64,000 nt of DNA, taken from positions 73,044 to 137,043 of IMG/VR virus record IMGVR_UViG_3300017593_000402, one strand, 5' to 3'. The notes below the pieces were generated by a model, which had not been told where the DNA came from, did not search any database, and worked only from the letters and a program-made list of their open reading frames with translations. Shown in pieces: positions 1-64,000 of the stretch (within the stretch, counting starts at the first letter, position 1; each line of letters starts with the position of its first letter). Source of the DNA: a virus. The translations under genes and the position numbers were made by a program.

Positions 1-1
1 A

Positions 2-1777
2 CAATCTCCATCTCCTATCCACCCACAATGTGAGTTGAAAAGGTTCGTTCAGCCCTTGACTTCACTTGGGAAGAAAGTTGGAGATGACGCTAATTTGATG
101 CAAGTCCTTTACTACATTCTAACGAATCGATGGTATTTGAACATCCCGGAAAGTTTGGTCGATAAAGATTCGTTTATAGAGGCAGGTAATGTTCTTGCGT
201 CGGAGGGAATTGGAGGTTCATATGTAGTTTCAACTTCAGCCGACCTAGGACAGGTAATAAGAGAGATCTTAGATTGGTGCGGGGCCAAGCTTTATTGGTA
301 TCAAAACAAAATTTGCGTTAAGGTAATTAGAAATACAGGGGCTGCAACGTTGACTTTAACTGATGATGACATTGACAACTTGTCACTCGAGGGGAATCTT
401 TGGACCGCAGTTCATTGTGCAGCTTCGCTGGAGTGGATTGATCCTCACAATGATTATGAGACGAACTGGATTTATCAGGTTGACCACGGTACCGAAGCAG
501 TTGCAGGTAATTTTAAACTAAACGAGTTTAGTTATAGGATTATTGCTTCTGATACTATTGCAAAGAAAGTGCTTGATCGTAAGATGACTGAGGTTACGTT
601 CCCCCGTATTAAAGCTACTTTCACGACTACTGTGTCTATCGAACCTTACCAAATCATTGAGATTGATTCTGACCAGTTTGGAGTAACGGGTACATTTAGG
701 GTTACATCAATTGTTCGAAAGGGAGTGGGCGTTTACGAGCTTGAGGCTATAGAACTTGTTGAAGCAGAACCTGTTGACATGTCAGACGTTCCTTCTGTTG
801 GTCCAGGAGTAGTTACGCAGGACTTCGAGAGTAGTTGGATTTCCTGGGGTTATCTCGAAAACCCAATTGGAGGTGTTTACTTCTGGTGTAAACCTGATTT
901 AAGCAATCCTTACTTAAAAGGTTTCTCGATAACCTTGAGTTACGACTCTTTAGAGCTTTCTACGGCAGAGATTTTGGTTAACTACTTAGGGACGCTAACT
1001 CACGATGTTCCTGTTACTCATAAGACTTCTAGGACTTATCAGATCGATGTTACTAGTGACGTCGCTTTTTCACTACTTGGATCTAGTGATGCTGGTTGGT
1101 TCGCTGGTTCTTTGTTATTACTGATCAATAACGAGATAATTTCTGTTAGAGATGTAAGTGTAGATGAGAGTGGATACCATTTTGTAGGAGTAATCAGGGG
1201 ATTCTTCAAGACAATCATCTCTTCACATGCTGCTGGAACTGACGTGTTCTATCTGAATTACAACTCTCCCGTTACTACGGATAGAAATACGTTTGCGCCT
1301 CTTGCTAACCAAACCCTCGATATTGACATGACCCCTCGACATCACTTCCTTGGAGCGGAAATCGACGATACAGAACACGCGGAGACAGACTCCTTTACGT
1401 ACAAGGGTAATCCTTTTAGGCCATTGCCAATCTGTAATCTCCAGGTTAATGAGCAAGGTAATAATCACCGCGTTTCTTCGGGCGATGACGTCAGCATTAG
1501 TTGGAGGAACCAATCTAGAGATGGGGCGGGGTTTCATTTCCCAAGTCAGCAAAAGCCACAGGATCCTACTCCTGATTATGACCAGATCCGGTTAGAGATT
1601 TATGATGGTACCACGCAGGTGAGAGAAGAGATATTAGATGGCACAACTACGTCGTATGACTACACGTCCGCGCTGCAATCTTCAGACGGCGTGCTTAACA
1701 AGAACTTCACGATTAAAATTACGCCAAGGAACAACGTATGTGAGGCGGACACTGTTGAACTAACAGTACTACGCTGA
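2..1777 (+). CDS. Phage tail/host-specificity protein, probably 5'-truncated by the window edge
   Basis: Frame is open from position 2 (ORF track starts at TTG 35). Contains tail-tip-like segments (INNEII...GVIRG...HAAGT) and precedes fibre and lysis genes. Confidence 0.6.
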   Translation, partial: QSPSPIHPQCELKRFVQPLTSLGKKVGDDANLMQVLYYILTNRWYLNIPESLVDKDSFIEAGNVLASEGIGGSYVVSTSADLGQVIREILDWCGAKLYWYQNKICVKVIRNTGAATLTLTDDDIDNLSLEGNLWTAVHCAASLEWIDPHNDYETNWIYQVDHGTEAVAGNFKLNEFSYRIIASDTIAKKVLDRKMTEVTFPRIKATFTTTVSIEPYQIIEIDSDQFGVTGTFRVTSIVRKGVGVYELEAIELVEAEPVDMSDVPSVGPGVVTQDFESSWISWGYLENPIGGVYFWCKPDLSNPYLKGFSITLSYDSLELSTAEILVNYLGTLTHDVPVTHKTSRTYQIDVTSDVAFSLLGSSDAGWFAGSLLLLINNEIISVRDVSVDESGYHFVGVIRGFFKTIISSHAAGTDVFYLNYNSPVTTDRNTFAPLANQTLDIDMTPRHHFLGAEIDDTEHAETDSFTYKGNPFRPLPICNLQVNEQGNNHRVSSGDDVSISWRNQSRDGAGFHFPSQQKPQDPTPDYDQIRLEIYDGTTQVREEILDGTTTSYDYTSALQSSDGVLNKNFTIKITPRNNVCEADTVELTVLR

Positions 1778-1789
1778 GGAGGTTAGTAG

Positions 1790-2638
1790 ATGGGATTCTT
1801 AGAGCCTTACGAGTTTGAGGAGATGGGGAATGTAATTGGATGGGATGCTATTTGCACAGGAAACACTCAAAAAGTAAGAGATGCAATCGGTGCTCCTTGT
1901 TATTCGGTTACAGCTGGAGAAAACCTCTCTAAAGGACAAGCTGTTTATATCGCAAGTGATCAAAGGGCTTATAGAGCTAGCAATACTTCTGACAGTACCA
2001 TGCCTTGTGTAGGGTTTGTCTATAAGGATGCATCTGCAGGTAACGATGTGTGGATACAGTTTGACGGGCGTGCCGCGCTGTTTTCAGGTCTTACAGTTGG
2101 GTCTAAGTATTTCGTAGGTACAAATGGAGGGATTACTTCTACACGGCCTACTGGGTCGAATATAGTTCAATGTGTTGGGATTGCTGTTTCTTCAACCACA
2201 CTCCTGCTCGTATCTTTGGGGTGCGACTTTGCTAGCACTAGGACGGCAGAAGTAGGAGGTTTACATATAGTAGGGGCAAGTGACAGCTTTGGAACCGCTC
2301 AGGTGATTGATGTTGATGCTTCCCAGAGCGACCCATCTGCTATTACGTCTACTGCAGTTACCTATGCCGATGCTGCGGCTGTTACTTTAGGAGACGCAGA
2401 CTTAACGTATGACGCGAATGAGAGAGACTTGATTAACGATCTGAAATCCAAATATAACGATCTTGTACCTCTGGTAAACGAGATAAAGAGTGACTATAAT
2501 GCGTTAAGAGCTGATGTTACTTCTATCCACTCTGTCTTGATAGGGACTATTGATTACTGTGATGCTTTAAAAGCGAAAATTAACGAATTACTAGGAGAGC
2601 TCCGTAAGACCGGTGGTTGCGGAGTTTTGAATGATTAG
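1790..2638 (+). CDS. Putative tail fibre/virion structural protein
   Basis: GGAGG RBS; AGENLSKGQAVY...GLTVGSKYFV beta motif followed by a C-terminal coiled coil. Confidence 0.5.
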   Translation: MGFLEPYEFEEMGNVIGWDAICTGNTQKVRDAIGAPCYSVTAGENLSKGQAVYIASDQRAYRASNTSDSTMPCVGFVYKDASAGNDVWIQFDGRAALFSGLTVGSKYFVGTNGGITSTRPTGSNIVQCVGIAVSSTTLLLVSLGCDFASTRTAEVGGLHIVGASDSFGTAQVIDVDASQSDPSAITSTAVTYADAAAVTLGDADLTYDANERDLINDLKSKYNDLVPLVNEIKSDYNALRADVTSIHSVLIGTIDYCDALKAKINELLGELRKTGGCGVLND

Positions 2639-2650
2639 AGGAGGTAGCTT

Positions 2651-3064
2651 ATGATAGAGTATCCTGTTGTTGAAATTGTAAGGCTAGAGGAGAATGAATC
2701 TTACGGCACCTTTGGAGTGCTTCGTATTCAGAAGCAAGTCTTTTGTGTGACTCTCGAACCTGCGGACCGATTCAATATGCCCGGAGTTTCATGTATTCCC
2801 GCACAGCAGTACATATGTAGAAGGCACGTTTCTAGCCGGTTTGGGGAGACTTTCATAGTTACAAATGTACCGGGCCGTGTTGGTATTCTATTCCATCCGG
2901 GCAATGAAGTTGAAGATACTGCTGGGTGCATTCTTTTGGCGGAACATTATGGGAAGTTACACGGTGATAGAGCTGTGCTGAATTCGGGTAAGACGTTCAA
3001 GAGGTTTATGGAGGTTATGAAGGACTTTGATAAGTTTCATTTGACAATTCTGGAATGTTATTAA
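2651..3064 (+). CDS. DUF5675-like protein (putative endolysin) of the left-hand segment
   Basis: TFGVL..FCVTLEP..CIPAQQY..GILFHPGN..DTAGCIL motif; GGAGG RBS. Confidence 0.7.
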   Translation: MIEYPVVEIVRLEENESYGTFGVLRIQKQVFCVTLEPADRFNMPGVSCIPAQQYICRRHVSSRFGETFIVTNVPGRVGILFHPGNEVEDTAGCILLAEHYGKLHGDRAVLNSGKTFKRFMEVMKDFDKFHLTILECY

Positions 3065-3078
3065 AGGGGGTTAAATTG

Positions 3079-3519
3079 GTGAAAAGAGTTTTAATAGGAG
3101 TATTATTGTTGTTTTTAATGAACAGTTCTCTTTGCCTGGCGAAGAATCGGATTACTTGGCTTAGTTTGCTAAACAACAAGCATTTCTCTGCTGGTGAAGT
3201 TGTTTCCACTCGAGTCCTCGATCTTGATAAACTACGCGCTACAGGGTACTTTTCGTTACAAGTGACGATTACTGGAGGAGGTGTTTACACTATTAAGGAG
3301 AAGTGCAGTCTCGATGAACAGTTTTTCAGAACCCCCGAAGGAGTCCCAGATATTGCGACTGAGCTTACTTCTACTTCTGGTCCGGAGAGCGACGGCCATT
3401 TGTTTATACCAGTTGATTTGGGTGCAATGACGAAGTATTTGCAGTTTGAGGTGGTTGAAACTTCTGGGACTTCCGGAGGTACTGTAACAATTCTATTGGG
3501 GATAACTGTGGATCGATAA
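3079..3519 (+). CDS. Hypothetical protein with signal-peptide-like N terminus
   Basis: GTG start after GGGGG; hydrophobic N terminus (ORF track start is 3055). Confidence 0.55.
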   Translation: MKRVLIGVLLLFLMNSSLCLAKNRITWLSLLNNKHFSAGEVVSTRVLDLDKLRATGYFSLQVTITGGGVYTIKEKCSLDEQFFRTPEGVPDIATELTSTSGPESDGHLFIPVDLGAMTKYLQFEVVETSGTSGGTVTILLGITVDR

Positions 3520-3996
3520 GTGATGGTCAGGAAAGTCCTTTCAATTAGTATATTGCTCTTGGCGATTTTTACAACAAGTGTTTGTGCTCAATGGGTGCGT
3601 AAACGTCAATTCGTCTCAGACTCTACAATTACTGTCGCGTGGAACGCTCCTATAGTGCTGTCTACAGGTGACCCGATTCCAACTGATGCTGTTTTAAAGT
3701 ACCGGGTTTACATTCGAAGAGTTGGGTCTCCTCCGCGAGAGATTACTTCTGCTCCTATTACAGAGACTCAATTTACGTTCGCTCCTCCTAAAGTTGACTT
3801 TTGTTTTATTGGTGTACGTGCAGTACTTTACGATTCTAACGGAGTTCAAATTAGTGAATCACCTATCGCGTGGTCGTACGACCTTAGAGTAGCAGCTAAT
3901 GGTCGTACGTTCGGGATGCGTAACTATTCCTCGAAGTTGATAACTATATTGGGGCGAAGACCTCGATGGGGCCAGCTTTGGCATCATCGATGGTAA
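3520..3996 (+). CDS. Hypothetical protein, signal-like N terminus plus Fn3-like domain
   Basis: ITVAWNAP...YRVY...FIGVRA..SES pattern resembles fibronectin type III. Confidence 0.5.
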   Translation: MMVRKVLSISILLLAIFTTSVCAQWVRKRQFVSDSTITVAWNAPIVLSTGDPIPTDAVLKYRVYIRRVGSPPREITSAPITETQFTFAPPKVDFCFIGVRAVLYDSNGVQISESPIAWSYDLRVAANGRTFGMRNYSSKLITILGRRPRWGQLWHHRW

Positions 3997-4032
3997 AAAG
4001 CACACTAAATTCTAAAACAGGAGGTAGTTAAG

Positions 4033-4248
4033 ATGGAGATTAAACCAGGATACAAAACTACTGAGTTTTGGGTAACTGTAACAGCGAAAGCAATTGCCCT
4101 GCTTGCGGCTCTAGGTGTGTTTACACCTGAGCAAGCTTCTGTGGTAACTCAAGCGATTACTCAACTAGCCGGAGTAGTGGGAGTTGTAGCAGCTGCATTT
4201 GGCTACTCTCTGGCAAGAGGTTCTGCTAAGAAAGGGAGTCAACAATAG
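4033..4248 (+). CDS. Small two-TM holin-like protein
   Basis: KPGYKTTEFW N terminus, two hydrophobic helices, basic tail, GGAGG RBS. Confidence 0.6.
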   Translation: MEIKPGYKTTEFWVTVTAKAIALLAALGVFTPEQASVVTQAITQLAGVVGVVAAAFGYSLARGSAKKGSQQ

Positions 4249-4504
4249 AATACTAACTCGCATTAGGGGGTAGAAGAGTGTTTACGAGGCTGGTGATCGC
4301 TTTAATCTTGTGCTTTTTTCGTGTTTGTTAGTCACGCTCTGGGAGTAGCACGTACTAGCGCCACTCCCAGACCCGGTCCAGTAAGACCTACAGCACTTAG
4401 GGTACTTCATTAGGTGAGTCAGACCGCTTTGAATCATCGGCAGAGCTTTACACGAGGGTACAACTGTATTACAGCTATTATCTTCAATTGGGAGGTCCGA
4501 AAAA

Positions 4505-5047
4505 ATGGCCGAACTATTAGTCAAGTCTAGTGATACGACAAACCCCGATCCAATAAAAGATTTACGCGGATGCTACAAAAAGGGTGACGTTGTAGTTGTG
4601 AAGCCAGATGGATGGAAATGGGGGAAAGAAGAGTTGAACAAGAATAAGTTCTACATTCTGTGTGTGCCTGACAAAGAAGTCGATGAATTAAAGTTTTTGA
4701 CAAAGGAAGATGAAATTGTGCTGGGAAATCGGTACATTGCTGAGTCTCCTGAATTAGGAGTAATGGCAGAAGGTCCTGATGCAGAGACAGCATCTAAGAC
4801 TTGCCAAACCCTAGCTGATGCTGTTCTGAAGAGATTACAAGACCACGATTTATCTCCTAGTTACCAAATCGTAACAAGAATAGAACCTATCAGACACGTT
4901 GTGGCCAGGCGCAGACATAGGATCAACATTGAAGATATTGAGGACATCCTACAAAGTGAGGTAGTTGCTGAAGTAACCAGTGACAAAATCAGCGTAACAG
5001 ACAAACCTCAGAAAATATCAGCAACCTTAGCGAAGCTGGCTAAGTAA
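4505..5047 (+). CDS. Hypothetical phage protein (copy A; diverged copy B at 62753-63295)
   Basis: 180-aa ORF with RBS; many differences between copies are synonymous, which supports coding function. Confidence 0.85.
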   Translation: MAELLVKSSDTTNPDPIKDLRGCYKKGDVVVVKPDGWKWGKEELNKNKFYILCVPDKEVDELKFLTKEDEIVLGNRYIAESPELGVMAEGPDAETASKTCQTLADAVLKRLQDHDLSPSYQIVTRIEPIRHVVARRRHRINIEDIEDILQSEVVAEVTSDKISVTDKPQKISATLAKLAK

Positions 5048-5749
5048 AATGGCAACTGAAGTTGTAAAGATAGTCGATACAGGAGGAAGTGGAGATTACT
5101 CATCTCTAGCTGCTTGGGAAGCAGACTTCGGGAGCTGTACCCAGTCGAACTACCCTTCTATGTCTGGAGACGGTGACCTTGTGGGAGCGGACTTGATCGC
5201 TGTTGCTGATTGTAGGTGTTCAACTGGGGATGAGGATGATAGTGCAGTTACTATTGATGGATGGACTTCTGTAGACTCGGATCACTACATTAGGATTTGG
5301 ACCGATCCAGATCAGGGGTACAGACACCCAGGGAAATGGGATGACACAAAGTACAGGCTTGTGCTCTCCGAAGGAACTATTTTTGACATACAAGAAGAGT
5401 ATGTGAGACTTATTGGCTTACAGATGAAAGGAACGAGATCGACAGGGTCTCAGTTGTTGATACATACATATTACACAAGCCGTTATCTGCGGGTCGAAAA
5501 ATGTATCCTCTGTAGAGAGAATGCTGGTGGAACAGTAAATACTGGAATTGGTTGTGATAATTCTGCTGTACAAATTTATTTGGTCAATAATCTTTTTTAT
5601 GACATACCTCAATATGCCATTCGTGGAAACGACTATTACTACTTATACAACAATACTATTATCAACTGTGGTACTGGTGTAGATGGTGGATCATCAGGGT
5701 ATTGCAGAGCTATCAACAACATTGTTGACTGTACTACTTGTTTTGTTGG
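4505..5749 (+). repeat. Long direct repeat, copy A (copy B = 62753-64000); diverged to 5327, identical from 5328
   Basis: Direct comparison: last mismatch at 5327/63578, then 422 identical bp to the window end. Confidence 0.95.
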
Positions 5750-7142
5750 GACTTTTGATTCATCTTCTGATTACAACGTATCTTCAGATAATACAGCTCC
5801 AGGGCCAAATTCAATCCACAACGCTACAGTTACTTTTGTAGATGCAGCTAATGATGACTTCCATCTAGATGCTTCTGATACAGTAGCACGAGACGCAGGT
5901 ACTGACCTTTCATCCGATCCATATTTAGCTTTCACTGACGACATAGACGGCGAGACCCGCTCTGCACCTTGGGACATTGGAGCAGATGAGTATGTGAGTG
6001 GAGGAGGTGAGATCGTTGTAATATCTGATAATGGCTCTGGTTCTGATTCTTTGCTCCAGATAACAACGTTACTTTCTATAAATGATACTGGAACGGGTTT
6101 AGATTCTACTCCCAACCTCCAAGCTTCTTTGGACCTTTCTGAGCAAGGGTCAGGGGCTGATTTTTTATCCCAGCTTTCAGCTTTGTTAAATATAAATGAT
6201 TCTGGTTTTGGGGAAGATAATTTACCTTCTATACCTGTTTCAGCTTTTGTATCAGATACTGGCACTGCTTCTGATTCTATTTCTTCTTTGACCGTTACTT
6301 TTTCAATTTCCGATGCAGGAGTAGGCTCAGATAGCCTTTCAGTATTAAAGGAACTTCTTAAAACCATTTCTGATTCAGGCATCGCTTCTGATCTAATAGC
6401 TTCTGTTACTGTAAATGTGTCTGTTCCTGATTTTACGTTAGGCCAAGACAATATAAGCGGTATATCAGCAACTTTGACATTGTCAGACACAGCGTCTGGG
6501 TTAGACGCAATAATAGTTTTAAAAGAGCTTTTAAAACAAGTTATTGATAGTGGATTGGGAGCGGACAGTGTTTCTTATTTAAACGTATCTTTTGGTCTAT
6601 CTGATACTGGCAAAGGCAACGATATTTTATCTTCTATTTCTGCTAGGATTCCTATATCAGACTTTGGTTTCGCTGTAGATGTAATTTCTGTTTTAACAGA
6701 AATAATCAAAAGTATATCCGAATCAGGGCAAGGCACAGACTCGCTTTCTTCTATTTCCGCAAATTTAGGTGTGACAGATGGTGCAATTGGGACCGATTCT
6801 GTTGGAATAAATGTATTTTTAACTGTTTCTGATGTTGCAACTTCAGCGGAAATTTTAACGATAGCCAAAACTGCTCTAAAAGTAATAACTGATGGTGGAG
6901 TAGGATTAGACATATTAAGTAGTGTTGTAGTTAATGTTCCAGTTAAGGATTATGGGCAAGGACTTGATCTTATTACGCAAATAATTACAATATTATCTAT
7001 AATTGACTTAGGAGTTGCTACTGATGTAATTTTAAGATATGATACTGCTGTTAAGTTAGTTAGTATCTCTTTTAGGCTTAAGAAATCAAATATTGAGTTT
7101 GGGCTTAGAACTAATGAAATTGAGTTTAAACTTTACACTTAG
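5049..7142 (+). CDS. Virion-associated protein: beta-helix-like N domain plus ~21-aa SDxGxGxD repeats
   Basis: NNTIINCGTG...DFHL...DIGADE segment, then many (I/V/L)SDxGxGxD repeats. Confidence 0.65.
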   Translation: MATEVVKIVDTGGSGDYSSLAAWEADFGSCTQSNYPSMSGDGDLVGADLIAVADCRCSTGDEDDSAVTIDGWTSVDSDHYIRIWTDPDQGYRHPGKWDDTKYRLVLSEGTIFDIQEEYVRLIGLQMKGTRSTGSQLLIHTYYTSRYLRVEKCILCRENAGGTVNTGIGCDNSAVQIYLVNNLFYDIPQYAIRGNDYYYLYNNTIINCGTGVDGGSSGYCRAINNIVDCTTCFVGTFDSSSDYNVSSDNTAPGPNSIHNATVTFVDAANDDFHLDASDTVARDAGTDLSSDPYLAFTDDIDGETRSAPWDIGADEYVSGGGEIVVISDNGSGSDSLLQITTLLSINDTGTGLDSTPNLQASLDLSEQGSGADFLSQLSALLNINDSGFGEDNLPSIPVSAFVSDTGTASDSISSLTVTFSISDAGVGSDSLSVLKELLKTISDSGIASDLIASVTVNVSVPDFTLGQDNISGISATLTLSDTASGLDAIIVLKELLKQVIDSGLGADSVSYLNVSFGLSDTGKGNDILSSISARIPISDFGFAVDVISVLTEIIKSISESGQGTDSLSSISANLGVTDGAIGTDSVGINVFLTVSDVATSAEILTIAKTALKVITDGGVGLDILSSVVVNVPVKDYGQGLDLITQIITILSIIDLGVATDVILRYDTAVKLVSISFRLKKSNIEFGLRTNEIEFKLYT

Positions 7143-7151
7143 GAGGCAATT

Positions 7152-7667
7152 ATGGTCGTAGAAAAAGGCGGACACAAAAGTAAGTGGATAATAACTCGTT
7201 ATCCTAATGAAGAGGCTTTTAAAAATAAAACCCCTAGTCCAGTAATAGATGCTGAAGGCCGAGAGTTACCCGCAGTTTCGGTTGTTGAGGGTAATATTTT
7301 ATTGAATGTAGGTATTGGCGAGATGTGGGATTTGATTTGCGGTCTAGGTTCTCCTACTGCTTATGATAATACTAATGCTGAGTTAGGAGTAGGAAACGGA
7401 ACAACTGCTGCTGATGCTTCTCAGACAGATTTGCAAGGAAGTAGCACTGCTTGGCAATCAATGGCAACAGGATACCCACAACGTTCTGGTCAAACAGTGA
7501 CTTTTAGGGCTGAGTTTGATGGAAGTACAGCTAATTTTAGTTGGCAAGAGTTCGCTGTGAGGAATGGTTCTACAGCTAACAAGTTGATGAATAGGAAAGT
7601 AGAAGATCAGGGAACAAAAGCTTCGGGCCAAGTGTGGACTCTTGAGCTTCAAATAACTTTGTCATAG
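7152..7667 (+). CDS. Putative virion structural protein
   Basis: GGAGG RBS; beta-rich; lies in the structural operon. Confidence 0.55.
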   Translation: MVVEKGGHKSKWIITRYPNEEAFKNKTPSPVIDAEGRELPAVSVVEGNILLNVGIGEMWDLICGLGSPTAYDNTNAELGVGNGTTAADASQTDLQGSSTAWQSMATGYPQRSGQTVTFRAEFDGSTANFSWQEFAVRNGSTANKLMNRKVEDQGTKASGQVWTLELQITLS

Positions 7668-7674
7668 AGGGTTT

Positions 7675-7992
7675 ATGAAAAATATAATAAACGAAAATAG
7701 CACAGCCTATTTATCTCTGACTTTCAAGAACAAAGAAGGGGAAGTAGAAAGCCCTCAGGCTGTGACTTATAGTATTCATTGTTTGACTAACGACATAGAA
7801 ATAAGAGGAGATACTTCGGTGTCTCCAGGGCCTTCAATTGAAATTGTTTTGTCTCCTACTGAGAATAGAATTATTGATCCTAATAATAAATATGAACGCC
7901 GTTTAGTTACTGTTACAGCTACTTATGGTCCTGATGAGAAAATAACTGGGCAGTATGAGTATAAGGTTTTGAATTTGAAATATATTTCGTAG
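7675..7992 (+). CDS. Hypothetical (Ig-like/structural) protein
   Basis: Operon-packed ORF with GAGG RBS. Confidence 0.6.
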   Translation: MKNIINENSTAYLSLTFKNKEGEVESPQAVTYSIHCLTNDIEIRGDTSVSPGPSIEIVLSPTENRIIDPNNKYERRLVTVTATYGPDEKITGQYEYKVLNLKYIS

Positions 7993-8026
7993 TATGTTAA
8001 TAACTTATTAGCTAATAGGAGGTTTT

Positions 8027-8956
8027 ATGCCAGTACCAATCGCAGTAAAAAAACAAGCAGATAAAGCAAGAGACCTTGAGAAAAAATTACTTGATAAAGA
8101 CAAGGATGATAATAAGGACGATAAGCCTCAGACAGGCGAACCTACTCAACCAGAACCTTCTTCTACAGGTTCTCAATCTTCTTCAGAACCTGCAACGCCT
8201 GCTGAACCTGAACCTAAACCAGAACCTTCTTCTGACGTATGGGAACAGAGATATAAGACTTTACAAGGTAAATACAATGCAGAAATTGGAAGATTACAGG
8301 ATGTGCTAAAGACAATGCAGGCCGAAAACGAATTTCTTAAAGGCAAATTGGCTACTCTAGAAGATATGGTTAAAACTCAATCTGTGTCTAATCCTCCTGC
8401 TCCTTCTCAGCAGGAAGACCCTTTGGCTGTTATTAAGGATACATTGCCTGAAGTATATGATGCTCTTATTAAGTATACGTCTCAATTTGTTAAGAAAGAT
8501 GAAATTCCTGATATAGAAAAAACGGTTGAAAATAAAGTTCAGCCACTTGTTCAAAGTACGTTTCAGGCTACATTAGCAAGTCTTGTACCCGATTGGGAGA
8601 CACTGAACACTGACCCTGATTTTATTGAGTGGCTTCAGCGTCCAGCCCCCTATTCGGACAAGACTTTGCATGAGTTAATGTTGGAATATTTTAATCAAGG
8701 TGATGCTCATAAAGTAGCTCAATTTTTCTTAGATTATAAGAAAGAAAAACAGGCTACTAGCCAGCCCTCGGCTAACGTTGCACCTCCGAGGAGACAGGCT
8801 GCCGTAACACAACCGCAGAGTCCCAGACTGATAAAGCGGGACGAGATAGTTCAGTTTTATAGGGATGCTGCGTTAGGCAGGTACTCTCCTGAACAAAAAA
8901 CTCAAATGGAGGCCGAGTTTATAAAGGCCATCCGAGAAAATCGTGTGATAGATTAG
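8027..8956 (+). CDS. Capsid scaffolding protein
   Basis: Acidic/Pro-rich N terminus, EQRYKTLQGKYNAE coiled coil, PDWETLNTDPDFIEWL; immediately upstream of the capsid gene. Confidence 0.75.
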   Translation: MPVPIAVKKQADKARDLEKKLLDKDKDDNKDDKPQTGEPTQPEPSSTGSQSSSEPATPAEPEPKPEPSSDVWEQRYKTLQGKYNAEIGRLQDVLKTMQAENEFLKGKLATLEDMVKTQSVSNPPAPSQQEDPLAVIKDTLPEVYDALIKYTSQFVKKDEIPDIEKTVENKVQPLVQSTFQATLASLVPDWETLNTDPDFIEWLQRPAPYSDKTLHELMLEYFNQGDAHKVAQFFLDYKKEKQATSQPSANVAPPRRQAAVTQPQSPRLIKRDEIVQFYRDAALGRYSPEQKTQMEAEFIKAIRENRVID

Positions 8957-8966
8957 GAGGTCAACT

Positions 8967-9887
8967 ATGCCAGTTGCAAAAGTGCCAGGTTATCCTGATT
9001 ATAATGCTACCAAGAATATTCCTGTAATTTTTGCAGGAAAAACCCTTGAGAAATTTTATGAAGCTAGCACTGTGGCTAACATTTCGTCTGTGGATTATGT
9101 AGGCGAAGTTAAAAACGTCGGGGATACAGTCTATATCAGGACTGTTCCTAATATTACTATTAAGGATTACAAAAAAGGCCAGAAACTTGATCTAGAATAT
9201 CCTGAAAGCCCTTATGTAGAATTTTCAATTAATAAGGCCAAGTACTATAACTTTGCTTTGGATGATATTGATATTAAGCAGTTCGATCTGAAAATGATGG
9301 GCAAATATGCGGACGATGCTGCGGAACAGCTTAAGATTACTCAGGATACTGAAGTCTTTGCTACTATTTATGCGGATGTGGACGATGCTAATCAGGGAAG
9401 TTCTGCAGGAGCTAAAACTGGAAAGTTCAATCTCGGAACGACTGGTTCCCCTGTTACGCTGACTAAGGATAATATTATTGATTACATAGTGGACTGCGGA
9501 ACTGTTCTTGATGAGCAGAATAGACCTTCTACTGATAGGTTTATAGTTATGCCTCCGCATATTGCTGGACTGATTAAAAAATCTGACCTTAAAGATGCTT
9601 CTCTGACTGGAGACGCTAAGTCTATTCTCCGAAGCGGATTGATAGGCTCCATTGACCGTTTTGACATTTATATTTCTAATTTGCTGCCTATTGTGAATGA
9701 TGGTGGGACAAATTGTACTTATATTTACTTTGGCCATAAATCTGCTTTGGTGTTTGTTACGCAGTTAACCAGAGAAGAAATGTATAGGCCCCAGGACACA
9801 TTTGCCGAAGCTATGAAAGGTTTGGTGGTGTATGATTTTGCTGTTATTCAGCCTGGAAGTCTCGGCGTATTGTATGTTGAAGTTTAA
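8967..9887 (+). CDS. Major capsid protein
   Basis: GDTVYIRTVP, VLDEQNRPSTDRFIVMPP, GSIDRFDIYISNLLP motifs typical of HK97-fold podovirus capsids. Confidence 0.85.
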   Translation: MPVAKVPGYPDYNATKNIPVIFAGKTLEKFYEASTVANISSVDYVGEVKNVGDTVYIRTVPNITIKDYKKGQKLDLEYPESPYVEFSINKAKYYNFALDDIDIKQFDLKMMGKYADDAAEQLKITQDTEVFATIYADVDDANQGSSAGAKTGKFNLGTTGSPVTLTKDNIIDYIVDCGTVLDEQNRPSTDRFIVMPPHIAGLIKKSDLKDASLTGDAKSILRSGLIGSIDRFDIYISNLLPIVNDGGTNCTYIYFGHKSALVFVTQLTREEMYRPQDTFAEAMKGLVVYDFAVIQPGSLGVLYVEV

Positions 9888-9904
9888 TTTAGGAGGTAAG
9901 ACAA

Positions 9905-10342
9905 ATGGCTACTATTAACGGGCTTGGCGGACACTCGGCTGCGGTCCCTTTTAAGGGATCAGGAGCAGCCTTTGTATTGGAAAATATAATTGATTTGGAT
10001 GCTCTTAACATAGCTAGCGGCGATGTTGTACAGGCTCTCCCTGTTAAAGCAGGAATGAGAATTCTTCTTGTTGAAACTGAAATTGTTACTCCTTCAGACG
10101 CTGCTACATCAGCTACGGCTGATATTGGAGATGGAGATGATACTGATGGTTTTGACGCTTCTGTGGACCTCAAAGCAAGTGCGGGCACTATAGTATGTAC
10201 TGCTATAGGCACAGATGCTTATGGTACGTCTGGGAAACGCTATACAGGCTCAGACACTATTGACCTTACTGTTACGTATTCTGGTGCTGTTACTGTGAAA
10301 GGTAAGGTAAAAATTCGGGCACTTGGCTTTATGATGGAATAA
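9905..10342 (+). CDS. Capsid decoration/minor head protein
   Basis: Follows the capsid gene and precedes a strong terminator; beta-rich. Confidence 0.6.
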   Translation: MATINGLGGHSAAVPFKGSGAAFVLENIIDLDALNIASGDVVQALPVKAGMRILLVETEIVTPSDAATSATADIGDGDDTDGFDASVDLKASAGTIVCTAIGTDAYGTSGKRYTGSDTIDLTVTYSGAVTVKGKVKIRALGFMME

Positions 10343-10345
10343 GAT

Positions 10346-10369
10346 AAAGGGGGCTTAGTGCCCCCTTTT
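10346..10369 (+). terminator. Rho-independent terminator
   Basis: AAAGGGGGC-TTAGT-GCCCCCTTTT hairpin. Confidence 0.8.
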
Positions 10370-10388
10370 ATTAGGTTTGGAGGTAGGG

Positions 10389-10589
10389 ATGCGCAAGTTA
10401 AAACAGATTACAACAGGGCGAATTTATATTTACACTGAAGCCTTAGCTAAACGTAAAGATATGGTCTTGATTGAAGATTCTCCAAAACCGAAGAAAGTTA
10501 AAAGAAAAGTGAACAAAAAAGTGAAAAAGACTGATGATAAACTTTTTAATGAACTTTTGCTAGATTCAAAAGAAGATGAACAGAAGTGA
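10389..10589 (+). CDS. Small hypothetical protein
   Basis: ATG after GGAGG; overlaps the next gene. Confidence 0.6.
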   Translation: MRKLKQITTGRIYIYTEALAKRKDMVLIEDSPKPKKVKRKVNKKVKKTDDKLFNELLLDSKEDEQK

Positions 10590-11196
10590 GCTTGTTCAAA
10601 GAGTAAGAGAGCTTTTGTTTGACACAGAAATTCCTTATCTGTGGGGAGATTCTGATTTGGAGTTTTATTATTATCTTTCTGTAAGGGAGATGTGCCGACG
10701 CACTCTTCTTTACAGAAAGACTTTTGATCCTATTTTGTCTGTGGCCAATCAGTATATATATGATTATCCAAATCAGCTTATTTTGCCTTTAGAAATTACT
10801 TACGACGGAAATGATTTGACTAAGATTGATTATAACAGAATAAAATCCGTTCGTGGCACTGTAGGCACAGTTAAGTATTATTGCTTGGATTTTGCTCCTA
10901 AACAGATTGTTCTTCATATGACACCAAGCGAATCTGATAAGGAAATAGTTATTTATGGAGCTGCGATTCCAGATTCTAAGGCTATTGAATCAGCTATTCC
11001 AGATGAATATACTGATTATTTAATATATGGAATGTTAATGTTTGCTTTTCAGAAAGCGGATTCTGAAACAGTTAGCCCGTTTGCTGCTAAGTATGAAACT
11101 TTGTGGAATGCGTATATTGAAAAAATTAATCGAGAATTAGACAGGAACAAGTATGTTCCTTTATCCCAAACTCTTGTGCATCCTGGTTTGTTGTGA
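10576..11196 (+). CDS. Head-tail adaptor-like protein
   Basis: VRELLFD..YLWGDSDL N terminus and IPDEYTDYLIYG motif; post-capsid position. Confidence 0.6.
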   Translation: MNRSELVQRVRELLFDTEIPYLWGDSDLEFYYYLSVREMCRRTLLYRKTFDPILSVANQYIYDYPNQLILPLEITYDGNDLTKIDYNRIKSVRGTVGTVKYYCLDFAPKQIVLHMTPSESDKEIVIYGAAIPDSKAIESAIPDEYTDYLIYGMLMFAFQKADSETVSPFAAKYETLWNAYIEKINRELDRNKYVPLSQTLVHPGLL

Positions 11197-11894
11197 AACC
11201 ATTATTTCAAACAGAGTTGTTTTTAGGAGAAGTACAAACTACTCCTAAATTTGTGGTGGTGTCTAGAAAGACACCTCTTCCTCTTTTAATTAATGGCTTG
11301 CCTACCGATTCGGGTTCTCTCAAGGCTCAGGATTTAACAGGATTGCAATTTGTTGGAGAAGCACACGCTCCGCCTTTGTCTTTACTTTTTGTCTGTTTAG
11401 GTAGGCAATGGAAAGTAGAAGGTAATCGTCTTTACTATAGTCCTCCTTTTACTTCTCTAAACTTAGAAGGCGGAGAGCATTATGAGGATGACTCTACAAA
11501 GGCTATTACTTTTAATCATTTAATAAATGCTGTAAGCATAAGCCCTACTGGGTTGGTATGCAAATGGGCTTTATATGTATCGACTACAGAAGCTGTTTAT
11601 GAGATAAAATTTCAGGGTACTAAGCCTTTGATTCAGAGAATAATTAGTTCTCCAGCTTTAGGTTCTATAGGTGTAGGCGTTCTGGAGAGGCCTATGTCAG
11701 ACAGCCTTCCTTCAGGAACCCAGATAGTTATTATTCCTACGCATAAAGGAATTTTTATTGCTACTGACGGTGGAACACTGCCATTGACTGAGAGACACCC
11801 CAATGTATTGTCAAATTTTGATTATGTACATATTGCCTTTAGTATTAATGATTATGGGCAGTATTTAGTATTTTTAGATGCTTTGAAAAAGTGA
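11193..11894 (+). CDS. Hypothetical structural protein
   Basis: GTGA start/stop coupling with the upstream gene. Confidence 0.55.
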   Translation: MKPLFQTELFLGEVQTTPKFVVVSRKTPLPLLINGLPTDSGSLKAQDLTGLQFVGEAHAPPLSLLFVCLGRQWKVEGNRLYYSPPFTSLNLEGGEHYEDDSTKAITFNHLINAVSISPTGLVCKWALYVSTTEAVYEIKFQGTKPLIQRIISSPALGSIGVGVLERPMSDSLPSGTQIVIIPTHKGIFIATDGGTLPLTERHPNVLSNFDYVHIAFSINDYGQYLVFLDALKK

Positions 11895-11905
11895 AAACGT
11901 TTTCA
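11892..11905. repeat. 14-bp palindrome TGAAAACGTTTTCA
   Basis: Exact copy; overlaps the stop codon of 11193-11894. Confidence 0.95.
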
Positions 11906-11922
11906 TTTTTGGAGGTGATTCA

Positions 11923-12726
11923 ATGGGAAATGTAAAGATTTCAACGGGAATGGCCAAGGCTTTGGCAGTAAGAGACAATTTAAAAAGCTTAATGACAGAT
12001 TGTGTGCTTCAGATATTTAGTGGTTCTGTTCCTAATTCTGCTGATGACGCTGAAACTGGTAGTTTGTTGGTAACTATTACTACTGACGGCAATAGTTGGT
12101 CGGCCAGTGAAAGGCAAGTGATGAATTTTAGCATTACTGCAGTTGGTAACAGTGGAGATACTCTAACAATTACTATCAGCCCTGTAATTCCTTCTGGTAC
12201 TAATGAAGTTATTCAATATACTAAGTCTGATTCTGAATCTACAGTAAATGAAGTAGCCAAAGCGGTAGTCGATTTAATAAATGCTAATTCGGAATTAGTT
12301 GATGCCGTTGTAGGTTCAAATGGTGAAGTTATTTTAGTATCCAAATATGCAGGGGATAGTTTTTCTGTGACTGCTGTGCCTAGTGGAAGTTTGACTGTAA
12401 GTGCTGTGAGTGAATTGGTAACAAATGTTAGAGGAAATGGTTTGCATTTTGAGTCTCCACAAAATGTGGACAATGGTATACTTCAAAAAACTGATGAGAC
12501 TTGGAAAGGAACAGTGTCTGCGTCAGGCACTGCTTCTTATTTTAGATTAAAAGCTATTACAGATGCTGGGGCACAGGATAGTTCTGGTGTTTATAAGAGA
12601 ATTCAAGGTACAGTGGGGACTTTGTCTGATTCACCTTTGCAATTGTCTGGAAGTTCTACACTAACTAAAGATACGACAATAACAATAGGCTCGTTTTCTA
12701 TACAAATTCCTTTGGCTAATGCTTAA
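11923..12726 (+). CDS. Virion structural protein (paralog of 14458-15309)
   Basis: Shared motifs ISTG..IFSGSVPNSADDAETG..GTASYFRL..RIQGTVGT. Confidence 0.65.
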   Translation: MGNVKISTGMAKALAVRDNLKSLMTDCVLQIFSGSVPNSADDAETGSLLVTITTDGNSWSASERQVMNFSITAVGNSGDTLTITISPVIPSGTNEVIQYTKSDSESTVNEVAKAVVDLINANSELVDAVVGSNGEVILVSKYAGDSFSVTAVPSGSLTVSAVSELVTNVRGNGLHFESPQNVDNGILQKTDETWKGTVSASGTASYFRLKAITDAGAQDSSGVYKRIQGTVGTLSDSPLQLSGSSTLTKDTTITIGSFSIQIPLANA

Positions 12727-14446
12727 AAAGATTTTATTTGGCTCTAAAGCGTATGAATATCTGCCTTTGGCTAGGCATTTATGGAATAAAATGCCTGAAG
12801 GCAAAAAGTCTTATAGGTTTTCTGGAGTGTATATTGATTTAGCCAAAGGCATTAATAATTATATTCGTATACGAACGGTTGAAGCTAAAGAAGAAGCCAT
12901 TTGTTTGTTTGCAACTTATAAATATGACATGTTTGCTAATTATTCTCTTTCAATTTGGAGAGTAGATTTGCATGGCAATTTAGATATTTTGTTGCTACCT
13001 GATACTAGCATTAGAAAGATTAAGAATGGACATCCTGGCGATGTGGCTTGTGGAAGATTTAACCATGACAATCCTTCAGAGTTTATTCTCTGCATTCAGG
13101 ATTCTTCTGTTTTTTATACTACTCTTAACTATGTTGAAGGAACATACAGGGACTGCCTTGAAGATGTACGAGGAGAAGCTTATCAATATTTTTTTAAGGT
13201 GTTATGTGATTTTAAGTCGATGACTATCAATTGTTCTCAGATGACTAAAATTAAATATTATGATTATTATTCTCATTTTGGTTGTTATCCAGATTGTAAT
13301 ATTTATTACCCACCAGGTAGTTGGGAATTTAGGTGGAGTTCTGAGAAATGTGAGGGAGAGAAATCCTGGACTAGAGATTCTATTTTTGACATATTTGTTA
13401 ATAACGATGGTATAAAAAGATTATTAAGTTCTACTTATTATATGTATCAATGGAACCCTGTTCAACAAAGATGGAACATACCTCAACAAGAAACTCCTCC
13501 GTCTGAATCTAGGCGTGGACATGAAGTTATTCGCAGATTTATCCATTACGAAGGTGGTAATCAAATTTCATTAGAAGACACAGACCGTTACTCTTATAGT
13601 TATAGGAAATGGGGTGGAGATTCTTATTATTTTGGGTGGAAGTTTATTGATCCTCAAAATCTTATTCAAGATGTATATAATTGTAAGGTTATTAATTCAA
13701 AAGCATTTGTTTATTTCAGAAATGATATTGGTGATTCTGCTCATGTACAAATTCGGGTAACTGATAGTAAATATGGAGACTCTGGTGTTCTTGCTAATTT
13801 GACAGTACCTTATGAACCAAAGTACTATGGTAGAGAACATGGAGGTAATTATCCAGTTTATCCGACTATCACTTTGCTTCGAGACGAAGGAATATCTCTT
13901 ACTATTGATGCTCGGTTTGTGTCTTTGTTTTCGTGGGCTTTTCATGATTTTCTATCATATAGTTTTTGGGTTGGTAGTTTTGCTGATTCTTTGGAAGATA
14001 ATAATTCTCTATTTGAAAGCCATAATACATGGTTAACTGGCTTTCCTAATCCTTTTAACAAAAAGGAATATTTTGGAATTTGGTATAGTGATGTTCCTGA
14101 TTTTGGAAATGGCGGGCTGGGTTGGTCCGATCCTTATTTTTGGGATGGATTTTTTTGTATTCCTTTTTCTAGTTGGGATGCAAAAATCTCAGGATGGCAT
14201 GAAATCAGACCTGTTAAAAAAGAAAACTTTGCTCCATCGCTTTTAAGTCCTTATTTTAGAAATACAATTATTGTTCCTACTCGTCCTTTTAAAGGTTTTT
14301 ATGCCAAAGGGTCTGAACCTACGGCTGATTGGGATGCTAATATTTTGTTAGATGCAACAGTTGTGCAATCAAAAAACGGAAAAGTATATGTAAACGGTGA
14401 TATGAAAAAGAATTCAGTAGATAAAACTAAATTACAAATAAAATAG
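12719..14446 (+). CDS. Hypothetical aromatic-rich tail-region protein
   Basis: 575-aa ORF overlapping its upstream neighbour. Confidence 0.6.
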   Translation: MLKKILFGSKAYEYLPLARHLWNKMPEGKKSYRFSGVYIDLAKGINNYIRIRTVEAKEEAICLFATYKYDMFANYSLSIWRVDLHGNLDILLLPDTSIRKIKNGHPGDVACGRFNHDNPSEFILCIQDSSVFYTTLNYVEGTYRDCLEDVRGEAYQYFFKVLCDFKSMTINCSQMTKIKYYDYYSHFGCYPDCNIYYPPGSWEFRWSSEKCEGEKSWTRDSIFDIFVNNDGIKRLLSSTYYMYQWNPVQQRWNIPQQETPPSESRRGHEVIRRFIHYEGGNQISLEDTDRYSYSYRKWGGDSYYFGWKFIDPQNLIQDVYNCKVINSKAFVYFRNDIGDSAHVQIRVTDSKYGDSGVLANLTVPYEPKYYGREHGGNYPVYPTITLLRDEGISLTIDARFVSLFSWAFHDFLSYSFWVGSFADSLEDNNSLFESHNTWLTGFPNPFNKKEYFGIWYSDVPDFGNGGLGWSDPYFWDGFFCIPFSSWDAKISGWHEIRPVKKENFAPSLLSPYFRNTIIVPTRPFKGFYAKGSEPTADWDANILLDATVVQSKNGKVYVNGDMKKNSVDKTKLQIK

Positions 14447-14457
14447 GAGGGTGTTCT

Positions 14458-15309
14458 ATGGCTCTTAGATTTTCAACTGGTTTGAAAAACATTTTATTGG
14501 GACTTACTAGGGATTCAGTAGAAAATGGCAGTTTTACATCAGATACCAGTGGTTGGAGTGCAATAGACGCAACTTTGGCTTCTGTGTCTGGGGGACAAGA
14601 TGGTAATTGTTTACAAATAACTAATAATACTTCTGCAAAAGGATATGCTTATCAGGCTCAGCAAGTTAAAAATGGGCATAGGTATATGCTAGAGTTGTAT
14701 CACAAAAACGGTACTGGTCAGGGTTTTGTTAAAGTTGGAACATCGCCAAATGATGGTACATTTATTGACCTAGCTGCTCTAGACGATTCTGACTGGACTA
14801 AGTATTATTTTTTGATAGAAAGTAACATACAAGGAAGCATTTATGTGACATTAGGTGTAGATGATGATACTTCTGGGCATACTACTCTTTTTGACGAAGT
14901 CAAATTTATATGGGAAGCCTCTTCTATTAAAGAAATTTTTAAGAATTCGAAATTGATTATTTATACGGGTTCGCAGCCTGCTAGTGCGGATGATGCTCCT
15001 ACTGGAACTAAATTAGTTGAGATTACCAAAAATGGTTCTGGAAACTTTGATCTAGAGTTTGATGAGGCTGATGATGGTTCTATTAATAAAATTCCAGGCG
15101 ACAATTGGAGTGGTCAAGCTATAAGTAGTGGAACTGCTGGGTGGTTTCGGTTATTAGTTAATGGCGACACTGAAGTATATAATACTAATGATCCTCGTAT
15201 AGATGGGGCTGTAGGTACGAGTAATGCCGAGTTAATTATGGCAGATACTAATATAGTAACTGATTCAGTTCAAACTATTTCAGTTTTTAGGTTGAGTGTT
15301 TCTGTCTAA
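14458..15309 (+). CDS. Virion structural protein with inserted carbohydrate-binding-like domain
   Basis: Paralog core plus VENGSF..SGW...LFDEVKF insert. Confidence 0.65.
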   Translation: MALRFSTGLKNILLGLTRDSVENGSFTSDTSGWSAIDATLASVSGGQDGNCLQITNNTSAKGYAYQAQQVKNGHRYMLELYHKNGTGQGFVKVGTSPNDGTFIDLAALDDSDWTKYYFLIESNIQGSIYVTLGVDDDTSGHTTLFDEVKFIWEASSIKEIFKNSKLIIYTGSQPASADDAPTGTKLVEITKNGSGNFDLEFDEADDGSINKIPGDNWSGQAISSGTAGWFRLLVNGDTEVYNTNDPRIDGAVGTSNAELIMADTNIVTDSVQTISVFRLSVSV

Positions 15310-17639
15310 TGGGCGTTAAAGATTCAGTTATTTTTGGTGCTAGTAGCTACAAAACTTCTGGCGGTGCAACCTCTATGGGAGGTTTGTACTACAATGGGTA
15401 TATTTATGTTTTAGGTTTTAATCCTGATGAAAACACTGTTTATTTAACTAAATCAGATGTAGCAGGAAATAGGCTGTGGGAACTACCTTTCTATAGTTCT
15501 GAAACTTGGTATGCTGGTGATGGTTACGATGCAGGTGCTCCTCTTATTTGTAACGGCAGAATTTATTACAAAAATCAAATAAATAATACTATTTGTTGGG
15601 TACCTTTTTCTGATCCTATAATACCAAATCAGACTTCTACTAAAATATTGGATTGTGGTGGAGCTGAAACTGATTATCATTCAGTAGGGCACAAATATTG
15701 GTTTGGGAATTTGATTAAAGGAGAATATATTTTTCATATAGAGCGTGATGCGCATACTATTTTAGTTACTGATTTAGATGGAAATTTTATTGGGAGATTT
15801 GGAGAATATGGAACCGATTTAGGACAATTTACGTATCCTAGTTGGGCTATGTATTATCCTCCAGATCGTATTTATACTTGTGAGCTTTCTCCTGGGAGGA
15901 AGGTTACAGAATGGAGGGTAGAATCATGGCAAGACCCTTTTATTATAACACCTGTAGCTATAAGGTTAGATTTTAGAGAAAGCGGTCATGCTTACGATCG
16001 TTTAGGGGGATGTGCTTATAGAAATAATCAATTTTTTCTTTTTCATTTTTATCCTGCGTGGATGGGTTTAAGTTTCTATCGAATAGAAGAAGATTTTTCT
16101 TTAGTTTATGATTCATCAGTTAAAATAACTTACCCTGGAGTGTCTTATAACACTTATTATGGTTTAGGTGTTTTTGCAGATGATACCAAAGTCGTGTGTT
16201 TTCCCAATCGAGGCGGAAGTGTTTGGGCTTTTGCTGGGACTATTACTGCTATAGAAAACGGCTTGGACGAAGATTTTTCAGTTGACATTTATGCTATGAT
16301 TTCTGGGGTAGGCATAGATGTCAATTTTTCTTTGGAAAGTGGTATTCCCCAGGCATTTGGAGATTTAAATTTTGAATTAACTGCCGAAGGATATATTCAA
16401 CAGAATGCTTTTGATGAAAAGTTTTTCTTTTCTGCTGAGGCTTTATGTGGTCATTATGATATGATCGCTGACTTCGGTTTTAATTTGGTTAGTGGGGAGT
16501 ACGGTGTTAGAGATACATTTGGGTTTGATTTATTTGCTAGCCAGAATCATTTAGAAGAATTATTTGGTTTTGAACTTTATACTGAAACTTCTATAACTAA
16601 ATTTTCTGAATTGGAAGAAGCTTTTGGTTTTGAATTATTAGGCAGTTCTCCCCATAGTGGAAAGTTATCTTTAGAACTTGAAACTTTTGAATTTCATGGT
16701 TTTGCTGCAACAGATTTAATCGCAGATTGTCAGTTAACACTCGAATCTCTAAATCTCTTTTCATATGAAGGTCTGACCAGTACGTTAATGCTTCCTTCTT
16801 TGGAAGTAAACGCTGCTGTTTTTGTACCAGCTATTGCTAGTGGCAGTCTTGTTTTGTCTGGACCGAGTATTACCTCTACTCTTTCTGTACCTATTTCTGC
16901 TTCTGCGGAACTGAAATTGGAAAATCTAGCAGCGACGGGCCTTGCTCTTATTCACGGACAACTAAATGGAAATTTGATACTGCCTTTGCTGTCCACTCAA
17001 GGTATTATGTCAATGGGAGCATCTGCGGGGCAATTAGAGGTTGTTCTAAACAATGTTCAAATTCAAAGCTGGACCGCAGTAGTTCCTTCTGTAGCAGGTA
17101 CTTTAACTATGCCTGCGGTAGATGTTTTTGCTTCGCAAACTATTGAGTTATATAGTATTTCTGAACTTTATGACGGAACTTCAATAATCCATATCTCTAA
17201 TGGGAGTTATAGCCAAGTAGATTTGTCATCCTTACCTGAGTTAGAGGAAGATTTGTTTGATATTCAGGGAATAGCTATAAATTTGCGAACTACAGCAATT
17301 AGTAAAATAGGTTATCCTTCTGACTATAACGTAATTGATCTTGGGTATTTAGATGTGCATAAAGGAGCAGTCAATGACTACTTAGTATTTTTCTTGTTTG
17401 GTGATATGCCTACTCAAGAAAATTTAGTAGGACGATTAATAGTAGGTGATTATTCTTATGAAATAAAACAATGGATTAGCGAAGGAGAGTGGAGAGTAGT
17501 AGTTGGTAAGGGCATTACTAAGCGATTTTTTAGAGACCCAAGCAAACGCTATCAAAGAGTTATATTGCAATTGAAAAAAGATTTTGAGCTTAAAGGATTA
17601 AGTATTTTAGCTACTCCAAATCCCAGGAGATTACGTTAA
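15309..17639 (+). CDS. Tail-associated protein with NHL/propeller-like N part and repetitive centre
   Basis: GRFGEYGTDLGQFTYP NHL-like motif; repeated FGF(E/D)L and LxLPxL units. Confidence 0.55.
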   Translation: MGVKDSVIFGASSYKTSGGATSMGGLYYNGYIYVLGFNPDENTVYLTKSDVAGNRLWELPFYSSETWYAGDGYDAGAPLICNGRIYYKNQINNTICWVPFSDPIIPNQTSTKILDCGGAETDYHSVGHKYWFGNLIKGEYIFHIERDAHTILVTDLDGNFIGRFGEYGTDLGQFTYPSWAMYYPPDRIYTCELSPGRKVTEWRVESWQDPFIITPVAIRLDFRESGHAYDRLGGCAYRNNQFFLFHFYPAWMGLSFYRIEEDFSLVYDSSVKITYPGVSYNTYYGLGVFADDTKVVCFPNRGGSVWAFAGTITAIENGLDEDFSVDIYAMISGVGIDVNFSLESGIPQAFGDLNFELTAEGYIQQNAFDEKFFFSAEALCGHYDMIADFGFNLVSGEYGVRDTFGFDLFASQNHLEELFGFELYTETSITKFSELEEAFGFELLGSSPHSGKLSLELETFEFHGFAATDLIADCQLTLESLNLFSYEGLTSTLMLPSLEVNAAVFVPAIASGSLVLSGPSITSTLSVPISASAELKLENLAATGLALIHGQLNGNLILPLLSTQGIMSMGASAGQLEVVLNNVQIQSWTAVVPSVAGTLTMPAVDVFASQTIELYSISELYDGTSIIHISNGSYSQVDLSSLPELEEDLFDIQGIAINLRTTAISKIGYPSDYNVIDLGYLDVHKGAVNDYLVFFLFGDMPTQENLVGRLIVGDYSYEIKQWISEGEWRVVVGKGITKRFFRDPSKRYQRVILQLKKDFELKGLSILATPNPRRLR

Positions 17640-19634
17640 ATGAACATCAATGACCTTTTGGGTTTTTATTCATCTATTACTGATACAATTAATTTTGTAA
17701 GTGGAGAAATATCTAGTTTTGCTGAAGAGGTTAGTGATGTAATTAATTTTGATTTTAGTGTGCCAGAGCCAACTGAATTTCCTACGAATTTAACTAGATA
17801 TTCTGACCCATTGGTTGATTTTTCACATTTACCTCAGCTAACTTCAGATTATCCTGATTTTGAGGCGTCTCCTGAAAATTATAAGGCGACAATAACTGAA
17901 TTGCGCCATGCAGTAGATGGTCTTTTAAATACACTCCAAGATATTACGCCTGATTTGGGTTGTTTTGAATTAAATTCTTTACCCGATCCTCCTAATACTG
18001 ATATTAATCCTGATTACCCTTCTTTGACATTGGAGTTTGGGAATATACCTTCTCCTCCAAATATTCCTGACTTAAATATTCCTTCCATACCAAATTTAGA
18101 AGAGATTTCGGTTGCAAAAGAAAAACACGTTGTTGAGGATATAATAAGTTATTTTGAGTCTCTAGCAAATTATATCGGTCAGATCAAACAACTTTTACAG
18201 AATCAGTCAATAGATGTTGATACAGACTTTCCTAATGGGGTAAATATCGCTCCTGCTAAAAAGACTTTAGAAGATTGGTTAGAATGTGATTATAATCCAA
18301 CTATGACTAAATTAACCAATATAGATTTAGACGGCCTTGCTGATGCAGTAGCTGGTACGAATATTGATAGTTACAGATATTATATGCTTCCAGATGGATT
18401 TGTCGAGGCTGTTATGGATTTTGCGGAAAACATAGAAGGACTGGATTTAATACGTAAAGAACCTCTTTCTTATTTAGATTCTTTGAGACTCAGCCGAGAA
18501 ATAGAAGATATATTAGGTGAGGCTACTGTTAGAGGTTTTAACGAGGATGTAATAGATGAAAGAGTAGCCTATGATATTACTTTACACAGAATTCAAACAC
18601 AGCTTGGTCTTACTGAGAAAAAAGGAAAGATACTGTCTTCGTGTAGTGAACAAATGTGGAAGGCTGTTGACAGAAAGCCAAAACTTTATAATCAGTTATC
18701 TACTTGGCTTCTTGTGTCTTATTATTCTCTTGTTGATAATATACTTAAACTATATCAAGTTAAAATTAAAACTATTCAGGAAAGGATAGACTTAGTTGAC
18801 AAAGCTATAAAAGCGAACCAGTCTAGGTTACAAATTCTTTCTGCTTCTGCCTTAAATCTTTTTGCTAATATTGAAACTCAAATTCGTAATTTTGTGTCTA
18901 AATTAAAATCCCAGGTGTTAGAAATTCAAAGCGAAACTTTGATTTCGCAAGCTGATCTTTTAGAATCTCAGGCAATAGTCAAAAAAATTACAGAATATGT
19001 TCAAAAAATAAGAATTACAGAAGCAAAGCTCAAAGAAATTCAGTCAAGACTTAGTTTGTATGAAGTTAAAGCAGGATTATTTGAAAGCCAGCTTCGATTT
19101 GAAGTCTTAAAGAATAATCAAGTAATACTCGAAAACCAGAATAATGTTTTGTCTACGTTAACTCAGTTTATTGATTATGATAAGCTTGTAGAGCAATATA
19201 GGTTACTAGCCAACATACAAGAAGGAAAATTAAGTGTGTTTAATGATTATATTTCTTATTTGATTACAGTAGTATCTAAGCTAACTCAAACACCAAAAGT
19301 GGTTAAACTTAGAGGCAGACTAAAAAACCTCCAAGCACAAATAAACAAATTTTTAGTTCAGAGACAAGCAAAAGATACTGTTATGAATACTTGGCAAGCT
19401 TCTCTTTCTGATCGGTGGACTGTTGATTCTTATGACTATAAAAAATTAATGCAAAAAATAGTTTATGATGCTCAGGCTGCTGTTACTTTTGCTGAAACTC
19501 ATTTAATAGATAGAATGGCCAAGGCTTCTGGGAAATTTAATACTTTAGGAGAGTATTACTCTAAAAAAGTGGCAGGAGCTTTGTCTGCTGCCCATACAGT
19601 TGTTGGAATAACTAACAGGATACTGGAAGGATAA
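17640..19634 (+). CDS. Coiled-coil virion protein
   Basis: Acidic Pro-rich N terminus and long helical C terminus; similar layout to the next gene. Confidence 0.55.
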   Translation: MNINDLLGFYSSITDTINFVSGEISSFAEEVSDVINFDFSVPEPTEFPTNLTRYSDPLVDFSHLPQLTSDYPDFEASPENYKATITELRHAVDGLLNTLQDITPDLGCFELNSLPDPPNTDINPDYPSLTLEFGNIPSPPNIPDLNIPSIPNLEEISVAKEKHVVEDIISYFESLANYIGQIKQLLQNQSIDVDTDFPNGVNIAPAKKTLEDWLECDYNPTMTKLTNIDLDGLADAVAGTNIDSYRYYMLPDGFVEAVMDFAENIEGLDLIRKEPLSYLDSLRLSREIEDILGEATVRGFNEDVIDERVAYDITLHRIQTQLGLTEKKGKILSSCSEQMWKAVDRKPKLYNQLSTWLLVSYYSLVDNILKLYQVKIKTIQERIDLVDKAIKANQSRLQILSASALNLFANIETQIRNFVSKLKSQVLEIQSETLISQADLLESQAIVKKITEYVQKIRITEAKLKEIQSRLSLYEVKAGLFESQLRFEVLKNNQVILENQNNVLSTLTQFIDYDKLVEQYRLLANIQEGKLSVFNDYISYLITVVSKLTQTPKVVKLRGRLKNLQAQINKFLVQRQAKDTVMNTWQASLSDRWTVDSYDYKKLMQKIVYDAQAAVTFAETHLIDRMAKASGKFNTLGEYYSKKVAGALSAAHTVVGITNRILEG

Positions 19635-19635
19635 A

Positions 19636-21513
19636 ATGAGTTACGATGTAACCTCTCTTATTTCGGAAAGACTTGATGCTATTGAACACGGAGCGGCTAC
19701 TACTACAGGAGCGATTAATAGTTTTTTGGATGAGTTTTTGCACAGAGGTGGAATAAGCATTAGTCTTGCTCCAATTAAAGATTTGCCTATTCAGGTTGAA
19801 CCTATTCCTGACTTACCAGAGGAAATAAATGTTTCTGATTTAGATTATATTCCTACTGATTTAACTTTTCCTGATCATCCTATAGAAGAATTTGATTTAA
19901 ACGAGCTTGTTTCTGAATTTGATTCTATTTCTACAGAAATAGGGCAGAATATAGACAAACCTCTTATTAGTTCTGTATCTCAAGCTTTAGATTCTATTTC
20001 TATGCCTGAAATTCCTGACGATTTAGATTCCATAACTGAACCTTCGTTAGAAGCAATTTCTTTGCCTACGCTGCCTTCGTTTGATAAAGTGTCGGTTCCT
20101 TATCCAGAATCAATTACAACTGAGTTTTCTCCTGCGGATATACCTTCTCTTGCATTTATTGAAACGCAACAGTTATTTAAAGAATTTGATTCTCTTTTAC
20201 AAAAAGATTTGCAATTTTCTAGGTATGCACATGAATTGATAAGAGATAGACGCTCTCGAATTAAGGAGTTAATAAATTTTTACGAACGAGTTTTGAATAT
20301 TCTCAAAACTACCAATCCTCTCCAAAGAGTTGAAAAAGTTATCAATGAAATAAATTTTATTGTAGATGAGGGAGAGAAAAGATTTATTAGTCCTATTTAT
20401 GAGAGATACAGTTCTTTTGCTTCTAAAGATGTCAGAGATAAGTTAGAGAATTTGTATTACCAGGCCAAAATTTTGAGTACGGGTCAATTGAAAGAAAAAT
20501 ACTTTAGTGAAAACGTTTTCACTGACCGTGATAAAGAAGATGAAATAGAATCTTTAGAACTTCAACTCAAGGAAGACTTAGATAAACACGAGACTGCTTA
20601 TATAGATGCCTGCATTCAAGTTTGGAATGTTACTACTTCATATGTTCTTTTGTATGTAACCAAATTATTAATAGAATTTCAGCAAAGGCTTAATTATGAA
20701 AATATTTTGGTTCAGCTCCATGAGGACCTAAGTAAAGCAATTTTGAGATATTATGATATGTATAATGCTTTGCTCCAAGCTGAAAATACACAATTAGATA
20801 AGTTCAAAGCTGTTTTGAATAGAGCTAGTATGGAGTTAGATAAAATTCAATCAATTCTTGAAAAGAACAACGCCTATATAGAGGCTTATGCTGCTCAGGT
20901 TAGAGGGCTCCAAACTTTGGTTGATAAGTATAATGTAGATAGAAGACTATACCAAGCTCAGCTTGCTGAAAGATCATCTAGAGTAGATTTAGCTAGAAGC
21001 GTTTATCAAAACAATCAAGCTAAAGTTGATTTATATCAAAGAGCTGTAGCTCTGGTTAACAAGCTTTATGGTCTAAGACAAGAAAAAGTGAGAGATATTC
21101 TTAACAGAGGTAGAATTAAATTGGGGTTTGCTAAAGCTCAACAACAGTTAGACGTGACAGTTTCTAAAGCTTTGGAAAACATTTATAATATTTATGGTGA
21201 TATTATGGAAGTAGATATAGACAGATATAAAGCTGAATATAATAATATTTTGAATGATAGTATTTTGGATTATAAAACTAAAGTTAGATTGAATGCGGAA
21301 CGAGCTAATTTATTAAAACAAGCTTACTCTGTGTTTCTCCAAAAAGTGGGGCAAGAAGATAGGTATATTTTAACAAGTACTCGATTGATCAATGATATGG
21401 CAAACAGATTAGCTATGGAAGCTTTTAGGCCTTTGGCTTCTATGTCTTCTGGATTATTGAGTGCTATTGATGCTGTTGTTAATGGGTTATACGAATTTGT
21501 AGCTGAGGGATAA
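19636..21513 (+). CDS. Coiled-coil virion protein
   Basis: Same architecture as 17640-19634; both end ...(A/L)LSA...EG. Confidence 0.55.
   Translation: MSYDVTSLISERLDAIEHGAATTTGAINSFLDEFLHRGGISISLAPIKDLPIQVEPIPDLPEEINVSDLDYIPTDLTFPDHPIEEFDLNELVSEFDSISTEIGQNIDKPLISSVSQALDSISMPEIPDDLDSITEPSLEAISLPTLPSFDKVSVPYPESITTEFSPADIPSLAFIETQQLFKEFDSLLQKDLQFSRYAHELIRDRRSRIKELINFYERVLNILKTTNPLQRVEKVINEINFIVDEGEKRFISPIYERYSSFASKDVRDKLENLYYQAKILSTGQLKEKYFSENVFTDRDKEDEIESLELQLKEDLDKHETAYIDACIQVWNVTTSYVLLYVTKLLIEFQQRLNYENILVQLHEDLSKAILRYYDMYNALLQAENTQLDKFKAVLNRASMELDKIQSILEKNNAYIEAYAAQVRGLQTLVDKYNVDRRLYQAQLAERSSRVDLARSVYQNNQAKVDLYQRAVALVNKLYGLRQEKVRDILNRGRIKLGFAKAQQQLDVTVSKALENIYNIYGDIMEVDIDRYKAEYNNILNDSILDYKTKVRLNAERANLLKQAYSVFLQKVGQEDRYILTSTRLINDMANRLAMEAFRPLASMSSGLLSAIDAVVNGLYEFVAEG
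20508..20521. repeat. 14-bp palindrome TGAAAACGTTTTCA (intragenic)
   Basis: Exact; extends to AGTG...CACT. Confidence 0.95.
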
Positions 21514-21514
21514 A

Positions 21515-22525
21515 ATGCCTCGTTATTATGATCCAAATAAGCCTGTAAAAATAGACAAAAAACTGATTGAACAAGAAGCTCTCCAGACTCCTTGGATAGA
21601 CCCTATTGATTTATTGACGTTTGGACGTGGAATTCTAGGCAAGGCTGGTGTAAAAGGAGCTGGAGAGGCTTTGAGTGCATTATCTATTAAAGGAGCGTCG
21701 AAAATGGGGCTAGCTAACAAAGCATTTAGTTTAGGAGGTAAGGCTCTAAAGAAAGGATGGCCTGTGTTATTAGGCTATGCTTTAGGTTCTATGGGTGGTA
21801 AAGGTGAAAAACAAGAAGCTTTGCCTTCTGTAGAAAAACCTGCTCTTACTAGAGAGCAATTTCAAAGCTTTGTTGATCAAATTAATAGCATTTTAGGCGG
21901 AGGTATTCCTATTAATGAGTATTCTAGGCAGGCTGTAGAGCTAGCAACTAAAGCCTTGCCTACGCTGCAAGCCGCTTATACTCCTGTTATTGAAAGCGGC
22001 AGGGAAGCTGCAAAACGTTTAACTAAATTAACCTCAGCTATTCCTCTGACAACTACGCAAGGGCCGAGCTATTATGATACAGGACTACTAGACGTAATGG
22101 GTTCGCAGATTTCCAGGTTGCTAAGCCAGGCCCAACCTGCCGATATGAGTTTTGGTTCTTTATTAAGAGCTAAATACGCCAGGCGTGCTTTGCAAACAGC
22201 TCTGCCTACTTATGCAAGTCTGATAAATGCTGGGCGTCGATCAGTAGCCCCTTCATCTGTAGTGCCTAATTTAATAACTGCTGCTTATACTGCACAAACA
22301 CAACCGCAACTTAATATGCTTGCTGCTTTGCCTCAGCTTCTTACAACAGCACAGACTACTTTGCGTCAAATTGGAGCAGGACAACAGGCAAAGGCAGCTA
22401 TGCTTCTCAATACATTGTTAGGGAGCCAAAACCGTATGGACGTAGCTACTTTAACTGCTTTAACAAGACTAGGTGCGCTTGATCCTACAATCAGAGATTT
22501 AATTCTTCAAAATTATATTCAATAA
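21515..22525 (+). CDS. Putative internal virion (ejection) protein
   Basis: Ala/Gly/Gln-rich helical protein upstream of the giant gene. Confidence 0.5.
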   Translation: MPRYYDPNKPVKIDKKLIEQEALQTPWIDPIDLLTFGRGILGKAGVKGAGEALSALSIKGASKMGLANKAFSLGGKALKKGWPVLLGYALGSMGGKGEKQEALPSVEKPALTREQFQSFVDQINSILGGGIPINEYSRQAVELATKALPTLQAAYTPVIESGREAAKRLTKLTSAIPLTTTQGPSYYDTGLLDVMGSQISRLLSQAQPADMSFGSLLRAKYARRALQTALPTYASLINAGRRSVAPSSVVPNLITAAYTAQTQPQLNMLAALPQLLTTAQTTLRQIGAGQQAKAAMLLNTLLGSQNRMDVATLTALTRLGALDPTIRDLILQNYIQ

Positions 22526-22537
22526 GGAGAAAAACAA

Positions 22538-25500
22538 ATGCCTAATAATGCTCTTGCAGAACTTATAGCAAGAAGAATGTTAGGACTTCCTTTGCAGGGA
22601 GACTTAAATCTGCCTTCTGAGCAGGAGCAAGTAGGATTACCTCCTACTCCTGTTTCTCAATTACCACAAACTGCTATTCCTGCTGGAACTGCATTGGTTC
22701 AAGTTCCCCAAGCCCCTACTATGAGACAAGTAGTGGGTGAAGAGGAATCGTGGCCTAGTATTCTTGCTAAGTCTGCTGCTAGCGGATTAAGCCAAGTTGC
22801 TACAGGTGCGTTGGGAGCGGCATCAGGTATTTTGGAAAATTTAGGAGCTAATACTCAAGAGCTTCAAAATCTGGCTAATGAAATCAATCAAGCTTTGGCT
22901 CCTAAAGTAGGTAAAAGTAGAGCTAAATCATGGGTTGCTGGAATTATCCAGTCTACAATAAACTCTTTAGCTCAATATGCCTTATCAAGAAGATTTGGGA
23001 TTCCTTTACTTCCTATGTTTGGGGTTACCAGTGGAGGACAGAAATACTTACAAACTAGGCAAGAAGGGTATGCTCCTAGTACAGCTTTAAAAGCTGCTGT
23101 TCCTACTGGTTTGTCCGAAGCTCTTACTGAGAAGATTCCTTTTGAAGCAGTGTTTAAAGATGTGGGCAAGCCTATTGTTAAACGGTTGATTAAACTATAT
23201 GGAGGCGAGCTATTAGGAGAGAACATTAATACTTTAACTGAAGATATTGTAAACCGAGTAGTTTTGCATCAGCCTCAGACACTTAATGATTATATTCGTG
23301 ATCTGGTTGATACTACTGTTATTACATTAGGCCAGACCAGTTTGACTGGATTACCAGGAATTGTTGCTCAAACACAACTAGAAAAGAGAAGAAAAGCAGC
23401 TATTCCTTCAACTGAAAAAGTTATTGAAGAAGCTCTAAAAGCAACAAAACAGGCTCCGACTCCTGAAGCGGCTAGCGAAACTGTATTAGATGTTCTGCCT
23501 TTGGTTATAAAGTCTTTAAGTGCTTCTAAAGTAGAAGCAAATGACTATCAAGGTTGGGCTAGGGAAGCAGTCAAAGCTTATAGTAAAATTGCTAATGCAA
23601 TTCCTGACGAAGACCTCTCTGTCAAGCGAACGCTTAATGATACCGTTAAGGCTTTTAAGCTTATAGCAAGTGGCAGAAAGTTAAAAGATGAAGAACTACC
23701 TATTTTATCTCATGCTAGTGCAGAAGTTACAGAGTGGCCTGATGATATTCCAGGAAAACAGGCTTTGCTAAAAGCTATTGACACGCTAGTCAAAACTAAC
23801 GAACCTCCCAAACCTAAAACTGCTATTCCTGAATCTAATTTACTTACTCTTGGATTTAAGCCTTCTGAGCAAAAGAAGCTTAGTGCTGAAGATAAAGAGA
23901 AGATTCTAAAGAACAAGATCAGTAGAAAGGACGTCATCCTCAAAAGAGATGGGACTGTAGTTTATAAGAAGGAAAAAGCTCCGACCAAAGAGCTGATTCC
24001 TAAACAAGAAGCTATTCCTACTAAAAAAGAAACTCCAGTTAAGAAAAAAGTTCCTGCTAAGAAGAAACCTGTTGAGAAACCAACTACGGGTTCCTTGGAT
24101 GAAACTATACAAGAGTTCAAAAACTTAGGTTATACCATTAAGGAAATAACCTCCTTAAAACCTGAGGATATGGTCAAGATTAAGGAGGAGAAAATACCCA
24201 GAGACCAGGTAGAGATAAAAGAAGGCAAGTTAATACTTAAGCCAAAGAAAGAGGCCGTTCCAAAAAAGAAAGCTCTTCCTGAAAAAGAATTAATTCCTAA
24301 AGAAGCTATTCCTAAGAAGTCTGAAAAAGAACTAATTCCCAAGGAGAAAAAACCTGTACAGGCTATTGATATTACTAAAATTGCTCAAACTCCGAAATCT
24401 AAAATAAAAGGATTGGTAACTATTGATGAGAAGGCCAAAGAAATTGTCCAAATAAAAGACAATAAGGTTATAGTACATCCAGATTTCTTTAAAAAGAGGA
24501 AAGTAACTCGTAAAAAATTGCTTAAAGAAGCTTTAACGCCGAAACCCGTAGCAAAAGAACCAATAGTAAAAAAAGGAGCAGCGGCTCCAGCTACGCCTAA
24601 ATTTACTGAGCAAGAAAGAAAATCACTCAAAAAGCTTGGGTATAGCGACAAGCAAATACAGCGTATGAAACCCGAAGCTGCTAAGGAACTCCTTTCTAAG
24701 AAAATCAAAGCAGATTTTGTAAGCGTAAAACAGGACGGAACTATCAAAGTTTTAAAACCAGAAGAAGTTAATGAAGTAGAAGCCGCTCTGAAAAAGAAGG
24801 TCAAAACACTTACTAAAAAACCCAAGCCTTTGTCTTTAATTGAACTTCCTAAAATGAAAAAAGGAGCCGAGTCTCCTGAATTAGCTGCTAAAGTTTACAA
24901 AGTTCACTACGATGGTCAGTGGCCCGAAGGCCCGATGATGGGAAAATTAAGCGGTGCGTATTCTTTTACTTTAACTGAAAAAACTCACCCTATTTTTGGG
25001 AAAAAAGGAGGAGCTACCAGTATAGTTGTGCCTAGAGGGGAACTCTCCAAGTTGCCTGAAATAATAGAACAAAAAATTAGAGAGTATGCAGAAGCTGAAG
25101 GTTTGGCTCAACCAGAGTTGATACCAGGGCATCCTGTTAAGTCTGAGTCCCGCAACCTAGAAGCAACTTCTAGAAACAAGATGCGGTTGTTTAAGACAAA
25201 CCTAAAAGCACTGAAAAAAGCAATTCCGCATCCTACTATCGAGGACAGAATTACTGCTGCTTATTATAGATTTAAGCCTGCATGGGAAAAGTTTACTGGA
25301 AAAGGAAAATACTTAATTCCTAATTTGGGTAGGACTAAATATGTGCAAGAAGAAGCCAAAGCTAGAAAAGTAGAAGATAAAGATTTATTTAAACTGGATT
25401 ATCTCCTGAGTGCCAAAGAATGGCTGGCTGGTACTAATTTCAAAGAACAAATTAAAAAAGGATTGATAACTGAAAAGGAAGCCCAGGCTCGAATTAGATT

Positions 25501-28500
25501 CTTTGATAAGTTCGGTGAAAACGTTTTCAGATTTAAGTCCGAACTAACGTCTGGTTTAACAGATATGTTTCGCAAATGGGCAGAAGGAGAGCCATATAAA
25601 CTTGACCCAGAAGAACCAGATTCCCCTCATATCAATAACATAATTATGGAGGCCCTTGGTACTCCCAAAGAAAAAATAGCTCCTCGTTATACTTTAGAAG
25701 AACTGCTTCATCCTCCAAAAGATAAAGCTGAGGAAATTTCCCATCATCTAGCCTATGGCTTTGCTTATACCATAATGGACAGGTATATTCGTTTGGCAAG
25801 AAATATTCCAGTTTCTACTGTTGAAGACATATTAGATAATATGCTTACTTACGGATTGGTTCATTATGAAATGGCGTTTGAGGATGAAGATTCTTTCTTC
25901 TTTAACGAATTGGCTCCGACCGAACTTTCTGATGAGCAAATTAAACAGTTATTAAAGAATGCTACGTTTGACAAAATAGCAGACTATTTGGAAAATTTTC
26001 ACTTTTTCTTCCTAAAGAATAATATGGGTCTCCATAAATTGGATACTATTTTAGGTCTGTCCGCAGGATTAATGAAATACACAATGGATTTAATTAGGTC
26101 TGAGGAGTATTTTGAGTCTACTGATGCTGGCCGAGTTGTAAGGAACGAAGTGAAAAATGTGGTAATGCCTGCTATCCAGAGAATAATTCAGGCTGCTGAT
26201 AAGTTGATGGTTGTAAGCCGAGACCTAAAGCATATTGTAGGTATAAAAGGTATTATGAAAAAGCTAGAGCGAACGATTCTAGCTTATCAAAATAAAGAAA
26301 TAGATGATCCTGAAAAATATATTAGAACATTAGAGCCTTATTGGAGAAAAGTAATTCTCCCTTATCTAACATCTAATGAAAAGGCTTTAGCTGAAAAGAT
26401 AGGAAGCGAAGAATTTTACAAAGCTAAGAAAGCTGGGATAGCAGATAAGATTTTGAACAACCTTGCAGACCGTATGACTGCTTACTCGACCAGTGCGAAT
26501 GGTTTTAAGAGTCTGGTTACCCAGCCAAATACAAATGCTTATCAAGCTCTTCTCTATCTTTCAAAACATGCACAAAGTTTGCATGTTCGACAGATGGCTA
26601 GCATTTTGGCCGAGCTAGGTTATGTTGCCAAAGCTCTTCCAGACGTTCCATTGGAAATACGCAGGGTAGCCTCTTCTTCTCGTGCGGTATTCAATAGCAG
26701 GGGACCTCATGTTGGTACTATTACTGTTCGACCTAACTTGAGCCCTTATGAACTTGAGGTTTCCTTTTTGCACGAAGTAACACACGCTCTGACTTATTAT
26801 AGACTTTCTGTTAACAAAGAAGCCCTCCAGACCGTTAACAATTTGATGGTTAAGGCTAGAGAACACATATCTGACACGGAAAAGAAAGTAGCGGATTTGC
26901 TGCTTCGTCAGGTTAGGCTAAAAGAAGCTGTAGATTGGGACGAGATTAACGAGCTAACAAAAGATGATGAATCATTTAAAGCTCATTATAAAGAATATGG
27001 TGACAAGTGGTACTTGGTTTTGTACGGATTAGCTCATCCCCATGAGTTTGTGGCAAACGCCATATCTGATCCTGCTACATATTTGTTTTTAAATGGCATT
27101 GAAGTAGAAAAGAAACAGAGTTTGTGGGACAAGGTAATTGATTTCGTTGTCAATGTTTTAGGAATAGGAAAAGACAAAGCTACTTTATGGACTGAATCTG
27201 TCAAAGAAATTTTGGATATTATTAATAAAAGCAAATTAGATGATGTGGTTTTCCTCAAACAGTTAAGAAGAGAACCTCAAATTTCGAATTACCTCAAACA
27301 ACAATTAGAAGCTACTGAACTAGCTGATCCTGTATTGAAAGATTTTCAGGTACAGCAATTTGAAGAGAAGCTACAGCAGTTTGCACCTTCTTTGAACGAT
27401 TATGATTATGAACATTTGAAAGGATTTGCTAAGCAGCTTCTTAAACAATCACCTAAAGCGGCTCCTAAGCTTGCAGATATAGGCAAAGTAAGACAAGCTG
27501 TAGGTTTGCCTTTGTGGACATCTCTTATCCATCCAGAATTTGCTCCTTTATTTAAACATACAGTTAAAGCGATGGAGGAGAAAAATTTTGCTCTCCACAA
27601 TATTTTGGAGACGGGTAATATTTATTTTTCCCAGCTTAATGATGAAGAAAAAGAAGTTGTTAATGCTGCAATTAAGATAAGTGATGCTTTGAATATACAA
27701 TTTACCAGGAAAGAATTGGCTAATTTTCCAAATACAGTTAAAAGCCTTAAAGCTCTTTTCAATAAGCTGTTTATTTACAGAAAAGCTCCTTCGGTTGTTC
27801 GCCAGCAAATTCTGGAGCAGTCTCCTTTTGATCTGCCAAAAGAATACTCACAACCAGAGTATATTAAGAGGTTTAAGTACTTTTTTGATTATGCTCTGCC
27901 TAGTTTTAAGATACAGAAAATTTATGGAGTTATGGCTGATGGTTACTATAACTATTGTGAAGTAACCAACAAAACAGCAGAACATATTTCGGATAAACTT
28001 CTTACTCTTATTATCGACGTTGTAGTAAAAGACCCGATGGCTTCTAATACTATTTTTGCTCTAATCAAACATCCAGAATTGAAAAAGAAAATATCTGAAG
28101 ATGCTTTAGCAACTTATGAGCCAATTCTTGAAGAAGTAGAAAATCATCCGCTTTTTAAAAAGTATGAAAGAATTAGAGATTTGATTGATAAGTTAGACTT
28201 TTATAGTCCTCGTTACAGAGACCAAGATGCTTCTGAAATGATTGTAGCTTTTGACAAAGAAGCTTTTGCCAAATCATTTAAGAAACACATAGCCCAAACT
28301 GGGAGCAGAGCTAAGGCTCTGGAAAAAGTTTATGACGACTTGTCTCAGCAAAACAAAGTATATCTAAGAGAACACGTAAGAAGAATTGATCCTGATATGC
28401 AGAAAAAGCTAGAAAGAGCCAAAAGAGTGTTTGGCAAAGACAATGTTGTCCTTCTACTTCCAAATTATAGATTAGCTGAGAGCGTATATGGAGATATTAC

Positions 28501-30310
28501 TGAAGGCAATGTCGGTGCTTTTCTTGAAGCTTTGGCGAATAAGACTAAAAGCGGCAAGGCTAGCCCAGAAACTCTAGACGAAATTCTTTCGGAAATTTCA
28601 AACATGATTGAAGAAGAGTTGCTGGCTAGAAGTAGAGCAGGACAAAAATTCCTCCACAGAAATCCTTATTTGATCCTGGGTTATCATTTAGATAAGACTA
28701 CAGAGGAAACATTTAATTATGTCAATAATGCAGCTAACTATATGGCTCGTATAGAAGCATTAGTAAACGGACTTCCTTTGCTTAATAGGATTGATCCAAA
28801 ACAACAAGCCAAGTTAAGAGATTATGCACATAAATGGTTTTTTGATCAGCTTAAACCACAGACTCAGTTTGATAAAGTTGTTGGTAAAACTAAAGCATAT
28901 ATGTTTTTGTGGTATTTAAGTGGAATGTTAAGGCCCGCAGCGGTTCAGGCTACGCAGATGTTTGTAAGCACTATTCCTTTGGCTAAGATTATTTATAAAC
29001 TGCCTTTGAGCAAGGTTAGTGCTTTGTTTATGAAAGCGTATAAAGATGTTATCCTCAACGGAAATATAGAAGAAAATGAAAATCTAACTGAAGACGAGAA
29101 AAAGTTTCTTAATATTACTTACGCTAAAGGCGTAACCACTGCCCAGTTTATTAACCAAATACGAGACGAAGTAGCAGGTAGCGGAGGTTGGACTGTAAAA
29201 GCTGCGACTTGGCTTGCTACACCTTTTGCTTACATGGAACAAACCAACCGCTTGGCCACTGCTTTAGGAGTGTACCGATTTTTTAAACAACACAATCCCA
29301 GCTTGAAACCTGATGATCCTACTGTAGTCAACGAAGCTACTGATTTAATTAATATGACCCATTTCTTAATGGGCAAACTTAACTTGCCTTCTATTGCTAC
29401 AGGAGGGACAGTACCACAAGGCTTGGCTAGGCTTGCTGTAACTTTTAGATCATTCACTATGAATTTGCTAGAACTTTATAATTATACTCTCAGGCATATG
29501 CCTGCTAGCAAAAAGCTATGGGGTTTGAACAAGGAAGGGCTAGAATTCGTAGCTTACAGTCTTTTGGCTTTCAGCATGTTTGGCGGTATTTTGTCTATAC
29601 CTTTCCTCGATGATCTTATCAAACTGCTAGAACGGCAAACAGGAAAACCTCTTAGACGATTGTTCTTTAAGAAAATTGGAGACATCAATAATCCTTTGGC
29701 TTATAGCTTAGAAAGAGGTCTTCCTTCTTTAATTGGCGTGGATTTAAGCGGTTCTCTAAAAATAGAAATACCCACTTCTCCTTCAGATGTATTGAATGCA
29801 ATATTTGGAGTATATGGAGGATTGGCCAAGAATGCTACAGATTCCCTTGTTGCTTATCAAGGATTTGATAAAATCAATGCTGTGTATCGAATTTTACCGC
29901 AATTTATAGGTAATCCTCTTAAAGCATATGAGGCCTATAAAGGATTGAAAAATCCTTATAATAAACCTATATATGACGAAAACGGTAAGCCGATTAAAGT
30001 TAGTTTGCCAGAAGCCTTATTAATCGCTACTGGGTTTAGACCAACTAGATTTGGCAAGACATATGCGTATAAAAGTGCTGCTAGAAATATTTCTGCATAT
30101 TTTAGGAAGAGGAGAAATGAGATTTATAATATGTTTAGGTCTGCTCAGACTCCAAAGCAAAGAGCCAAGGTACTTGCTGAAATAGTAAAATACAACAAGG
30201 AAGCATCTAAATATATTACTGTCCCACGAATAACTCTTAGGTCTTTGGCTACTGCTATAATGCCTAAACAAGAAAAATTGGCTGAGGAACTTAGGATGAG
30301 AGGTCTTTAA
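22538..30310 (+). CDS. Giant internal virion/polyvalent protein with zincin-like HExxH motif
   Basis: 2590 aa; Lys/Pro/Glu-rich tract; FLHEVTHALT...HEFVANA motif; terminal position in the virion operon. Confidence 0.7.
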   Translation: MPNNALAELIARRMLGLPLQGDLNLPSEQEQVGLPPTPVSQLPQTAIPAGTALVQVPQAPTMRQVVGEEESWPSILAKSAASGLSQVATGALGAASGILENLGANTQELQNLANEINQALAPKVGKSRAKSWVAGIIQSTINSLAQYALSRRFGIPLLPMFGVTSGGQKYLQTRQEGYAPSTALKAAVPTGLSEALTEKIPFEAVFKDVGKPIVKRLIKLYGGELLGENINTLTEDIVNRVVLHQPQTLNDYIRDLVDTTVITLGQTSLTGLPGIVAQTQLEKRRKAAIPSTEKVIEEALKATKQAPTPEAASETVLDVLPLVIKSLSASKVEANDYQGWAREAVKAYSKIANAIPDEDLSVKRTLNDTVKAFKLIASGRKLKDEELPILSHASAEVTEWPDDIPGKQALLKAIDTLVKTNEPPKPKTAIPESNLLTLGFKPSEQKKLSAEDKEKILKNKISRKDVILKRDGTVVYKKEKAPTKELIPKQEAIPTKKETPVKKKVPAKKKPVEKPTTGSLDETIQEFKNLGYTIKEITSLKPEDMVKIKEEKIPRDQVEIKEGKLILKPKKEAVPKKKALPEKELIPKEAIPKKSEKELIPKEKKPVQAIDITKIAQTPKSKIKGLVTIDEKAKEIVQIKDNKVIVHPDFFKKRKVTRKKLLKEALTPKPVAKEPIVKKGAAAPATPKFTEQERKSLKKLGYSDKQIQRMKPEAAKELLSKKIKADFVSVKQDGTIKVLKPEEVNEVEAALKKKVKTLTKKPKPLSLIELPKMKKGAESPELAAKVYKVHYDGQWPEGPMMGKLSGAYSFTLTEKTHPIFGKKGGATSIVVPRGELSKLPEIIEQKIREYAEAEGLAQPELIPGHPVKSESRNLEATSRNKMRLFKTNLKALKKAIPHPTIEDRITAAYYRFKPAWEKFTGKGKYLIPNLGRTKYVQEEAKARKVEDKDLFKLDYLLSAKEWLAGTNFKEQIKKGLITEKEAQARIRFFDKFGENVFRFKSELTSGLTDMFRKWAEGEPYKLDPEEPDSPHINNIIMEALGTPKEKIAPRYTLEELLHPPKDKAEEISHHLAYGFAYTIMDRYIRLARNIPVSTVEDILDNMLTYGLVHYEMAFEDEDSFFFNELAPTELSDEQIKQLLKNATFDKIADYLENFHFFFLKNNMGLHKLDTILGLSAGLMKYTMDLIRSEEYFESTDAGRVVRNEVKNVVMPAIQRIIQAADKLMVVSRDLKHIVGIKGIMKKLERTILAYQNKEIDDPEKYIRTLEPYWRKVILPYLTSNEKALAEKIGSEEFYKAKKAGIADKILNNLADRMTAYSTSANGFKSLVTQPNTNAYQALLYLSKHAQSLHVRQMASILAELGYVAKALPDVPLEIRRVASSSRAVFNSRGPHVGTITVRPNLSPYELEVSFLHEVTHALTYYRLSVNKEALQTVNNLMVKAREHISDTEKKVADLLLRQVRLKEAVDWDEINELTKDDESFKAHYKEYGDKWYLVLYGLAHPHEFVANAISDPATYLFLNGIEVEKKQSLWDKVIDFVVNVLGIGKDKATLWTESVKEILDIINKSKLDDVVFLKQLRREPQISNYLKQQLEATELADPVLKDFQVQQFEEKLQQFAPSLNDYDYEHLKGFAKQLLKQSPKAAPKLADIGKVRQAVGLPLWTSLIHPEFAPLFKHTVKAMEEKNFALHNILETGNIYFSQLNDEEKEVVNAAIKISDALNIQFTRKELANFPNTVKSLKALFNKLFIYRKAPSVVRQQILEQSPFDLPKEYSQPEYIKRFKYFFDYALPSFKIQKIYGVMADGYYNYCEVTNKTAEHISDKLLTLIIDVVVKDPMASNTIFALIKHPELKKKISEDALATYEPILEEVENHPLFKKYERIRDLIDKLDFYSPRYRDQDASEMIVAFDKEAFAKSFKKHIAQTGSRAKALEKVYDDLSQQNKVYLREHVRRIDPDMQKKLERAKRVFGKDNVVLLLPNYRLAESVYGDITEGNVGAFLEALANKTKSGKASPETLDEILSEISNMIEEELLARSRAGQKFLHRNPYLILGYHLDKTTEETFNYVNNAANYMARIEALVNGLPLLNRIDPKQQAKLRDYAHKWFFDQLKPQTQFDKVVGKTKAYMFLWYLSGMLRPAAVQATQMFVSTIPLAKIIYKLPLSKVSALFMKAYKDVILNGNIEENENLTEDEKKFLNITYAKGVTTAQFINQIRDEVAGSGGWTVKAATWLATPFAYMEQTNRLATALGVYRFFKQHNPSLKPDDPTVVNEATDLINMTHFLMGKLNLPSIATGGTVPQGLARLAVTFRSFTMNLLELYNYTLRHMPASKKLWGLNKEGLEFVAYSLLAFSMFGGILSIPFLDDLIKLLERQTGKPLRRLFFKKIGDINNPLAYSLERGLPSLIGVDLSGSLKIEIPTSPSDVLNAIFGVYGGLAKNATDSLVAYQGFDKINAVYRILPQFIGNPLKAYEAYKGLKNPYNKPIYDENGKPIKVSLPEALLIATGFRPTRFGKTYAYKSAARNISAYFRKRRNEIYNMFRSAQTPKQRAKVLAEIVKYNKEASKYITVPRITLRSLATAIMPKQEKLAEELRMRGL
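25516..25529. repeat. 14-bp palindrome TGAAAACGTTTTCA (intragenic)
   Basis: Exact copy. Confidence 0.95.
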
Positions 30311-32664
30311 AAACTCAAATTAGTTCCTATTTTTCCTTCTGTTTCTATGGGGTATTCGACTGTAATACCCCAATGTTTTTTTATGTACTCTTTAGTTCTG
30401 TTTTCAAAACAGTCCTTTAGTATTTCTTGGCATTTTTCTATTACATCTTCTCTAGCTCGATAGTAATAAGCATCGTGAATAAACAAGTTGGTAAGTTTTA
30501 CTTTAGTTCTCAATTTAGGTTGGCTGTTTATTTCCTTATAAAAAAGGCTAACTCCTAGACATGCTAGTTCACTGCTAAAATTTTGTACTGGAGTGTTAAT
30601 AGCTTGTCGTTCGGCCTTGCTTCTGAAGTAAATATTTTTGTCATTAATTCTAGGCAGATGTCTTTTCCTTCCAAGCACACAACGAATGTATCCACGCCTA
30701 GATGCAATAGCTACCATCTTTTTGTGATAAATAGGCAATCTCCAGTACCCGTTAGGAGCTGAGAAAAATTTTTCTCTGTATTCCACTGCTTCCTTTTCTG
30801 TAAGCACAATATCATAGTTTTTAAAAGCATAATCCACTAAAGTTTTTGCTTGCATTCCATACAACAATCCAAATACAACAGGCTTTGCTTTTTGTCTTTG
30901 CTCTTTGCTTACTTTGTTATAAGGAGTTCCTGTCAATATAGAAGCAGTGTATGTATGTATATCCAATCCTTTGCGTAGTGTTCCTAGTATGTTTTGGTCA
31001 TTGGCTAACCAGCCTGCGATTCTAACTTCACTTTGAGACAAATCTTGTGTTCCAATCAAGTAGCCATCTTCTGCGGTAATCAATTCAAGTATGTATTTGG
31101 CTAATTCTCCGTGAGTAGGAAATTGTTGCATAGGAGGGTCAAGCATAACTGTTCTACCAGTTACAGTTCCAGTTAGAAAAATTTTAGGATAAATATATCC
31201 GTTAGGTTTAAGGTTTTTCCTTATTAAAGGAATATAAGTCGAAAGAATTTTTTTAATCTTGTTGTATTTAATAAGATTAGCAACCCAGGGATGGTCTTTA
31301 AACCGCTTAAGATGATGTTTGTCTGTTGAAGGTTGGTTGGTTTTTTCTGTAAATGAAATAGGCTTCAATCCTAAGCCTTTTTTCGTAAACATATATTCAG
31401 CAATAACATTAGGGGTAAGTTTCTCAGCTCCTGGCGGTAAGAGTTTTTCTTCTAATGTATGTAACTCGTCATACAAAGCGTCTTCGTTTTCATCAAGTTT
31501 GTTTATGTTTATAGGCCAACCCGTTTGCGATATATCAGCAAAGGCTTTTTCTACAGGAACTATATAATAGCGATAATACCGCATTAACTTCTTATCTTTC
31601 TTTATATGCGTTGTTAAGTTTTTGTATATTTCTAACGTGGATTTAGCATCAATAGCTACGTATTTGATTAATCTTTTCTTTTCTATTTTGTCTAAGTTAG
31701 TTCTGTCATTGTTTACTATGTTTTTAATGTTATGAAAATTGGTATACACGTTAGCTAGGTGTTCCAAGTTATACGACTCCATATTTTCGTCCACAATGTG
31801 AGCCATATTCATTACATCATAAACAGGGCCTTTTACTTCACATTTTAAATTTACTTTGCATACCCATTCATCAAAAGGACGATTGTGTACTATTTTGATT
31901 ATTTTTGGACTGCTTAAAATTTCTCTGACTTTGGGTTTGAGAGTATTGTTTTTAATCTGGGAGGAATAAATCTTATCTGTTCCTGCTAAGGAAATGGCCA
32001 AAACTTTCCCGTTAGTGTGCATTACATTCAAATTTTCAGTTTCCAAATCAAAAGCTACTACATTGGACGTAGGCAGCTCAATGGAAGAATAGTCTATGTC
32101 TATTTCTGATAGTTTTCCGCTTTTAAAATATTCTACTGCTTCCTTCAAATCAGAATAAAAAAGCTTTTCAGCTTCCTTCATTTTAGAGACAGGGATATAA
32201 GGGTACCCTGTGTGGGCCTGGCGTAACACATATGAGGGATGGTATGTGGCAATGTAAGTATAAGGACCTAAAGTATGAAATGCACCTCTGAATTTACCTA
32301 TTTTCTTTTTGTTTAAATGTTGGAATAAAGCCCACTCCCCAAGTAAAACTATAAGGTTAGGTTGGAGCATTTCCAGGGCTTTCATTGCATATTCTTTACA
32401 GTGCTTCACAGCCTTTTCTATGTCTGTTCTAGAATCATCAGGGTATTTAGGGCATCTCATAGAATTTAGAATTGAATAGTCCTTTCGTTTTAATCCCAGC
32501 AGTGAAAACGTTTTCATTAATAATTGACCGCTTGGTCCGATAAAAGGCTTGCCTGCTTCTAGCTCTTCTTTGCCAGGGCATTCTCCTATTACAACAAGCT
32601 TGGGAGAATTTTTTTCATATTTAACTTTTGGCCTTCCTCTAAAAGGACAACCTTTGCAACTCAT
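30307..32664 (-). CDS. Family A DNA polymerase with N-terminal family-4-like uracil-DNA glycosylase domain and 3'-5' exonuclease
   Basis: CKGC..GECPG..E..GKPFIGPSG..TYHPSY (UDG); FDLET (ExoI); DLSQSEVR, RQKAKPVVFGLLYG and IHDA (Pol A motifs). Confidence 0.92.
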   Translation of the reverse strand: MSCKGCPFRGRPKVKYEKNSPKLVVIGECPGKEELEAGKPFIGPSGQLLMKTFSLLGLKRKDYSILNSMRCPKYPDDSRTDIEKAVKHCKEYAMKALEMLQPNLIVLLGEWALFQHLNKKKIGKFRGAFHTLGPYTYIATYHPSYVLRQAHTGYPYIPVSKMKEAEKLFYSDLKEAVEYFKSGKLSEIDIDYSSIELPTSNVVAFDLETENLNVMHTNGKVLAISLAGTDKIYSSQIKNNTLKPKVREILSSPKIIKIVHNRPFDEWVCKVNLKCEVKGPVYDVMNMAHIVDENMESYNLEHLANVYTNFHNIKNIVNNDRTNLDKIEKKRLIKYVAIDAKSTLEIYKNLTTHIKKDKKLMRYYRYYIVPVEKAFADISQTGWPININKLDENEDALYDELHTLEEKLLPPGAEKLTPNVIAEYMFTKKGLGLKPISFTEKTNQPSTDKHHLKRFKDHPWVANLIKYNKIKKILSTYIPLIRKNLKPNGYIYPKIFLTGTVTGRTVMLDPPMQQFPTHGELAKYILELITAEDGYLIGTQDLSQSEVRIAGWLANDQNILGTLRKGLDIHTYTASILTGTPYNKVSKEQRQKAKPVVFGLLYGMQAKTLVDYAFKNYDIVLTEKEAVEYREKFFSAPNGYWRLPIYHKKMVAIASRRGYIRCVLGRKRHLPRINDKNIYFRSKAERQAINTPVQNFSSELACLGVSLFYKEINSQPKLRTKVKLTNLFIHDAYYYRAREDVIEKCQEILKDCFENRTKEYIKKHWGITVEYPIETEGKIGTNLSF
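32503..32516. repeat. 14-bp palindrome TGAAAACGTTTTCA (in polymerase gene)
   Basis: Exact copy. Confidence 0.95.
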
Positions 32665-32906
32665 AATGTTTCACCATCCAAATAGGTTTGCATGTTGTGC
32701 ATTAAACGACTTAATAAGCCTAATAAAATAGTCACTCTGTCTTTTCCTGCAAAGAAAGTACCCACTAACGTATTTTTGTCTTCAGGATCGTCCCACTCGT
32801 ATGCTATACAAAAATTGCGTAGTCTCCCTTTTTCTAGTAATTCTAGCACTTCTGATAATACAGCGTGTGCTTGCCCATGCTCGACTAACTTGATTATTTC
32901 AGCCAT
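32661..32906 (-). CDS. Hypothetical protein
   Basis: Coupled to both neighbours; GAGG RBS. Confidence 0.7.
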   Translation of the reverse strand: MAEIIKLVEHGQAHAVLSEVLELLEKGRLRNFCIAYEWDDPEDKNTLVGTFFAGKDRVTILLGLLSRLMHNMQTYLDGETL

Positions 32907-33204
32907 TATTCCTCTCCTCTAAAATAGCTAGTAAATCTTTGATTCTCAATACAGCATAATCGTTTTCGTATCTTTTACCTTTAATATGTACGATTAATAA
33001 AGGAAGCTTATCTTTGGGCGTGTATTTTTCTGCCTGGGCAAACCAGCTTTCTATTACTGCTTTGGTTCTAGATTTACATTCGATAGCAAATTTTTCTGTT
33101 AATACGTCTACTTTACCTAATGTCCCAAGATTTAAGCCCTTAAAAAACTCAGCCACTTTTTTCTGATGTTCTTTTCCTCTTGCTCTGTTTCGTTTTGGGT
33201 TCAT
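32899..33204 (-). CDS. PD-(D/E)XK nuclease, Holliday-junction-resolvase-like
   Basis: RARGKEHQ...VDV..FAIECKSR; start chosen after GGAGG. Confidence 0.7.
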   Translation of the reverse strand: MNPKRNRARGKEHQKKVAEFFKGLNLGTLGKVDVLTEKFAIECKSRTKAVIESWFAQAEKYTPKDKLPLLIVHIKGKRYENDYAVLRIKDLLAILEERNNG

Positions 33205-33994
33205 TAAAACATTCCTCCCTAAACATACATTTTTTTGCATTAGGACTAAGTTTAGTCCTGCACGTCCTTTCGGGAATTTCTTTACTAACTATTTGCTTAA
33301 GAAGTTCAGGAATTCTGTGATGAAGATTATATTCTTTTTTGTCTACTAAATAGGGCTTAATAGCAATTTTTTTGAAATCCTTTTTGAAATAGATGATATA
33401 GGCTTTTTCATTGCTTACATGAAATAATTCAAAAGCTGGGTCTTTCTTTACAAATTTATTGTTATACATCCAAAGATAACCACATGTTTGAAATATATGG
33501 TCAAATAAAGGTTCTTCTAGCGAGTCAAAATCTTCTGGTCTGATACTCTTTATTTCAGCAATAAAAACTTGCTTTCCTACTCGTATTAAGGCGTCCACGC
33601 TTCCTGTCAATGTAAACCAACCTCTAGATAAATTTAGGTAATATTCTTCTAATTTCATATTTTTTCGATTGCACTTTAAAGACTTTCCATAAGACAAGTA
33701 ATGAGTTTCTCCGCACTGAAAACACTTCCACTTTGAAATTAAATAAGAACTATATTTCGCAAGAAGATTCTGTATGAGGATTCCATAAGTAAATGCCAGG
33801 ACCATTGGTTTAGGGTATGTTCGTTTGAATCTAAAATTTTTGCCAGTTTTTCTGGCAAACCACACTGCTCTAGGGCATATATTTACTAAATCACTTATGT
33901 GTAACCGCAATCCTGACCTGTGCTTAGCATCATTAGTAGAAAACAGATTGTACATATTCTTATATAAATCATCTTCCATTCTTGTTCCTAACAA
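33149..33994 (-). CDS. Cas4-like PD-(D/E)XK exonuclease
   Basis: ISDL..CPR, GSVDAL, EIKS, Q..GYL and C-terminal C..C..C cluster. Confidence 0.75.
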   Translation of the reverse strand: MLGTRMEDDLYKNMYNLFSTNDAKHRSGLRLHISDLVNICPRAVWFARKTGKNFRFKRTYPKPMVLAFTYGILIQNLLAKYSSYLISKWKCFQCGETHYLSYGKSLKCNRKNMKLEEYYLNLSRGWFTLTGSVDALIRVGKQVFIAEIKSIRPEDFDSLEEPLFDHIFQTCGYLWMYNNKFVKKDPAFELFHVSNEKAYIIYFKKDFKKIAIKPYLVDKKEYNLHHRIPELLKQIVSKEIPERTCRTKLSPNAKKCMFREECFNEPKTKQSKRKRTSEKSG

Positions 33995-34196
33995 TTATAG
34001 CCTCCTTAAATCTCTGCAAAGCTACTAACACGTCAATTAGCTTGCTATACTGTTTTTCGTTGTAAGATTCCAGTGTCAATAGAGTTTCTCTTATTTCGTC
34101 TATTTCTGATTTTAGTACAGCAGGAGTAATAGCCACGGCATTTTTATAGCCTTTTCTATTATAATAATTTCTTATGAGTATCTCTTTGAGGTTCAT
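33969..34196 (-). CDS. Hypothetical protein
   Basis: Operon-packed ORF. Confidence 0.6.
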   Translation of the reverse strand: MNLKEILIRNYYNRKGYKNAVAITPAVLKSEIDEIRETLLTLESYNEKQYSKLIDVLVALQRFKEAIIVRNKNGR

Positions 34197-34618
34197 ATTA
34201 TTTTGAATAACTTAAGCATATTTTCTGATAGGATTATCAAAGGACCTATTGTTTTTCGGTACAACCTGGTTTTCTTTTGCGCTCCAGATTCCCACACTCC
34301 TTTAATTTCTATTACATGCCCGTTTACCAAAAAATCTGGGATATATTGTTTTCCATGAGGCAACAAAAAACTGTAAGGTTCATATTTGAAATTTAAATCA
34401 TTTTCTTTGCAAAACCTGGCAAAAGATTCTTCCCAATTGCTTTTGTAGTCCCAACTTTTGGGCAAAGGCCTTCCTCCTGTAGGTGGATCAACTGGAATGC
34501 TCAGATAATCAATTAAGCAATCTCTAGAGCAAAAATAGTTTCCATCGTAACCTATTATTTTCAAGTCTCTTTTATCTGCTATAAATTTATCCTGGCAATG
34601 TAGGCATTTAACCAGCAT
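34193..34618 (-). CDS. T7 endonuclease I-like nuclease with N-terminal Cys motif
   Basis: YKSNWE..FKYEP..YIPDF..IEIKG. Confidence 0.75.
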   Translation of the reverse strand: MLVKCLHCQDKFIADKRDLKIIGYDGNYFCSRDCLIDYLSIPVDPPTGGRPLPKSWDYKSNWEESFARFCKENDLNFKYEPYSFLLPHGKQYIPDFLVNGHVIEIKGVWESGAQKKTRLYRKTIGPLIILSENMLKLFKII

Positions 34619-35612
34619 TGTATAGCTCCTTATGATATTGATTGATAATTGCTTTGACTACCATGTTCTTGAAGTCTTCGTCTTCTAATAGTTTCTTCAG
34701 TTCTTTCAGTGTGGTCCTGGTTTCACCTAGCAAAGAGAAAGATTTTTTATTCTTAGACAAAAGGTTATACCGCTTTGCATATTCAAGAATAGGTTTTTCG
34801 TCTTCTACTTTACCATTAATTAAATCTATAACAAATTCTCCACTCATTTTAGGTAATCCTAGTCTGTTCTTTTCAACGGTAAACGAATGAATACTGGAAC
34901 GAGGAAACCCGTCTACAGTTTTATAGCTTTTATGATACAGTTTTAAAGTAAGGCTGGTGAGATGGTCTATGATTTTGCCTCCTGGCATTCTAGTTTGTGA
35001 GGCAAACTTTTGTGCGCCTATATTAGCTCTGACTTGGTTTATAATTAATACAGTCAATAACCTATTGTTTTGTTTAGCTTGGCTCATTGCTACTAATAAT
35101 TTGTTAAATAATTGTCTTATTAATCTGGCAGAAGGGCCTACAAAATTGGACTCAGAGCTTGCTTCTACTTCATTTATACTGAATATCATTGCTACGCTAT
35201 CTATTACTATAAGACCAATATCATCTGCTTGTGCTAGTTCGTAGACGCTGTCTACTCCGTGTTCTCCGTAAAGAGGCTCAAATAAAATTAGTCTATCCAT
35301 ATTAGTTATAAATTTTTCAGCCCATGCTTTGTTAAATCCTTTTTCAAAATCTACGTAGACACATTTATACTCGGTTGCTTTAAAATAACTGTCGATAATC
35401 TTGTAAGAAAGAGTGCTTTTTCCTGAACTCTTAGGTCCCCAAAGCACTGTAAATTTGTTTAGTGGAATTCCACCTGTCAACAAATCGACTGTAAACACAC
35501 CTGTTCTCAGTTGAACAATATTAGAGGTGCTGGATGCTTTTTTGATAGTATCTGGAAACTTGGATTCTAGAGTTTGAATGATTTTGTCTGAGCTAATCAT
35601 TCTATTCCCCAC
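34608..35612 (-). CDS. RecA/UvsX-like recombinase
   Basis: TGVFTVDLLTGGIP, GPKSSGKST, VDFE, VIDSVA, INQVR, PGG, KNR. Confidence 0.9.
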   Translation of the reverse strand: MGNRMISSDKIIQTLESKFPDTIKKASSTSNIVQLRTGVFTVDLLTGGIPLNKFTVLWGPKSSGKSTLSYKIIDSYFKATEYKCVYVDFEKGFNKAWAEKFITNMDRLILFEPLYGEHGVDSVYELAQADDIGLIVIDSVAMIFSINEVEASSESNFVGPSARLIRQLFNKLLVAMSQAKQNNRLLTVLIINQVRANIGAQKFASQTRMPGGKIIDHLTSLTLKLYHKSYKTVDGFPRSSIHSFTVEKNRLGLPKMSGEFVIDLINGKVEDEKPILEYAKRYNLLSKNKKSFSLLGETRTTLKELKKLLEDEDFKNMVVKAIINQYHKELYNAG

Positions 35613-35878
35613 TCCTTCAATTTTTCGTCCATCTTAGTTTCTACGAATTTAGCAGCTTTTTTGTACATTTTATTGATATTTTTCTTAGTACAAGGAACAG
35701 TCAACCCTATTCTAAATTTCAGCATTTCCATGTTTCCTACGTTTATTGTCCTGCCAAATTCATAAGTAACATAAGCCATGTCTTCTGTAGCAGGAGTATC
35801 TGACGGAACTTGCTGAATATCATCGTTTTGTATTAACGTTGTCTGTACCGTTTTGTTTTTTGTAGATTTCTTTGACAT
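35597..35878 (-). CDS. Hypothetical protein
   Basis: GGAGG RBS; RTINVGNME motif common in phage replication modules. Confidence 0.7.
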   Translation of the reverse strand: MSKKSTKNKTVQTTLIQNDDIQQVPSDTPATEDMAYVTYEFGRTINVGNMEMLKFRIGLTVPCTKKNINKMYKKAAKFVETKMDEKLKEWGIE

Positions 35879-36182
35879 AATTTTCTACCTCCCTGGGCTT
35901 AAAATGTGGGTATTTTCTAAAGTGATAATAAGTTTGTTCCAATATGCTTCGGGGAACCCATCTTAATCTTATAAACTCTATACATAAGTCCGCCAGAAAT
36001 GTGAACATTCCATATGATCTCAATACCTTCTTACAAGGGCTTCCTTTGCTGCTCCAGATACGAGCTACAGGTCTTCCATTGTACTCGCCGTAAGAGTGCT
36101 TTATTCGCTTCGTCCTAAAAAACCACAAATTTATTAATCCATCATCTGCTCTTCTCAATAATTTGGAATCTACTGTAGGCAT
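35820..36182 (-). CDS. Hypothetical protein (start uncertain)
   Basis: Fills the gap between the helicase and the 35878 gene; overlaps both. Confidence 0.4.
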   Translation of the reverse strand: MPTVDSKLLRRADDGLINLWFFRTKRIKHSYGEYNGRPVARIWSSKGSPCKKVLRSYGMFTFLADLCIEFIRLRWVPRSILEQTYYHFRKYPHFKPREVENYVKEIYKKQNGTDNVNTKR

Positions 36183-37407
36183 CTCTCTTTTTCCTCTTCC
36201 AATAGTTATTAGCTTGTTTACAAAGTACATCAACAACGTCAAACACCATAACTGGTTTGTTTCCTGTGTACCTACTAAGTCTTCCAATAGCTTGTGTAAC
36301 ATTAGAACGAGGAGTAGCAAATATCACACAGTTTATTTCTGGAGCATCAAATCCTATTCCAGCAGCTTGATATGTTCCAAAAATAATATCCTCCTTACCA
36401 GTGTAAGTTTTTTTAGAGCCAGTTAACCAGGCAATGTTCTTGGTTTCAACCAGCCTGGCATACTGATCTAATAATGCCAAAGAGTCGGAAAGAATGAGTA
36501 CTTTATTTCTTCTTTTTACTGCTGTGTCTGCTAGTTTAGCTATTAGCCTATTTCGTCTTGGAACATCCAGTTTTTCATTATACTTACTTCTAATAAACTT
36601 GTTTCCTCTATAACATCCTCTTCCAGATGTTTTGGGGTCTGCATACTCAATTTTAATGACTTTAAAATCTTTTCTTTCTGCTTTGTAAGAAGCTAAAATC
36701 GGCCCAATATGCCATTTAAATATATAAGTTTTACCATCTGCACGAGTAGGAGTAGCAGACAGCCCTGTTCTTATTTTGGGATTAAACTTAGGAGCTGTCT
36801 CAGAAAACTTTTCCGCTCCCATAATATGGACTTCATCGTAAATAATATGCCCAAAAGTTTCTGGAGGAATAGAAGCATTAAGCAGAGTTTGGATCATAGC
36901 TACTGTAATAGGTCTGTAGTCTCTTACAGATTGTTGGATTAGCCCTGGTTCTTGCCCTGTAAATTTTCTTATAGCTTCTAACCATTGATTCCTGATAACT
37001 TCTGTATGTACAACTATCATGGTTTTGTAACCCAAAAGACAAGCCAGAGCTATTCCAACAACTGTTTTACCAGTGCCTGTCGGCATTTGAATAATTCCAC
37101 CATAAGGAAACCGTTTAAGGTTTCGCATGTACATATCTATGACTTTTTGTTGATAAGGACGCAACTTTCCAATAAAAGGGATATGTATCGTTTCCCATTT
37201 TCCTTTTACAGGAGGATATTTAGTTTGGTTTATATAGTAGCGAGGAACTCCGACTCTGCCGTATTTAAACCGCATCAGCGTGTAACTACCTTTGTTAGTT
37301 CCAAAGAAGTTAACACGCTGAACGGTTAACTTAGCTTTGTCTTCCTCCGTCAACTCTTCTTTTGGGATGTAAACCAGCTCTTTAACTAAATAGCTCTTCG
37401 AGGTCAT
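36142..37407 (-). CDS. Superfamily 2 (DExH) helicase
   Basis: LRPYQ, PTGTGKT, DEVH, SATP, QAIGRLSR. Confidence 0.9.
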   Translation of the reverse strand: MTSKSYLVKELVYIPKEELTEEDKAKLTVQRVNFFGTNKGSYTLMRFKYGRVGVPRYYINQTKYPPVKGKWETIHIPFIGKLRPYQQKVIDMYMRNLKRFPYGGIIQMPTGTGKTVVGIALACLLGYKTMIVVHTEVIRNQWLEAIRKFTGQEPGLIQQSVRDYRPITVAMIQTLLNASIPPETFGHIIYDEVHIMGAEKFSETAPKFNPKIRTGLSATPTRADGKTYIFKWHIGPILASYKAERKDFKVIKIEYADPKTSGRGCYRGNKFIRSKYNEKLDVPRRNRLIAKLADTAVKRRNKVLILSDSLALLDQYARLVETKNIAWLTGSKKTYTGKEDIIFGTYQAAGIGFDAPEINCVIFATPRSNVTQAIGRLSRYTGNKPVMVFDVVDVLCKQANNYWKRKKRDAYSRFQIIEKSR

Positions 37408-38134
37408 CGCCTTCCTCTTCTTCCTCAGATTCTGGCTCAACACCCTCTTCCTCCTCTTCTACGGTATTAAATATATCATCAATCTCTTCGCTTACATCTT
37501 CCTCTGATCCAACAATTGTCGTGTCAATACCTAGTGCTTCTAATTCTTCGTCCGTAGGAGGAGCAAGTACCGTTTCATAATCAAACGGTTTATTATCTTC
37601 AAATTTTCTCAAATCTATCTTGCCCAGAATTTCGAAATAATTACCGCAATTAGGGTCATTAGCTGTATACCGCTTAACCCTTGCTACTAAACCCCTAAGT
37701 TTTTTGTGTTTCTTTTTGACATCCTCCAAGAAGTTTATTGCAGAGCCCTTAAGTGGAAGAAGTACTTTTCTATTCTTTACTACCTTGCCGTCACTGGTAG
37801 TGAATTTTCTGCCGTCGATTATGCTGTAATAAGCAGTATAAGTAGGCCTGTACCCTTCCTTGCAAACAGAGCATGGCGCAAAATCGTCTGTACAGGTTAT
37901 GTAGTTACCCCACTTTCCTCCTATTTTTAGATTGTGTTCCTTGATATAAAAACCGTCGGAATCAAGAAAGACAATCTTTGCCTCTTCTCCTGGCTGTAGC
38001 CAAAAACGAGGAGCGTATTTTTCTTTCCTCTTTTCTGCTATCGCATCTAATTTCCTTTTTTCCTCAAAGCCTTCTCTGCCTTTTTTGAACCATGAAGAAT
38101 TTTTTCCTGACTTGCTTGTTCTCTTTTTAGCCAT
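37382..38134 (-). CDS. Single-stranded DNA-binding protein (gp32-like)
   Basis: H..C..C..C zinc-like motif and very acidic C-terminal tail. Confidence 0.75.
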   Translation of the reverse strand: MAKKRTSKSGKNSSWFKKGREGFEEKRKLDAIAEKRKEKYAPRFWLQPGEEAKIVFLDSDGFYIKEHNLKIGGKWGNYITCTDDFAPCSVCKEGYRPTYTAYYSIIDGRKFTTSDGKVVKNRKVLLPLKGSAINFLEDVKKKHKKLRGLVARVKRYTANDPNCGNYFEILGKIDLRKFEDNKPFDYETVLAPPTDEELEALGIDTTIVGSEEDVSEEIDDIFNTVEEEEEGVEPESEEEEEGDDLEELFS

Positions 38135-38136
38135 TT

Positions 38137-39087
38137 CTAAACCTCCTTGATAGTTGATAAAACTTTTTTAATTAGCTTTTTTTCGACTGCTTCTGCTGGG
38201 TCATTGCAGCCTTTGTAATTAGTAACCTCGTAGAACTTTATATAATCTTTTAGTTTTGTATAAACCCTTTCCTTTGCTTTCTCACCTCCTTTGTCGTTGT
38301 CAAAGAATAAAATCATTGTTTTGGCTTCACACTTTCGAAGCGTTTTTAGTTGAGCATTGCTTATTTCTGCCCCACCGCTAGCCCACACATTTGCTATTCC
38401 GTAGTCAAATAGAGCAAGCAAATTTCTCTCTCCTTCTACTAAGATTAAGGGCTTGGAAGGGTCAATAGAACGATGGTAACCAAACCACACTCCGAGACTG
38501 TGGGGCATCGTGCCTCCCAGCTCTTTATAAAATCTGTACTTCATATTTTCTTCAATGTATTTATCTTTGCCCAAGTATCGTCCTTTTAAGGCTACTACTC
38601 TGTTGTTATAGTACCGAATCGGTATTACAAGTCTTCTCTCGCTGGCATCATAGCGTAGTGAAAACACGTGAATTGTCCTCATGGAGAACATATTTCCTTT
38701 GTATAAGGGAAAAGGAATGACGTTGATATACTTTGGCTGGCGAGGCGAAATACCACAAAATAGTCTTGGAATAAATTCATAAGACGACAGCATTGCTTTT
38801 AACGTTGGGTCTTTTACACCAGTTATCTTCTTCCAAATTCTGGGTAAATCACGGATGTGCCCTTTAGTACCACAGGCAAAGCAATTGAACACGCCGTTGT
38901 TAGTGTTTATTCCAAAAGAAGGATGCTCATCCACTCCGTGTTCATGTGTCCACCTAGCAAAAGGGCAGGAAGCTCTTATCCAAACAGAGGGTTTGGATGT
39001 ATCGTATTTAATCTTCGTGCAACCCAGATACTTCAAGACTTCCAGGAATAAGTTCACGTTTGCTGGCACATTTCCCATAGTTTGCAA
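38137..39087 (-). CDS. DNA primase (Zn finger + TOPRIM)
   Basis: CPF..H..PSF..CFACG; LILVEG; FDNDKGG; NDPAE. Confidence 0.88.
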   Translation of the reverse strand: MQTMGNVPANVNLFLEVLKYLGCTKIKYDTSKPSVWIRASCPFARWTHEHGVDEHPSFGINTNNGVFNCFACGTKGHIRDLPRIWKKITGVKDPTLKAMLSSYEFIPRLFCGISPRQPKYINVIPFPLYKGNMFSMRTIHVFSLRYDASERRLVIPIRYYNNRVVALKGRYLGKDKYIEENMKYRFYKELGGTMPHSLGVWFGYHRSIDPSKPLILVEGERNLLALFDYGIANVWASGGAEISNAQLKTLRKCEAKTMILFFDNDKGGEKAKERVYTKLKDYIKFYEVTNYKGCNDPAEAVEKKLIKKVLSTIKEV

Positions 39088-39319
39088 TCTCCTTTCTTGT
39101 TGGCTCTATGTACCATTCTCGACAATAGTCCATGTACCTCTTCCAATCTTCTTCGGTAAAAAACTTGTCTGGCTCACCTACTAATGCAAATACAATAAGC
39201 GTTTCTAGGATGTACGGACTAACGTCCATAACCCTATCGCCTAAAACAAGAAGAAAAGCTTTCAGCATTCTACGCTGTTTTTTGTTTAGTTTGACTCTTA
39301 AGGTTTTCTTTATTTTCAT
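39008..39319 (-). CDS. Hypothetical protein
   Basis: Coupled to the DnaB stop codon. Confidence 0.55.
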   Translation of the reverse strand: MKIKKTLRVKLNKKQRRMLKAFLLVLGDRVMDVSPYILETLIVFALVGEPDKFFTEEDWKRYMDYCREWYIEPTRKEIANYGKCASKRELIPGSLEVSGLHED

Positions 39320-40521
39320 TCTAACGGTGACTCCGCTTCAACTTCTGAAAAATCCATTCGTTCCCAATCCCAGTGGATTTGGAAGATACAATTTACGCCT
39401 TCTCTGTTTGCTATAGTTTCGACTGTTTTTACATTTGCTCCTTCTTCGCCATATATGCTCATGGCTACGGAGCAAAGCTGTGACAAAGCGTCAGTTAAAT
39501 GTATGTGTTCAAGTCCACCAGACTTTTTCTCCTTTGGAGCTTCTCTGTTGAATTGGAACGAAACTACCAAAGGTATGTTAAAATTGAGTGCCATTAGTTT
39601 TAATTCTTGTGCGATTTCACTGGCAACCTCCCACTTTGCTTTATATTTGCTGTTAATTTTTATCAAATACCCTCCATCTATAAACACTAAATTAGGTTCG
39701 TGTTCATCTATTAACACAAATATGTCATCAATCGTGTGACGGAATTTTCCGTCAACATAGATTAGAGGAGGCGCATTGGTCTTTGATTCCTCAATAGCTT
39801 TTTCAGCAAAGGTTGAAATCTCACCTTTCTTTACAGCCTCAAATTTGAGCTTGTGCGCCATAGCAATAATTCTTTTTGCTTGTTGCATTAATCCCATTTC
39901 CATTGAGATTAACATAGCTTTATAACCAGCTTTGCTAGCTTGATAGGCCGAGTAGACCATTGACATGCTTTTGCCCTTCTTGGGCCTCGCTAAAATTAAA
40001 TTTAAGTCTCCAGGCTGATAGCCTTCTATAGCCTCATCGAGGCTTTTCCATCCAGTCGGAATTCCAAATGGTAGGCCAATCTTAGCCCTTCTTTCTCTTA
40101 CGTACCCCAAAAACACATCGACTAATTCGTCGAACATATAGACGCCATCATCCGTCTTTTTCATAGACCTGTATCGGTCTGTAATTTCTTTCATTATTCG
40201 TAAAGCACTATCCAGGTCGTGTTTGACCAACGCTCCTTCAATTTGTTTTGAGGCTTCTACTAAATCCTCCTTAAATTTCCTTTCGATACACCTTTCAAGT
40301 AGCAAGTCAATTGGTGTATCTGGTATAAGAAGAGCTTCCTCATCGAGCAGTTCTGCTAAAGTTGAAAGTCGAGGTAATTCGTTGTATTTGTCTACATATT
40401 TTTTGATTATATGGTAAGCTTCTCTCTCGTCTTCAATGAAAACGTTTTCACTCAGCTTTTTGAACAGCTTTATGTTGTCTTTCTCTACTATCGCTGTGAG
40501 CAGTTTTAAACCAACTGACAT
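39316..40521 (-). CDS. DnaB-like replicative helicase
   Basis: GIPTGW..LD, ARPKKGKS, SMEM, FIDG, QFNR. Confidence 0.9.
   Translation of the reverse strand: MSVGLKLLTAIVEKDNIKLFKKLSENVFIEDEREAYHIIKKYVDKYNELPRLSTLAELLDEEALLIPDTPIDLLLERCIERKFKEDLVEASKQIEGALVKHDLDSALRIMKEITDRYRSMKKTDDGVYMFDELVDVFLGYVRERRAKIGLPFGIPTGWKSLDEAIEGYQPGDLNLILARPKKGKSMSMVYSAYQASKAGYKAMLISMEMGLMQQAKRIIAMAHKLKFEAVKKGEISTFAEKAIEESKTNAPPLIYVDGKFRHTIDDIFVLIDEHEPNLVFIDGGYLIKINSKYKAKWEVASEIAQELKLMALNFNIPLVVSFQFNREAPKEKKSGGLEHIHLTDALSQLCSVAMSIYGEEGANVKTVETIANREGVNCIFQIHWDWERMDFSEVEAESPLE
40437..40450. repeat. 14-bp palindrome TGAAAACGTTTTCA (in DnaB gene)
   Basis: Exact copy. Confidence 0.95.
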
Positions 40522-40943
40522 TACTTACCCTCGACTATCAAGTAAGCGTTTGACAGTAACATATCTGCATAGGCAACGCCCAGTGTTTGTTTAAGTACCA
40601 GCTCGTCATAAGCGTTTACGACTATTTCCTTGTCTTCGTAAACCATCACCATCACTTCTTTTGGGTTGAATACATTCGTAAGTGCCGTGTCTATGAAAAC
40701 TATCTTTCCTTTGCAGTCTGGGTACACGGATAAAACTGCTGCGTCTGTCCTCCCTTGTCTACGTATCTTTAAGGCAATAATTGTAGAAATCAAAGCTCTC
40801 TTTTTCTCATTGTATTGCCCTATTATTACTACCTGCTTTGCGTTCCTGGCTTTTTTAAGCATATCCAGGTCAAAATTATAGGCCAATGGGTTCCCCAAAG
40901 GAATTCTTCGGAGTTTTATTAGCTTAAGAATCTCGACTTGCAT
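40521..40943 (-). CDS. Hypothetical protein
   Basis: TAATG coupling on both sides. Confidence 0.7.
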   Translation of the reverse strand: MQVEILKLIKLRRIPLGNPLAYNFDLDMLKKARNAKQVVIIGQYNEKKRALISTIIALKIRRQGRTDAAVLSVYPDCKGKIVFIDTALTNVFNPKEVMVMVYEDKEIVVNAYDELVLKQTLGVAYADMLLSNAYLIVEGK

Positions 40944-41293
40944 TAGTAGACTCCTCTTTCAGTTGAAAGGGTTGCCTTAGATAGTGCGAGGTGTTTTATG
41001 TCTGAATAATTGAAACAAAATGAAATGATGCCACAGTCGTACCGTGGCACAAATTTTCTCAATGTCTCAAAGTTGGTAGCAGCAAATGTAATAACTGAAG
41101 GCAAATCTTTGTCAGAGTAACTGAGGAATTTCTTTAATATTGCTTTGGTCTTGTAAGTATTAGGCGTAAACTTAGGAGCAACATTCTGCATTTTGTGAGC
41201 AAGATACCAATACTTCTGGAAATCTGCTTCTGACCATCCTTGTCTTTCGTATTTCTCTTCAAGCTCCTCTAATGCTTCAACCAAATCCAACAT
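40943..41293 (-). CDS. Hypothetical protein, first gene of the replication operon
   Basis: AAGGAG RBS downstream of a sigma70-like promoter. Confidence 0.7.
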   Translation of the reverse strand: MLDLVEALEELEEKYERQGWSEADFQKYWYLAHKMQNVAPKFTPNTYKTKAILKKFLSYSDKDLPSVITFAATNFETLRKFVPRYDCGIISFCFNYSDIKHLALSKATLSTERGVY

Positions 41294-41325
41294 TTTTTCT
41301 CTCCTTTCATCATTTGATATGCGAA

Positions 41326-41354
41326 AATATAATTCGTCAAATAAAATTTGTCAA
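41326..41354 (-). promoter_or_regulatory. sigma70-like promoter for the replication operon
   Basis: TTGACA-17-TATATT on the minus strand. Confidence 0.7.
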
Positions 41355-41368
41355 GCAGAAAATTTCGA

Positions 41369-41397
41369 TTGACATTTTTGTTAGTGATGATTATTAT
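41369..41397 (+). promoter_or_regulatory. Divergent sigma70-like promoter with no downstream ORF
   Basis: TTGACA-17-TATTAT. Confidence 0.65.
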
Positions 41398-41403
41398 TTA
41401 GAT

Positions 41404-41488
41404 GATTTCTCCAGTTCCTCCTTTCATTAGCGGCTCTATTGGGTCGCAGAACAGTTTCTTTCAAAGGCCTCAAATGAGGCCTTTTTAT
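41404..41488 (+). ncRNA. Candidate ~85-nt small RNA with anti-Shine-Dalgarno tract
   Basis: Promoter, TTCCTCCTTTC tract, GCGGCTC/GGGTCGC hairpin and intrinsic terminator; no ORF. Confidence 0.45.
41463..41486 (+). terminator. Rho-independent terminator
   Basis: AAAGGCCTC-AAAT-GAGGCCTTTTT. Confidence 0.8.
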
Positions 41489-41543
41489 TTTGGGATTTTG
41501 GACCCCCCTCGGACTTAAGCGGGCCTGCTAGCACTTAACGGAC

Positions 41544-41745
41544 TCCCATTTATATTTATAAATTTTTAATTTATAAATAAAATAAATGGGAAAATATATA
41601 AATCTTCGATTTATATTTAGAAAATTTTCAATTTTCTTTATTTTATATCCTATTATCTTCGATAATCGGCCAAACTATTATAATATTATAAACTACAATA
41701 AATTGTATTTTATAATCTTCTAATACTTTGGATTAGTTACAATTT
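41544..41745. other. Very AT-rich non-coding tract with nested inverted repeats (candidate replication origin)
   Basis: TCCCATTTAT..ATAAATGGGA encloses two ATTTATAAAT palindromes; ATATAAATC-TTC-GATTTATAT hairpin follows. Confidence 0.4.
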
Positions 41746-41748
41746 AGC

Positions 41749-41970
41749 CTAGCTCTCCTTTCCATCTAGTAGGAGATACCACCTAGCTTCTCCATACCCG
41801 TAGAAATTTTTGTCGGGACACTCGTCCAAATCTGCTATGTATTTTGGTTCAAAATTAAATGTGCATATCCTCCAGGGAGTCCTGTAGAATATGCACAGTC
41901 TTTCTCCTACTTCACAATACTTTATCCACTTGTCATTTCTTATTGGAAAACCAGGTATTAATTCTTTCAT
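41749..41970 (-). CDS. Small Cys-containing hypothetical protein
   Basis: ATGA coupling with the AAA ATPase gene. Confidence 0.55.
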   Translation of the reverse strand: MKELIPGFPIRNDKWIKYCEVGERLCIFYRTPWRICTFNFEPKYIADLDECPDKNFYGYGEARWYLLLDGKES

Positions 41971-43502
41971 GTTAATAATACTTTTGTGGATTTGCTTACT
42001 TTCGGAACTTGGTTAGCAATCCTTGCTCTGGTAGTTCCCCACTTTCTCAGTTCTTCAATTTCTTCTTTTCTGCTAATTGATAGAGGAACAGTAACGTCGC
42101 AAATTTCCAAAATATCTTGGGTAGTTACGTCTCTTTCTTCATAAAAAGCTTTAACTTTTGATTGCTTCAACACGTTCTCTATTTCAGCTCCTGTAAATCC
42201 TTCTGTTACTTTTACAATCTTGTCGAGTGAAAACGTTTTCACTTCCAGTCTGAGTTTTTTCATGTGTATTTTAATTATTTCTTCTCTTTCTATTTTCTTT
42301 GGTAAATCAACAAACCACAGCTCATCGATTCTACCTTTTCGTTCTAGCTCTGGAGGAAGAGCATGGACATTATTTACTGTAAAAGCAAAGAAAATCGGAG
42401 CTGTAGTTTCCTGCATAAAATAAAGGAACGAACCAATTACTCGTGCTGTAGTTCCAGCGTCTGTAAAATCTGAAGAACCCATTCCACTAAAAGCTTTTTC
42501 TGCTTCGTCTATCATCACCACTACAGGAGCTTGTGCTTCTATTTCCTTCAATACTCTCCTTGTATTCTCTTCAGTTTCACCAAGTCTTGGACCAAACAGA
42601 CTTCCCACATCTACTCTAAGCAAGGGAACATTAAAAAGATTTGCCAGTATCTTACAGCTCAATGTTTTGCCTGTACCAGGAACACCAGCTAACAACATTC
42701 CTTTAGGGACTGGGACTTTTTCTGCTATTGCCTTAGCTCGATTGTTAAATACTTTTGCTGCCATTACTGCCCAATGCCTAAAAGCGTGGAGGCCTCCTAA
42801 ATCATCTATTGTGTCTTCAGGACTTAAGTATTCTATCATTCCATTTTTCCTTACTTTTTCAGCCTTCAATTTTTGAAGTAAGTTTAAGTCTAATTTGCCT
42901 TTGCCTTGCACTAATGCTGTTTTAAAAGCCAGGTTAGCTTCGTGCATAGTAAGGCCTGTTAAATATTCCGCTGCCTGCTTGCACTTGGCTTTACTGATTT
43001 TTACTTTGTTGTTCTTTACGATGTCTTCTACAATTTTTAATAGCTCTTCTTGAGTAGGAAAAGGAATGTCTATCATTCCACAATATTGAGAAATTTCTTC
43101 TGGCAGATTGAAATTGCCTTGCATTATGCAAATAGTGAAAGAGTCTGAGCTGGCTATCTTCCTGAGATATGTAGTAATTAGCGGTAAATTAAATCTTTCA
43201 GTTAAGTACCAATGAAAATTGGTTAGCAAATATATGTGTGGTTCGTTATCGGCCGCAATATGCCTTAAAATATCCATATGGTTAGAGCATTCTCCGTTTA
43301 CTCCGTCTATGGAGTTCCAAATCTTTAAGGAATACCCCTTTTCTGCTAAATCGGGAGGAACTACTTTTGATTTTTTGAGTTCCTCGTTCAATTCTTTTAC
43401 TGTATTTTTTACTATTTCTGTAATTCGTTCTGTTTCGATTGAATTAATTAAAATGATTTTATACCGACTTTTTATCATTGTTTTTAACATCATCCGCACC
43501 AT
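41967..43502 (-). CDS. Ycf46-like AAA+ ATPase
   Basis: PKGMLLAGVPGTGKT, IDEAEK, LPPELERKGRIDE, FTGAEIE, VPLS. Confidence 0.85.
   Translation of the reverse strand: MVRMMLKTMIKSRYKIILINSIETERITEIVKNTVKELNEELKKSKVVPPDLAEKGYSLKIWNSIDGVNGECSNHMDILRHIAADNEPHIYLLTNFHWYLTERFNLPLITTYLRKIASSDSFTICIMQGNFNLPEEISQYCGMIDIPFPTQEELLKIVEDIVKNNKVKISKAKCKQAAEYLTGLTMHEANLAFKTALVQGKGKLDLNLLQKLKAEKVRKNGMIEYLSPEDTIDDLGGLHAFRHWAVMAAKVFNNRAKAIAEKVPVPKGMLLAGVPGTGKTLSCKILANLFNVPLLRVDVGSLFGPRLGETEENTRRVLKEIEAQAPVVVMIDEAEKAFSGMGSSDFTDAGTTARVIGSFLYFMQETTAPIFFAFTVNNVHALPPELERKGRIDELWFVDLPKKIEREEIIKIHMKKLRLEVKTFSLDKIVKVTEGFTGAEIENVLKQSKVKAFYEERDVTTQDILEICDVTVPLSISRKEEIEELRKWGTTRARIANQVPKVSKSTKVLLT
42228..42241. repeat. 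14-bp palindrome TGAAAACGTTTTCA (intragenic)
   Basis: Exact copy. Confidence 0.95.
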
Positions 43503-43584
43503 CCTTTCTTACAATTTTTGCAATTTTTTATGGGGCACTGCTCACATTCGTCAAGCCAAATTTGGAGCTGTGCCCCTCTTACAA

Positions 43585-43755
43585 CTATGATGATATTTTT
43601 ATTGTTGTCTCTTGGATTAACGGCTTCTCTTCTAGAATCTCTCCTAGTTTGTTCGCCACTTCTTCGATTGGTTCCTTGCATTCGTCTCCCCAAAATCCTT
43701 CTCCTTTGATAGTCACGGTTCCATTCTTGTTAATCTTTATTCTTATTTGCGGCAT
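43585..43755 (-). CDS. DUF2997-like small protein (56 aa, not in ORF track)
   Basis: Manual translation MPQIRIKINKNGTVTIKGEGFWGDECKEPIEEVANKLG...; GGAGG RBS. Confidence 0.7.
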   Translation of the reverse strand: MPQIRIKINKNGTVTIKGEGFWGDECKEPIEEVANKLGEILEEKPLIQETTIKISS

Positions 43756-43766
43756 ACTTTTACCTC

Positions 43767-44060
43767 CTATAGAAGAAAAACTGCGCTGTTGATAAATAGG
43801 CTTCCATTTGAAACTGCAATTACATACACAATAATTCTATCTTGTGGGTAAGAAGTCGATTTGAAATATTTCACAGGAATACCAAACAATTCCTTTACTG
43901 GGACACCATTAAATAACTTTCTTGCTGATAAAGTAAGTAGTATTTCGGCTGGGTTGGCATTATATTTTTCCTTATTATGTCTAATCAAATTCTCCACTTT
44001 CAATAAAAAATCCTCTTGTTTTGGCTCTTCCAATTTTACAGATTGATTCATTTTGTACAT
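43767..44060 (-). CDS. Hypothetical protein
   Basis: ATG after GAGGAG (ORF track start is 44108). Confidence 0.6.
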   Translation of the reverse strand: MYKMNQSVKLEEPKQEDFLLKVENLIRHNKEKYNANPAEILLTLSARKLFNGVPVKELFGIPVKYFKSTSYPQDRIIVYVIAVSNGSLFINSAVFLL

Positions 44061-44085
44061 TTTATTCTCCTCTTTCCATATCGTT

Positions 44086-44352
44086 TTAGATGCGGATAAT
44101 GATTTCATTTCCTACCTCCTCTTTTATTCCACCAGTTTTTTCTACTAAATAATCTACAATTAAATCAGTAACTTTGCTAACATCCATAACGTCATACTTT
44201 AACTTTTTATCTTGAATTTTTATCGGTCTAAATAGCTCTGTGTTAGTGAAAACGTTTTCACTTGTTTCTTTATAACCTTTTTTTATTGCGATTTCCCTGA
44301 ACAAATCAGGTTCTACTTTTAATTCTACTTCAACTATTCTGCTCATTTTCAT
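44086..44352 (-). CDS. DUF1257/Ycf35-like protein (tentative)
   Basis: MSRIVEVELK..LFREIAIKKGY N terminus; neighbourhood with the Ycf46-like and DUF2997-like genes. Confidence 0.45.
   Translation of the reverse strand: MKMSRIVEVELKVEPDLFREIAIKKGYKETSENVFTNTELFRPIKIQDKKLKYDVMDVSKVTDLIVDYLVEKTGGIKEEVGNEIIIRI
44247..44260. repeat. 14-bp palindrome TGAAAACGTTTTCA (intragenic)
   Basis: Exact copy. Confidence 0.95.
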
Positions 44353-44357
44353 TCTCC

Positions 44358-44801
44358 TTACCACCAAATAGTTTGTTTAGTTTTTGTTATTTTTTCTAAC
44401 ATTTCATTCTTTCCTTGAAGAAATTTTCCAGATGTTTTTATCCACAGACTTGGAGCATCTTTTACTCTCACTAAAATTTCTGGGACATTATCTAATTCTA
44501 TGAAGCCAAAATGGGAGTGAGTGGGCCTCCCCCACTCCATGATTTTTGTGTTTAATACTATCAATACTGAGTCTGGAATGTCTAATTTACAAACTACCCG
44601 TACAATATACGGGTAGGAGGAGCAATCTTTTTTGTATACCATCCATTCGTGAGGAAATAAATAACTAACATGACGATAGACCCACTTCACTCCTTTCTGC
44701 TTTATTTCTTTAAGGCTGGTGTGGTAAAGAAAGCCCACACTCAGCCGAATGGATGACCTGGCAGAGGTAGATAATGTCCCTCTGCTGAATTGTAATTCCA
44801 T
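44358..44801 (-). CDS. Hypothetical protein
   Basis: TAATG coupling. Confidence 0.65.
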   Translation of the reverse strand: MELQFSRGTLSTSARSSIRLSVGFLYHTSLKEIKQKGVKWVYRHVSYLFPHEWMVYKKDCSSYPYIVRVVCKLDIPDSVLIVLNTKIMEWGRPTHSHFGFIELDNVPEILVRVKDAPSLWIKTSGKFLQGKNEMLEKITKTKQTIWW

Positions 44802-45433
44802 TATTCCTCCTCATCATCGTCAAACTCTACTTCTCCCCATTCTTCTTCCTCTATAGGTTCATCTGACATCAAGAATTCTTGACAGATATATTCGAGGGCG
44901 GCTCCGTTGCTGTCTGTTCCAACCATTTGTTTAGCTTTCTCGATTGCTTGGTTGACAACATCGTATTGGTCTTCAATTAAATTGAATGTTATTTTAGTGA
45001 TATTAATTTCCTTTTTAGGTGCAATGTTTTTTCTAAGTTGTTTTACAGTATCTTTTACTTCTTGGAATGTCATATTTGGAGCTTTCTTAAGTAGTTTTTC
45101 TATTTCTTCTTTGTTATCTAACAGGCTTATTTCTTTGAATTTGGTCCAGGAAACATTTAAAATCACCTCCTTTGGAATATTGTATTTAGAAATAGTTTCT
45201 CCCATTTGGGCATACCAAAGAGCAATCCTGTACTCCAGACTCAATTCTCCTTCTACGTAATCTTTATAACTCTCATAGCCCCAGGATGCGTATTGCTCTT
45301 TTTCTTTGACTTCATAGAGCTTGAGATATAAGTCATACCTGCTTTCGTCGATATTCCTGGCGAGAGTTTTGATTTCCTCTCTAATGCTGACCTTGGCTTT
45401 TTTTTCCATTTTTACGCTTTTTTTCTTTGCCAT
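44801..45433 (-). CDS. Hypothetical helical protein, possibly DNA-binding
   Basis: YASWGYESYKDYVEGEL motif; acidic tail; GGAGG RBS. Confidence 0.65.
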   Translation of the reverse strand: MAKKKSVKMEKKAKVSIREEIKTLARNIDESRYDLYLKLYEVKEKEQYASWGYESYKDYVEGELSLEYRIALWYAQMGETISKYNIPKEVILNVSWTKFKEISLLDNKEEIEKLLKKAPNMTFQEVKDTVKQLRKNIAPKKEINITKITFNLIEDQYDVVNQAIEKAKQMVGTDSNGAALEYICQEFLMSDEPIEEEEWGEVEFDDDEEE

Positions 45434-45437
45434 TTTA

Positions 45438-45632
45438 CTACCTCCTCTTATGTAAGATTTTTGTGTATTTACTGCTGTTAGGAAACGCATACTTTGCTCC
45501 TTCTAATTTAAAGAAGGCAAAACCGCTTCTAAAACAACCAGTCTCAATGACTCTTCCAGACCAAACACCACAAAGCTTTTTGTTTTTAGGATAGTTGACT
45601 TCTACTGTCACAACTTCTCCTTTTCTTATCAT
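45438..45632 (-). CDS. Hypothetical protein
   Basis: Strong RBS. Confidence 0.6.
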   Translation of the reverse strand: MIRKGEVVTVEVNYPKNKKLCGVWSGRVIETGCFRSGFAFFKLEGAKYAFPNSSKYTKILHKRR

Positions 45633-45648
45633 TTCCTTTCCTCCTTTC

Positions 45649-46017
45649 TTATTTTACTCTGTATTGATAGTAAGTCGTCACTTTCTTGATCAATTTATTC
45701 AATTCTGTAGGCAAAAAGAATTTCTTTATTGCTGAGGTAATTCTGATGACTTTGACCAATTCTTTTTTAGGCATCCTCATCGCAACCTTTACAGGGTCGT
45801 ATTCTACTCTCTCATTTTCTGTAACTACTAGCTCATATTTTTGTCCCTTGTATTCTCCGTAATAAGTACCAGTAGTGAGGGGCATTTCTTCTAATTCCGT
45901 TCTTAGCTGTTTTTGTCTACTTTGTAATTCTTTTATTTTCGTGTCAAGCGCACAATACTCTCCTATCTTTTGTTTAATGTTATTGTTTTTAGCCATTACA
46001 TAACCTCCTTTCATCAT
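45649..46017 (-). CDS. Hypothetical protein, first gene of the leftward early operon (true start probably MAKNN)
   Basis: AAGGAGG lies inside the first codons of the ORF-track call. Confidence 0.7.
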   Translation of the reverse strand: MMKGGYVMAKNNNIKQKIGEYCALDTKIKELQSRQKQLRTELEEMPLTTGTYYGEYKGQKYELVVTENERVEYDPVKVAMRMPKKELVKVIRITSAIKKFFLPTELNKLIKKVTTYYQYRVK

Positions 46018-46044
46018 TGAATTTTTTGGATTTGGTTGCTCAAA

Positions 46045-46073
46045 AATTTAAATTCTCAGTTTTCATTTGTCAA
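46045..46073 (-). promoter_or_regulatory. sigma70-like promoter of the leftward operon
   Basis: TTGACA-17-TAAATT. Confidence 0.6.
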
Positions 46074-46124
46074 GTGGAAATTTTTTGGATAGAATCTAAA
46101 TAATTGAAATGATGGAGGAAAAAA

Positions 46125-46562
46125 ATGAAAACGTTTTCACTTTTGCCATCGACTGAGCCCAAACAATTTTCTGATGATGAATTGGATGGATTTGATCTCC
46201 TTCCTCAGTCTTGGAAAACATTTGCTATCGAATATTTAAAACATCGACGGCCTATTCGAGCAGCGAAAATTGCTGGATTTAAAGACCCCAAAAAAATGGC
46301 GAAACGCCTGCTCCAGAATGAAAAAGTAAAGCGTTATATGGAATATGAACAAGAAAGAATGAAAGAGCTAGCTCGAATAGACAGAGAATATGTTGTTCTC
46401 AAATTAAAAGAAATAGCAGAAAAAGGAGCAAAAACGAGCGACCGACTCCAAGCTTTGAATTTGCTTGCCAGGATCGAAGGCTTACTCCAAGACAAAGCCG
46501 CCCAACAGCCTCCTGTTCTTCTTTTTAACTTCCAGGGCTTAAAGGTAGAGAGCGAAGACTAG
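46125..46562 (+). CDS. Terminase small subunit-like protein
   Basis: FAIEYL..AAKIAGF..AKRLLQNEKVKRY..LKEIA..DRLQALNLLAR pattern of TerS. Confidence 0.75.
   Translation: MKTFSLLPSTEPKQFSDDELDGFDLLPQSWKTFAIEYLKHRRPIRAAKIAGFKDPKKMAKRLLQNEKVKRYMEYEQERMKELARIDREYVVLKLKEIAEKGAKTSDRLQALNLLARIEGLLQDKAAQQPPVLLFNFQGLKVESED
46126..46139. repeat. 14-bp palindrome overlapping the TerS start codon
   Basis: ATGAAAACGTTTTCAC. Confidence 0.95.
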
Positions 46563-46598
46563 AGTAGGTTTGCAAAAATTTTTCGAGGCTTGTAAAAT
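46559..46598 (+). promoter_or_regulatory. Early promoter cassette 1
   Basis: CTAGAGTAGGT-TTGCAA-17-TAAAAT. Confidence 0.7.
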
Positions 46599-46632
46599 CA
46601 GGCCAAAAATTTTGGAGAAAGGAGGAATTGAA

Positions 46633-48303
46633 ATGTCATACGACACAGGTTTTTACTTCATTTCAGCGAGTCCTGGAGACCAAAAGAAATTCAGGAACAC
46701 CTTGGAGTATATGGAAGTGAAGTCTCAAAAACTTAGTGGCATCCTGTCCCTTGATTTGGTTGCCGCTGATTTAGGGCATAGTTATCTAAGCCCTGATTTT
46801 ACTTGGTATTGGTCTCCCAAAAACAGAAAACTGTATGAGGTATATAAAACAGACAATTTGCTCATCAGTGAGGTCCCAGATATAAAAGCTAAATGGATGG
46901 GAACTTATCATGATGTCCTCATCCGAATATGTCCTGAAAAACCGAGGCACGGAATACTAGATAACATCTTTATCCCTAAAGAAAAGCTGAGAGAGAAAGG
47001 GATAAAGAAATTTTTACCGCCTGATTATGAGGCGGTGGTCCAACCCAAACTAGAAGGGGACAACGTAGTATTTAACAAGTTTACTCTATCAATTGGAAGA
47101 GGGACAGATGGAGTCACAAACAAAGGGGAAAGTTATACTTTCCCTGGAGGAATTTTCTACCCCATTACTACTTGCATTAAGCTGTGTGCGGAATGCCTCG
47201 ATCAGGTAGAGATTGAGGCAATAGTTAAGAAAGGCGATATTACTTGTGTTCAAATACGCAGAACCCCTTCTCCTATCTCTCCGCAGGGAGAGGCTAAGGG
47301 GAAGTGGCAGGGCTTTAATTTCAACGGTGAACGGATTGAAAAGTATAAAATAATCGAAGACTTAGATGACCTTGCTGAAATAGAGTGTCTGGAAACAAAA
47401 ACAGTTCTAATACATGTAGAAGGAAGCCTTAATTCCCACGCCGCAGCGTGGGCAAGAGAAAAAGGATTTCCTTATCTTATTGTAGAGAGTGAAGAAGAAG
47501 CCCTAGACTTGATTAAGAAAAAAGTAAAACTATACAGTAACGGGGTAATGGTAGATACCAAACCTTATAAAGAAAGGAAGCACAGAAGTTACGCATTTCC
47601 TACCTATTTTAAACTAGGTAGGGAATTTGGAATGGTGTATGACCTGCCCATTGACTTAGAATTGATCGGCAGATGGACAGTTACATCGGTATTATTTTTA
47701 ATGTCTTACTTAAGTGGCTGGCCACACAGTAAGAAAGGTGCTTTCATAGCAGGGCTGGCCTCTGATATTCTCCCTCGCATAGCTATAATGCTATGTGTCG
47801 GAGAAGCGAGGCATCAAAATCATATATATTCAAATAACGTAGATACACCGATACTAGACGAGCTGATAGTAAACCCTGCCAATGGCTTATTATTTCCTGA
47901 AAGCCTAGAAGGGAGAAAGTCTTTGTATTATCATTACTTACCAAGAAGTAGCGATATTGATCAAATAAAACTAGCCTCCGAATTAGAGCAACTTTTTGTG
48001 CTAAACAGATGGGAAAAGGGTTACGGAGGCAGGGCCTGGGGTAAAATTGCTAGACTTGCCAAACGATGTCTAGCAAGCAGAACGAACGCACAGTTTAAGA
48101 GCTATTTGAACAAGTTGATCAATGCCGTTCATAACGGCGGCTGGTTTTTAGATAAAGTTACACTTCGGCACTATTTCGACGCAATAGCTGAGCCGAAATG
48201 CAATTTTATAAACTATATCCAGGCAGTCAATTTAGCTTTTGATTTAGTACAAAAAATAGTTTTGCTAGAAGAGAAAGGAGGCAACTATGTTAAAAAGTTA
48301 TAA
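46633..48303 (+). CDS. PEP-utiliser/dikinase-like protein with phospho-His swivel motif
   Basis: GSLNSHAAAWAREKGFP; AVVQP...EIEA..CVQIR resembles the ATP-grasp part; start set after AAAGGAGG. Confidence 0.65.
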   Translation: MSYDTGFYFISASPGDQKKFRNTLEYMEVKSQKLSGILSLDLVAADLGHSYLSPDFTWYWSPKNRKLYEVYKTDNLLISEVPDIKAKWMGTYHDVLIRICPEKPRHGILDNIFIPKEKLREKGIKKFLPPDYEAVVQPKLEGDNVVFNKFTLSIGRGTDGVTNKGESYTFPGGIFYPITTCIKLCAECLDQVEIEAIVKKGDITCVQIRRTPSPISPQGEAKGKWQGFNFNGERIEKYKIIEDLDDLAEIECLETKTVLIHVEGSLNSHAAAWAREKGFPYLIVESEEEALDLIKKKVKLYSNGVMVDTKPYKERKHRSYAFPTYFKLGREFGMVYDLPIDLELIGRWTVTSVLFLMSYLSGWPHSKKGAFIAGLASDILPRIAIMLCVGEARHQNHIYSNNVDTPILDELIVNPANGLLFPESLEGRKSLYYHYLPRSSDIDQIKLASELEQLFVLNRWEKGYGGRAWGKIARLAKRCLASRTNAQFKSYLNKLINAVHNGGWFLDKVTLRHYFDAIAEPKCNFINYIQAVNLAFDLVQKIVLLEEKGGNYVKKL

Positions 48304-48862
48304 AAAATCAAATTGTAAATGCAACGTTTATGGTCTTACTAGAGCATTCCGTATAGAGAACTTGATCTTCTATGGTGGTTCAATAGGTGATGCTTTGTAT
48401 GATAGATATGATTTAATTATTAACGCTAGTGGACGGTCTATTGCTAACATTGTGGAAGCAAATGAATTGGCAAAGAATCTTTTTCCTAGTGCTTTAAAGG
48501 CTAGTTTAACTGATACAGCTATTATTGAGATAGATTGGACGGACGGCAGCGTTCCTGCCTTAGGGGTAGACTTTTGGCAAGGGCTAGTAGATGGCCTCAA
48601 AAAAATTAAGCAAGAAAAATTTAAAATTGCCTGCTGTTGTTTCGGCGGGCATGGCCGCACAGGGACGATGTTGAGTGTTTTTGCAGGGTTATTTGACCTT
48701 GCGGATGACCCTGTAACTTTCATCCGCAAAAGATATTGTCCTTGTGCGGTAGAAACATACGTTCAAATTTCCTATGTTGAACGTATGACAGGAAAGGAGG
48801 TGAGAGCGAAGGCTGGGCGTAATACATACATATGGGGAGGTGATATAAACGAGATGTATTAG
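48287..48862 (+). CDS. CX5R (PTP/dual-specificity) phosphatase
   Basis: WTDGSVP and CCCFGGHGRTG, then AVET..Q. Confidence 0.85.
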   Translation: MLKSYKKSNCKCNVYGLTRAFRIENLIFYGGSIGDALYDRYDLIINASGRSIANIVEANELAKNLFPSALKASLTDTAIIEIDWTDGSVPALGVDFWQGLVDGLKKIKQEKFKIACCCFGGHGRTGTMLSVFAGLFDLADDPVTFIRKRYCPCAVETYVQISYVERMTGKEVRAKAGRNTYIWGGDINEMY

Positions 48863-49022
48863 ATGCAATTTATTGATGTTCAGAGTAAAAAACTTGACAT
48901 ACAAATGCCCGCTTTGCGGGGACACATTAACTCTTAACGTAAACGTAAAGGAGGAGAAAAATGGTAAAAGCACAAGTAAGACAGACAGACGAGTACTTTC
49001 TGCACGTACAAGTCAAAACTGA
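48849..49022 (+). CDS. Zn-ribbon mini-ORF with ACG in place of a start codon (or pseudogene)
   Basis: GGAGGTGA-5nt-ACG, then RCIRC...KCPLCG in frame. Confidence 0.35.
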   Translation, partial: TRCIRCNLLMFRVKNLTYKCPLCGDTLTLNVNVKEEKNGKSTSKTDRRVLSARTSQN

Positions 49023-49440
49023 CAAGGACGATCTTAGCTCTCCCATGAATAGAAGCTATGGTTATGCTTTCAACCTAGAAATGAATGAGGAGGAGAATGA
49101 ACGCTTTTTGGAGGCTACTGAGGGCCTGCAGGCCGAGCTTCCCAGTTTAGCGAATACGGAAGCTCGATATTACCCTGCTGAGATTATCGGGGACGGTCTA
49201 TATGTAGACGGCAAGTTTATTCTCAATCTACCTGACCAATACGCTGAGTATGGCGAAGAAGAACCACCAAAAGAGAAAGAAAAAGTCAAAGACAAAGACC
49301 TTGTGAAAGCAGGTCCTGGCCTGAACACCACGGACAAGTGGGCGATCTTTTTTGGTGACTATCTTGTCTTTGTACAAAGTAAAGATAAACCCGAAGTAAG
49401 GAAAGTAAAGGAGGTTATCAATGTTAATAATATGTCCTAG
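48961..49440 (+). CDS. Hypothetical acidic protein
   Basis: AAGGAGG RBS. Confidence 0.75.
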   Translation: MVKAQVRQTDEYFLHVQVKTDKDDLSSPMNRSYGYAFNLEMNEEENERFLEATEGLQAELPSLANTEARYYPAEIIGDGLYVDGKFILNLPDQYAEYGEEEPPKEKEKVKDKDLVKAGPGLNTTDKWAIFFGDYLVFVQSKDKPEVRKVKEVINVNNMS

Positions 49441-49537
49441 TTGTAGAAAAGGGTATCTCCATATTTACAGGGACGGGTATAAATGTCCTATCTGCGGGTA
49501 TATAGTAAAATTACTTGAAATACCCGTTAAACGCTAA
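49421..49537 (+). CDS. 38-aa Zn-ribbon protein (not in ORF track)
   Basis: MLIICPSCRKG...KCPICGY; AAGGAGG RBS; ends before a terminator. Confidence 0.65.
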   Translation: MLIICPSCRKGYLHIYRDGYKCPICGYIVKLLEIPVKR

Positions 49538-49546
49538 TTCCAAGAT

Positions 49547-49572
49547 AGGGGAGGCTTGGCCTCCCCTTTTTT
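49547..49572 (+). terminator. Rho-independent terminator
   Basis: AGGGGAGGC-TTG-GCCTCCCCT followed by a T run. Confidence 0.85.
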
Positions 49573-49588
49573 ATTACCCTTTATCAGG

Positions 49589-49628
49589 CTAGCGTAGGTT
49601 TGCAAGCGCAAAAATGGCCTGATAAAAT
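49589..49628 (+). promoter_or_regulatory. Early promoter cassette 2
   Basis: CTAGCGTAGGT-TTGCAA-17-TAAAAT. Confidence 0.7.
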
Positions 49629-49661
49629 GCAGGCAAAAAACCACGAAAGGGGGATGTAAAC

Positions 49662-50144
49662 ATGGACGACAGACCTACAAAAAGCAGGTTATACCAGTCC
49701 TTGCCGCATGGCAGCGGCATTGACCTAGACTGGTACATTGAGGAAACCCGTAAATCTTTTAGGTGCTACAACGGGTATCACTGTATGGACGAAAACGGGT
49801 TTTACGAGGGGTGGGCCGATTTTGTCTTGATAGTACCAAAAGCTAACCCGTTGGAGTTTAAGCTTCAATTCCGTGGACGCAGGAGCCAATATTTAGCCAG
49901 GAAGCATATGTTAAGAGATTATTTGGAGGACGCATTCCTATTTGCGTTAACAAGCGAATTCCCACGGTATGTCAGCGATATACCAAAACACTATGTTCTG
50001 GTGTACAATAGTCAAGATATAAGGGCGTTGGGAGTCAATCCTTGGGACTACCCACTGATATTCTACGATCCCGAAAGCGAAAGAATTTATGGGATTAAAA
50101 ACAACGTGGCTTATTTGAATTTACCTGTAGTAAGGGTAAAATGA
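49662..50144 (+). CDS. Hypothetical protein
   Basis: LPHGSGID..YHCMDENGFYEGW motif seen in phage early genes. Confidence 0.7.
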   Translation: MDDRPTKSRLYQSLPHGSGIDLDWYIEETRKSFRCYNGYHCMDENGFYEGWADFVLIVPKANPLEFKLQFRGRRSQYLARKHMLRDYLEDAFLFALTSEFPRYVSDIPKHYVLVYNSQDIRALGVNPWDYPLIFYDPESERIYGIKNNVAYLNLPVVRVK

Positions 50145-50155
50145 AAACGTTTTCA
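50142..50155. repeat. 14-bp palindrome overlapping a stop codon
   Basis: Exact copy. Confidence 0.95.
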
Positions 50156-50176
50156 CTAGACTGGGAGGAATTAGAT

Positions 50177-50398
50177 ATGGCACGATTTCAGGGAATAGTT
50201 GAAACTGATAGGGCAAAGAGGACTAGCCGACTAGCGAACAAGTGGGGGACGGTTCAACTAAATACATGGGATAAGGGCGTCCTTGTGGAGGCCCAATACA
50301 ACGACACTACAAAGCAGATAATTTTTTCAGTATGGGAAACTGGGGGGAGCAATTACCCCAGGCCCAAGAAACTGTTAGCTAGAATAGAGGAAGGCTAG
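50177..50398 (+). CDS. Hypothetical protein
   Basis: MARFQG start after GGGAGG. Confidence 0.7.
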   Translation: MARFQGIVETDRAKRTSRLANKWGTVQLNTWDKGVLVEAQYNDTTKQIIFSVWETGGSNYPRPKKLLARIEEG

Positions 50399-50411
50399 TG
50401 TAGGTTTGCAA
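50395..50411 (+). repeat. Third CTAGnGTAGGTTTGCAA copy without a good -10
   Basis: CTAGTGTAGGTTTGCAA. Confidence 0.7.
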
Positions 50412-50482
50412 CCAAGGTCTGCTAAAGCGGTAACTCCATGTCACTAGGGAGGGCCTAGTAGCTCAAAGGCCTAGGTTCTCCC

Positions 50483-50517
50483 GTAGGTTTGCAATAGTTT
50501 TTCGCCTGTGTTAAAGT
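50483..50517 (+). promoter_or_regulatory. Early promoter cassette 4
   Basis: GTAGGT-TTGCAA-17-TAAAGT. Confidence 0.6.
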
Positions 50518-50584
50518 ACAACCAAAACATCGGCAATAACCTTGCCTTGCGAGGGCCGATGAATAGTAAAGGAAGGAGCTAGGT

Positions 50585-50857
50585 ATGGAATTGGTGATTA
50601 AAGGTGTAAGGACTCTGGTTAAGAACGGAGATAGGAAAAGCGAATTGGACGAAGGTAAGCTTGTAGTGGATTTAGAAAACAAAACGTTAATATACGGAAA
50701 AAAGAAGATAGAACTAGAAGGGATAGAAAAGGAAAAATCAATTCATTACCTCTGGGTGCAGGTATTTAGCAATGATGGGAATGTTACCTTTTCGGGTAAC
50801 ATGCTAGAATACAAGCGGAAAAAGAAACAGACCAAAAAATCAAACAGCCTTCTATAG
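50585..50857 (+). CDS. Hypothetical protein
   Basis: AAGGAG RBS; followed by a terminator. Confidence 0.7.
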   Translation: MELVIKGVRTLVKNGDRKSELDEGKLVVDLENKTLIYGKKKIELEGIEKEKSIHYLWVQVFSNDGNVTFSGNMLEYKRKKKQTKKSNSLL

Positions 50858-50866
50858 CCTGCCTTG

Positions 50867-50904
50867 ACTCCCTAGGGTATCGGACACCTAGGGAGTGTTT
50901 TTTT
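50867..50904 (+). terminator. Rho-independent terminator
   Basis: ACTCCCTAGG...CCTAGGGAGT plus T run. Confidence 0.8.
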
Positions 50905-50957
50905 AAGGGCGTGGGCGATTTTTATCAACCCTCCCATACGAAATGTAAAAAGTAAAA

Positions 50958-51235
50958 GTGAAAATGTTTTCACATACAAAATGTAAAAAATGAAAGTGAA
51001 AATATTTTCACGCACAAAATAAAAATGAAAACGTTTTCACTCGCTCAGTGGGAGTGTTTCCAGAAAAAATAAAGTGAGAATATTTTAGGTTGCGAGTGAA
51101 AACGTTTTCACTCATAAAAAATAAATTAGAAGGTGAGGTTGTTCCAGGAATTTATTAAGTGAAAATATTTTCACTGTTGAAGATGTTTTTAGTTTTTGAG
51201 AGTGTGGTTATCCACAAAAGTGAAAATATTTTCAC
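50958..51235. repeat. Cluster of six RTGAAAAYRTTTTCAC palindromes plus degenerate copies and one DnaA-box match
   Basis: Copies start at 50958, 50996, 51025, 51096, 51159 and 51220; TTATCCACA at 51208-51216. Confidence 0.92.
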
Positions 51236-51268
51236 TTTGAAATAAAAAAGTTTTAGTCAAATTTTTTC

Positions 51269-51297
51269 TTGACAGTAATATAAGGTTGTGTTATATT
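51269..51297 (+). promoter_or_regulatory. sigma70-like promoter for the operon containing the RAMP-like gene
   Basis: TTGACA-17-TATATT with TG extension. Confidence 0.75.
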
Positions 51298-51343
51298 ACT
51301 GTCCAAAAAGTAGATGTGAAATGTATTGAAAGGAGGGAGTGTT

Positions 51344-51580
51344 ATGGCAACGATTTTGGTATGCGACCTTTGTGGTAGTAAGCAAAGTGTGAAAAGGTGT
51401 TCTTGGACGATTGATCGAGAGACGGATGCCGCAGGAAGCGCAGACGATGTTTTTATGAATGTAGATTTATGTTTGAAATGCGAAAATCGGTTACTTAGAC
51501 GAGTCATTGATAGTCTAATAAAGGATGAAATAGAGTTCGGTAAAAGGATGTGGGATGAATATAGAAATATTCTTAGGTAA
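51344..51580 (+). CDS. Zn-finger hypothetical protein
   Basis: CDLC...DLCLKC; AAGGAGG RBS. Confidence 0.7.
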   Translation: MATILVCDLCGSKQSVKRCSWTIDRETDAAGSADDVFMNVDLCLKCENRLLRRVIDSLIKDEIEFGKRMWDEYRNILR

Positions 51581-51597
51581 TTAATTATGAAGGGAGT

Positions 51598-51840
51598 GTG
51601 CCAATGGATGCAACGAAAGAGTTAGAAAAGGTAAAGGTTACTCCAGATCAAGAAGCCTGGCTTAAGGAAAGGATAGAAACAGCAATTCAGATGGCAATGT
51701 CATTGAAACAAGCTAGGGAAGTTCAAGCAGACTACTATGCTTATACGTACGGTTTAGATGGCGTGATTGAAGGAACTGCGCTTGAAATTATTCACCTGCT
51801 TGGTCTGGAGCCTGCTTATGTAAATTTGAGACGAAAATGA
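51598..51840 (+). CDS. Hypothetical protein
   Basis: Operon-packed ORF. Confidence 0.65.
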   Translation: MPMDATKELEKVKVTPDQEAWLKERIETAIQMAMSLKQAREVQADYYAYTYGLDGVIEGTALEIIHLLGLEPAYVNLRRK

Positions 51841-51872
51841 ATGTAACTTTATATAGTTTTAAGGAGGTAAAG

Positions 51873-52298
51873 ATGAAAAAATACAAAAAGAAGCCAGTAA
51901 TAGTAAAAGCAGAGAAATGGGCAGGGGAGTTTACGCCTGAGCTTTTGGAAGCATTGAAAGCAAGCGATCGTCGGTTTGCCAAAGCTAGCAATGGAGACTT
52001 ATTAATTTCGACTTTGGAAGGTACTATGCGAGCAGCTAAAGGAGACTATATCATCTTTGGTGTTAATAATGAACCTTATCCTTGTAAACCTGATATTTTT
52101 ATGAAAACTTATGAGAGGGTTGGAGAAGATGAGTCGCCTAAAGTTTGGAGGGTGGCTGTTCTTCTAAAGAAAGACTCGAATGAGTGTGATTTTAGGTACC
52201 GCATTTTAAGACCCCAGTATTATAGCAAAAAATGGTATTGCGGTAAGCTCAGTGGTACTCAGGAATGCACATACGAAAATTGTCCATTTAAGCTATAA
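51873..52298 (+). CDS. PGDYG-like phage protein
   Basis: KKPVIVKA..TLEG..GDYII..YPCKPDIF..TYE. Confidence 0.75.
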   Translation: MKKYKKKPVIVKAEKWAGEFTPELLEALKASDRRFAKASNGDLLISTLEGTMRAAKGDYIIFGVNNEPYPCKPDIFMKTYERVGEDESPKVWRVAVLLKKDSNECDFRYRILRPQYYSKKWYCGKLSGTQECTYENCPFKL

Positions 52299-52301
52299 CA
52301 G

Positions 52302-52502
52302 ATGTATAAGCAGGAAAGAAGGATATTTGAAGGCGAAAGAATCTATGTGCGCTGTCCAAAGAGGAGGGACAAAGGTTTGATACCGATTGGGGCGTGTAAA
52401 TCATGTGCTATATATAATAGGTATGCCGTTGCCTTCGAAACCAATGGGATTGAATTAGAAATGGAGGTAGAAACATGGAAGTGCAGTTCAAAGTCTTCGT
52501 AG
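52302..52502 (+). CDS. Small Cys-rich hypothetical protein
   Basis: CPK...CKSC. Confidence 0.5.
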   Translation: MYKQERRIFEGERIYVRCPKRRDKGLIPIGACKSCAIYNRYAVAFETNGIELEMEVETWKCSSKSS

Positions 52503-52675
52503 AAAAAGAAGAATATGGACATAGCTTGATAATAGGAGAATATGCTGTGTGTCCTACTTGTAACCATGAAAGTTTGAGAAGGCACGTAAGAATAGACCTC
52601 CCTACTTTCGAGGTTACTAAACAAGATTTATTGGAAAAGTTTGAAACTGTAGTGAGGTTTTTGAGCGATGAATGA
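52475..52675 (+). CDS. Hypothetical protein
   Basis: GGAGG RBS. Confidence 0.6.
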   Translation: MEVQFKVFVEKEEYGHSLIIGEYAVCPTCNHESLRRHVRIDLPTFEVTKQDLLEKFETVVRFLSDE

Positions 52676-53003
52676 TTATTATAAATTTTTTCATTTCACA
52701 GTTACGCTTGGATTGGAATGCGGTTTGGATCATCCTATTGAGTGGGCTGTTAATGTATCTAGAACGCCTGGCGGTACTTTGTCTTCTGATTATTATAAAA
52801 GAGTAATCAAATACCTCCCTCGTTATCTAGTAGAAATATTTGAGTGCTTTTATTTGAGACGCCCTGATAACGCTAATGAAGTTTTGAGGATGTGTGACGA
52901 TCATTATCCAGAAGGACATTTATGTAAAGGTTATTTTTCTGCCCTGAAACCAAAAATAGAAGCTTATTTGAAGGAGAATAAAGATGGAAATATTTCATAT
53001 TGA
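52668..53003 (+). CDS. Hypothetical protein
   Basis: Overlapping operon ORF. Confidence 0.6.
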   Translation: MNDYYKFFHFTVTLGLECGLDHPIEWAVNVSRTPGGTLSSDYYKRVIKYLPRYLVEIFECFYLRRPDNANEVLRMCDDHYPEGHLCKGYFSALKPKIEAYLKENKDGNISY

Positions 53004-53178
53004 TTTAGAAAAAGTGGAAAATAGGTGTATTGCTGATCCTTCTTTTTATTCGATAGTCAGCTATTTAGTTAAGTTAATTTTGTCTAAACAGGTGGAGCCT
53101 GTGGATTTGTTTGGAGGAGCTGTCCTTGCTGCAAAAATAGCAGAGACACTGTTAGAGAAGAAACCTTTGACTAATTAG
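52984..53178 (+). CDS. Hypothetical protein
   Basis: AAGGAG RBS. Confidence 0.6.
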   Translation: MEIFHIDLEKVENRCIADPSFYSIVSYLVKLILSKQVEPVDLFGGAVLAAKIAETLLEKKPLTN

Positions 53179-53187
53179 GAGGGAAAT

Positions 53188-53541
53188 ATGTATCTATATA
53201 AATACGAGAAACCTTATTATGTTCTTTGTGAAGATGGGGTAGAGACATGGAGAGGCAAAGAAGTAGCTGTAGCTTTTTCTTACCATCCCAATGAAGCTGT
53301 TTTGTATAAACATGGTGATCCTGAGTTGGTAGAGAAATGGTATCGTGAAATCCTTCGTAGGTTTCGGTTAGTGGCTAATCAATTTATTAAATTTTCTACT
53401 TTTGAAGAGGAAGTAAAGTTTTGGCAGGATGAATTGGAGAGTATCAAGCTTATAAGAGGTAAATTTCCTGTAGATGAGTTGAATAAGTGTTTGAGTATTT
53501 CTGGGTATATCGGGAGGTTTTATGAGCGACTTCAAGATTGA
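53188..53541 (+). CDS. Hypothetical protein
   Basis: GGAGG RBS. Confidence 0.65.
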   Translation: MYLYKYEKPYYVLCEDGVETWRGKEVAVAFSYHPNEAVLYKHGDPELVEKWYREILRRFRLVANQFIKFSTFEEEVKFWQDELESIKLIRGKFPVDELNKCLSISGYIGRFYERLQD

Positions 53542-53704
53542 TTTTCTTGAATATATTGTAAAAGATATATTGGGAGTGGCTCAATCAGAAAAGTGGAAAG
53601 CTAGTGACCAAGTAGCTTCTATCCACGCTGTGTGGATGGAAATTGGACGTAGATTAGGTAAGGAGATGGATAAAATAAGAAAGATGGAAAGAAATGAAAA
53701 GTGA
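53522..53704 (+). CDS. Hypothetical protein
   Basis: GGAGG RBS. Confidence 0.6.
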   Translation: MSDFKIDFLEYIVKDILGVAQSEKWKASDQVASIHAVWMEIGRRLGKEMDKIRKMERNEK

Positions 53705-53716
53705 GAGGAGGTTTTT

Positions 53717-54328
53717 ATGAAAAAATTGGTAGAGTTAGAGGAAAGATTTAATGTAAAAATTAGGTTGTTGGAGCCTTTACTAGGCACGGTTCCTAAAGAC
53801 CAAGAAGTATATAAAAGGTTTATAGCAAGCAAGGCTCCTGACCCTGAAGGAGGAGAAGAAGAGACTGAGACTGTGGTGTCAGTAGAAGAGAAAGGCTGGA
53901 CTGGATTCCATAAGGACGAGAAAGGATTATTTATCTATAATTACATGATTAAAGGCTTTCTTAAAGCCGCTTGTGAAGTGTGTATGAGTGCAGGAGCATT
54001 AGATAAGATTTCAGCATATAAAAAATGGATTGACTTAGTTGTTTTTATCGACCCTCGACGGATTTATTTCGGCAAATACGAACCTGATGGGTGTCTTGAA
54101 AGACCTTTGCGGACTTTAACGCCTAAAGGCCCAAGAGTTAGTGTTTGCAGAAGTGATTATATAAAAGAAGGTACTGAAATAAATTTTATGGTTCGGATTC
54201 TGAAGAATAAGGCAGGGATTGACCAAGTTGCGATAGAACAAATGCTTGACTATGGCCAGTATGTTGGTCTTGGTCAATGGCGAGGTTCAGGAGGTTATGG
54301 AAGATTTGAAATAGTAGAGATAACGTGA
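53717..54328 (+). CDS. Stand-alone RAMP/Cas7(Csm3)-like protein
   Basis: N-terminal strand VKIRLLEPLLG, IKGFLKAA helix, and C-terminal Gly-rich loop GLGQWRGSGGYGRFEI, all RAMP hallmarks; no cas operon or CRISPR nearby. Confidence 0.8.
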   Translation: MKKLVELEERFNVKIRLLEPLLGTVPKDQEVYKRFIASKAPDPEGGEEETETVVSVEEKGWTGFHKDEKGLFIYNYMIKGFLKAACEVCMSAGALDKISAYKKWIDLVVFIDPRRIYFGKYEPDGCLERPLRTLTPKGPRVSVCRSDYIKEGTEINFMVRILKNKAGIDQVAIEQMLDYGQYVGLGQWRGSGGYGRFEIVEIT

Positions 54329-54329
54329 T

Positions 54330-54592
54330 AGTGGCGTTATGTTAGGTGTGGGTGTGGTTCAGTAGACCGAAGTTTCGGTTCAGTGAAGTTCAGTTGAGGC
54401 AAGGCAAAGTAAATTTTAGTCAAGGTATAGTCGAGTTTAGTTGAGGTATTGCTCAGTAACGTTCTGGCAATGTAGCGTGCGAAGTAAAGTTTGGGAATAG
54501 TACTGTATCTTCAGGCACAGGTAAGGTATCGCAAAGCCTTGGAACAGTATCGCATATTTTGGCAAAGGTAAGGCACTGTATGGCTGCGGTGA
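54330..54592 (+). ncRNA. Non-coding NGY-NN pentamer array (candidate guide RNA) directly downstream of the RAMP-like gene
   Basis: 50 units parsed by hand; 46 have G at position 2 and 43 are NGY; grouped into mostly 21- or 26-nt blocks; stops in all three + frames. Confidence 0.7.
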
Positions 54593-54613
54593 ACAAAAGG
54601 AGGTGAGTAATTT

Positions 54614-54949
54614 ATGAAAGTTCTATCAACAGGTCCGTTGGAGTCTCGGTTACAGGTTTTACCTGGGTTACGTGAAAGGAGAGGAGTTCTCTATATAGAT
54701 TTTAATTTTTATATGGAAAACTCACATATAGTAGGAGAGGTGTTTCATAAGTTAAACATAGTTCCAATTCAAGTTAGTACTAATTTAGCTGTTGAGAAAG
54801 TATTCGTTTATTTTGTGAGTCCTTTGTTAGACAAAACTCCTTTAGGGTACAGACCACCTATGTTTGAGGTTGAGATTGAAACTGATGACGGTACATATAT
54901 TAAAAATGTAAAATTAGTAGAAAGAGAGGTTGATAGGTATGAAATGTAA
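54614..54949 (+). CDS. Hypothetical protein
   Basis: AAGGAGGTG RBS. Confidence 0.7.
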   Translation: MKVLSTGPLESRLQVLPGLRERRGVLYIDFNFYMENSHIVGEVFHKLNIVPIQVSTNLAVEKVFVYFVSPLLDKTPLGYRPPMFEVEIETDDGTYIKNVKLVEREVDRYEM

Positions 54950-55349
54950 GATTGAGATTAAAATAGATTTGGAAGAAAAAACTTATGACGTGGATGTTTC
55001 GCCTGACCTTCCAGGGCACTTGTTGGTTTACAAAAATTTAGGGAAAATAGCCCTCCTTCATGCTTTGAAAAACCTTGACTATGGTGACGGAAACCCTCTC
55101 GGTAATTTCAAATTTTCTGAAGAAATTACAGGGGTCCCAGCTTGGAAAGGAGCTTTAGTAAGACTAACTGATAAATGGGGACGTATTAAGTCTATTGTGA
55201 AAAGAAAGGACGAAAAAACTTATGTTGATGAAAGCCTTGATGAAACTCTTCTAGATAACGCTGTTTATAGTCTTATAATTTTGGCACTGAGAGCGAAAGA
55301 AAACAAAAATATGTTTGAAGATGATCTTGATGAAGTATATTATCCGTAA
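54930..55349 (+). CDS. DUF1599/nucleotide-modification-associated helical protein
   Basis: KNLDYG..NF..VRLTDKWGR..DESLDETLLD..VY. Confidence 0.7.
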   Translation: MIGMKCKIEIKIDLEEKTYDVDVSPDLPGHLLVYKNLGKIALLHALKNLDYGDGNPLGNFKFSEEITGVPAWKGALVRLTDKWGRIKSIVKRKDEKTYVDESLDETLLDNAVYSLIILALRAKENKNMFEDDLDEVYYP

Positions 55350-55357
55350 TTTTGGAG

Positions 55358-55371
55358 TGAAAACGTTTTCA
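55358..55371. repeat. 14-bp palindrome just upstream of an RBS
   Basis: Exact; AGTG...CACT flanks. Confidence 0.95.
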
Positions 55372-55387
55372 CTTTTAGGAGGGAATT

Positions 55388-55735
55388 ATGAGAAAAACTG
55401 TGGATTGGGAAGAGCTAGCCAAATCACGAGGGTTTAAGGACCCTAAGCAGCTTATTATTGAGTTATATTATAATCAAAATTTGGGTGACCAAGAAATAAG
55501 CGATATGTTAGGGATTAGTAGACCTACTTTTCAAAGGTGTTTGAAGAGTTATAATTTGCCTGCAAAAGGTGCTATGCTTTCTAAATATATAGCAGGACCT
55601 CCTTGTCCTAAGTGCGGAAGCACAAAAGCTAGAACGATATATTCCAAAGCTCATAGTTATGGTTTTAAACGAATTAAGGTATGTCGTGATTGCAAAAACA
55701 GATTTGTTACTGTTGAATATATCAAAGAAGAGTAG
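55388..55735 (+). CDS. HTH plus Zn-ribbon putative transcription regulator
   Basis: DQEISDMLGISRPTF (HTH); CPKC...CRDCKNRFVTVE. Confidence 0.7.
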   Translation: MRKTVDWEELAKSRGFKDPKQLIIELYYNQNLGDQEISDMLGISRPTFQRCLKSYNLPAKGAMLSKYIAGPPCPKCGSTKARTIYSKAHSYGFKRIKVCRDCKNRFVTVEYIKEE

Positions 55736-55760
55736 ACTTTTTGTATATATTTGTTATAAT
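55733..55760 (+). promoter_or_regulatory. Promoter upstream of the packaging/late operon
   Basis: TAGACT-16-TATAAT with TG extended -10. Confidence 0.5.
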
Positions 55761-55786
55761 CCAGGCATAAAGGCGGTGCCTGGATT

Positions 55787-56182
55787 ATGATAGAGCAGTC
55801 TATCTCTTTAATAAGAAAATTTGAAACTTATCGAAAATTTCCGAGCCGAAATAAGTTCGGATTTTTGAGGATAGGGTATGACCATCCTTTGTGCCTTTCT
55901 GAAAGAAAGGCTTTTCTTTTGCTTAAAGAAGATATTCAGTTTATTTCTGAGCTTCTCAAACAAGAAGGCCTTCCTGTTAATCCAGGCTTAATTTCTCTTA
56001 TTCATCAAATTGGGATAATTACCTTTAAGAAATCCAAACTGAGAAAGGCTTTAGAATCTGGAGATTTTGAAGCCGTGAAAAAGGCTTTTATGTCCTGGTC
56101 TAAGATAAACGGAGTAACGGACCCCGAATTGTATCAACGAAGGGCAAACGAACTGGCTTATTTGGAAAATGGCGCTGCATAG
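55787..56182 (+). CDS. Phage lysozyme-like (GH24) protein with divergent active site
   Basis: LIRKFE...IGYDH...FKKSKLRKAL..FMSW..L.QRRANE. Confidence 0.65.
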   Translation: MIEQSISLIRKFETYRKFPSRNKFGFLRIGYDHPLCLSERKAFLLLKEDIQFISELLKQEGLPVNPGLISLIHQIGIITFKKSKLRKALESGDFEAVKKAFMSWSKINGVTDPELYQRRANELAYLENGAA

Positions 56183-57611
56183 AGTTTACAACTTTGATGA
56201 TGTTCCTACTATTAGAAAGTTTTATCTTTCTAATAAGAAAATTAGGGCAATTGTAGGGCCTTATGGTTCTGGTAAGTCAAGTGGCTGTGTTATTACTTTA
56301 CTAAAAATAGCGACTGAACAACAACCTGACCCAGAAGGAGTCCGTTATACTCGGTTTGTTATAATAAGAAACACCTACCGCCAACTGAAGGACACTACTA
56401 AGAAAACTATAGATGAATGGTTGTCTTTTGCAGAATGGAAAGAATCAGAACATAAGTATATTATCCACGTTCGTCAACAGGATGGTACAATTGTTCATTC
56501 TGAATGGTTACTTCGAGCTTTGGATAGACCCGAACACGTGGCCAATCTTCTATCCTTGGAGGTAACAGCAGGCTGGATAAATGAAGCAAGAGAAATTCCA
56601 AAAGAAATATTTGATAATTTAGAATCTCGCCTTAGGTATCCTCCTACTGTTAGGGATAGTAAAGGAAACGTCATTTATGGGCCTACTTGGACAGGCATTC
56701 TTTTAGATACAAACCCTCCAGATACGGATCATTGGTTTTACAAATATTTCGAGGAAGACCGCCCAAAGAAAGCAGAAATATTTCACCAACCCTCTGGTTT
56801 GTCTCCTAATGCAGAAAATTTGAATAATTTGCCTTCCAACTATTATGAAGACTTAATGGAAGGAAAAGACTCTGAGTGGATTGATGTTTATATTCATGGC
56901 AAATATGGTTCTTTGCGAGAAGGAATGCCTGTATTTACAATGTACAACGATAAGATACATTGTGCCAAAGAACCTTTAGCTCCTGTTCCAGGATTGAATT
57001 ATTTAATAATAGGTATGGATTTTGGGTTAACTCCTGCTGCTGCTATTACACAACAACCGCCAGGGCGGTTATTGGTTTTAGACGAGGTAGTGTCTTTTGA
57101 ACCAATTGATGTTGGGGAATTCACTCGAATGTTTTTGATACCTTTTTTGTCTTCTGAGAAATATAAGTTTAAGCATTATATTATAATAGGTGATCCTGCT
57201 GGAAATACCAGGTCTCAGAACGATGGAAGGACCTGTTTTCAGATTTTAAATCAGTTTGGGATTAGGGCTTATCCTGCTTATTCTAATTCTCTTCAACTAA
57301 GACTTAATGCGGTAAATCAGTATTTGTCTAAAATAGACCCTACTTCTGGGGACGAGCTTAAGCCTGCTTTTTTGTTATCGCCTACTTGTACTGTTTTAAG
57401 AAAAGCCTTGAAATCTAAGTATAGATTAAAGAAAATAAGCATAGGTGGGGAGCGGTATACCAGCGTCCCTGTTAAAGACAAATACTCCCACGTGGTGGAT
57501 GCTCTTCAATATGCAGCTTTAGGGCATATACCTAATAGCGTAAATACTTTGTCAGATTTACCTGTTCGAGATACTTCAAGGACTAAGTTAGTAAGTGTAG
57601 GTTATTATTAA
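56169..57611 (+). CDS. Terminase large subunit
   Basis: GPYGSGKS, WINEARE, DTNPP, GMDFG, SHVVDALQY. Confidence 0.92.
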   Translation: MALHRVYNFDDVPTIRKFYLSNKKIRAIVGPYGSGKSSGCVITLLKIATEQQPDPEGVRYTRFVIIRNTYRQLKDTTKKTIDEWLSFAEWKESEHKYIIHVRQQDGTIVHSEWLLRALDRPEHVANLLSLEVTAGWINEAREIPKEIFDNLESRLRYPPTVRDSKGNVIYGPTWTGILLDTNPPDTDHWFYKYFEEDRPKKAEIFHQPSGLSPNAENLNNLPSNYYEDLMEGKDSEWIDVYIHGKYGSLREGMPVFTMYNDKIHCAKEPLAPVPGLNYLIIGMDFGLTPAAAITQQPPGRLLVLDEVVSFEPIDVGEFTRMFLIPFLSSEKYKFKHYIIIGDPAGNTRSQNDGRTCFQILNQFGIRAYPAYSNSLQLRLNAVNQYLSKIDPTSGDELKPAFLLSPTCTVLRKALKSKYRLKKISIGGERYTSVPVKDKYSHVVDALQYAALGHIPNSVNTLSDLPVRDTSRTKLVSVGYY

Positions 57612-57622
57612 GGAGCTGTGCT

Positions 57623-60600
57623 ATGGTTTCGTTTGTTCCTGTTAACCAAAATCCTACAAAAGCTCTGCCTAAGGACACTATTACCGAAATGGTGGAGCTT
57701 AAACCTCAAGATGAGTTTGTTCTGTCTAATTTAGCTCATTATGTTTTAAGTAAGTTTGAAGAAGCAAAAAGGGCTAAAGTTAAGGTAGAAAAAAGATTAA
57801 TAGATTGTTTGCGAAGATTTCAAAGTAAATACTCTCCAGAGAAATTAAGAGAAATAGAAGCTATTGATGCGCCTCCAATTTATATTCCTTTGACTTCGAT
57901 AAAAGTAAGAGCTTTAACTGCATGGTTGGTGGATGTTCTTTTTCAGACTCCTGACCTTCCTTATGATATAACTCCTACTCCCATCCCAGAATTGCCTATA
58001 GAAGTTCAAAATCTTTTAGCACGTAGGATTTACGAGACAATCCTTCCTATGATGGATTTACTTCCTTTTACAGAGCTTCAGTCTATGGCTTTGGATGCCA
58101 AAAGTTTGGCAGAGAAAGAAATTAAAATAGAAGTAGATAAATGGTCTAAAAAACTGGCGGAAGGATTTAAGAAAAAGCTAGACGATGTTTTTATTGAAGG
58201 AGGACTGCCAGAGGCTTTATCCGCAATGTGTGTGGACATTGCGATTTTTCCTACAGCTATAATTAAAGGCGGAATTCTGAGAAAAGAAAAAGGATATGTA
58301 AGGACCAAGTACGGTTTGGAGCCTAAGAACAAGGTTATTTATACTTTTAATAGAGTTTCTCCTTTCAACGCCTATCCTGCTCCTTATGCCAGTGGCTTTG
58401 AGAATTATTTTATAGAAATTATTCCTCTTCTTCCTGAAGACCTTTATAAATTAATAGGTATGCCTGGTTACAATGCAGAAGTTTTGATTGATGTTTTAGA
58501 TAGATACGAAAATGGGTACAGATTCCATCATTCTAATTATGGTTTAGAACGAGATGAGTTGGAAAGTAAAGATTTTGCTTCTTCATCTGATTATGAGTAT
58601 ATCGATATGTTGGAATTTTGGGGACCTGTTAAAGGTTCCATGTTAAGAGAATTTGGTGTTAGCGTTCCTAGTGATAACGAGTACTACGAAGCTACTGTTT
58701 GGGTAGTAGAAAACTATGTAGTCAAAGCCGTATTAAACGAAAATCCGTTAGGTCTAAAACCCTACGCTAAAGCTTCTTTTATAGACATTCCTGATTCTTT
58801 TTGGGGTCAAGCTCTTCCAGAAGTACTAGCTCCTATCCAAGACTCTGTTAATGCTTTTGCTAGAGCTATAGTAGTTAATTCTATATTGTCTTCTGGACCT
58901 ATGATAGAACGCAACATTGACAGGGTTGACCCTAGCCAGCCTAAGATGGTCATTCCCTGGCACATGTATGACGCCCATGATTCTGCTCTTAATTCTGCTC
59001 CTGCTTATAGGTTTTTTCAACCTCAATTAGTTGCTGATCGTATAGCTAACACTATGGCTTTTTATTTAAAGATGGCAGACGAGACGTGCGGTATACCAAG
59101 CTATGCTCATGGTGATATTACAGTTGGTGGAGCAGGTCGAGCTTTGGCAGATTACGAATTGGTCTTAACTGAGACTGGGGCTAAACCTATTTCCTCTATC
59201 AAAGTAGGAGATAAGGTAGCGGGTACCGATGGCAAGTTTTATGAAGTGTTAGGTGTTTATCCACAGAAAGGAGAGCGTTTAATCTATCGTGTGCATTTTA
59301 GCAATGGGTTTACAGTTGATTGCGATGCAGAACATTTGTGGACTGTCTCCAGTAAACCTTCTAGAAAGAATAGCTGGCAGACTCTGACTTTGACTGAATT
59401 ATTGAATGAAGGAATATTTAGACATGATAGTAATCGTAAGAGTAAGGGCTTAAGACCGAAGTGGGCTGTGCCTAAGATAAAACCAGTACAGTTTCCTGAG
59501 CGTGAAGTAAAGATAGACCCTTATACTTTGGGCGTAATCTTGGGAGACGGAGACAATCGAGGCAGGATTCATCTAAATACAGAAGACAGCGAGCATATAG
59601 TTAGTCAGTTGGCCTATAACGTAGGGAAGCCCAGTTATAACTCCGCTAAGACTGCTGTTTCTTATACAGTTAAAGGTGTAAGGAAGTGGTTAAAGTTCTA
59701 TGGTCTGGGAGGCACAACCGTAACTGATAAATTCATTCCAGAAGATTATCTGTTTAATACCGTAGATGCTCGATTGGCTTTGTTGCGTGGATTGATGGAT
59801 ACGGAAGGTTATGTTAACGAAGGAAGAGTGTTCTTGTCTTCTTCATCTAGAAAACTAATAGAACAGGTAAAATTTCTCGTTATTTCTCTTGGTGGTTGGG
59901 CAGGCGATATAATTGAATACCCCGAAAAAGACGAAGAAGTTAAAGGCCGTCCAATTCATAGAAAGAAGAATTATAGGTTCTATTTTTCTCTGAGTGAAAA
60001 CGTTTTCACTTTGCCTCGGAAGAAGAAAGCAGTAAAGAATGGGAAACGCTCTACACGGTTTGTTTATATTAGAGGAATACAATTGCTGAGCGAAGGCACT
60101 ACTACTTGTATAAAAGTTTCCAGTCCTGATCATTTGTTTTTGTGTGCTAATCTTATTCCAACACATAATACTGCAACAGGACTGTCAATGCTTACAAGTA
60201 ATGCTACTCGTGGTATTAAGGCAGTCTTAAGAAATATAGATAAGGGAATAATTGAACCGATTGTTAAACGCCAATATTATGCGTTGATCAAAGAGGCTAA
60301 TGTGACTGATATTCCTGATCTTAAAATTAGAACAAAAGGTGCGGTCTCTTTGTCTGAAAGAGAAATGGAAGCAACTAGAGCTTTGGAATTTCTTCGAGTG
60401 GTTAGTAATCCTCTCGACCAAGCGATGGTGCCTCCTGAAGGACGACGTTATCTTCTTACTTCTGCTGCAAAAGCTACTGGTTTTGATCCTGATAGAATAT
60501 TTGGTTATGAAGCTGATTTGCCGCAGATGCTTCGGCCTCTTATTGAGGAAACTCAAAGACAGTTTGCACAACAACAAAGTCCTTTAAATAGTCCGCAGAA

Positions 60601-60667
60601 CAAAGCTGTTCAGTTGGGAATGAATACGTCTAACTATGTGAACGAGAACGGGAGAGCTGCATTATGA
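57623..60667 (+). CDS. Portal protein interrupted by an intein (671 aa after splicing)
   Basis: Follows TerL; SFWGQAL, ADETCGIP, and GAGR|TATGLSML restored on intein removal. Confidence 0.85.
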   Translation: MVSFVPVNQNPTKALPKDTITEMVELKPQDEFVLSNLAHYVLSKFEEAKRAKVKVEKRLIDCLRRFQSKYSPEKLREIEAIDAPPIYIPLTSIKVRALTAWLVDVLFQTPDLPYDITPTPIPELPIEVQNLLARRIYETILPMMDLLPFTELQSMALDAKSLAEKEIKIEVDKWSKKLAEGFKKKLDDVFIEGGLPEALSAMCVDIAIFPTAIIKGGILRKEKGYVRTKYGLEPKNKVIYTFNRVSPFNAYPAPYASGFENYFIEIIPLLPEDLYKLIGMPGYNAEVLIDVLDRYENGYRFHHSNYGLERDELESKDFASSSDYEYIDMLEFWGPVKGSMLREFGVSVPSDNEYYEATVWVVENYVVKAVLNENPLGLKPYAKASFIDIPDSFWGQALPEVLAPIQDSVNAFARAIVVNSILSSGPMIERNIDRVDPSQPKMVIPWHMYDAHDSALNSAPAYRFFQPQLVADRIANTMAFYLKMADETCGIPSYAHGDITVGGAGRALADYELVLTETGAKPISSIKVGDKVAGTDGKFYEVLGVYPQKGERLIYRVHFSNGFTVDCDAEHLWTVSSKPSRKNSWQTLTLTELLNEGIFRHDSNRKSKGLRPKWAVPKIKPVQFPEREVKIDPYTLGVILGDGDNRGRIHLNTEDSEHIVSQLAYNVGKPSYNSAKTAVSYTVKGVRKWLKFYGLGGTTVTDKFIPEDYLFNTVDARLALLRGLMDTEGYVNEGRVFLSSSSRKLIEQVKFLVISLGGWAGDIIEYPEKDEEVKGRPIHRKKNYRFYFSLSENVFTLPRKKKAVKNGKRSTRFVYIRGIQLLSEGTTTCIKVSSPDHLFLCANLIPTHNTATGLSMLTSNATRGIKAVLRNIDKGIIEPIVKRQYYALIKEANVTDIPDLKIRTKGAVSLSEREMEATRALEFLRVVSNPLDQAMVPPEGRRYLLTSAAKATGFDPDRIFGYEADLPQMLRPLIEETQRQFAQQQSPLNSPQNKAVQLGMNTSNYVNENGRAAL
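59141..60169 (+). mobile_element. 343-aa intein with LAGLIDADG homing endonuclease; Ala1, class-3-type
   Basis: Starts ALADYE; block B CDAEHLW; LGVILGDG and LRGLMDTEG; block F TCIKV; ends THN before Thr+1. Confidence 0.9.
59995..60008. repeat. 14-bp palindrome inside the intein
   Basis: Exact copy. Confidence 0.95.
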
Positions 60668-60882
60668 AAGAGGTATTTAAAAGATTAAGAGCATCTAATC
60701 CAAATTTGTTTAAAGCTTTGAATGAATATTTTAGAAGGGAGCTGGAAAACACATTTATAAAGATGTTGGCTTGTGAGGAAAACAACCGTCTTCATTTTTT
60801 AAGAGGGATTGGAAGTGCTTATTTAAGAACCTTAAATGATATGATGGAAATAAAAGAAGAGAACACTAAAGTCAAAATCTAA
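60664..60882 (+). CDS. Small post-portal protein
   Basis: ATGA coupling; LHFLRG motif. Confidence 0.7.
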   Translation: MKEVFKRLRASNPNLFKALNEYFRRELENTFIKMLACEENNRLHFLRGIGSAYLRTLNDMMEIKEENTKVKI

Positions 60883-60899
60883 TTAAATGGAGGTGTGCT

Positions 60900-61289
60900 A
60901 TGGAAAATTTTGGTAGACAGCTTGTAGCAGAATTGGCTCCTTATTTCATTACTTTTATTGTAACTGTAGTTAGTTTGTTTTTAACTTTGGCGGTAACGTG
61001 GTTAAAGAACAGAATTCAGTCAGAGAAAGCAGAGAAAGCTATAGATATAGCAGAAAGTGCAGTTTATGATGTGGTTCAACACATGGAACAGACTGTTAGG
61101 CCTATGCTTTCGGATGGTAAGCTGGATGACCAGGAGCGACAGTTGATTAAGGTAAAAGCCTTGTCTAGGATAAAAGAAACATTAGGTCCGCAAGTTATAA
61201 AAGCTTTGACGTTGGTGACTAATGATGTTGAAAAGTATTTGGAAACCAAGTTGGAAGCTGCTGTACATAACACCAAAAACTTTAAATAA
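60900..61289 (+). CDS. Holin-like protein (single N-terminal TM)
   Basis: TM helix then AV..VEQ-like and LEAAV motifs resembling LL-H-type holins. Confidence 0.65.
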   Translation: MENFGRQLVAELAPYFITFIVTVVSLFLTLAVTWLKNRIQSEKAEKAIDIAESAVYDVVQHMEQTVRPMLSDGKLDDQERQLIKVKALSRIKETLGPQVIKALTLVTNDVEKYLETKLEAAVHNTKNFK

Positions 61290-61295
61290 GACGAG

Positions 61296-61309
61296 TGAAA
61301 ACGTTTTCA
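61296..61309. repeat. 14-bp palindrome, intergenic
   Basis: Exact copy just upstream of the next RBS. Confidence 0.95.
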
Positions 61310-61325
61310 CTTTTGAGGTTTTTAT

Positions 61326-61691
61326 ATGGAAGTAGCTGTGTGGGCAGGACCTGTTTTTAGTTTATTAGGAAGTTTAGCAGGATTGTCCTATTTTTGGGGT
61401 AAAGTTCGGCAAAGTTTAGAAGAACACGATAAGACTATAAGAGAAATAAAAGGGAGTCTTTATAAATCTAATGGTACAACTGTTTATATGTCGAGGTCAG
61501 AATGTATGGAGCAAAGAAACAGATGGGAGTCGTTTTTAGCACTTCAAATAAATGAAATAAAAAACATTGTTTCTGATTTACGAGCAGAAATGCTCAATAA
61601 TCATGCGGAACACACTAGGGAACTTAAGGCTGTAATGAAGTTTATGGGAAGAGTGGAAGAGCATTTGCTTAAGGAGAAAATAGATGCCTAA
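61326..61691 (+). CDS. Membrane-anchored coiled-coil protein
   Basis: N-terminal TM segment. Confidence 0.65.
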   Translation: MEVAVWAGPVFSLLGSLAGLSYFWGKVRQSLEEHDKTIREIKGSLYKSNGTTVYMSRSECMEQRNRWESFLALQINEIKNIVSDLRAEMLNNHAEHTRELKAVMKFMGRVEEHLLKEKIDA

Positions 61692-61860
61692 GGGGACAAA
61701 GGTAGAAAGATGTTATACTAAACTTCGTAAGAAAAGAATGAGCAAGGCTAGTGCAGCCAGAATTTGTCAAGCTGCTACTGGGCTTTCTTTAAAAACAGGA
61801 AAGCCTCCTAAATCTAAAAGAAGAAGGAGAAAAGGAAATGGCAAGAAGAAAAACAAGTAG
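61684..61860 (+). CDS. 58-aa highly basic protein (not in ORF track)
   Basis: MPKGTKVERCYTKLRKK...ICQAATG...KRRRRK; AAGGAG RBS. Confidence 0.65.
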   Translation: MPKGTKVERCYTKLRKKRMSKASAARICQAATGLSLKTGKPPKSKRRRRKGNGKKKNK

Positions 61861-62140
61861 GCGTAGTTCTAGTTTGGCTCGTAAAAGACCTGGAAGAACT
61901 CCTAAAGTTGGAGAGAAGGTTACAATCAAGGCCCCAGGCAAAAAACCTTTAACTTTTACTAAAGGCAAACTGCATCGTTTGTTGGGAGTACCCCAGGGAG
62001 AAAAAATTCCACAGTCTAAAGTCAGAGCTGCTTTGGCTGGGAAGTATGGCCCTGAAGCCAAAAAAGCTGCTGTATTTGCGTTTAAAGGTCCTTTGAAAAA
62101 AGGCAGACAGACAGCAGCTAGGCATAGAAAAAAGAAATAA
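61838..62140 (+). CDS. 100-aa highly basic protein
   Basis: K/R-rich; KGKLHRLLGVPQGEKIP motif. Confidence 0.7.
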   Translation: MARRKTSRRSSSLARKRPGRTPKVGEKVTIKAPGKKPLTFTKGKLHRLLGVPQGEKIPQSKVRAALAGKYGPEAKKAAVFAFKGPLKKGRQTAARHRKKK

Positions 62141-62151
62141 CCAAAAATTGT

Positions 62152-62181
62152 AAAGGGAAGGAGAAACATCTTCTTCCCTTT
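62152..62181 (+). terminator. Hairpin, possible terminator
   Basis: AAAGGGAAG...CTTCCCTTT. Confidence 0.45.
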
Positions 62182-62188
62182 AATAAGA

Positions 62189-62659
62189 ATGAGGTTTAGG
62201 CGGAGGCGGCCAATGGTTAATTGGAATGTTATCCCTAATAAAGTTTTTATAAGAGAAGAATTTGATGATCCGCATTATCCTGGGTCTGGAGATTTAATAG
62301 ACCCTCATTTAATTCACCAATTAGTAGCTTTAAGGCTTCATACTAATTGGCCTGTAGTGATCCATAGCAAGGTTGGTGGTGCGGTAGACGTAGATGGTAG
62401 CTGGGGCCATGCTCCTCATAGTTATCATCGAAAAGATATGGGATGTAAAGCAGTGGATTTCCATTTTATTACTGATGCTTCTCCTAGAGAGCAGGCATAT
62501 TATGTTTCGTTGTTCGCTTTTGGAGGAATAGGTTTTTATTTTGATTGGCATTGGAACGGTAAGCCTTTACCTGTCGGTTTTCATGTGGATACCCGCCCAA
62601 TTGATCGGTTTCAAATGTGGAAAAGAGAACATGGAAGATATGTTTATATGTTAAAGTAA
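62189..62659 (+). CDS. Peptidase M15-family endolysin
   Basis: SYH...AVDF, GIGFY, FHVDTR zinc motifs. Confidence 0.8.
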   Translation: MRFRRRRPMVNWNVIPNKVFIREEFDDPHYPGSGDLIDPHLIHQLVALRLHTNWPVVIHSKVGGAVDVDGSWGHAPHSYHRKDMGCKAVDFHFITDASPREQAYYVSLFAFGGIGFYFDWHWNGKPLPVGFHVDTRPIDRFQMWKREHGRYVYMLK

Positions 62660-62752
62660 GACCTGACTTGCAGGGCCTTAGGGAAGGCTGTCGTGGATAG
62701 GAGGAAGGCATAAAGTACAGTGGGCACCTTATGAGGAATAGGGAGGTGGAGA

Positions 62753-63295
62753 ATGGCAGAATTGCTCATTAAATCCAGTGATACAACAAATCCCGACCCA
62801 GTCAAAGACCTTCGAGGTTGCTACAAAAAGGGCGATGTTGTTGTTCGTAAGCCAGACGGATGGAAGTGGGGCAAGGAGGAGTTGAACAAGAACAAGTTCT
62901 ACATTTTGCGTGTGCCTGACAAAGAAGTCGATGAACTAGAGTTTTTGACAAAAGAAGATGAAATTGTGCTGGGAAATCGGTACATCGCTGAGTCTCCTGA
63001 ACTAGGAGTGATGGCAGAAGGTCCTGATGCAGATACAGCATCCAAGGCTTGCCAGGCCCTAGCCAACGCTGTTCTGAAGAGATTGCAAGATTACGGCCTA
63101 TCTCCCAGTTACCAAATCGTAACAAGAACAGAACCTATCAAACACGTTGTGGTTAGGCGCAGGCATAGGGTCAACATTGAAGATATCGAGGACATCCTGC
63201 GGAACGAGGTAGTTGCTGAAGTAACCAGTGACAAACTTAGCGTAACAGACAAACCTCAAAAAGTATCAGTAACATTAGCGGAGCTAGCTAAGTAA
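62753..63295 (+). CDS. Hypothetical phage protein (copy B of 4505-5047)
   Basis: 180 aa, colinear with copy A. Confidence 0.85.
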   Translation: MAELLIKSSDTTNPDPVKDLRGCYKKGDVVVRKPDGWKWGKEELNKNKFYILRVPDKEVDELEFLTKEDEIVLGNRYIAESPELGVMAEGPDADTASKACQALANAVLKRLQDYGLSPSYQIVTRTEPIKHVVVRRRHRVNIEDIEDILRNEVVAEVTSDKLSVTDKPQKVSVTLAELAK

Positions 63296-63296
63296 A

Positions 63297-64000
63297 ATGG
63301 CAACTGAAGTTGTAAAAACAGTCGACCCCAACAACAATGACGCTGATTACACTTCCTTGGCGTCTTGGGAAGCAGACTTCGGGAGTTGTACCCAAGTGAA
63401 TTATCCCTCTATGTCTGGAGACGGCGATCTTGTAGGAGCAGATTTGATTGCAGTTGCGGATTGTAGGTGCTCGACAGGGGATGCTGATACTGATTCAGTA
63501 ACTATTGATGGGTGGACTTCTGTAGACTCGGATCACTACATTAAGATTTGGACTGATCCAGACCAGGGGTACAGGCATCCAGGGAAATGGGATGACACAA
63601 AGTACAGGCTTGTGCTCTCCGAAGGAACTATTTTTGACATACAAGAAGAGTATGTGAGACTTATTGGCTTACAGATGAAAGGAACGAGATCGACAGGGTC
63701 TCAGTTGTTGATACATACATATTACACAAGCCGTTATCTGCGGGTCGAAAAATGTATCCTCTGTAGAGAGAATGCTGGTGGAACAGTAAATACTGGAATT
63801 GGTTGTGATAATTCTGCTGTACAAATTTATTTGGTCAATAATCTTTTTTATGACATACCTCAATATGCCATTCGTGGAAACGACTATTACTACTTATACA
63901 ACAATACTATTATCAACTGTGGTACTGGTGTAGATGGTGGATCATCAGGGTATTGCAGAGCTATCAACAACATTGTTGACTGTACTACTTGTTTTGTTGG
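63297..64000 (+). CDS. Copy B of 5049-7142, truncated by the window end
   Basis: MATEVVKTVDPNNNDADYTSLASWE...; one codon longer than copy A at the N terminus. Confidence 0.85.
   Translation, partial: MATEVVKTVDPNNNDADYTSLASWEADFGSCTQVNYPSMSGDGDLVGADLIAVADCRCSTGDADTDSVTIDGWTSVDSDHYIKIWTDPDQGYRHPGKWDDTKYRLVLSEGTIFDIQEEYVRLIGLQMKGTRSTGSQLLIHTYYTSRYLRVEKCILCRENAGGTVNTGIGCDNSAVQIYLVNNLFYDIPQYAIRGNDYYYLYNNTIINCGTGVDGGSSGYCRAINNIVDCTTCFV

Follow-up and report, generated by a model that had tools for sequence, protein, structure and literature searches.

A probable VIPR system in a tailed phage from a hydrothermal vent metagenome: one Cas7-like gene and a punctuated pentamer array

The DNA analysed here, called the window in what follows, is a stretch of 64,000 nucleotides (positions 73,044 to 137,043 of IMG/VR virus record IMGVR_UViG_3300017593_000402); unless stated otherwise, coordinates are those of the window. 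It contains what is very probably a VIPR system of a tailed phage, made of one vipr gene and one predicted guide array, with no dedicated accessory gene found beside them, a reading to which we give a probability of about 0.8. VIPR, for Viral Interference Programmable Repeat, was first described in 2026 preprints (bioRxiv 10.64898/2026.04.26.720920 and 10.64898/2026.04.26.720927), to which a sequence-only reading of the window had already pointed. In the portion of the first preprint available to us, a Vipr protein acts with vrRNAs made of GGY/NN pentamers that hold a DNA code with a 1-nt skip; such systems silence rival phages and satellites, and come in seven types (10.64898/2026.04.26.720920).

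The vipr gene lies at positions 53717..54328 on the plus strand, from an ATG start to a TGA stop in the ORF list, with a ribosome-binding site, GAGGAGG, read from the sequence at 53705..53711 (+), 6 nt 5' of the ATG. It is present in a single copy in the genome, which has 137,043 bp and a CheckV completeness of 100%, and whose DNA runs are labelled hydrothermal vent metagenome. The product is a single-domain RAMP (Cas7-like) protein of 203 amino acids. It has no Pfam match, phmmer finds nothing meaningful for it in the PDB, and its only match in PHROGs is weak (phrog_4652, function unknown, E 0.004). Its best match in BFVD is a phage protein named 'Cas system-associated RAMP superfamily protein' (E 3e-17, 38% identity), and an NCBI relative, J7J18_06425, is 82% identical to it. 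The family is large: one search returned 405 close relatives, and in an exhaustive search 1745 clusters (50% identity) matched at E<=0.001.

The RAMP nature of the protein, proposed from its letters alone, is confirmed by structure comparison. Its AlphaFold2 model has a pLDDT of 92.9 and a pTM of 0.86, and the top matches of a Foldseek search of the PDB are Cas7-type RAMPs only (type VII Cas7 at E 8.6e-9, Csm3, Cas7-11); model and comparison together give it the Cas7 fold. Two strands of the model, residues 125-135 and 138-149, form a long beta-hairpin (codons at 54089..54163, +) that may be the 'thumb', judging by its position in the Cas7 fold; this thumb-like element carries the residues R129, R132, G138 and R140, which are near-invariant in the family alignment. 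The same alignment delimits a glycine-rich loop, GLGQWRGSGGYGR, at residues 184-196 (codons at 54266..54304, +), in which G184, G186, Q187, W188, R189, G192 and G195 are invariant or near-invariant, and which aligns with the G-loops of Cas7, Csm4 and the Vipr of Escherichia phage SUSP1.

Since the Foldseek structure library extends to 2026-04-08 and includes no Vipr structures, homology to Vipr was tested by profile. A 90-member profile of the window family, compared to the PDB, matches Cas7 (21bh_B, E 1.2e-4) and Csm4 (E 0.007) in their C-terminal glycine loops, and more weakly SUSP1 Vipr, deposited as chain 36pp_D (E 0.33). Against the single sequence of SUSP1 Vipr (ALH47069.1 in GenBank KT454805.2), the family profile aligns over the G-loop only (36 columns, 64.7%). 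Relatives of SUSP1 Vipr were collected, and 40 of these SUSP1-clade proteins were aligned into a second profile: hhalign then aligns the two profiles over 185 columns, at 96.8% and E 2.6e-10. The window protein is a minimal Cas7-like RAMP fold, homologous to the experimentally tested SUSP1 Vipr.

A G/T-rich tract begins 1 nt past the TGA of vipr and stops about 10 nt before the ribosome-binding site AAAGGAGGTGA of the next ORF, which encodes 111 amino acids of no known family (site and start codon at 54596..54616, +, with the ATG at 54614). The sequence-only reading had described this tract as periodic, with units of five nucleotides, and the statistics agree. Between 54329 and 54600, identity at lag 5 reaches 112 matches (z 5.6), and the count of G facing G at the same lag is 47 (z 6.4), both against the same 1000 dinucleotide-preserving shuffles; lags 10, 11 and 16 are also raised, and lags 2-4 and 7-9 are depleted. 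The global Fourier sum of the tract is flat at period 5 (0.34) and Tandem Repeats Finder is blank on it, because the register slips by +1 about every 4-5 units; the 5-nt rhythm is therefore local, as the 'block punctuation' that had also been proposed implies.

The units were delimited with a cyclic 5-state HMM, in which one-base insertions are allowed, trained on positions 53001-55500. It yields one block, at 54330..54586 on the plus strand, which we describe as a vrRNA-type array of 257 nt, composed of 49 pentamer units of the form N-G-Y-N-N arranged in 12 blocks of 2-5 units. Unit position 1 holds A 20 times, G 18 times, C 6 times and T 5 times; position 2 is a G in 45/49 units; position 3 is a pyrimidine in 47/49 (T 35, C 12, A 2); positions 4 and 5 hold mixed bases. 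The motif NGY fits 43/49 units, where base composition alone predicts about 13%, RGY fits 33/49, and strict GGY just 16/49, in line with the proposal that this is a degenerate, NGY variant of the published repeat. The further claim that the tract is free of ORFs stands for ORFs of at least 50 amino acids and fails below that size: ORFs of 32, 42 and 47 amino acids overlap it, and these are absent as kept ORFs from the close relative L001.

As a positive control, the same HMM applied to phiSUSP1 recovers GGT-NN units in one upstream and three downstream blocks, matching the published layout. In the whole 137,043-bp genome, on either strand, the array at 54330-54586 is the sole HMM block. An HMM trained on the whole genome, and that one only, proposes a second block at genome positions 57862-57979, outside the window; it was rejected as a probable false positive because the G-Y core is missing from most of its units, and because an ORF on the minus strand overlaps it. 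The first scan for lag-5 identity also flagged two 100-nt windows with z>3, at 31-131 and 60801-60901, neither of which is an HMM unit block. The same holds for a lag-5 window with z>3 at 29331-29441, inside an ORF of 2590 amino acids (22538-30310, +) that has no Pfam match at E<=1e-4.

The 5-nt periodicity expected downstream of homologues, if gene and tract belong together, is found there. We fetched 58 viral loci with relatives that are 36-97% identical to the window protein. A lag-5 scan of the stretch of 3 kb on each side of the gene has its strongest window adjoining the gene in nearly all 58, and a self-trained HMM detects nGY-type blocks, 40 nt long or more, in 55/58 (there is none in L025, L028 and L041), compared to 2/58 loci after local shuffling. 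By our own reading of the table of 58 loci, the block starts at most 150 nt from the 3' end of the gene in 49 of them; it is upstream only in three (L010, L019 and L055), and starts 590-715 nt downstream in three others (L024, L051 and L056). Ten further loci come from prokaryote MAGs of several phyla: eight have the block, and one of the other two is truncated at the gene. On the opposite strand a block is found in 18/58 viral loci. Twelve of these blocks coincide with the tract already described, in clades that have GC as the core; the strand is not callable in these clades, because the fixed pair GC is palindromic. Gene and tract stay associated across a very large family, most of whose members are viral.

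The neighbourhood of the gene shows no such constancy. When the window is added to the 58 loci, the largest cluster of neighbouring genes covers 10/59 loci, and no conserved accessory gene was found. The neighbours of the window's vipr recur only in L001 among these 59 loci, and this includes the 111-aa next ORF, whose homologue lies beside vipr only there. In the genome, vipr sits among small unknown genes, between a minus-strand replication module and the lysozyme and large-terminase genes, with phage genes on both sides. Models for Cas1, Cas2, Cas6_C and the Pfam RAMPs family have 0 matches each in the whole genome, and a repeat scan finds 0 CRISPR-like spaced 16-mers; the absence of cas1, cas2 and cas6 genes and of a repeat-spacer array, noted from the sequence alone, is thus upheld by these searches.

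Several genes of the window deserve mention in their own right. One kb downstream of vipr, positions 55388-55735 (+) encode a 115-aa protein with an HTH_23 domain and an NrdR-like zinc ribbon, two genes before the large terminase with the phage lysozyme between them; its role may be that of a small terminase or of a DNA-binding helper, and outside the window it recurs next to vipr in L001 only. The 139-aa protein of 54930-55349 (+) matches phrog_1485 (E 9e-12) and, below threshold, DUF1599 ('nucleotide modification associated domain 1', E 7e-4). Just past the large terminase, an ORF of 1014 amino acids (57623-60667, +) contains a LAGLIDADG_3 domain at residues 716-757, which may be an intein or a homing endonuclease within a structural gene in portal position. 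On the minus strand, 30307-32664 encodes a 785-aa protein that combines in one chain a uracil-DNA-glycosylase-superfamily domain, a 3'-5' exonuclease and a family A DNA polymerase.

The location of the tract suggests a second reading, in which it would act in cis within the operon and not as a guide in trans; the RAMP protein could, for example, land on this part of the mRNA and so regulate its own expression or that of the downstream genes. The tract does fill the entire gap from the vipr stop to the next ribosome-binding site; a scan around it finds promoters and terminators at background level (8 promoter-like sites vs 6.7 expected, and 1 terminator-like site vs 1.5), with none that stands out as separating vipr from the next gene; and no trans target was found in the local scans described below. 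However, the three loci with the block upstream only, and the three in which it lies 590-715 nt downstream, speak against such an element, the gene that follows the tract is not conserved along with it, and the variable positions differ freely among relatives around a fixed G-Y core, as expected of a code more than of a fixed operator. Homologous VIPR systems, moreover, act in trans according to the available text of 10.64898/2026.04.26.720920. We consider a cis-acting element very improbable, and keep to the reading of the tract as a guide array.

The comparison of close relatives shows which positions of a unit are constrained. The sequencing runs listed for the stretch are DNA runs, with no RNA run among them; DNA contigs from four of the runs are identical to the window and offer no population variants. 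The comparison was made with the locus L001, whose protein is 97% identical and whose array can be aligned with that of the window. The differences between the two arrays at unit positions 1 to 5 number 12, 1, 16, 4 and 8 of 49 (chi-square p 0.0014). The G of position 2 is nearly frozen, with 1 change in 49. All the changes at position 3 (16/16) are T/C transitions, so that a pyrimidine is all that this position requires. The rate of drift at position 1 is close to that at position 3, and, the G aside, positions 4 and 5 differ least. The two arrays also differ by indels of 5 nt, or one unit, and of 26 nt, or one 5-unit block and its extra base. Indel lengths are heterogeneous in arrays of distant clades, where 5 nt and 41 nt are frequent and 13, 19 and 44 nt also occur, and the argument from indels is therefore confined to the window and L001. 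Within two distant sub-clades, compared through pairs that are not independent, positions 2 and 3 are fixed (0.023 and 0.028), and positions 1, 4 and 5 are alike variable (0.074, 0.082 and 0.072).

These comparisons bear on a third reading, in which the tract would work as DNA, in the form of iterons or of a bent or origin-like region, or would be a product of chance composition, the RAMP gene being an unrelated orphan. The blank outcomes of Tandem Repeats Finder and of the Fourier sum speak for it. We nevertheless regard it as highly improbable: the lag-5 signal stands at z 5.6 in the sole such block of 137 kb, the G strand of the tract is the sense strand of the vipr gene, the block accompanies the gene in 55/58 viral and 8/10 MAG loci vs 2/58 shuffled ones, and the changes at position 3 are transitions only.

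The freedom of the first base has a possible counterpart in the protein. In the available part of 10.64898/2026.04.26.720927, the first G of the repeat is contacted by H17 and D177 of SUSP1 Vipr, the second by R138 and W178, and the pocket of the third base, Y3, includes R179. When the profiles are aligned, the window family has a 5-residue gap where H17 would be, and the near-invariant Q187 in place of D177; the tryptophan that stacks on the second G (W188) and the arginine of the pyrimidine pocket (R189) are kept. The loss of the residues that read the first G would thus match the free first base of the repeat, as a correlation between two clades.

The slips of register are themselves regular. 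The HMM parse places 11 punctuation points, where one or more extra bases end a unit, between 54350 and 54566 (+), at 54350, 54376, 54397, 54423, 54444, 54465, 54481-54482, 54493, 54519, 54540 and 54566. Extra bases thus occur in 11/49 units, one base in 10 units and two in 1 unit, and the points divide the array into its 12 blocks. A unit that starts with GG follows every point except 54481-54482: the proportion is 10/11 after an extra base, and 8/37 elsewhere in the array (Fisher p 6e-5). The block punctuation foreseen by the sequence-only reading is therefore real in the window, and the rule is kept across the family. In every parsed locus, 10-25% of the units have an insertion, and GG follows the insertion in most cases (97/99 in L034, 27/27 in L038). 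Between insertions, 763/942 runs have 4-7 units, with a peak at 5, duplicate loci included in this count. The consensus of the boundary, computed on 718 insertions from 44 de-duplicated loci, is G-Y-R-A-n / G-G-Y-A; it leaves out as near-duplicates L001, L012, L013, L017, L030, L046, L048, L049, L052, L053, L054 and L057, and as unparsed L025, L028 and L041. As a sequence pattern, this punctuation mark, a step of one base and then a strict GGY unit, recurs every 4-7 units throughout the branch. The blocks that it delimits are probably individual short guides, or else turn markers of a filament. The largest array in the set of loci examined is that of L034, a related phage on a 77-kb contig, in which arrays at 2053-2926 and 3576-5226 flank vipr and total about 485 units.

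A further reading gives these blocks more weight. The protein-RNA particle could be the same as in the tested type II systems, with another reading rule and guide format: each block of 4-7 units would be a mini-guide of its own, with three bases read per unit (GY+NNN), possibly on RNA or single-stranded DNA instead of duplex DNA. This fits the loss or change of the residues that read the first G, the similar variability of positions 1, 4 and 5 in two distant sub-clades where positions 2 and 3 are fixed (in non-independent pairs), the family-wide boundary consensus and spacing of the punctuation, and the indel of a whole block between the window and L001. Three observations pull the other way. 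Between the window and L001, position 1 changes like the free pyrimidine (12 vs 16/49) and fewer changes fall at positions 4 and 5 (4 and 8/49), which looks like NN plus a free base; rules that read NNN score no higher than shuffled controls when local DNA is scanned; and 10.64898/2026.04.26.720920, in its available text, has both YNNNG repeats and 'staggered' arrays within VIPR without another rule. We regard this different rule as possible but less likely, and do not adopt it.

A specific form of this idea, rather doubtful in our opinion, is that the array is a denser guide format, with 12 tail-less mini-guides of 2-5 units (4-7 family-wide), each opened by a strict GGY after a six-base step, roughly a single turn of the helix that six Vipr subunits form, and that a Vipr without contacts to the first G might read three variable bases per unit. 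If it were true, a large branch of VIPR would have its own punctuation and reading rule, with guide ends set by the register of the RNA and not by tails or ribozymes.

Local searches for targets were carried out under both kinds of rule, over about 0.7 Mb of DNA in total. Sliding windows of 8-16 units with skips of 0-3, scanned against the phage's own genome, score at the level of shuffled controls; so do individual blocks under five rules, scanned against the own genome and the pooled fetched loci, and the arrays of five related phages scanned against all five genomes. One weak outlier emerged, 26/32 under zero skip for a control maximum of 24, with an AT-rich code. Blocks of 4-5 units contain 8-10 NN bases, which are matched by chance in less than 1 Mb; either several blocks would therefore act together or three bases per unit would be read.

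At the RNA level, the predicted fold of the tract is no better than that of shuffles (z -0.31), and Rfam has nothing at E<=1 between 53500 and 55000. Its lone match at E<=10 in that interval, U6atac at E 1.9, is far below the gathering score and was rejected as chance. By Rfam, by the fold compared to shuffles and by the HMM parse, the array is continuous, with no structured 3' tail or ribozyme.

With the locus read as a VIPR system, its operation may be sketched by analogy with the published type II mechanism. The array would be transcribed together with vipr, and Vipr protomers would polymerise along the RNA, one per pentamer, each gripping the G-Y core and exposing the variable bases. The resulting filament would read the double-stranded DNA of a rival mobile element by a gapped code, and silence that element. 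In the branch of the window, this scheme would operate with a free first base in the triplet, with no tails, and with an array cut into blocks by a one-base step and a strict GGY.

VIPR is a discovery only months old, of which type II alone has been dissected, and the window adds a complete and compact example, from a hydrothermal vent phage, in which no helper gene was found. Three features of its branch are regular: the free first base, which goes with the loss of the residues for the first G; the drift of the third base among pyrimidines only; and the GGY punctuation every 4-7 units. They bear on how guides could be delimited without tails, and on the number of bases read per unit.

It remains to place the locus among known systems. 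Type II VIPR, as in Escherichia phage SUSP1 and in a Pseudomonas fulva prophage, resembles it in several respects: both have a phage-borne, single-RRM RAMP protein of about 200 amino acids in which the W and R of the G-loop are kept, both have an adjoining gene for a pentamer repeat RNA on the same strand, and both lack cas genes and a CRISPR array, in the genome of the window by the Cas1, Cas2, Cas6_C and RAMPs models and the repeat scan. The differences lie mainly in the array. In the window the first G of GGY is free (18 G and 20 A in 49 units), a +1 step precedes a strict GGY unit every 4-5 units, and the array is one continuous run of 257 nt, whereas type II vrRNAs are about 100 nt long, with 9-16 repeats and a structured tail each. 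In addition, no conserved vap gene was found beside the vipr genes of the window family; such an accessory gene is usual in VIPR systems, though not universal.

The Cas7 backbone subunits of class 1 CRISPR systems (type VII Cas7, Csm3 of type III-A, Cas7-11) are more distant, with 12-17% identity only. Unlike class 1 effectors, the window is without Cas1, Cas2, Cas6_C, a CRISPR array or a Pfam RAMPs match, and the step along the RNA would be 5 nt in its system, in contrast to 6 nt in Cas7.

As for membership in VIPR, the locus has a protein homologous to a characterised Vipr, far more than the minimum of at least 4 adjacent pentamers, linkage of gene and array across homologues, and a non-CRISPR, mostly viral context; it has neither the canonical GGY core (16/49) nor a structured 3' tail or ribozyme. 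The first of these absences bars it from type II-like membership and not from VIPR, because 10.64898/2026.04.26.720920, as far as its available text goes, allows 'a related consensus', with the alternative repeats NNNGG, YNNNG and NNNNG. A fixed G-Y with a free base ahead is YNNNG in another register, insofar as that text defines the variant. Another preprint (bioRxiv 10.64898/2026.10.21.760802) describes, in the part available, non-canonical WGT/NN and TGH/NN arrays beside Vipr-like folds, and the A-G-T units of the window fit its WGT/NN form. With regard to tails, the accessible sections of 10.64898/2026.04.26.720920 state that a structured 3' tail or a ribozyme separates vrRNAs in types II, I and V, and describe ribozyme-separated arrays as well as 'staggered', tail-less ones, the latter in the Methods and the legend of fig. 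S18. The wording of the legend fits an array in which the end of one guide is the start of the next, a likeness drawn from the text description alone. Those sections place both YNNNG and 'staggered' arrays within VIPR, and propose no other reading rule for them. Since the class of system, degenerate repeats such as YNNNG and WGT/NN, and 'staggered' arrays already appear in the published text at hand, the locus is best regarded as an example of VIPR, and not as a new kind of system.

What the first reader, a model, noticed from the sequence alone, without database searches (positions are those of the whole stretch)
54330..54592. Two-level grammar of the array: 5-nt units punctuated into 21/26-nt blocks
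Hand parse: agtGG cgtTA tgtTA ggtGT gggTGT | ggtTC agtAG accGA agtTTC | ggtTC agtGA agtTC agtTGA | ggcAA ggcAA agtAA attTT agtCAA | ggtAT agtCG agtTT agtTGA | ggtAT tgcTC agtAA cgtTCT | ggcAA tgtAG cgtGCGA agtAA agtTTG | ggaAT agtAC tgtAT cttCA ggcACA | ggtAA ggtAT cgcAA agcCTT | ggaAC agtAT cgcAT attTT ggcAAA | ggtAA ggcAC tgtAT ggcTGC | ggtGA. Every block after the first starts GG(T/C/A) and every complete block ends in a 6-nt unit. Block starts are 54356, 54377, 54398, 54424, 54445, 54466, 54494, 54520, 54541, 54567 and 54588. Fixed scaffold positions with free NN positions is unlike a decayed satellite and suggests processing sites or filament register changes (inference).
Basis: seen in the sequence. 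Interest (0 to 1): 0.85.

Follow-up and report, generated by a model that had tools for sequence, protein, structure and literature searches.

The report
Staggered VIPR guide-RNA array in phage
The five-base repeat tract is the guide-RNA array of a VIPR system, a CRISPR-related phage weapon first described in 2026, so the pattern is real and functional but belongs to an already published kind.

Summary
The parse is correct. Window 54330-54592 holds 50 units of N-G-Y-N-N, with G at position 2 in 46 of 50. The periodicity (about 5.3 nt) exceeds every one of 2000 shuffles and occurs nowhere else in the 137-kb virus record.

The tract starts 2 nt after a 203-aa gene (53717-54328). Its predicted fold is a small Cas7-like RAMP, and its glycine-rich loop aligns with the Vipr protein of phage SUSP1 (hhalign 93.9%).

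All 31 IMG/VR loci that encode a relative carry such an array beside the gene on the same strand. No other neighbouring gene is conserved.

This matches VIPR systems (bioRxiv 10.64898/2026.04.26.720920). In those, one Vipr protomer binds each repeat and the variable NN dinucleotides pair with target DNA.

The second level is also real and holds across the clade. Runs of mostly 4-7 units are closed by one extra base and followed by GGY, which can be written ((GYNNN)k G)m. This fits the preprint's "staggered vrRNA arrays". A run is about one turn of the published filament (5-6 protomers).

Expression, processing and targets could not be shown. The scan has found such arrays before on other DNA. 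Verdict: new member of a known kind.

The parts
53717..54328 (+). vipr gene: 203-aa stand-alone Cas7-like RAMP protein (RRM core, helical insert, beta-hairpin thumb, C-terminal glycine-rich loop GLGQWRGSGGYGRF)
   Evidence: ORF. There is no Pfam family and only a weak match to phrog_4652. AlphaFold2 gives mean pLDDT 80.3 and pTM 0.73. Foldseek top hits are Cas7 of type VII and Csm3/Cas7-11 of type III, with E from 9.7e-7 and TM about 0.5; 112 matches have E <= 0.001. The profile matches Cas7 (21bh_B, E 0.043) and the SUSP1 Vipr protein (36pp_D, E 0.79) among PDB sequences. hhalign against the SUSP1-clade alignment gives 93.9% probability and E 1.5e-7 over 42 C-terminal columns.
54330..54592 (+). 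vrRNA array: 50 units N-G-Y-N-N in 11 register-slip-delimited blocks plus the first unit of a 12th. Block starts are 54330, 54356, 54377, 54398, 54424, 54445, 54466, 54494, 54520, 54541, 54567 and 54588.
   Evidence: Parse and counts come, and periodicity against shuffles. The same architecture sits next to every vipr homologue found. The tract folds no better than shuffles (z = 0.02) and matches no Rfam family.
54593..54613 (+). short spacer with a GGAGG ribosome-binding site for the next gene; no tail or terminator follows the array
   Evidence: Sequence. No terminator-like site was found in 53100-55400, and no promoter-like site lies between vipr and the array.
54614..54949 (+). 111-aa ORF directly downstream, of unknown function; not a conserved partner of vipr
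   Evidence: No Pfam or PHROG match. A 111-aa ORF in the same position appears only in L001; it is not in any cluster of 4 or more members among the 28 loci compared.

Best explanation
The tract is the guide-RNA (vrRNA) array of a VIPR system, and the 203-aa gene just upstream encodes its Vipr protein. The first step is inferred from layout: vipr and the array are transcribed together on the + strand. The next steps are transferred from the SUSP1 cryo-EM work, not shown here. Vipr protomers bind the RNA one per 5-nt unit. Each conserved G is held between thumb and G-loop, the following pyrimidine sits in a purine-excluding pocket of the next protomer, and the two variable bases (unit positions 4-5) are displayed to pair with double-stranded DNA, skipping every third target base. 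Bound DNA is silenced, probably genes of competing phages.

The second level is a one-base register slip. Each run of k units ends with one more G in register, and the next run starts at the adjacent G. The grammar is therefore ((GYNNN)k G)m. A filament growing in one register reaches a purine where it needs a pyrimidine and stops. A new filament starts on the full GGY one base later. I infer that the array is thereby cut into short guide modules of 4-5 units here and 4-7 across the clade. That is about one turn of the published Vipr helix. This is the layout the discovery preprint calls staggered vrRNA arrays.
For: A Cas7-like fold with thumb and G-loop is predicted. The G-loop region aligns with SUSP1-type Vipr at the same place in a protein of the same length. 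The residues equivalent to SUSP1 W178 and R179, which contact G2 and Y3 in the structure preprint, are W/F and an invariant R here. D177, which contacts G1, is an invariant Q. That fits the relaxed first base, N-G-Y instead of G-G-Y.

All 31 of 31 IMG/VR loci with a homologue (27 distinct; 38-97% identity) have an array of 16-158 units beside the gene on the gene's strand. The array is the only conserved neighbour: the vipr cluster has 26 members and the next clusters have 3. Two human-gut phage records at about 39% identity show the same thing.

The slip grammar holds across the clade. There are 1777 units of 5 nt, 435 of 6 nt, 25 of 4 nt and 14 of 7 nt, and 301 of 405 complete blocks have 4-7 units. 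At 358 junctions, the base after the extra one is G in 78% of cases, against 26-35% at other first positions.

Indels between the window and L001 are one unit (5 nt) and one whole block (26 nt). The substitution pattern is: G fixed, Y toggling T/C, position 1 and the extra base free, and NN changing at about the rate of the flanks.

The published filament has 6 protomers per turn without DNA and 5 with DNA, and five-protomer complexes already engage DNA (10.64898/2026.04.26.720927, Results). The legend of fig. [quoted passage not shown]
Against: No RNA evidence exists for this locus. No target was found. Local searches with the 1-nt-skip rule gave no excess over shuffled guides. Scans of IMG/VR and of JGI metagenomes gave only chance-level hits or none.

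Sequence similarity to a proven Vipr is confined to the C-terminal 42 columns. No conserved accessory (vap) gene is present, although the preprint calls one typical. No 3' tail or pseudoknot follows the repeats, unlike the only experimentally studied type: in SUSP1 the runs are 13-16 uninterrupted units followed by a tail.

Blocks of 4-5 units specify only 8-10 target bases. That is little for a specific guide, and it is not shown that such short filaments work. The preprint states that the staggered layout was not among those confirmed by small-RNA sequencing, and I saw only the legend of its figure.
Confidence: 0.88

Rival explanations
1. It is a VIPR array, but read as one continuous guide or a few long ones. 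The extra base is merely bulged out about once per filament turn, the filament runs on across the slips, and the target continues in the same 3-nt phase.
For: Single blocks are very short for specific recognition. With an in-phase junction, the 11-unit block of L016 plus the block before it match one family of about 28 near-identical phage contigs at 26 of 32 read bases: 18 of 18 were required by the search, and 8 of the next 14 upstream also match, with binomial p 0.01-0.03. The first and last units of a block have A-rich 'variable' bases (A 63% and about 50%), which leaves even fewer informative bases per block.
Against: The conserved G-G at junctions places a purine where the next protomer's pocket excludes purines, according to the structure preprint. 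The L016 hit was picked from a scan whose chance expectation is about 2 independent hits, and 3 independent sequence families were found. Multi-block patterns from the window found nothing: the in-phase junction was scanned in IMG/VR and in metagenomes, the +1 junction in metagenomes only. Only exact matches could be found, so this is weak. A dynamic-programming alignment with flexible junctions over 616,702 positions gave scores no better than shuffled arrays.
Confidence: 0.25
2. The tract acts as double-stranded DNA: a phased protein-binding or packaging (pac-like) site near the terminase genes, with G recurring every half helical turn.
For: The mean period of 5.2-5.3 is half of 10.4-10.6 bp. 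The large terminase gene lies 1.6 kb downstream at 56169-57611.
Against: The element travels with the RAMP gene, not with terminase. The other loci have unrelated neighbours. Its strand always follows vipr: G power exceeds C power in all 31 loci. The non-integer period comes from discrete slips with a sequence signature, not from helical drift. Block sizes range from 4 to 9 or more units.
Confidence: 0.02
3. The array is a decoy or sponge rather than a guide set. It would soak up Vipr of rival phages or redirect it, as the satellite-encoded solo vrRNAs do in 10.64898/2026.10.15.759431 (abstract read).
For: No target was found. The guides are very short. Decoy vrRNAs are documented in that abstract.
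Against: In all 31 loci the array sits beside its own vipr gene, whereas the published decoys are solo vrRNAs without vipr. NN positions are kept between the window and L001 at about the rate of the flanks, which suggests that their sequence matters.
Confidence: 0.05
4. It is a non-functional tandem repeat, such as a decaying satellite or replication-slippage product.
For: None beyond its being a short-period repeat.
Against: The scaffold is kept while the variable positions differ completely between loci whose vipr genes are 69% identical in DNA; the alignments stop exactly at the vipr stop codon. G is fixed in 49 of 50 aligned units against L001, while neighbouring positions change. The same grammar is found in 31 of 31 loci.
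Confidence: 0.01

Closest known systems
VIPR systems with 'staggered' vrRNA arrays (bioRxiv 10.64898/2026.04.26.720920, main text and legend of fig. S18)
   Same: A lone small RAMP gene sits in a phage, flanked by a long gene-free tract of 5-nt repeats with a fixed G-pyrimidine core and variable dinucleotides. Successive guide modules abut with a 1-nt offset or overlap, so that the end of one marks the start of the next.
   Different: I could read only the legend, not the figure or the supplementary tables, so I cannot say whether the published examples have modules as short as 4-5 units, or to which of the seven types this clade belongs. No conserved vap gene is found here. The preprint did not confirm this layout by RNA sequencing.
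Type II VIPR of Escherichia phage SUSP1 (KT454805.2), the experimental exemplar, with cryo-EM structures in 10.64898/2026.04.26.720927
   Same: The protein has the same length (about 200 aa), the same RAMP plan and an alignable G-loop with the G2-stacking aromatic residue and the Y3-contacting arginine. The repeat period is 5 nt and the array is on the gene's strand.
   Different: SUSP1 guides are discrete. Each has 13-16 uninterrupted GGTNN units, a tail of about 40 nt with a pseudoknot, and its own leader. Here the array is continuous, has slips every 4-5 units and has no tails. In SUSP1 the first G is conserved and is read by D177. Here it is free except at block starts, and the equivalent residue is Q. 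SUSP1 has vap1 next to vipr; here there is none.
Non-canonical VIPR repeats (WGT/NN, TGH/NN and others) reported in bioRxiv 10.64898/2026.10.21.760802 (passages read), and the YNNNG / NNNNG repeats in the methods of the discovery preprint
   Same: The repeat core is degenerate at the first base. Here it is R-G-Y in the window and N-G-Y across the clade.
   Different: Those passages describe about 10 repeats per array and do not mention slips.
Cas7 backbone filaments of class 1 CRISPR-Cas (type III Csm3/Cmr4, type VII Cas7)
   Same: These are the best structural matches to the protein. One protomer binds per fixed RNA step, and a thumb interrupts base pairing periodically.
   Different: The step is 6 nt with 5 contiguous pairing bases. 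The guides are spacers between long repeats, made by Cas6 and accompanied by other cas genes. None of that is present here.

Membership tests
VIPR system | Stand-alone small RAMP protein (about 20 kDa) with RRM core, thumb and glycine-rich loop | tested here: met
   The 203-aa protein has an AF2 model with pLDDT 80.3 showing a beta-hairpin at 125-149 and a C-terminal G-loop. Foldseek finds Cas7-family chains first, with E from 9.7e-7.
VIPR system | Homology to an experimentally characterised Vipr protein | tested here: met
   hhalign of the clade profile against the SUSP1-clade profile gives 93.9% probability and E 1.5e-7, but over only 42 C-terminal columns. Against the single SUSP1 sequence it gives 75%. 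hmmsearch against the PDB chain 36pp_D gives E 0.79. The rest of the protein is too diverged to align by sequence.
VIPR system | RNA-contact residues of the G-loop (SUSP1 D177, W178, R179) | tested here: inconclusive
   In the aligned columns, W178 corresponds to W or F, R179 to an invariant R, and D177 to an invariant Q. The thumb arginine R138 and H17 could not be placed, because those regions do not align.
VIPR system | Tandem 5-nt repeats with a conserved GGY-like core and variable NN, next to vipr and on its strand | tested here: met
   All 31 of 31 loci with a homologue have such an array.
VIPR system | No CRISPR array and no other cas genes in the locus | tested here: met
   There is no Rfam match in 50000-58000. 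The 6 ORFs around vipr scanned against Pfam-A and the 10 scanned against PHROGs have no cas-family matches.
VIPR system | Accessory vap gene beside vipr ('typically') | tested here: not met
   No neighbouring ORF cluster is shared by more than 3 of the 28 loci compared. BLAST clustering at E 1e-5 could miss very diverged partners.
VIPR system | vrRNA expressed and bound by Vipr | not testable with these tools
   No RNA run holds this DNA. The runs that were laid are DNA contigs only.
VIPR system | NN dinucleotides match natural DNA targets with a 1-nt skip | tested here: inconclusive
   The best finds are 22 of 24 read bases (L005 block in L036) and 21 of 22 (L016 block in L060). About 1.2 and 0.5 such hits are expected by chance. 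There is no excess in local searches. Blocks of the window are too short for a database search.
VIPR type II (SUSP1-like) | Discrete vrRNAs of 9-16 uninterrupted repeats, each capped by a conserved structured 3' tail | tested here: not met
   The window array has slips every 4-5 units, no tails and a folding z-score of 0.02. SUSP1 and its relatives show runs of 13-20 uninterrupted units plus tails.
Staggered vrRNA array | Adjacent guide modules offset or overlapping by 1 nt, so that the end of one marks the start of the next | tested here: met
   Blocks are 5k+1 nt long, with G-G at the joint in 11 of 11 cases in the window and 78% of 358 junctions in the clade. The definition is taken from a figure legend only.
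Class 1 CRISPR-Cas (type III / VII) | Repeat-spacer array, 6-nt Cas7 step, Cas5/Cas6/large subunit genes | tested here: not met
   The period is 5.2-5.3 nt, not 6. There are no long direct repeats and no cas genes.

The most novel reading that the evidence does not exclude
In this Vipr clade (Q in place of the G1-reading aspartate) the unit of action is a single-turn mini-filament. Each register slip would end one 4-7-protomer complex and seed the next. A 260-800-nt transcript would then yield a dozen or more very short guides of 8-14 read bases. These would work only in numbers, as a combinatorial or tiling repressor set, rather than as single specific guides. That would be the shortest RNA guides known for DNA recognition, and a way of making guides without any processing enzyme or tail.
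Probability: 0.3. Interest if true: 0.6.

Novelty: new member of a known kind. Interest (0 to 1): 0.4.

Why it matters
VIPR is a newly described form of RNA-guided DNA recognition, proposed to predate CRISPR. This locus extends it to a 137-kb virus from hydrothermal-vent metagenomes and to a diverged protein clade that has no accessory gene and no guide tails.

The clade-wide statistics gathered here give a concrete, testable grammar for the 'staggered' layout, which the discovery preprint did not confirm experimentally. They include the module grammar ((GYNNN)k G)m, modules of about one filament turn, A-rich first and last units, a free first base matched by a D-to-Q change in the G-loop, and indels of whole blocks.

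If the short modules act on their own, the minimum guide length for this mechanism is far below the 9-16 repeats studied so far.

Tried and rejected
**Readings considered and dropped.** A TRAP-like RNA-binding ring reading triplets 5-6 nt apart, and a DNA half-turn phasing (pac site), were my first ideas. Both were recalled from memory. I dropped them once the upstream gene proved to be a RAMP and the literature search found VIPR.

**RNA families, folding and transcription signals.**
- Rfam gave no match in 50000-58000.
- Folding is no better than shuffles.
- The promoter/terminator scan found nothing between vipr and the array.

**RNA evidence.** No RNA holder is listed. The four runs that were laid are DNA contigs identical to the window, so they gave no variants, ends or joints.

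**Target search with the published 1-nt-skip rule.**
- Single blocks against the 137-kb record plus 27 loci: 143 hits against 150 for shuffled unit order. Skips of 0 and 2 were likewise flat. Skip 3 only re-found the arrays themselves.
- Whole arrays with flexible junctions: best scores of 10.5-14.5 against 10.5-16 for shuffles.
- Blocks against the 28 vipr genes: 37 exact hits against 42.3 +/- 7.1 for shuffles.
- IMG/VR exact scans with 9 inner units of long blocks. L005 gave 2 hits, one of which extends to 22 of 24. No other block of that array beat its shuffled controls on the same 30-kb contig, apart from the block used as bait. L016 gave 30 hits in 3 independent sequence families: one reaches 21 of 22, and one reaches 26 of 32 across two blocks. 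L026 gave 2 hits with no extension. Two blocks of a gut phage gave 0 hits each.
- Multi-block patterns from the window: an in-phase junction gave 0 hits in IMG/VR and 0 in metagenomes, and a +1 junction gave 0 in metagenomes.
- All hits are at chance level. Only exact matches could be scanned, so real targets with a mismatch would be missed.

**Other blanks and limits.**
- blastn of the region against the phage collection found no match.
- The Aquificae Conch Spring virus homologue (31% identity over 63% of the query) showed no array at my threshold.
- Supplementary files and figures of the preprints were not available, so the type assignment and fig. S18 itself remain unseen.
- I did not run a complex prediction. 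RNA cannot be included, and a blank would say nothing.

Full report
**Observation.** All 263 letters of window 54330-54592 and all listed block starts are reproduced. The tract has 50 units: 38 of 5 nt, 11 of 6 nt and one of 7 nt. G is at unit position 2 in 46 of 50, and a pyrimidine at position 3 in 47 of 50. Position 1 is mostly a purine (A 20, G 19, C 6, T 5).

Ten of the eleven complete blocks are 21 or 26 nt. One is 28 nt because it contains the 7-nt unit. My own parser places two slips differently, so two boundaries are uncertain.

The G periodicity peaks at 5.3 nt with power 4.90. The maxima were 3.03 in 1000 shuffles and 2.24 in 1000 Markov simulations. The signal is unique in the window and in the whole 137,043-base virus record. 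Block-first units start with G in 11 of 11 cases, against 8 of 39 for the others (p = 2e-6).

**Context.** The tract begins 2 nt after the stop codon of a 203-aa ORF (53717-54328, + strand). It ends at the ribosome-binding site of the next ORF. The surrounding genes are phage genes, including a large terminase at 56169-57611.

The 203-aa protein has no Pfam family. Its AlphaFold2 model (pLDDT 80.3) is a small RAMP. The best Foldseek matches are Cas7 of type VII and Csm3/Cas7-11 of type III (E from 9.7e-7, TM about 0.5). A profile of the family touches Cas7 and the 'SUSP1 Vipr protein' among PDB sequences through its glycine-rich loop.

**Relatives.** A scan of IMG/VR found 31 loci (27 distinct) that encode relatives at 38-97% identity. 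In every one, a G-periodic tract lies beside the gene on the gene's strand. The arrays hold 16-158 units. They are usually downstream of the gene, in L014 upstream only, and in L015, L016 and L029 on both sides.

Nothing else is conserved around the gene. After BLAST clustering of the ORFs, the vipr cluster has 26 members and the next clusters have 3. In two loci my ORF filter dropped the vipr ORF. Two human-gut phage records at about 39% identity show the same layout. The protein and the array therefore form a two-part module that moves between unrelated phage backgrounds.

**What it is.** A literature search led to bioRxiv 10.64898/2026.04.26.720920. I read its abstract, Results, Discussion, the first two parts of the Methods and its figure legends. 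It describes VIPR systems: a phage-borne stand-alone RAMP (Vipr) and vrRNAs made of alternating GGY/NN motifs. The NN dinucleotides pair with double-stranded DNA while every third target base is skipped, and the complex silences genes of competing mobile elements.

The companion structure preprint 10.64898/2026.04.26.720927 (abstract and Results read) shows:
- one protomer per repeat;
- a right-handed filament of 6 protomers per turn, which tightens to 5 per turn on DNA;
- G1 read by H17 and D177;
- G2 held between R138 and W178;
- the pyrimidine held in a purine-excluding pocket of the next protomer.

I located the SUSP1 locus (KT454805.2) and built an alignment of its clade. The profile-profile comparison with the window's clade gives 93.9% probability (E 1.5e-7) over the last 42 columns, at the same position in proteins of the same length. 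In that stretch the G2-stacking tryptophan is W or F here, and the arginine is invariant. The G1-reading aspartate is an invariant glutamine. This fits the observation that the first base of the unit is free in this clade.

**The second level.** In 27 loci plus the window I counted 1777 units of 5 nt, 435 of 6 nt, 25 of 4 nt and 14 of 7 nt. Of 405 complete blocks, 301 have 4-7 units, with modes at 5 (114 blocks) and 6 (92 blocks).

At 358 clean junctions the base after the extra one is G in 78% of cases, against 26-35% G at other first positions. The fourth base of the first unit is A in 63%. The two 'variable' bases of the last unit are A in about half the cases.

The simplest statement of the grammar is ((GYNNN)k G)m. 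Each run is closed by one more G in register, and the next run starts at the adjacent G. In the old register the next pyrimidine position is then occupied by G, which the published pocket excludes. So a filament should end there, and a new one should start one base later on a full GGY. That step is my inference.

This agrees with the legend of fig. S18 of the discovery preprint: 'staggered vrRNA arrays ... [quoted passage not shown] I could not see the figure or the supplementary tables. The main text says that small-RNA sequencing confirmed the hammerhead and single-guide layouts, not this one.

SUSP1 and its relatives are built differently. They have 13-20 uninterrupted units followed by a tail. 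The window array has no tail, folds no better than shuffles (z = 0.02) and has no promoter or terminator of its own. It is therefore probably co-transcribed with vipr (inference).

**Evolution.** Against L001 (protein 97% identical) the array aligns with two indels: one of 5 nt (one unit) and one of 26 nt (one block). Differences per unit position 1-5 are 12, 1, 16, 5 and 8 of 50 (p = 0.0006 for uniformity). All 16 changes at position 3 are T<->C. The extra base differs in 3 of 13 cases, and the flanks in 20 of 188.

So G is fixed. The pyrimidine and the first base drift freely. The NN bases are kept about as well as the coding flanks. That is what an information-bearing code aimed at the same targets would show.

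Against L002-L006 (vipr DNA 66-69% identical) the alignments stop within or at the end of vipr. For L002 the alignment ends exactly at the stop codon, and the arrays share nothing but the scaffold.

**Targets.** I could not find any. Local searches with the 1-nt-skip rule show no excess over shuffled guides. Exact scans of IMG/VR with the inner nine units of long blocks gave hits at the chance rate. The best are 22 of 24 and 21 of 22 read bases, where about 1.2 and 0.5 such hits are expected.

One hit family matches two adjacent L016 blocks in phase at 26 of 32 read bases. This is a weak hint for reading across a slip. Multi-block patterns from the window found nothing.

Blocks of 4-5 units read only 8-10 bases, so they cannot be traced in large databases. 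The same fact raises the question of how they could be specific.

No RNA data exist for this virus. DNA contigs from four hydrothermal-vent metagenome runs are identical to the window over the parts they cover.

**Verdict.** The block structure is real, is conserved across the clade, and corresponds to the published 'staggered' layout. Whether each block acts as its own one-turn guide (my preferred reading, about 0.45 on its own) or the filament reads through (about 0.25) is open.

Earlier follow-ups in this scan reached the same classification for similar arrays on other DNA. I derived the grammar before seeing them.

This is a new member of a known kind. It is of moderate interest because this layout is experimentally untested and the modules here are unusually short.

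Noticed in passing
window 54930-55349: A 139-aa ORF two genes downstream of the array has a weak match to DUF1599, 'nucleotide modification associated domain 1' (E 7.8e-4, below the Pfam cut-off), and to phrog_1485 (E 8.6e-12). It hints at DNA modification genes in this virus.
   Followed up: no
window 55388-55735: A 115-aa protein combines an N-terminal helix-turn-helix with a C-terminal NrdR-like zinc ribbon (E 1.2e-6), just upstream of an endolysin-like 131-aa ORF and the large terminase. It could be a small terminase or a regulator.
   Followed up: no
L093:2087-2511: In a distant relative of the SUSP1 Vipr (37% identity), the array is punctuated by a recurring 7-nt unit (ggtCAGT / ggtCAGA) every 6-13 units. 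This is another kind of punctuation, different from the 1-nt slip.
   Followed up: no
L015, L016, L029: Three of the related loci carry two arrays, one on each side of the vipr gene. Both are on the gene's strand.
   Followed up: partly
L060 (minus strand, offset 2239) and L040:139-164: The 11-unit block of the L016 array matches 21 of 22 read bases starting exactly at an ATG start codon in a 105-kb viral contig. Together with the preceding block, it matches 26 of 32 read bases at the 3' end of a gene in about 28 near-identical 35-40-kb phage contigs. In both cases the skipped base falls on the codon's third position. Both are compatible with chance.
   Followed up: partly
L098 (BK013345.1, Aquificae Conch Spring virus) 1704-2462: A 252-aa hypothetical protein of this hot-spring virus matches the C-terminal two thirds of the window's Vipr (31% identity) and has a G-loop-like end. 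My parser found no 5-nt array in the 257-nt gap behind it.
   Followed up: partly
L096, L097 (MT835520.1, MT835513.1): In the human-gut phage relatives the third unit position is often A (tgaAC, agaAT, ggaAT). Only the G is strictly kept there, while the block grammar with AAY|GG junctions is the same.
   Followed up: partly
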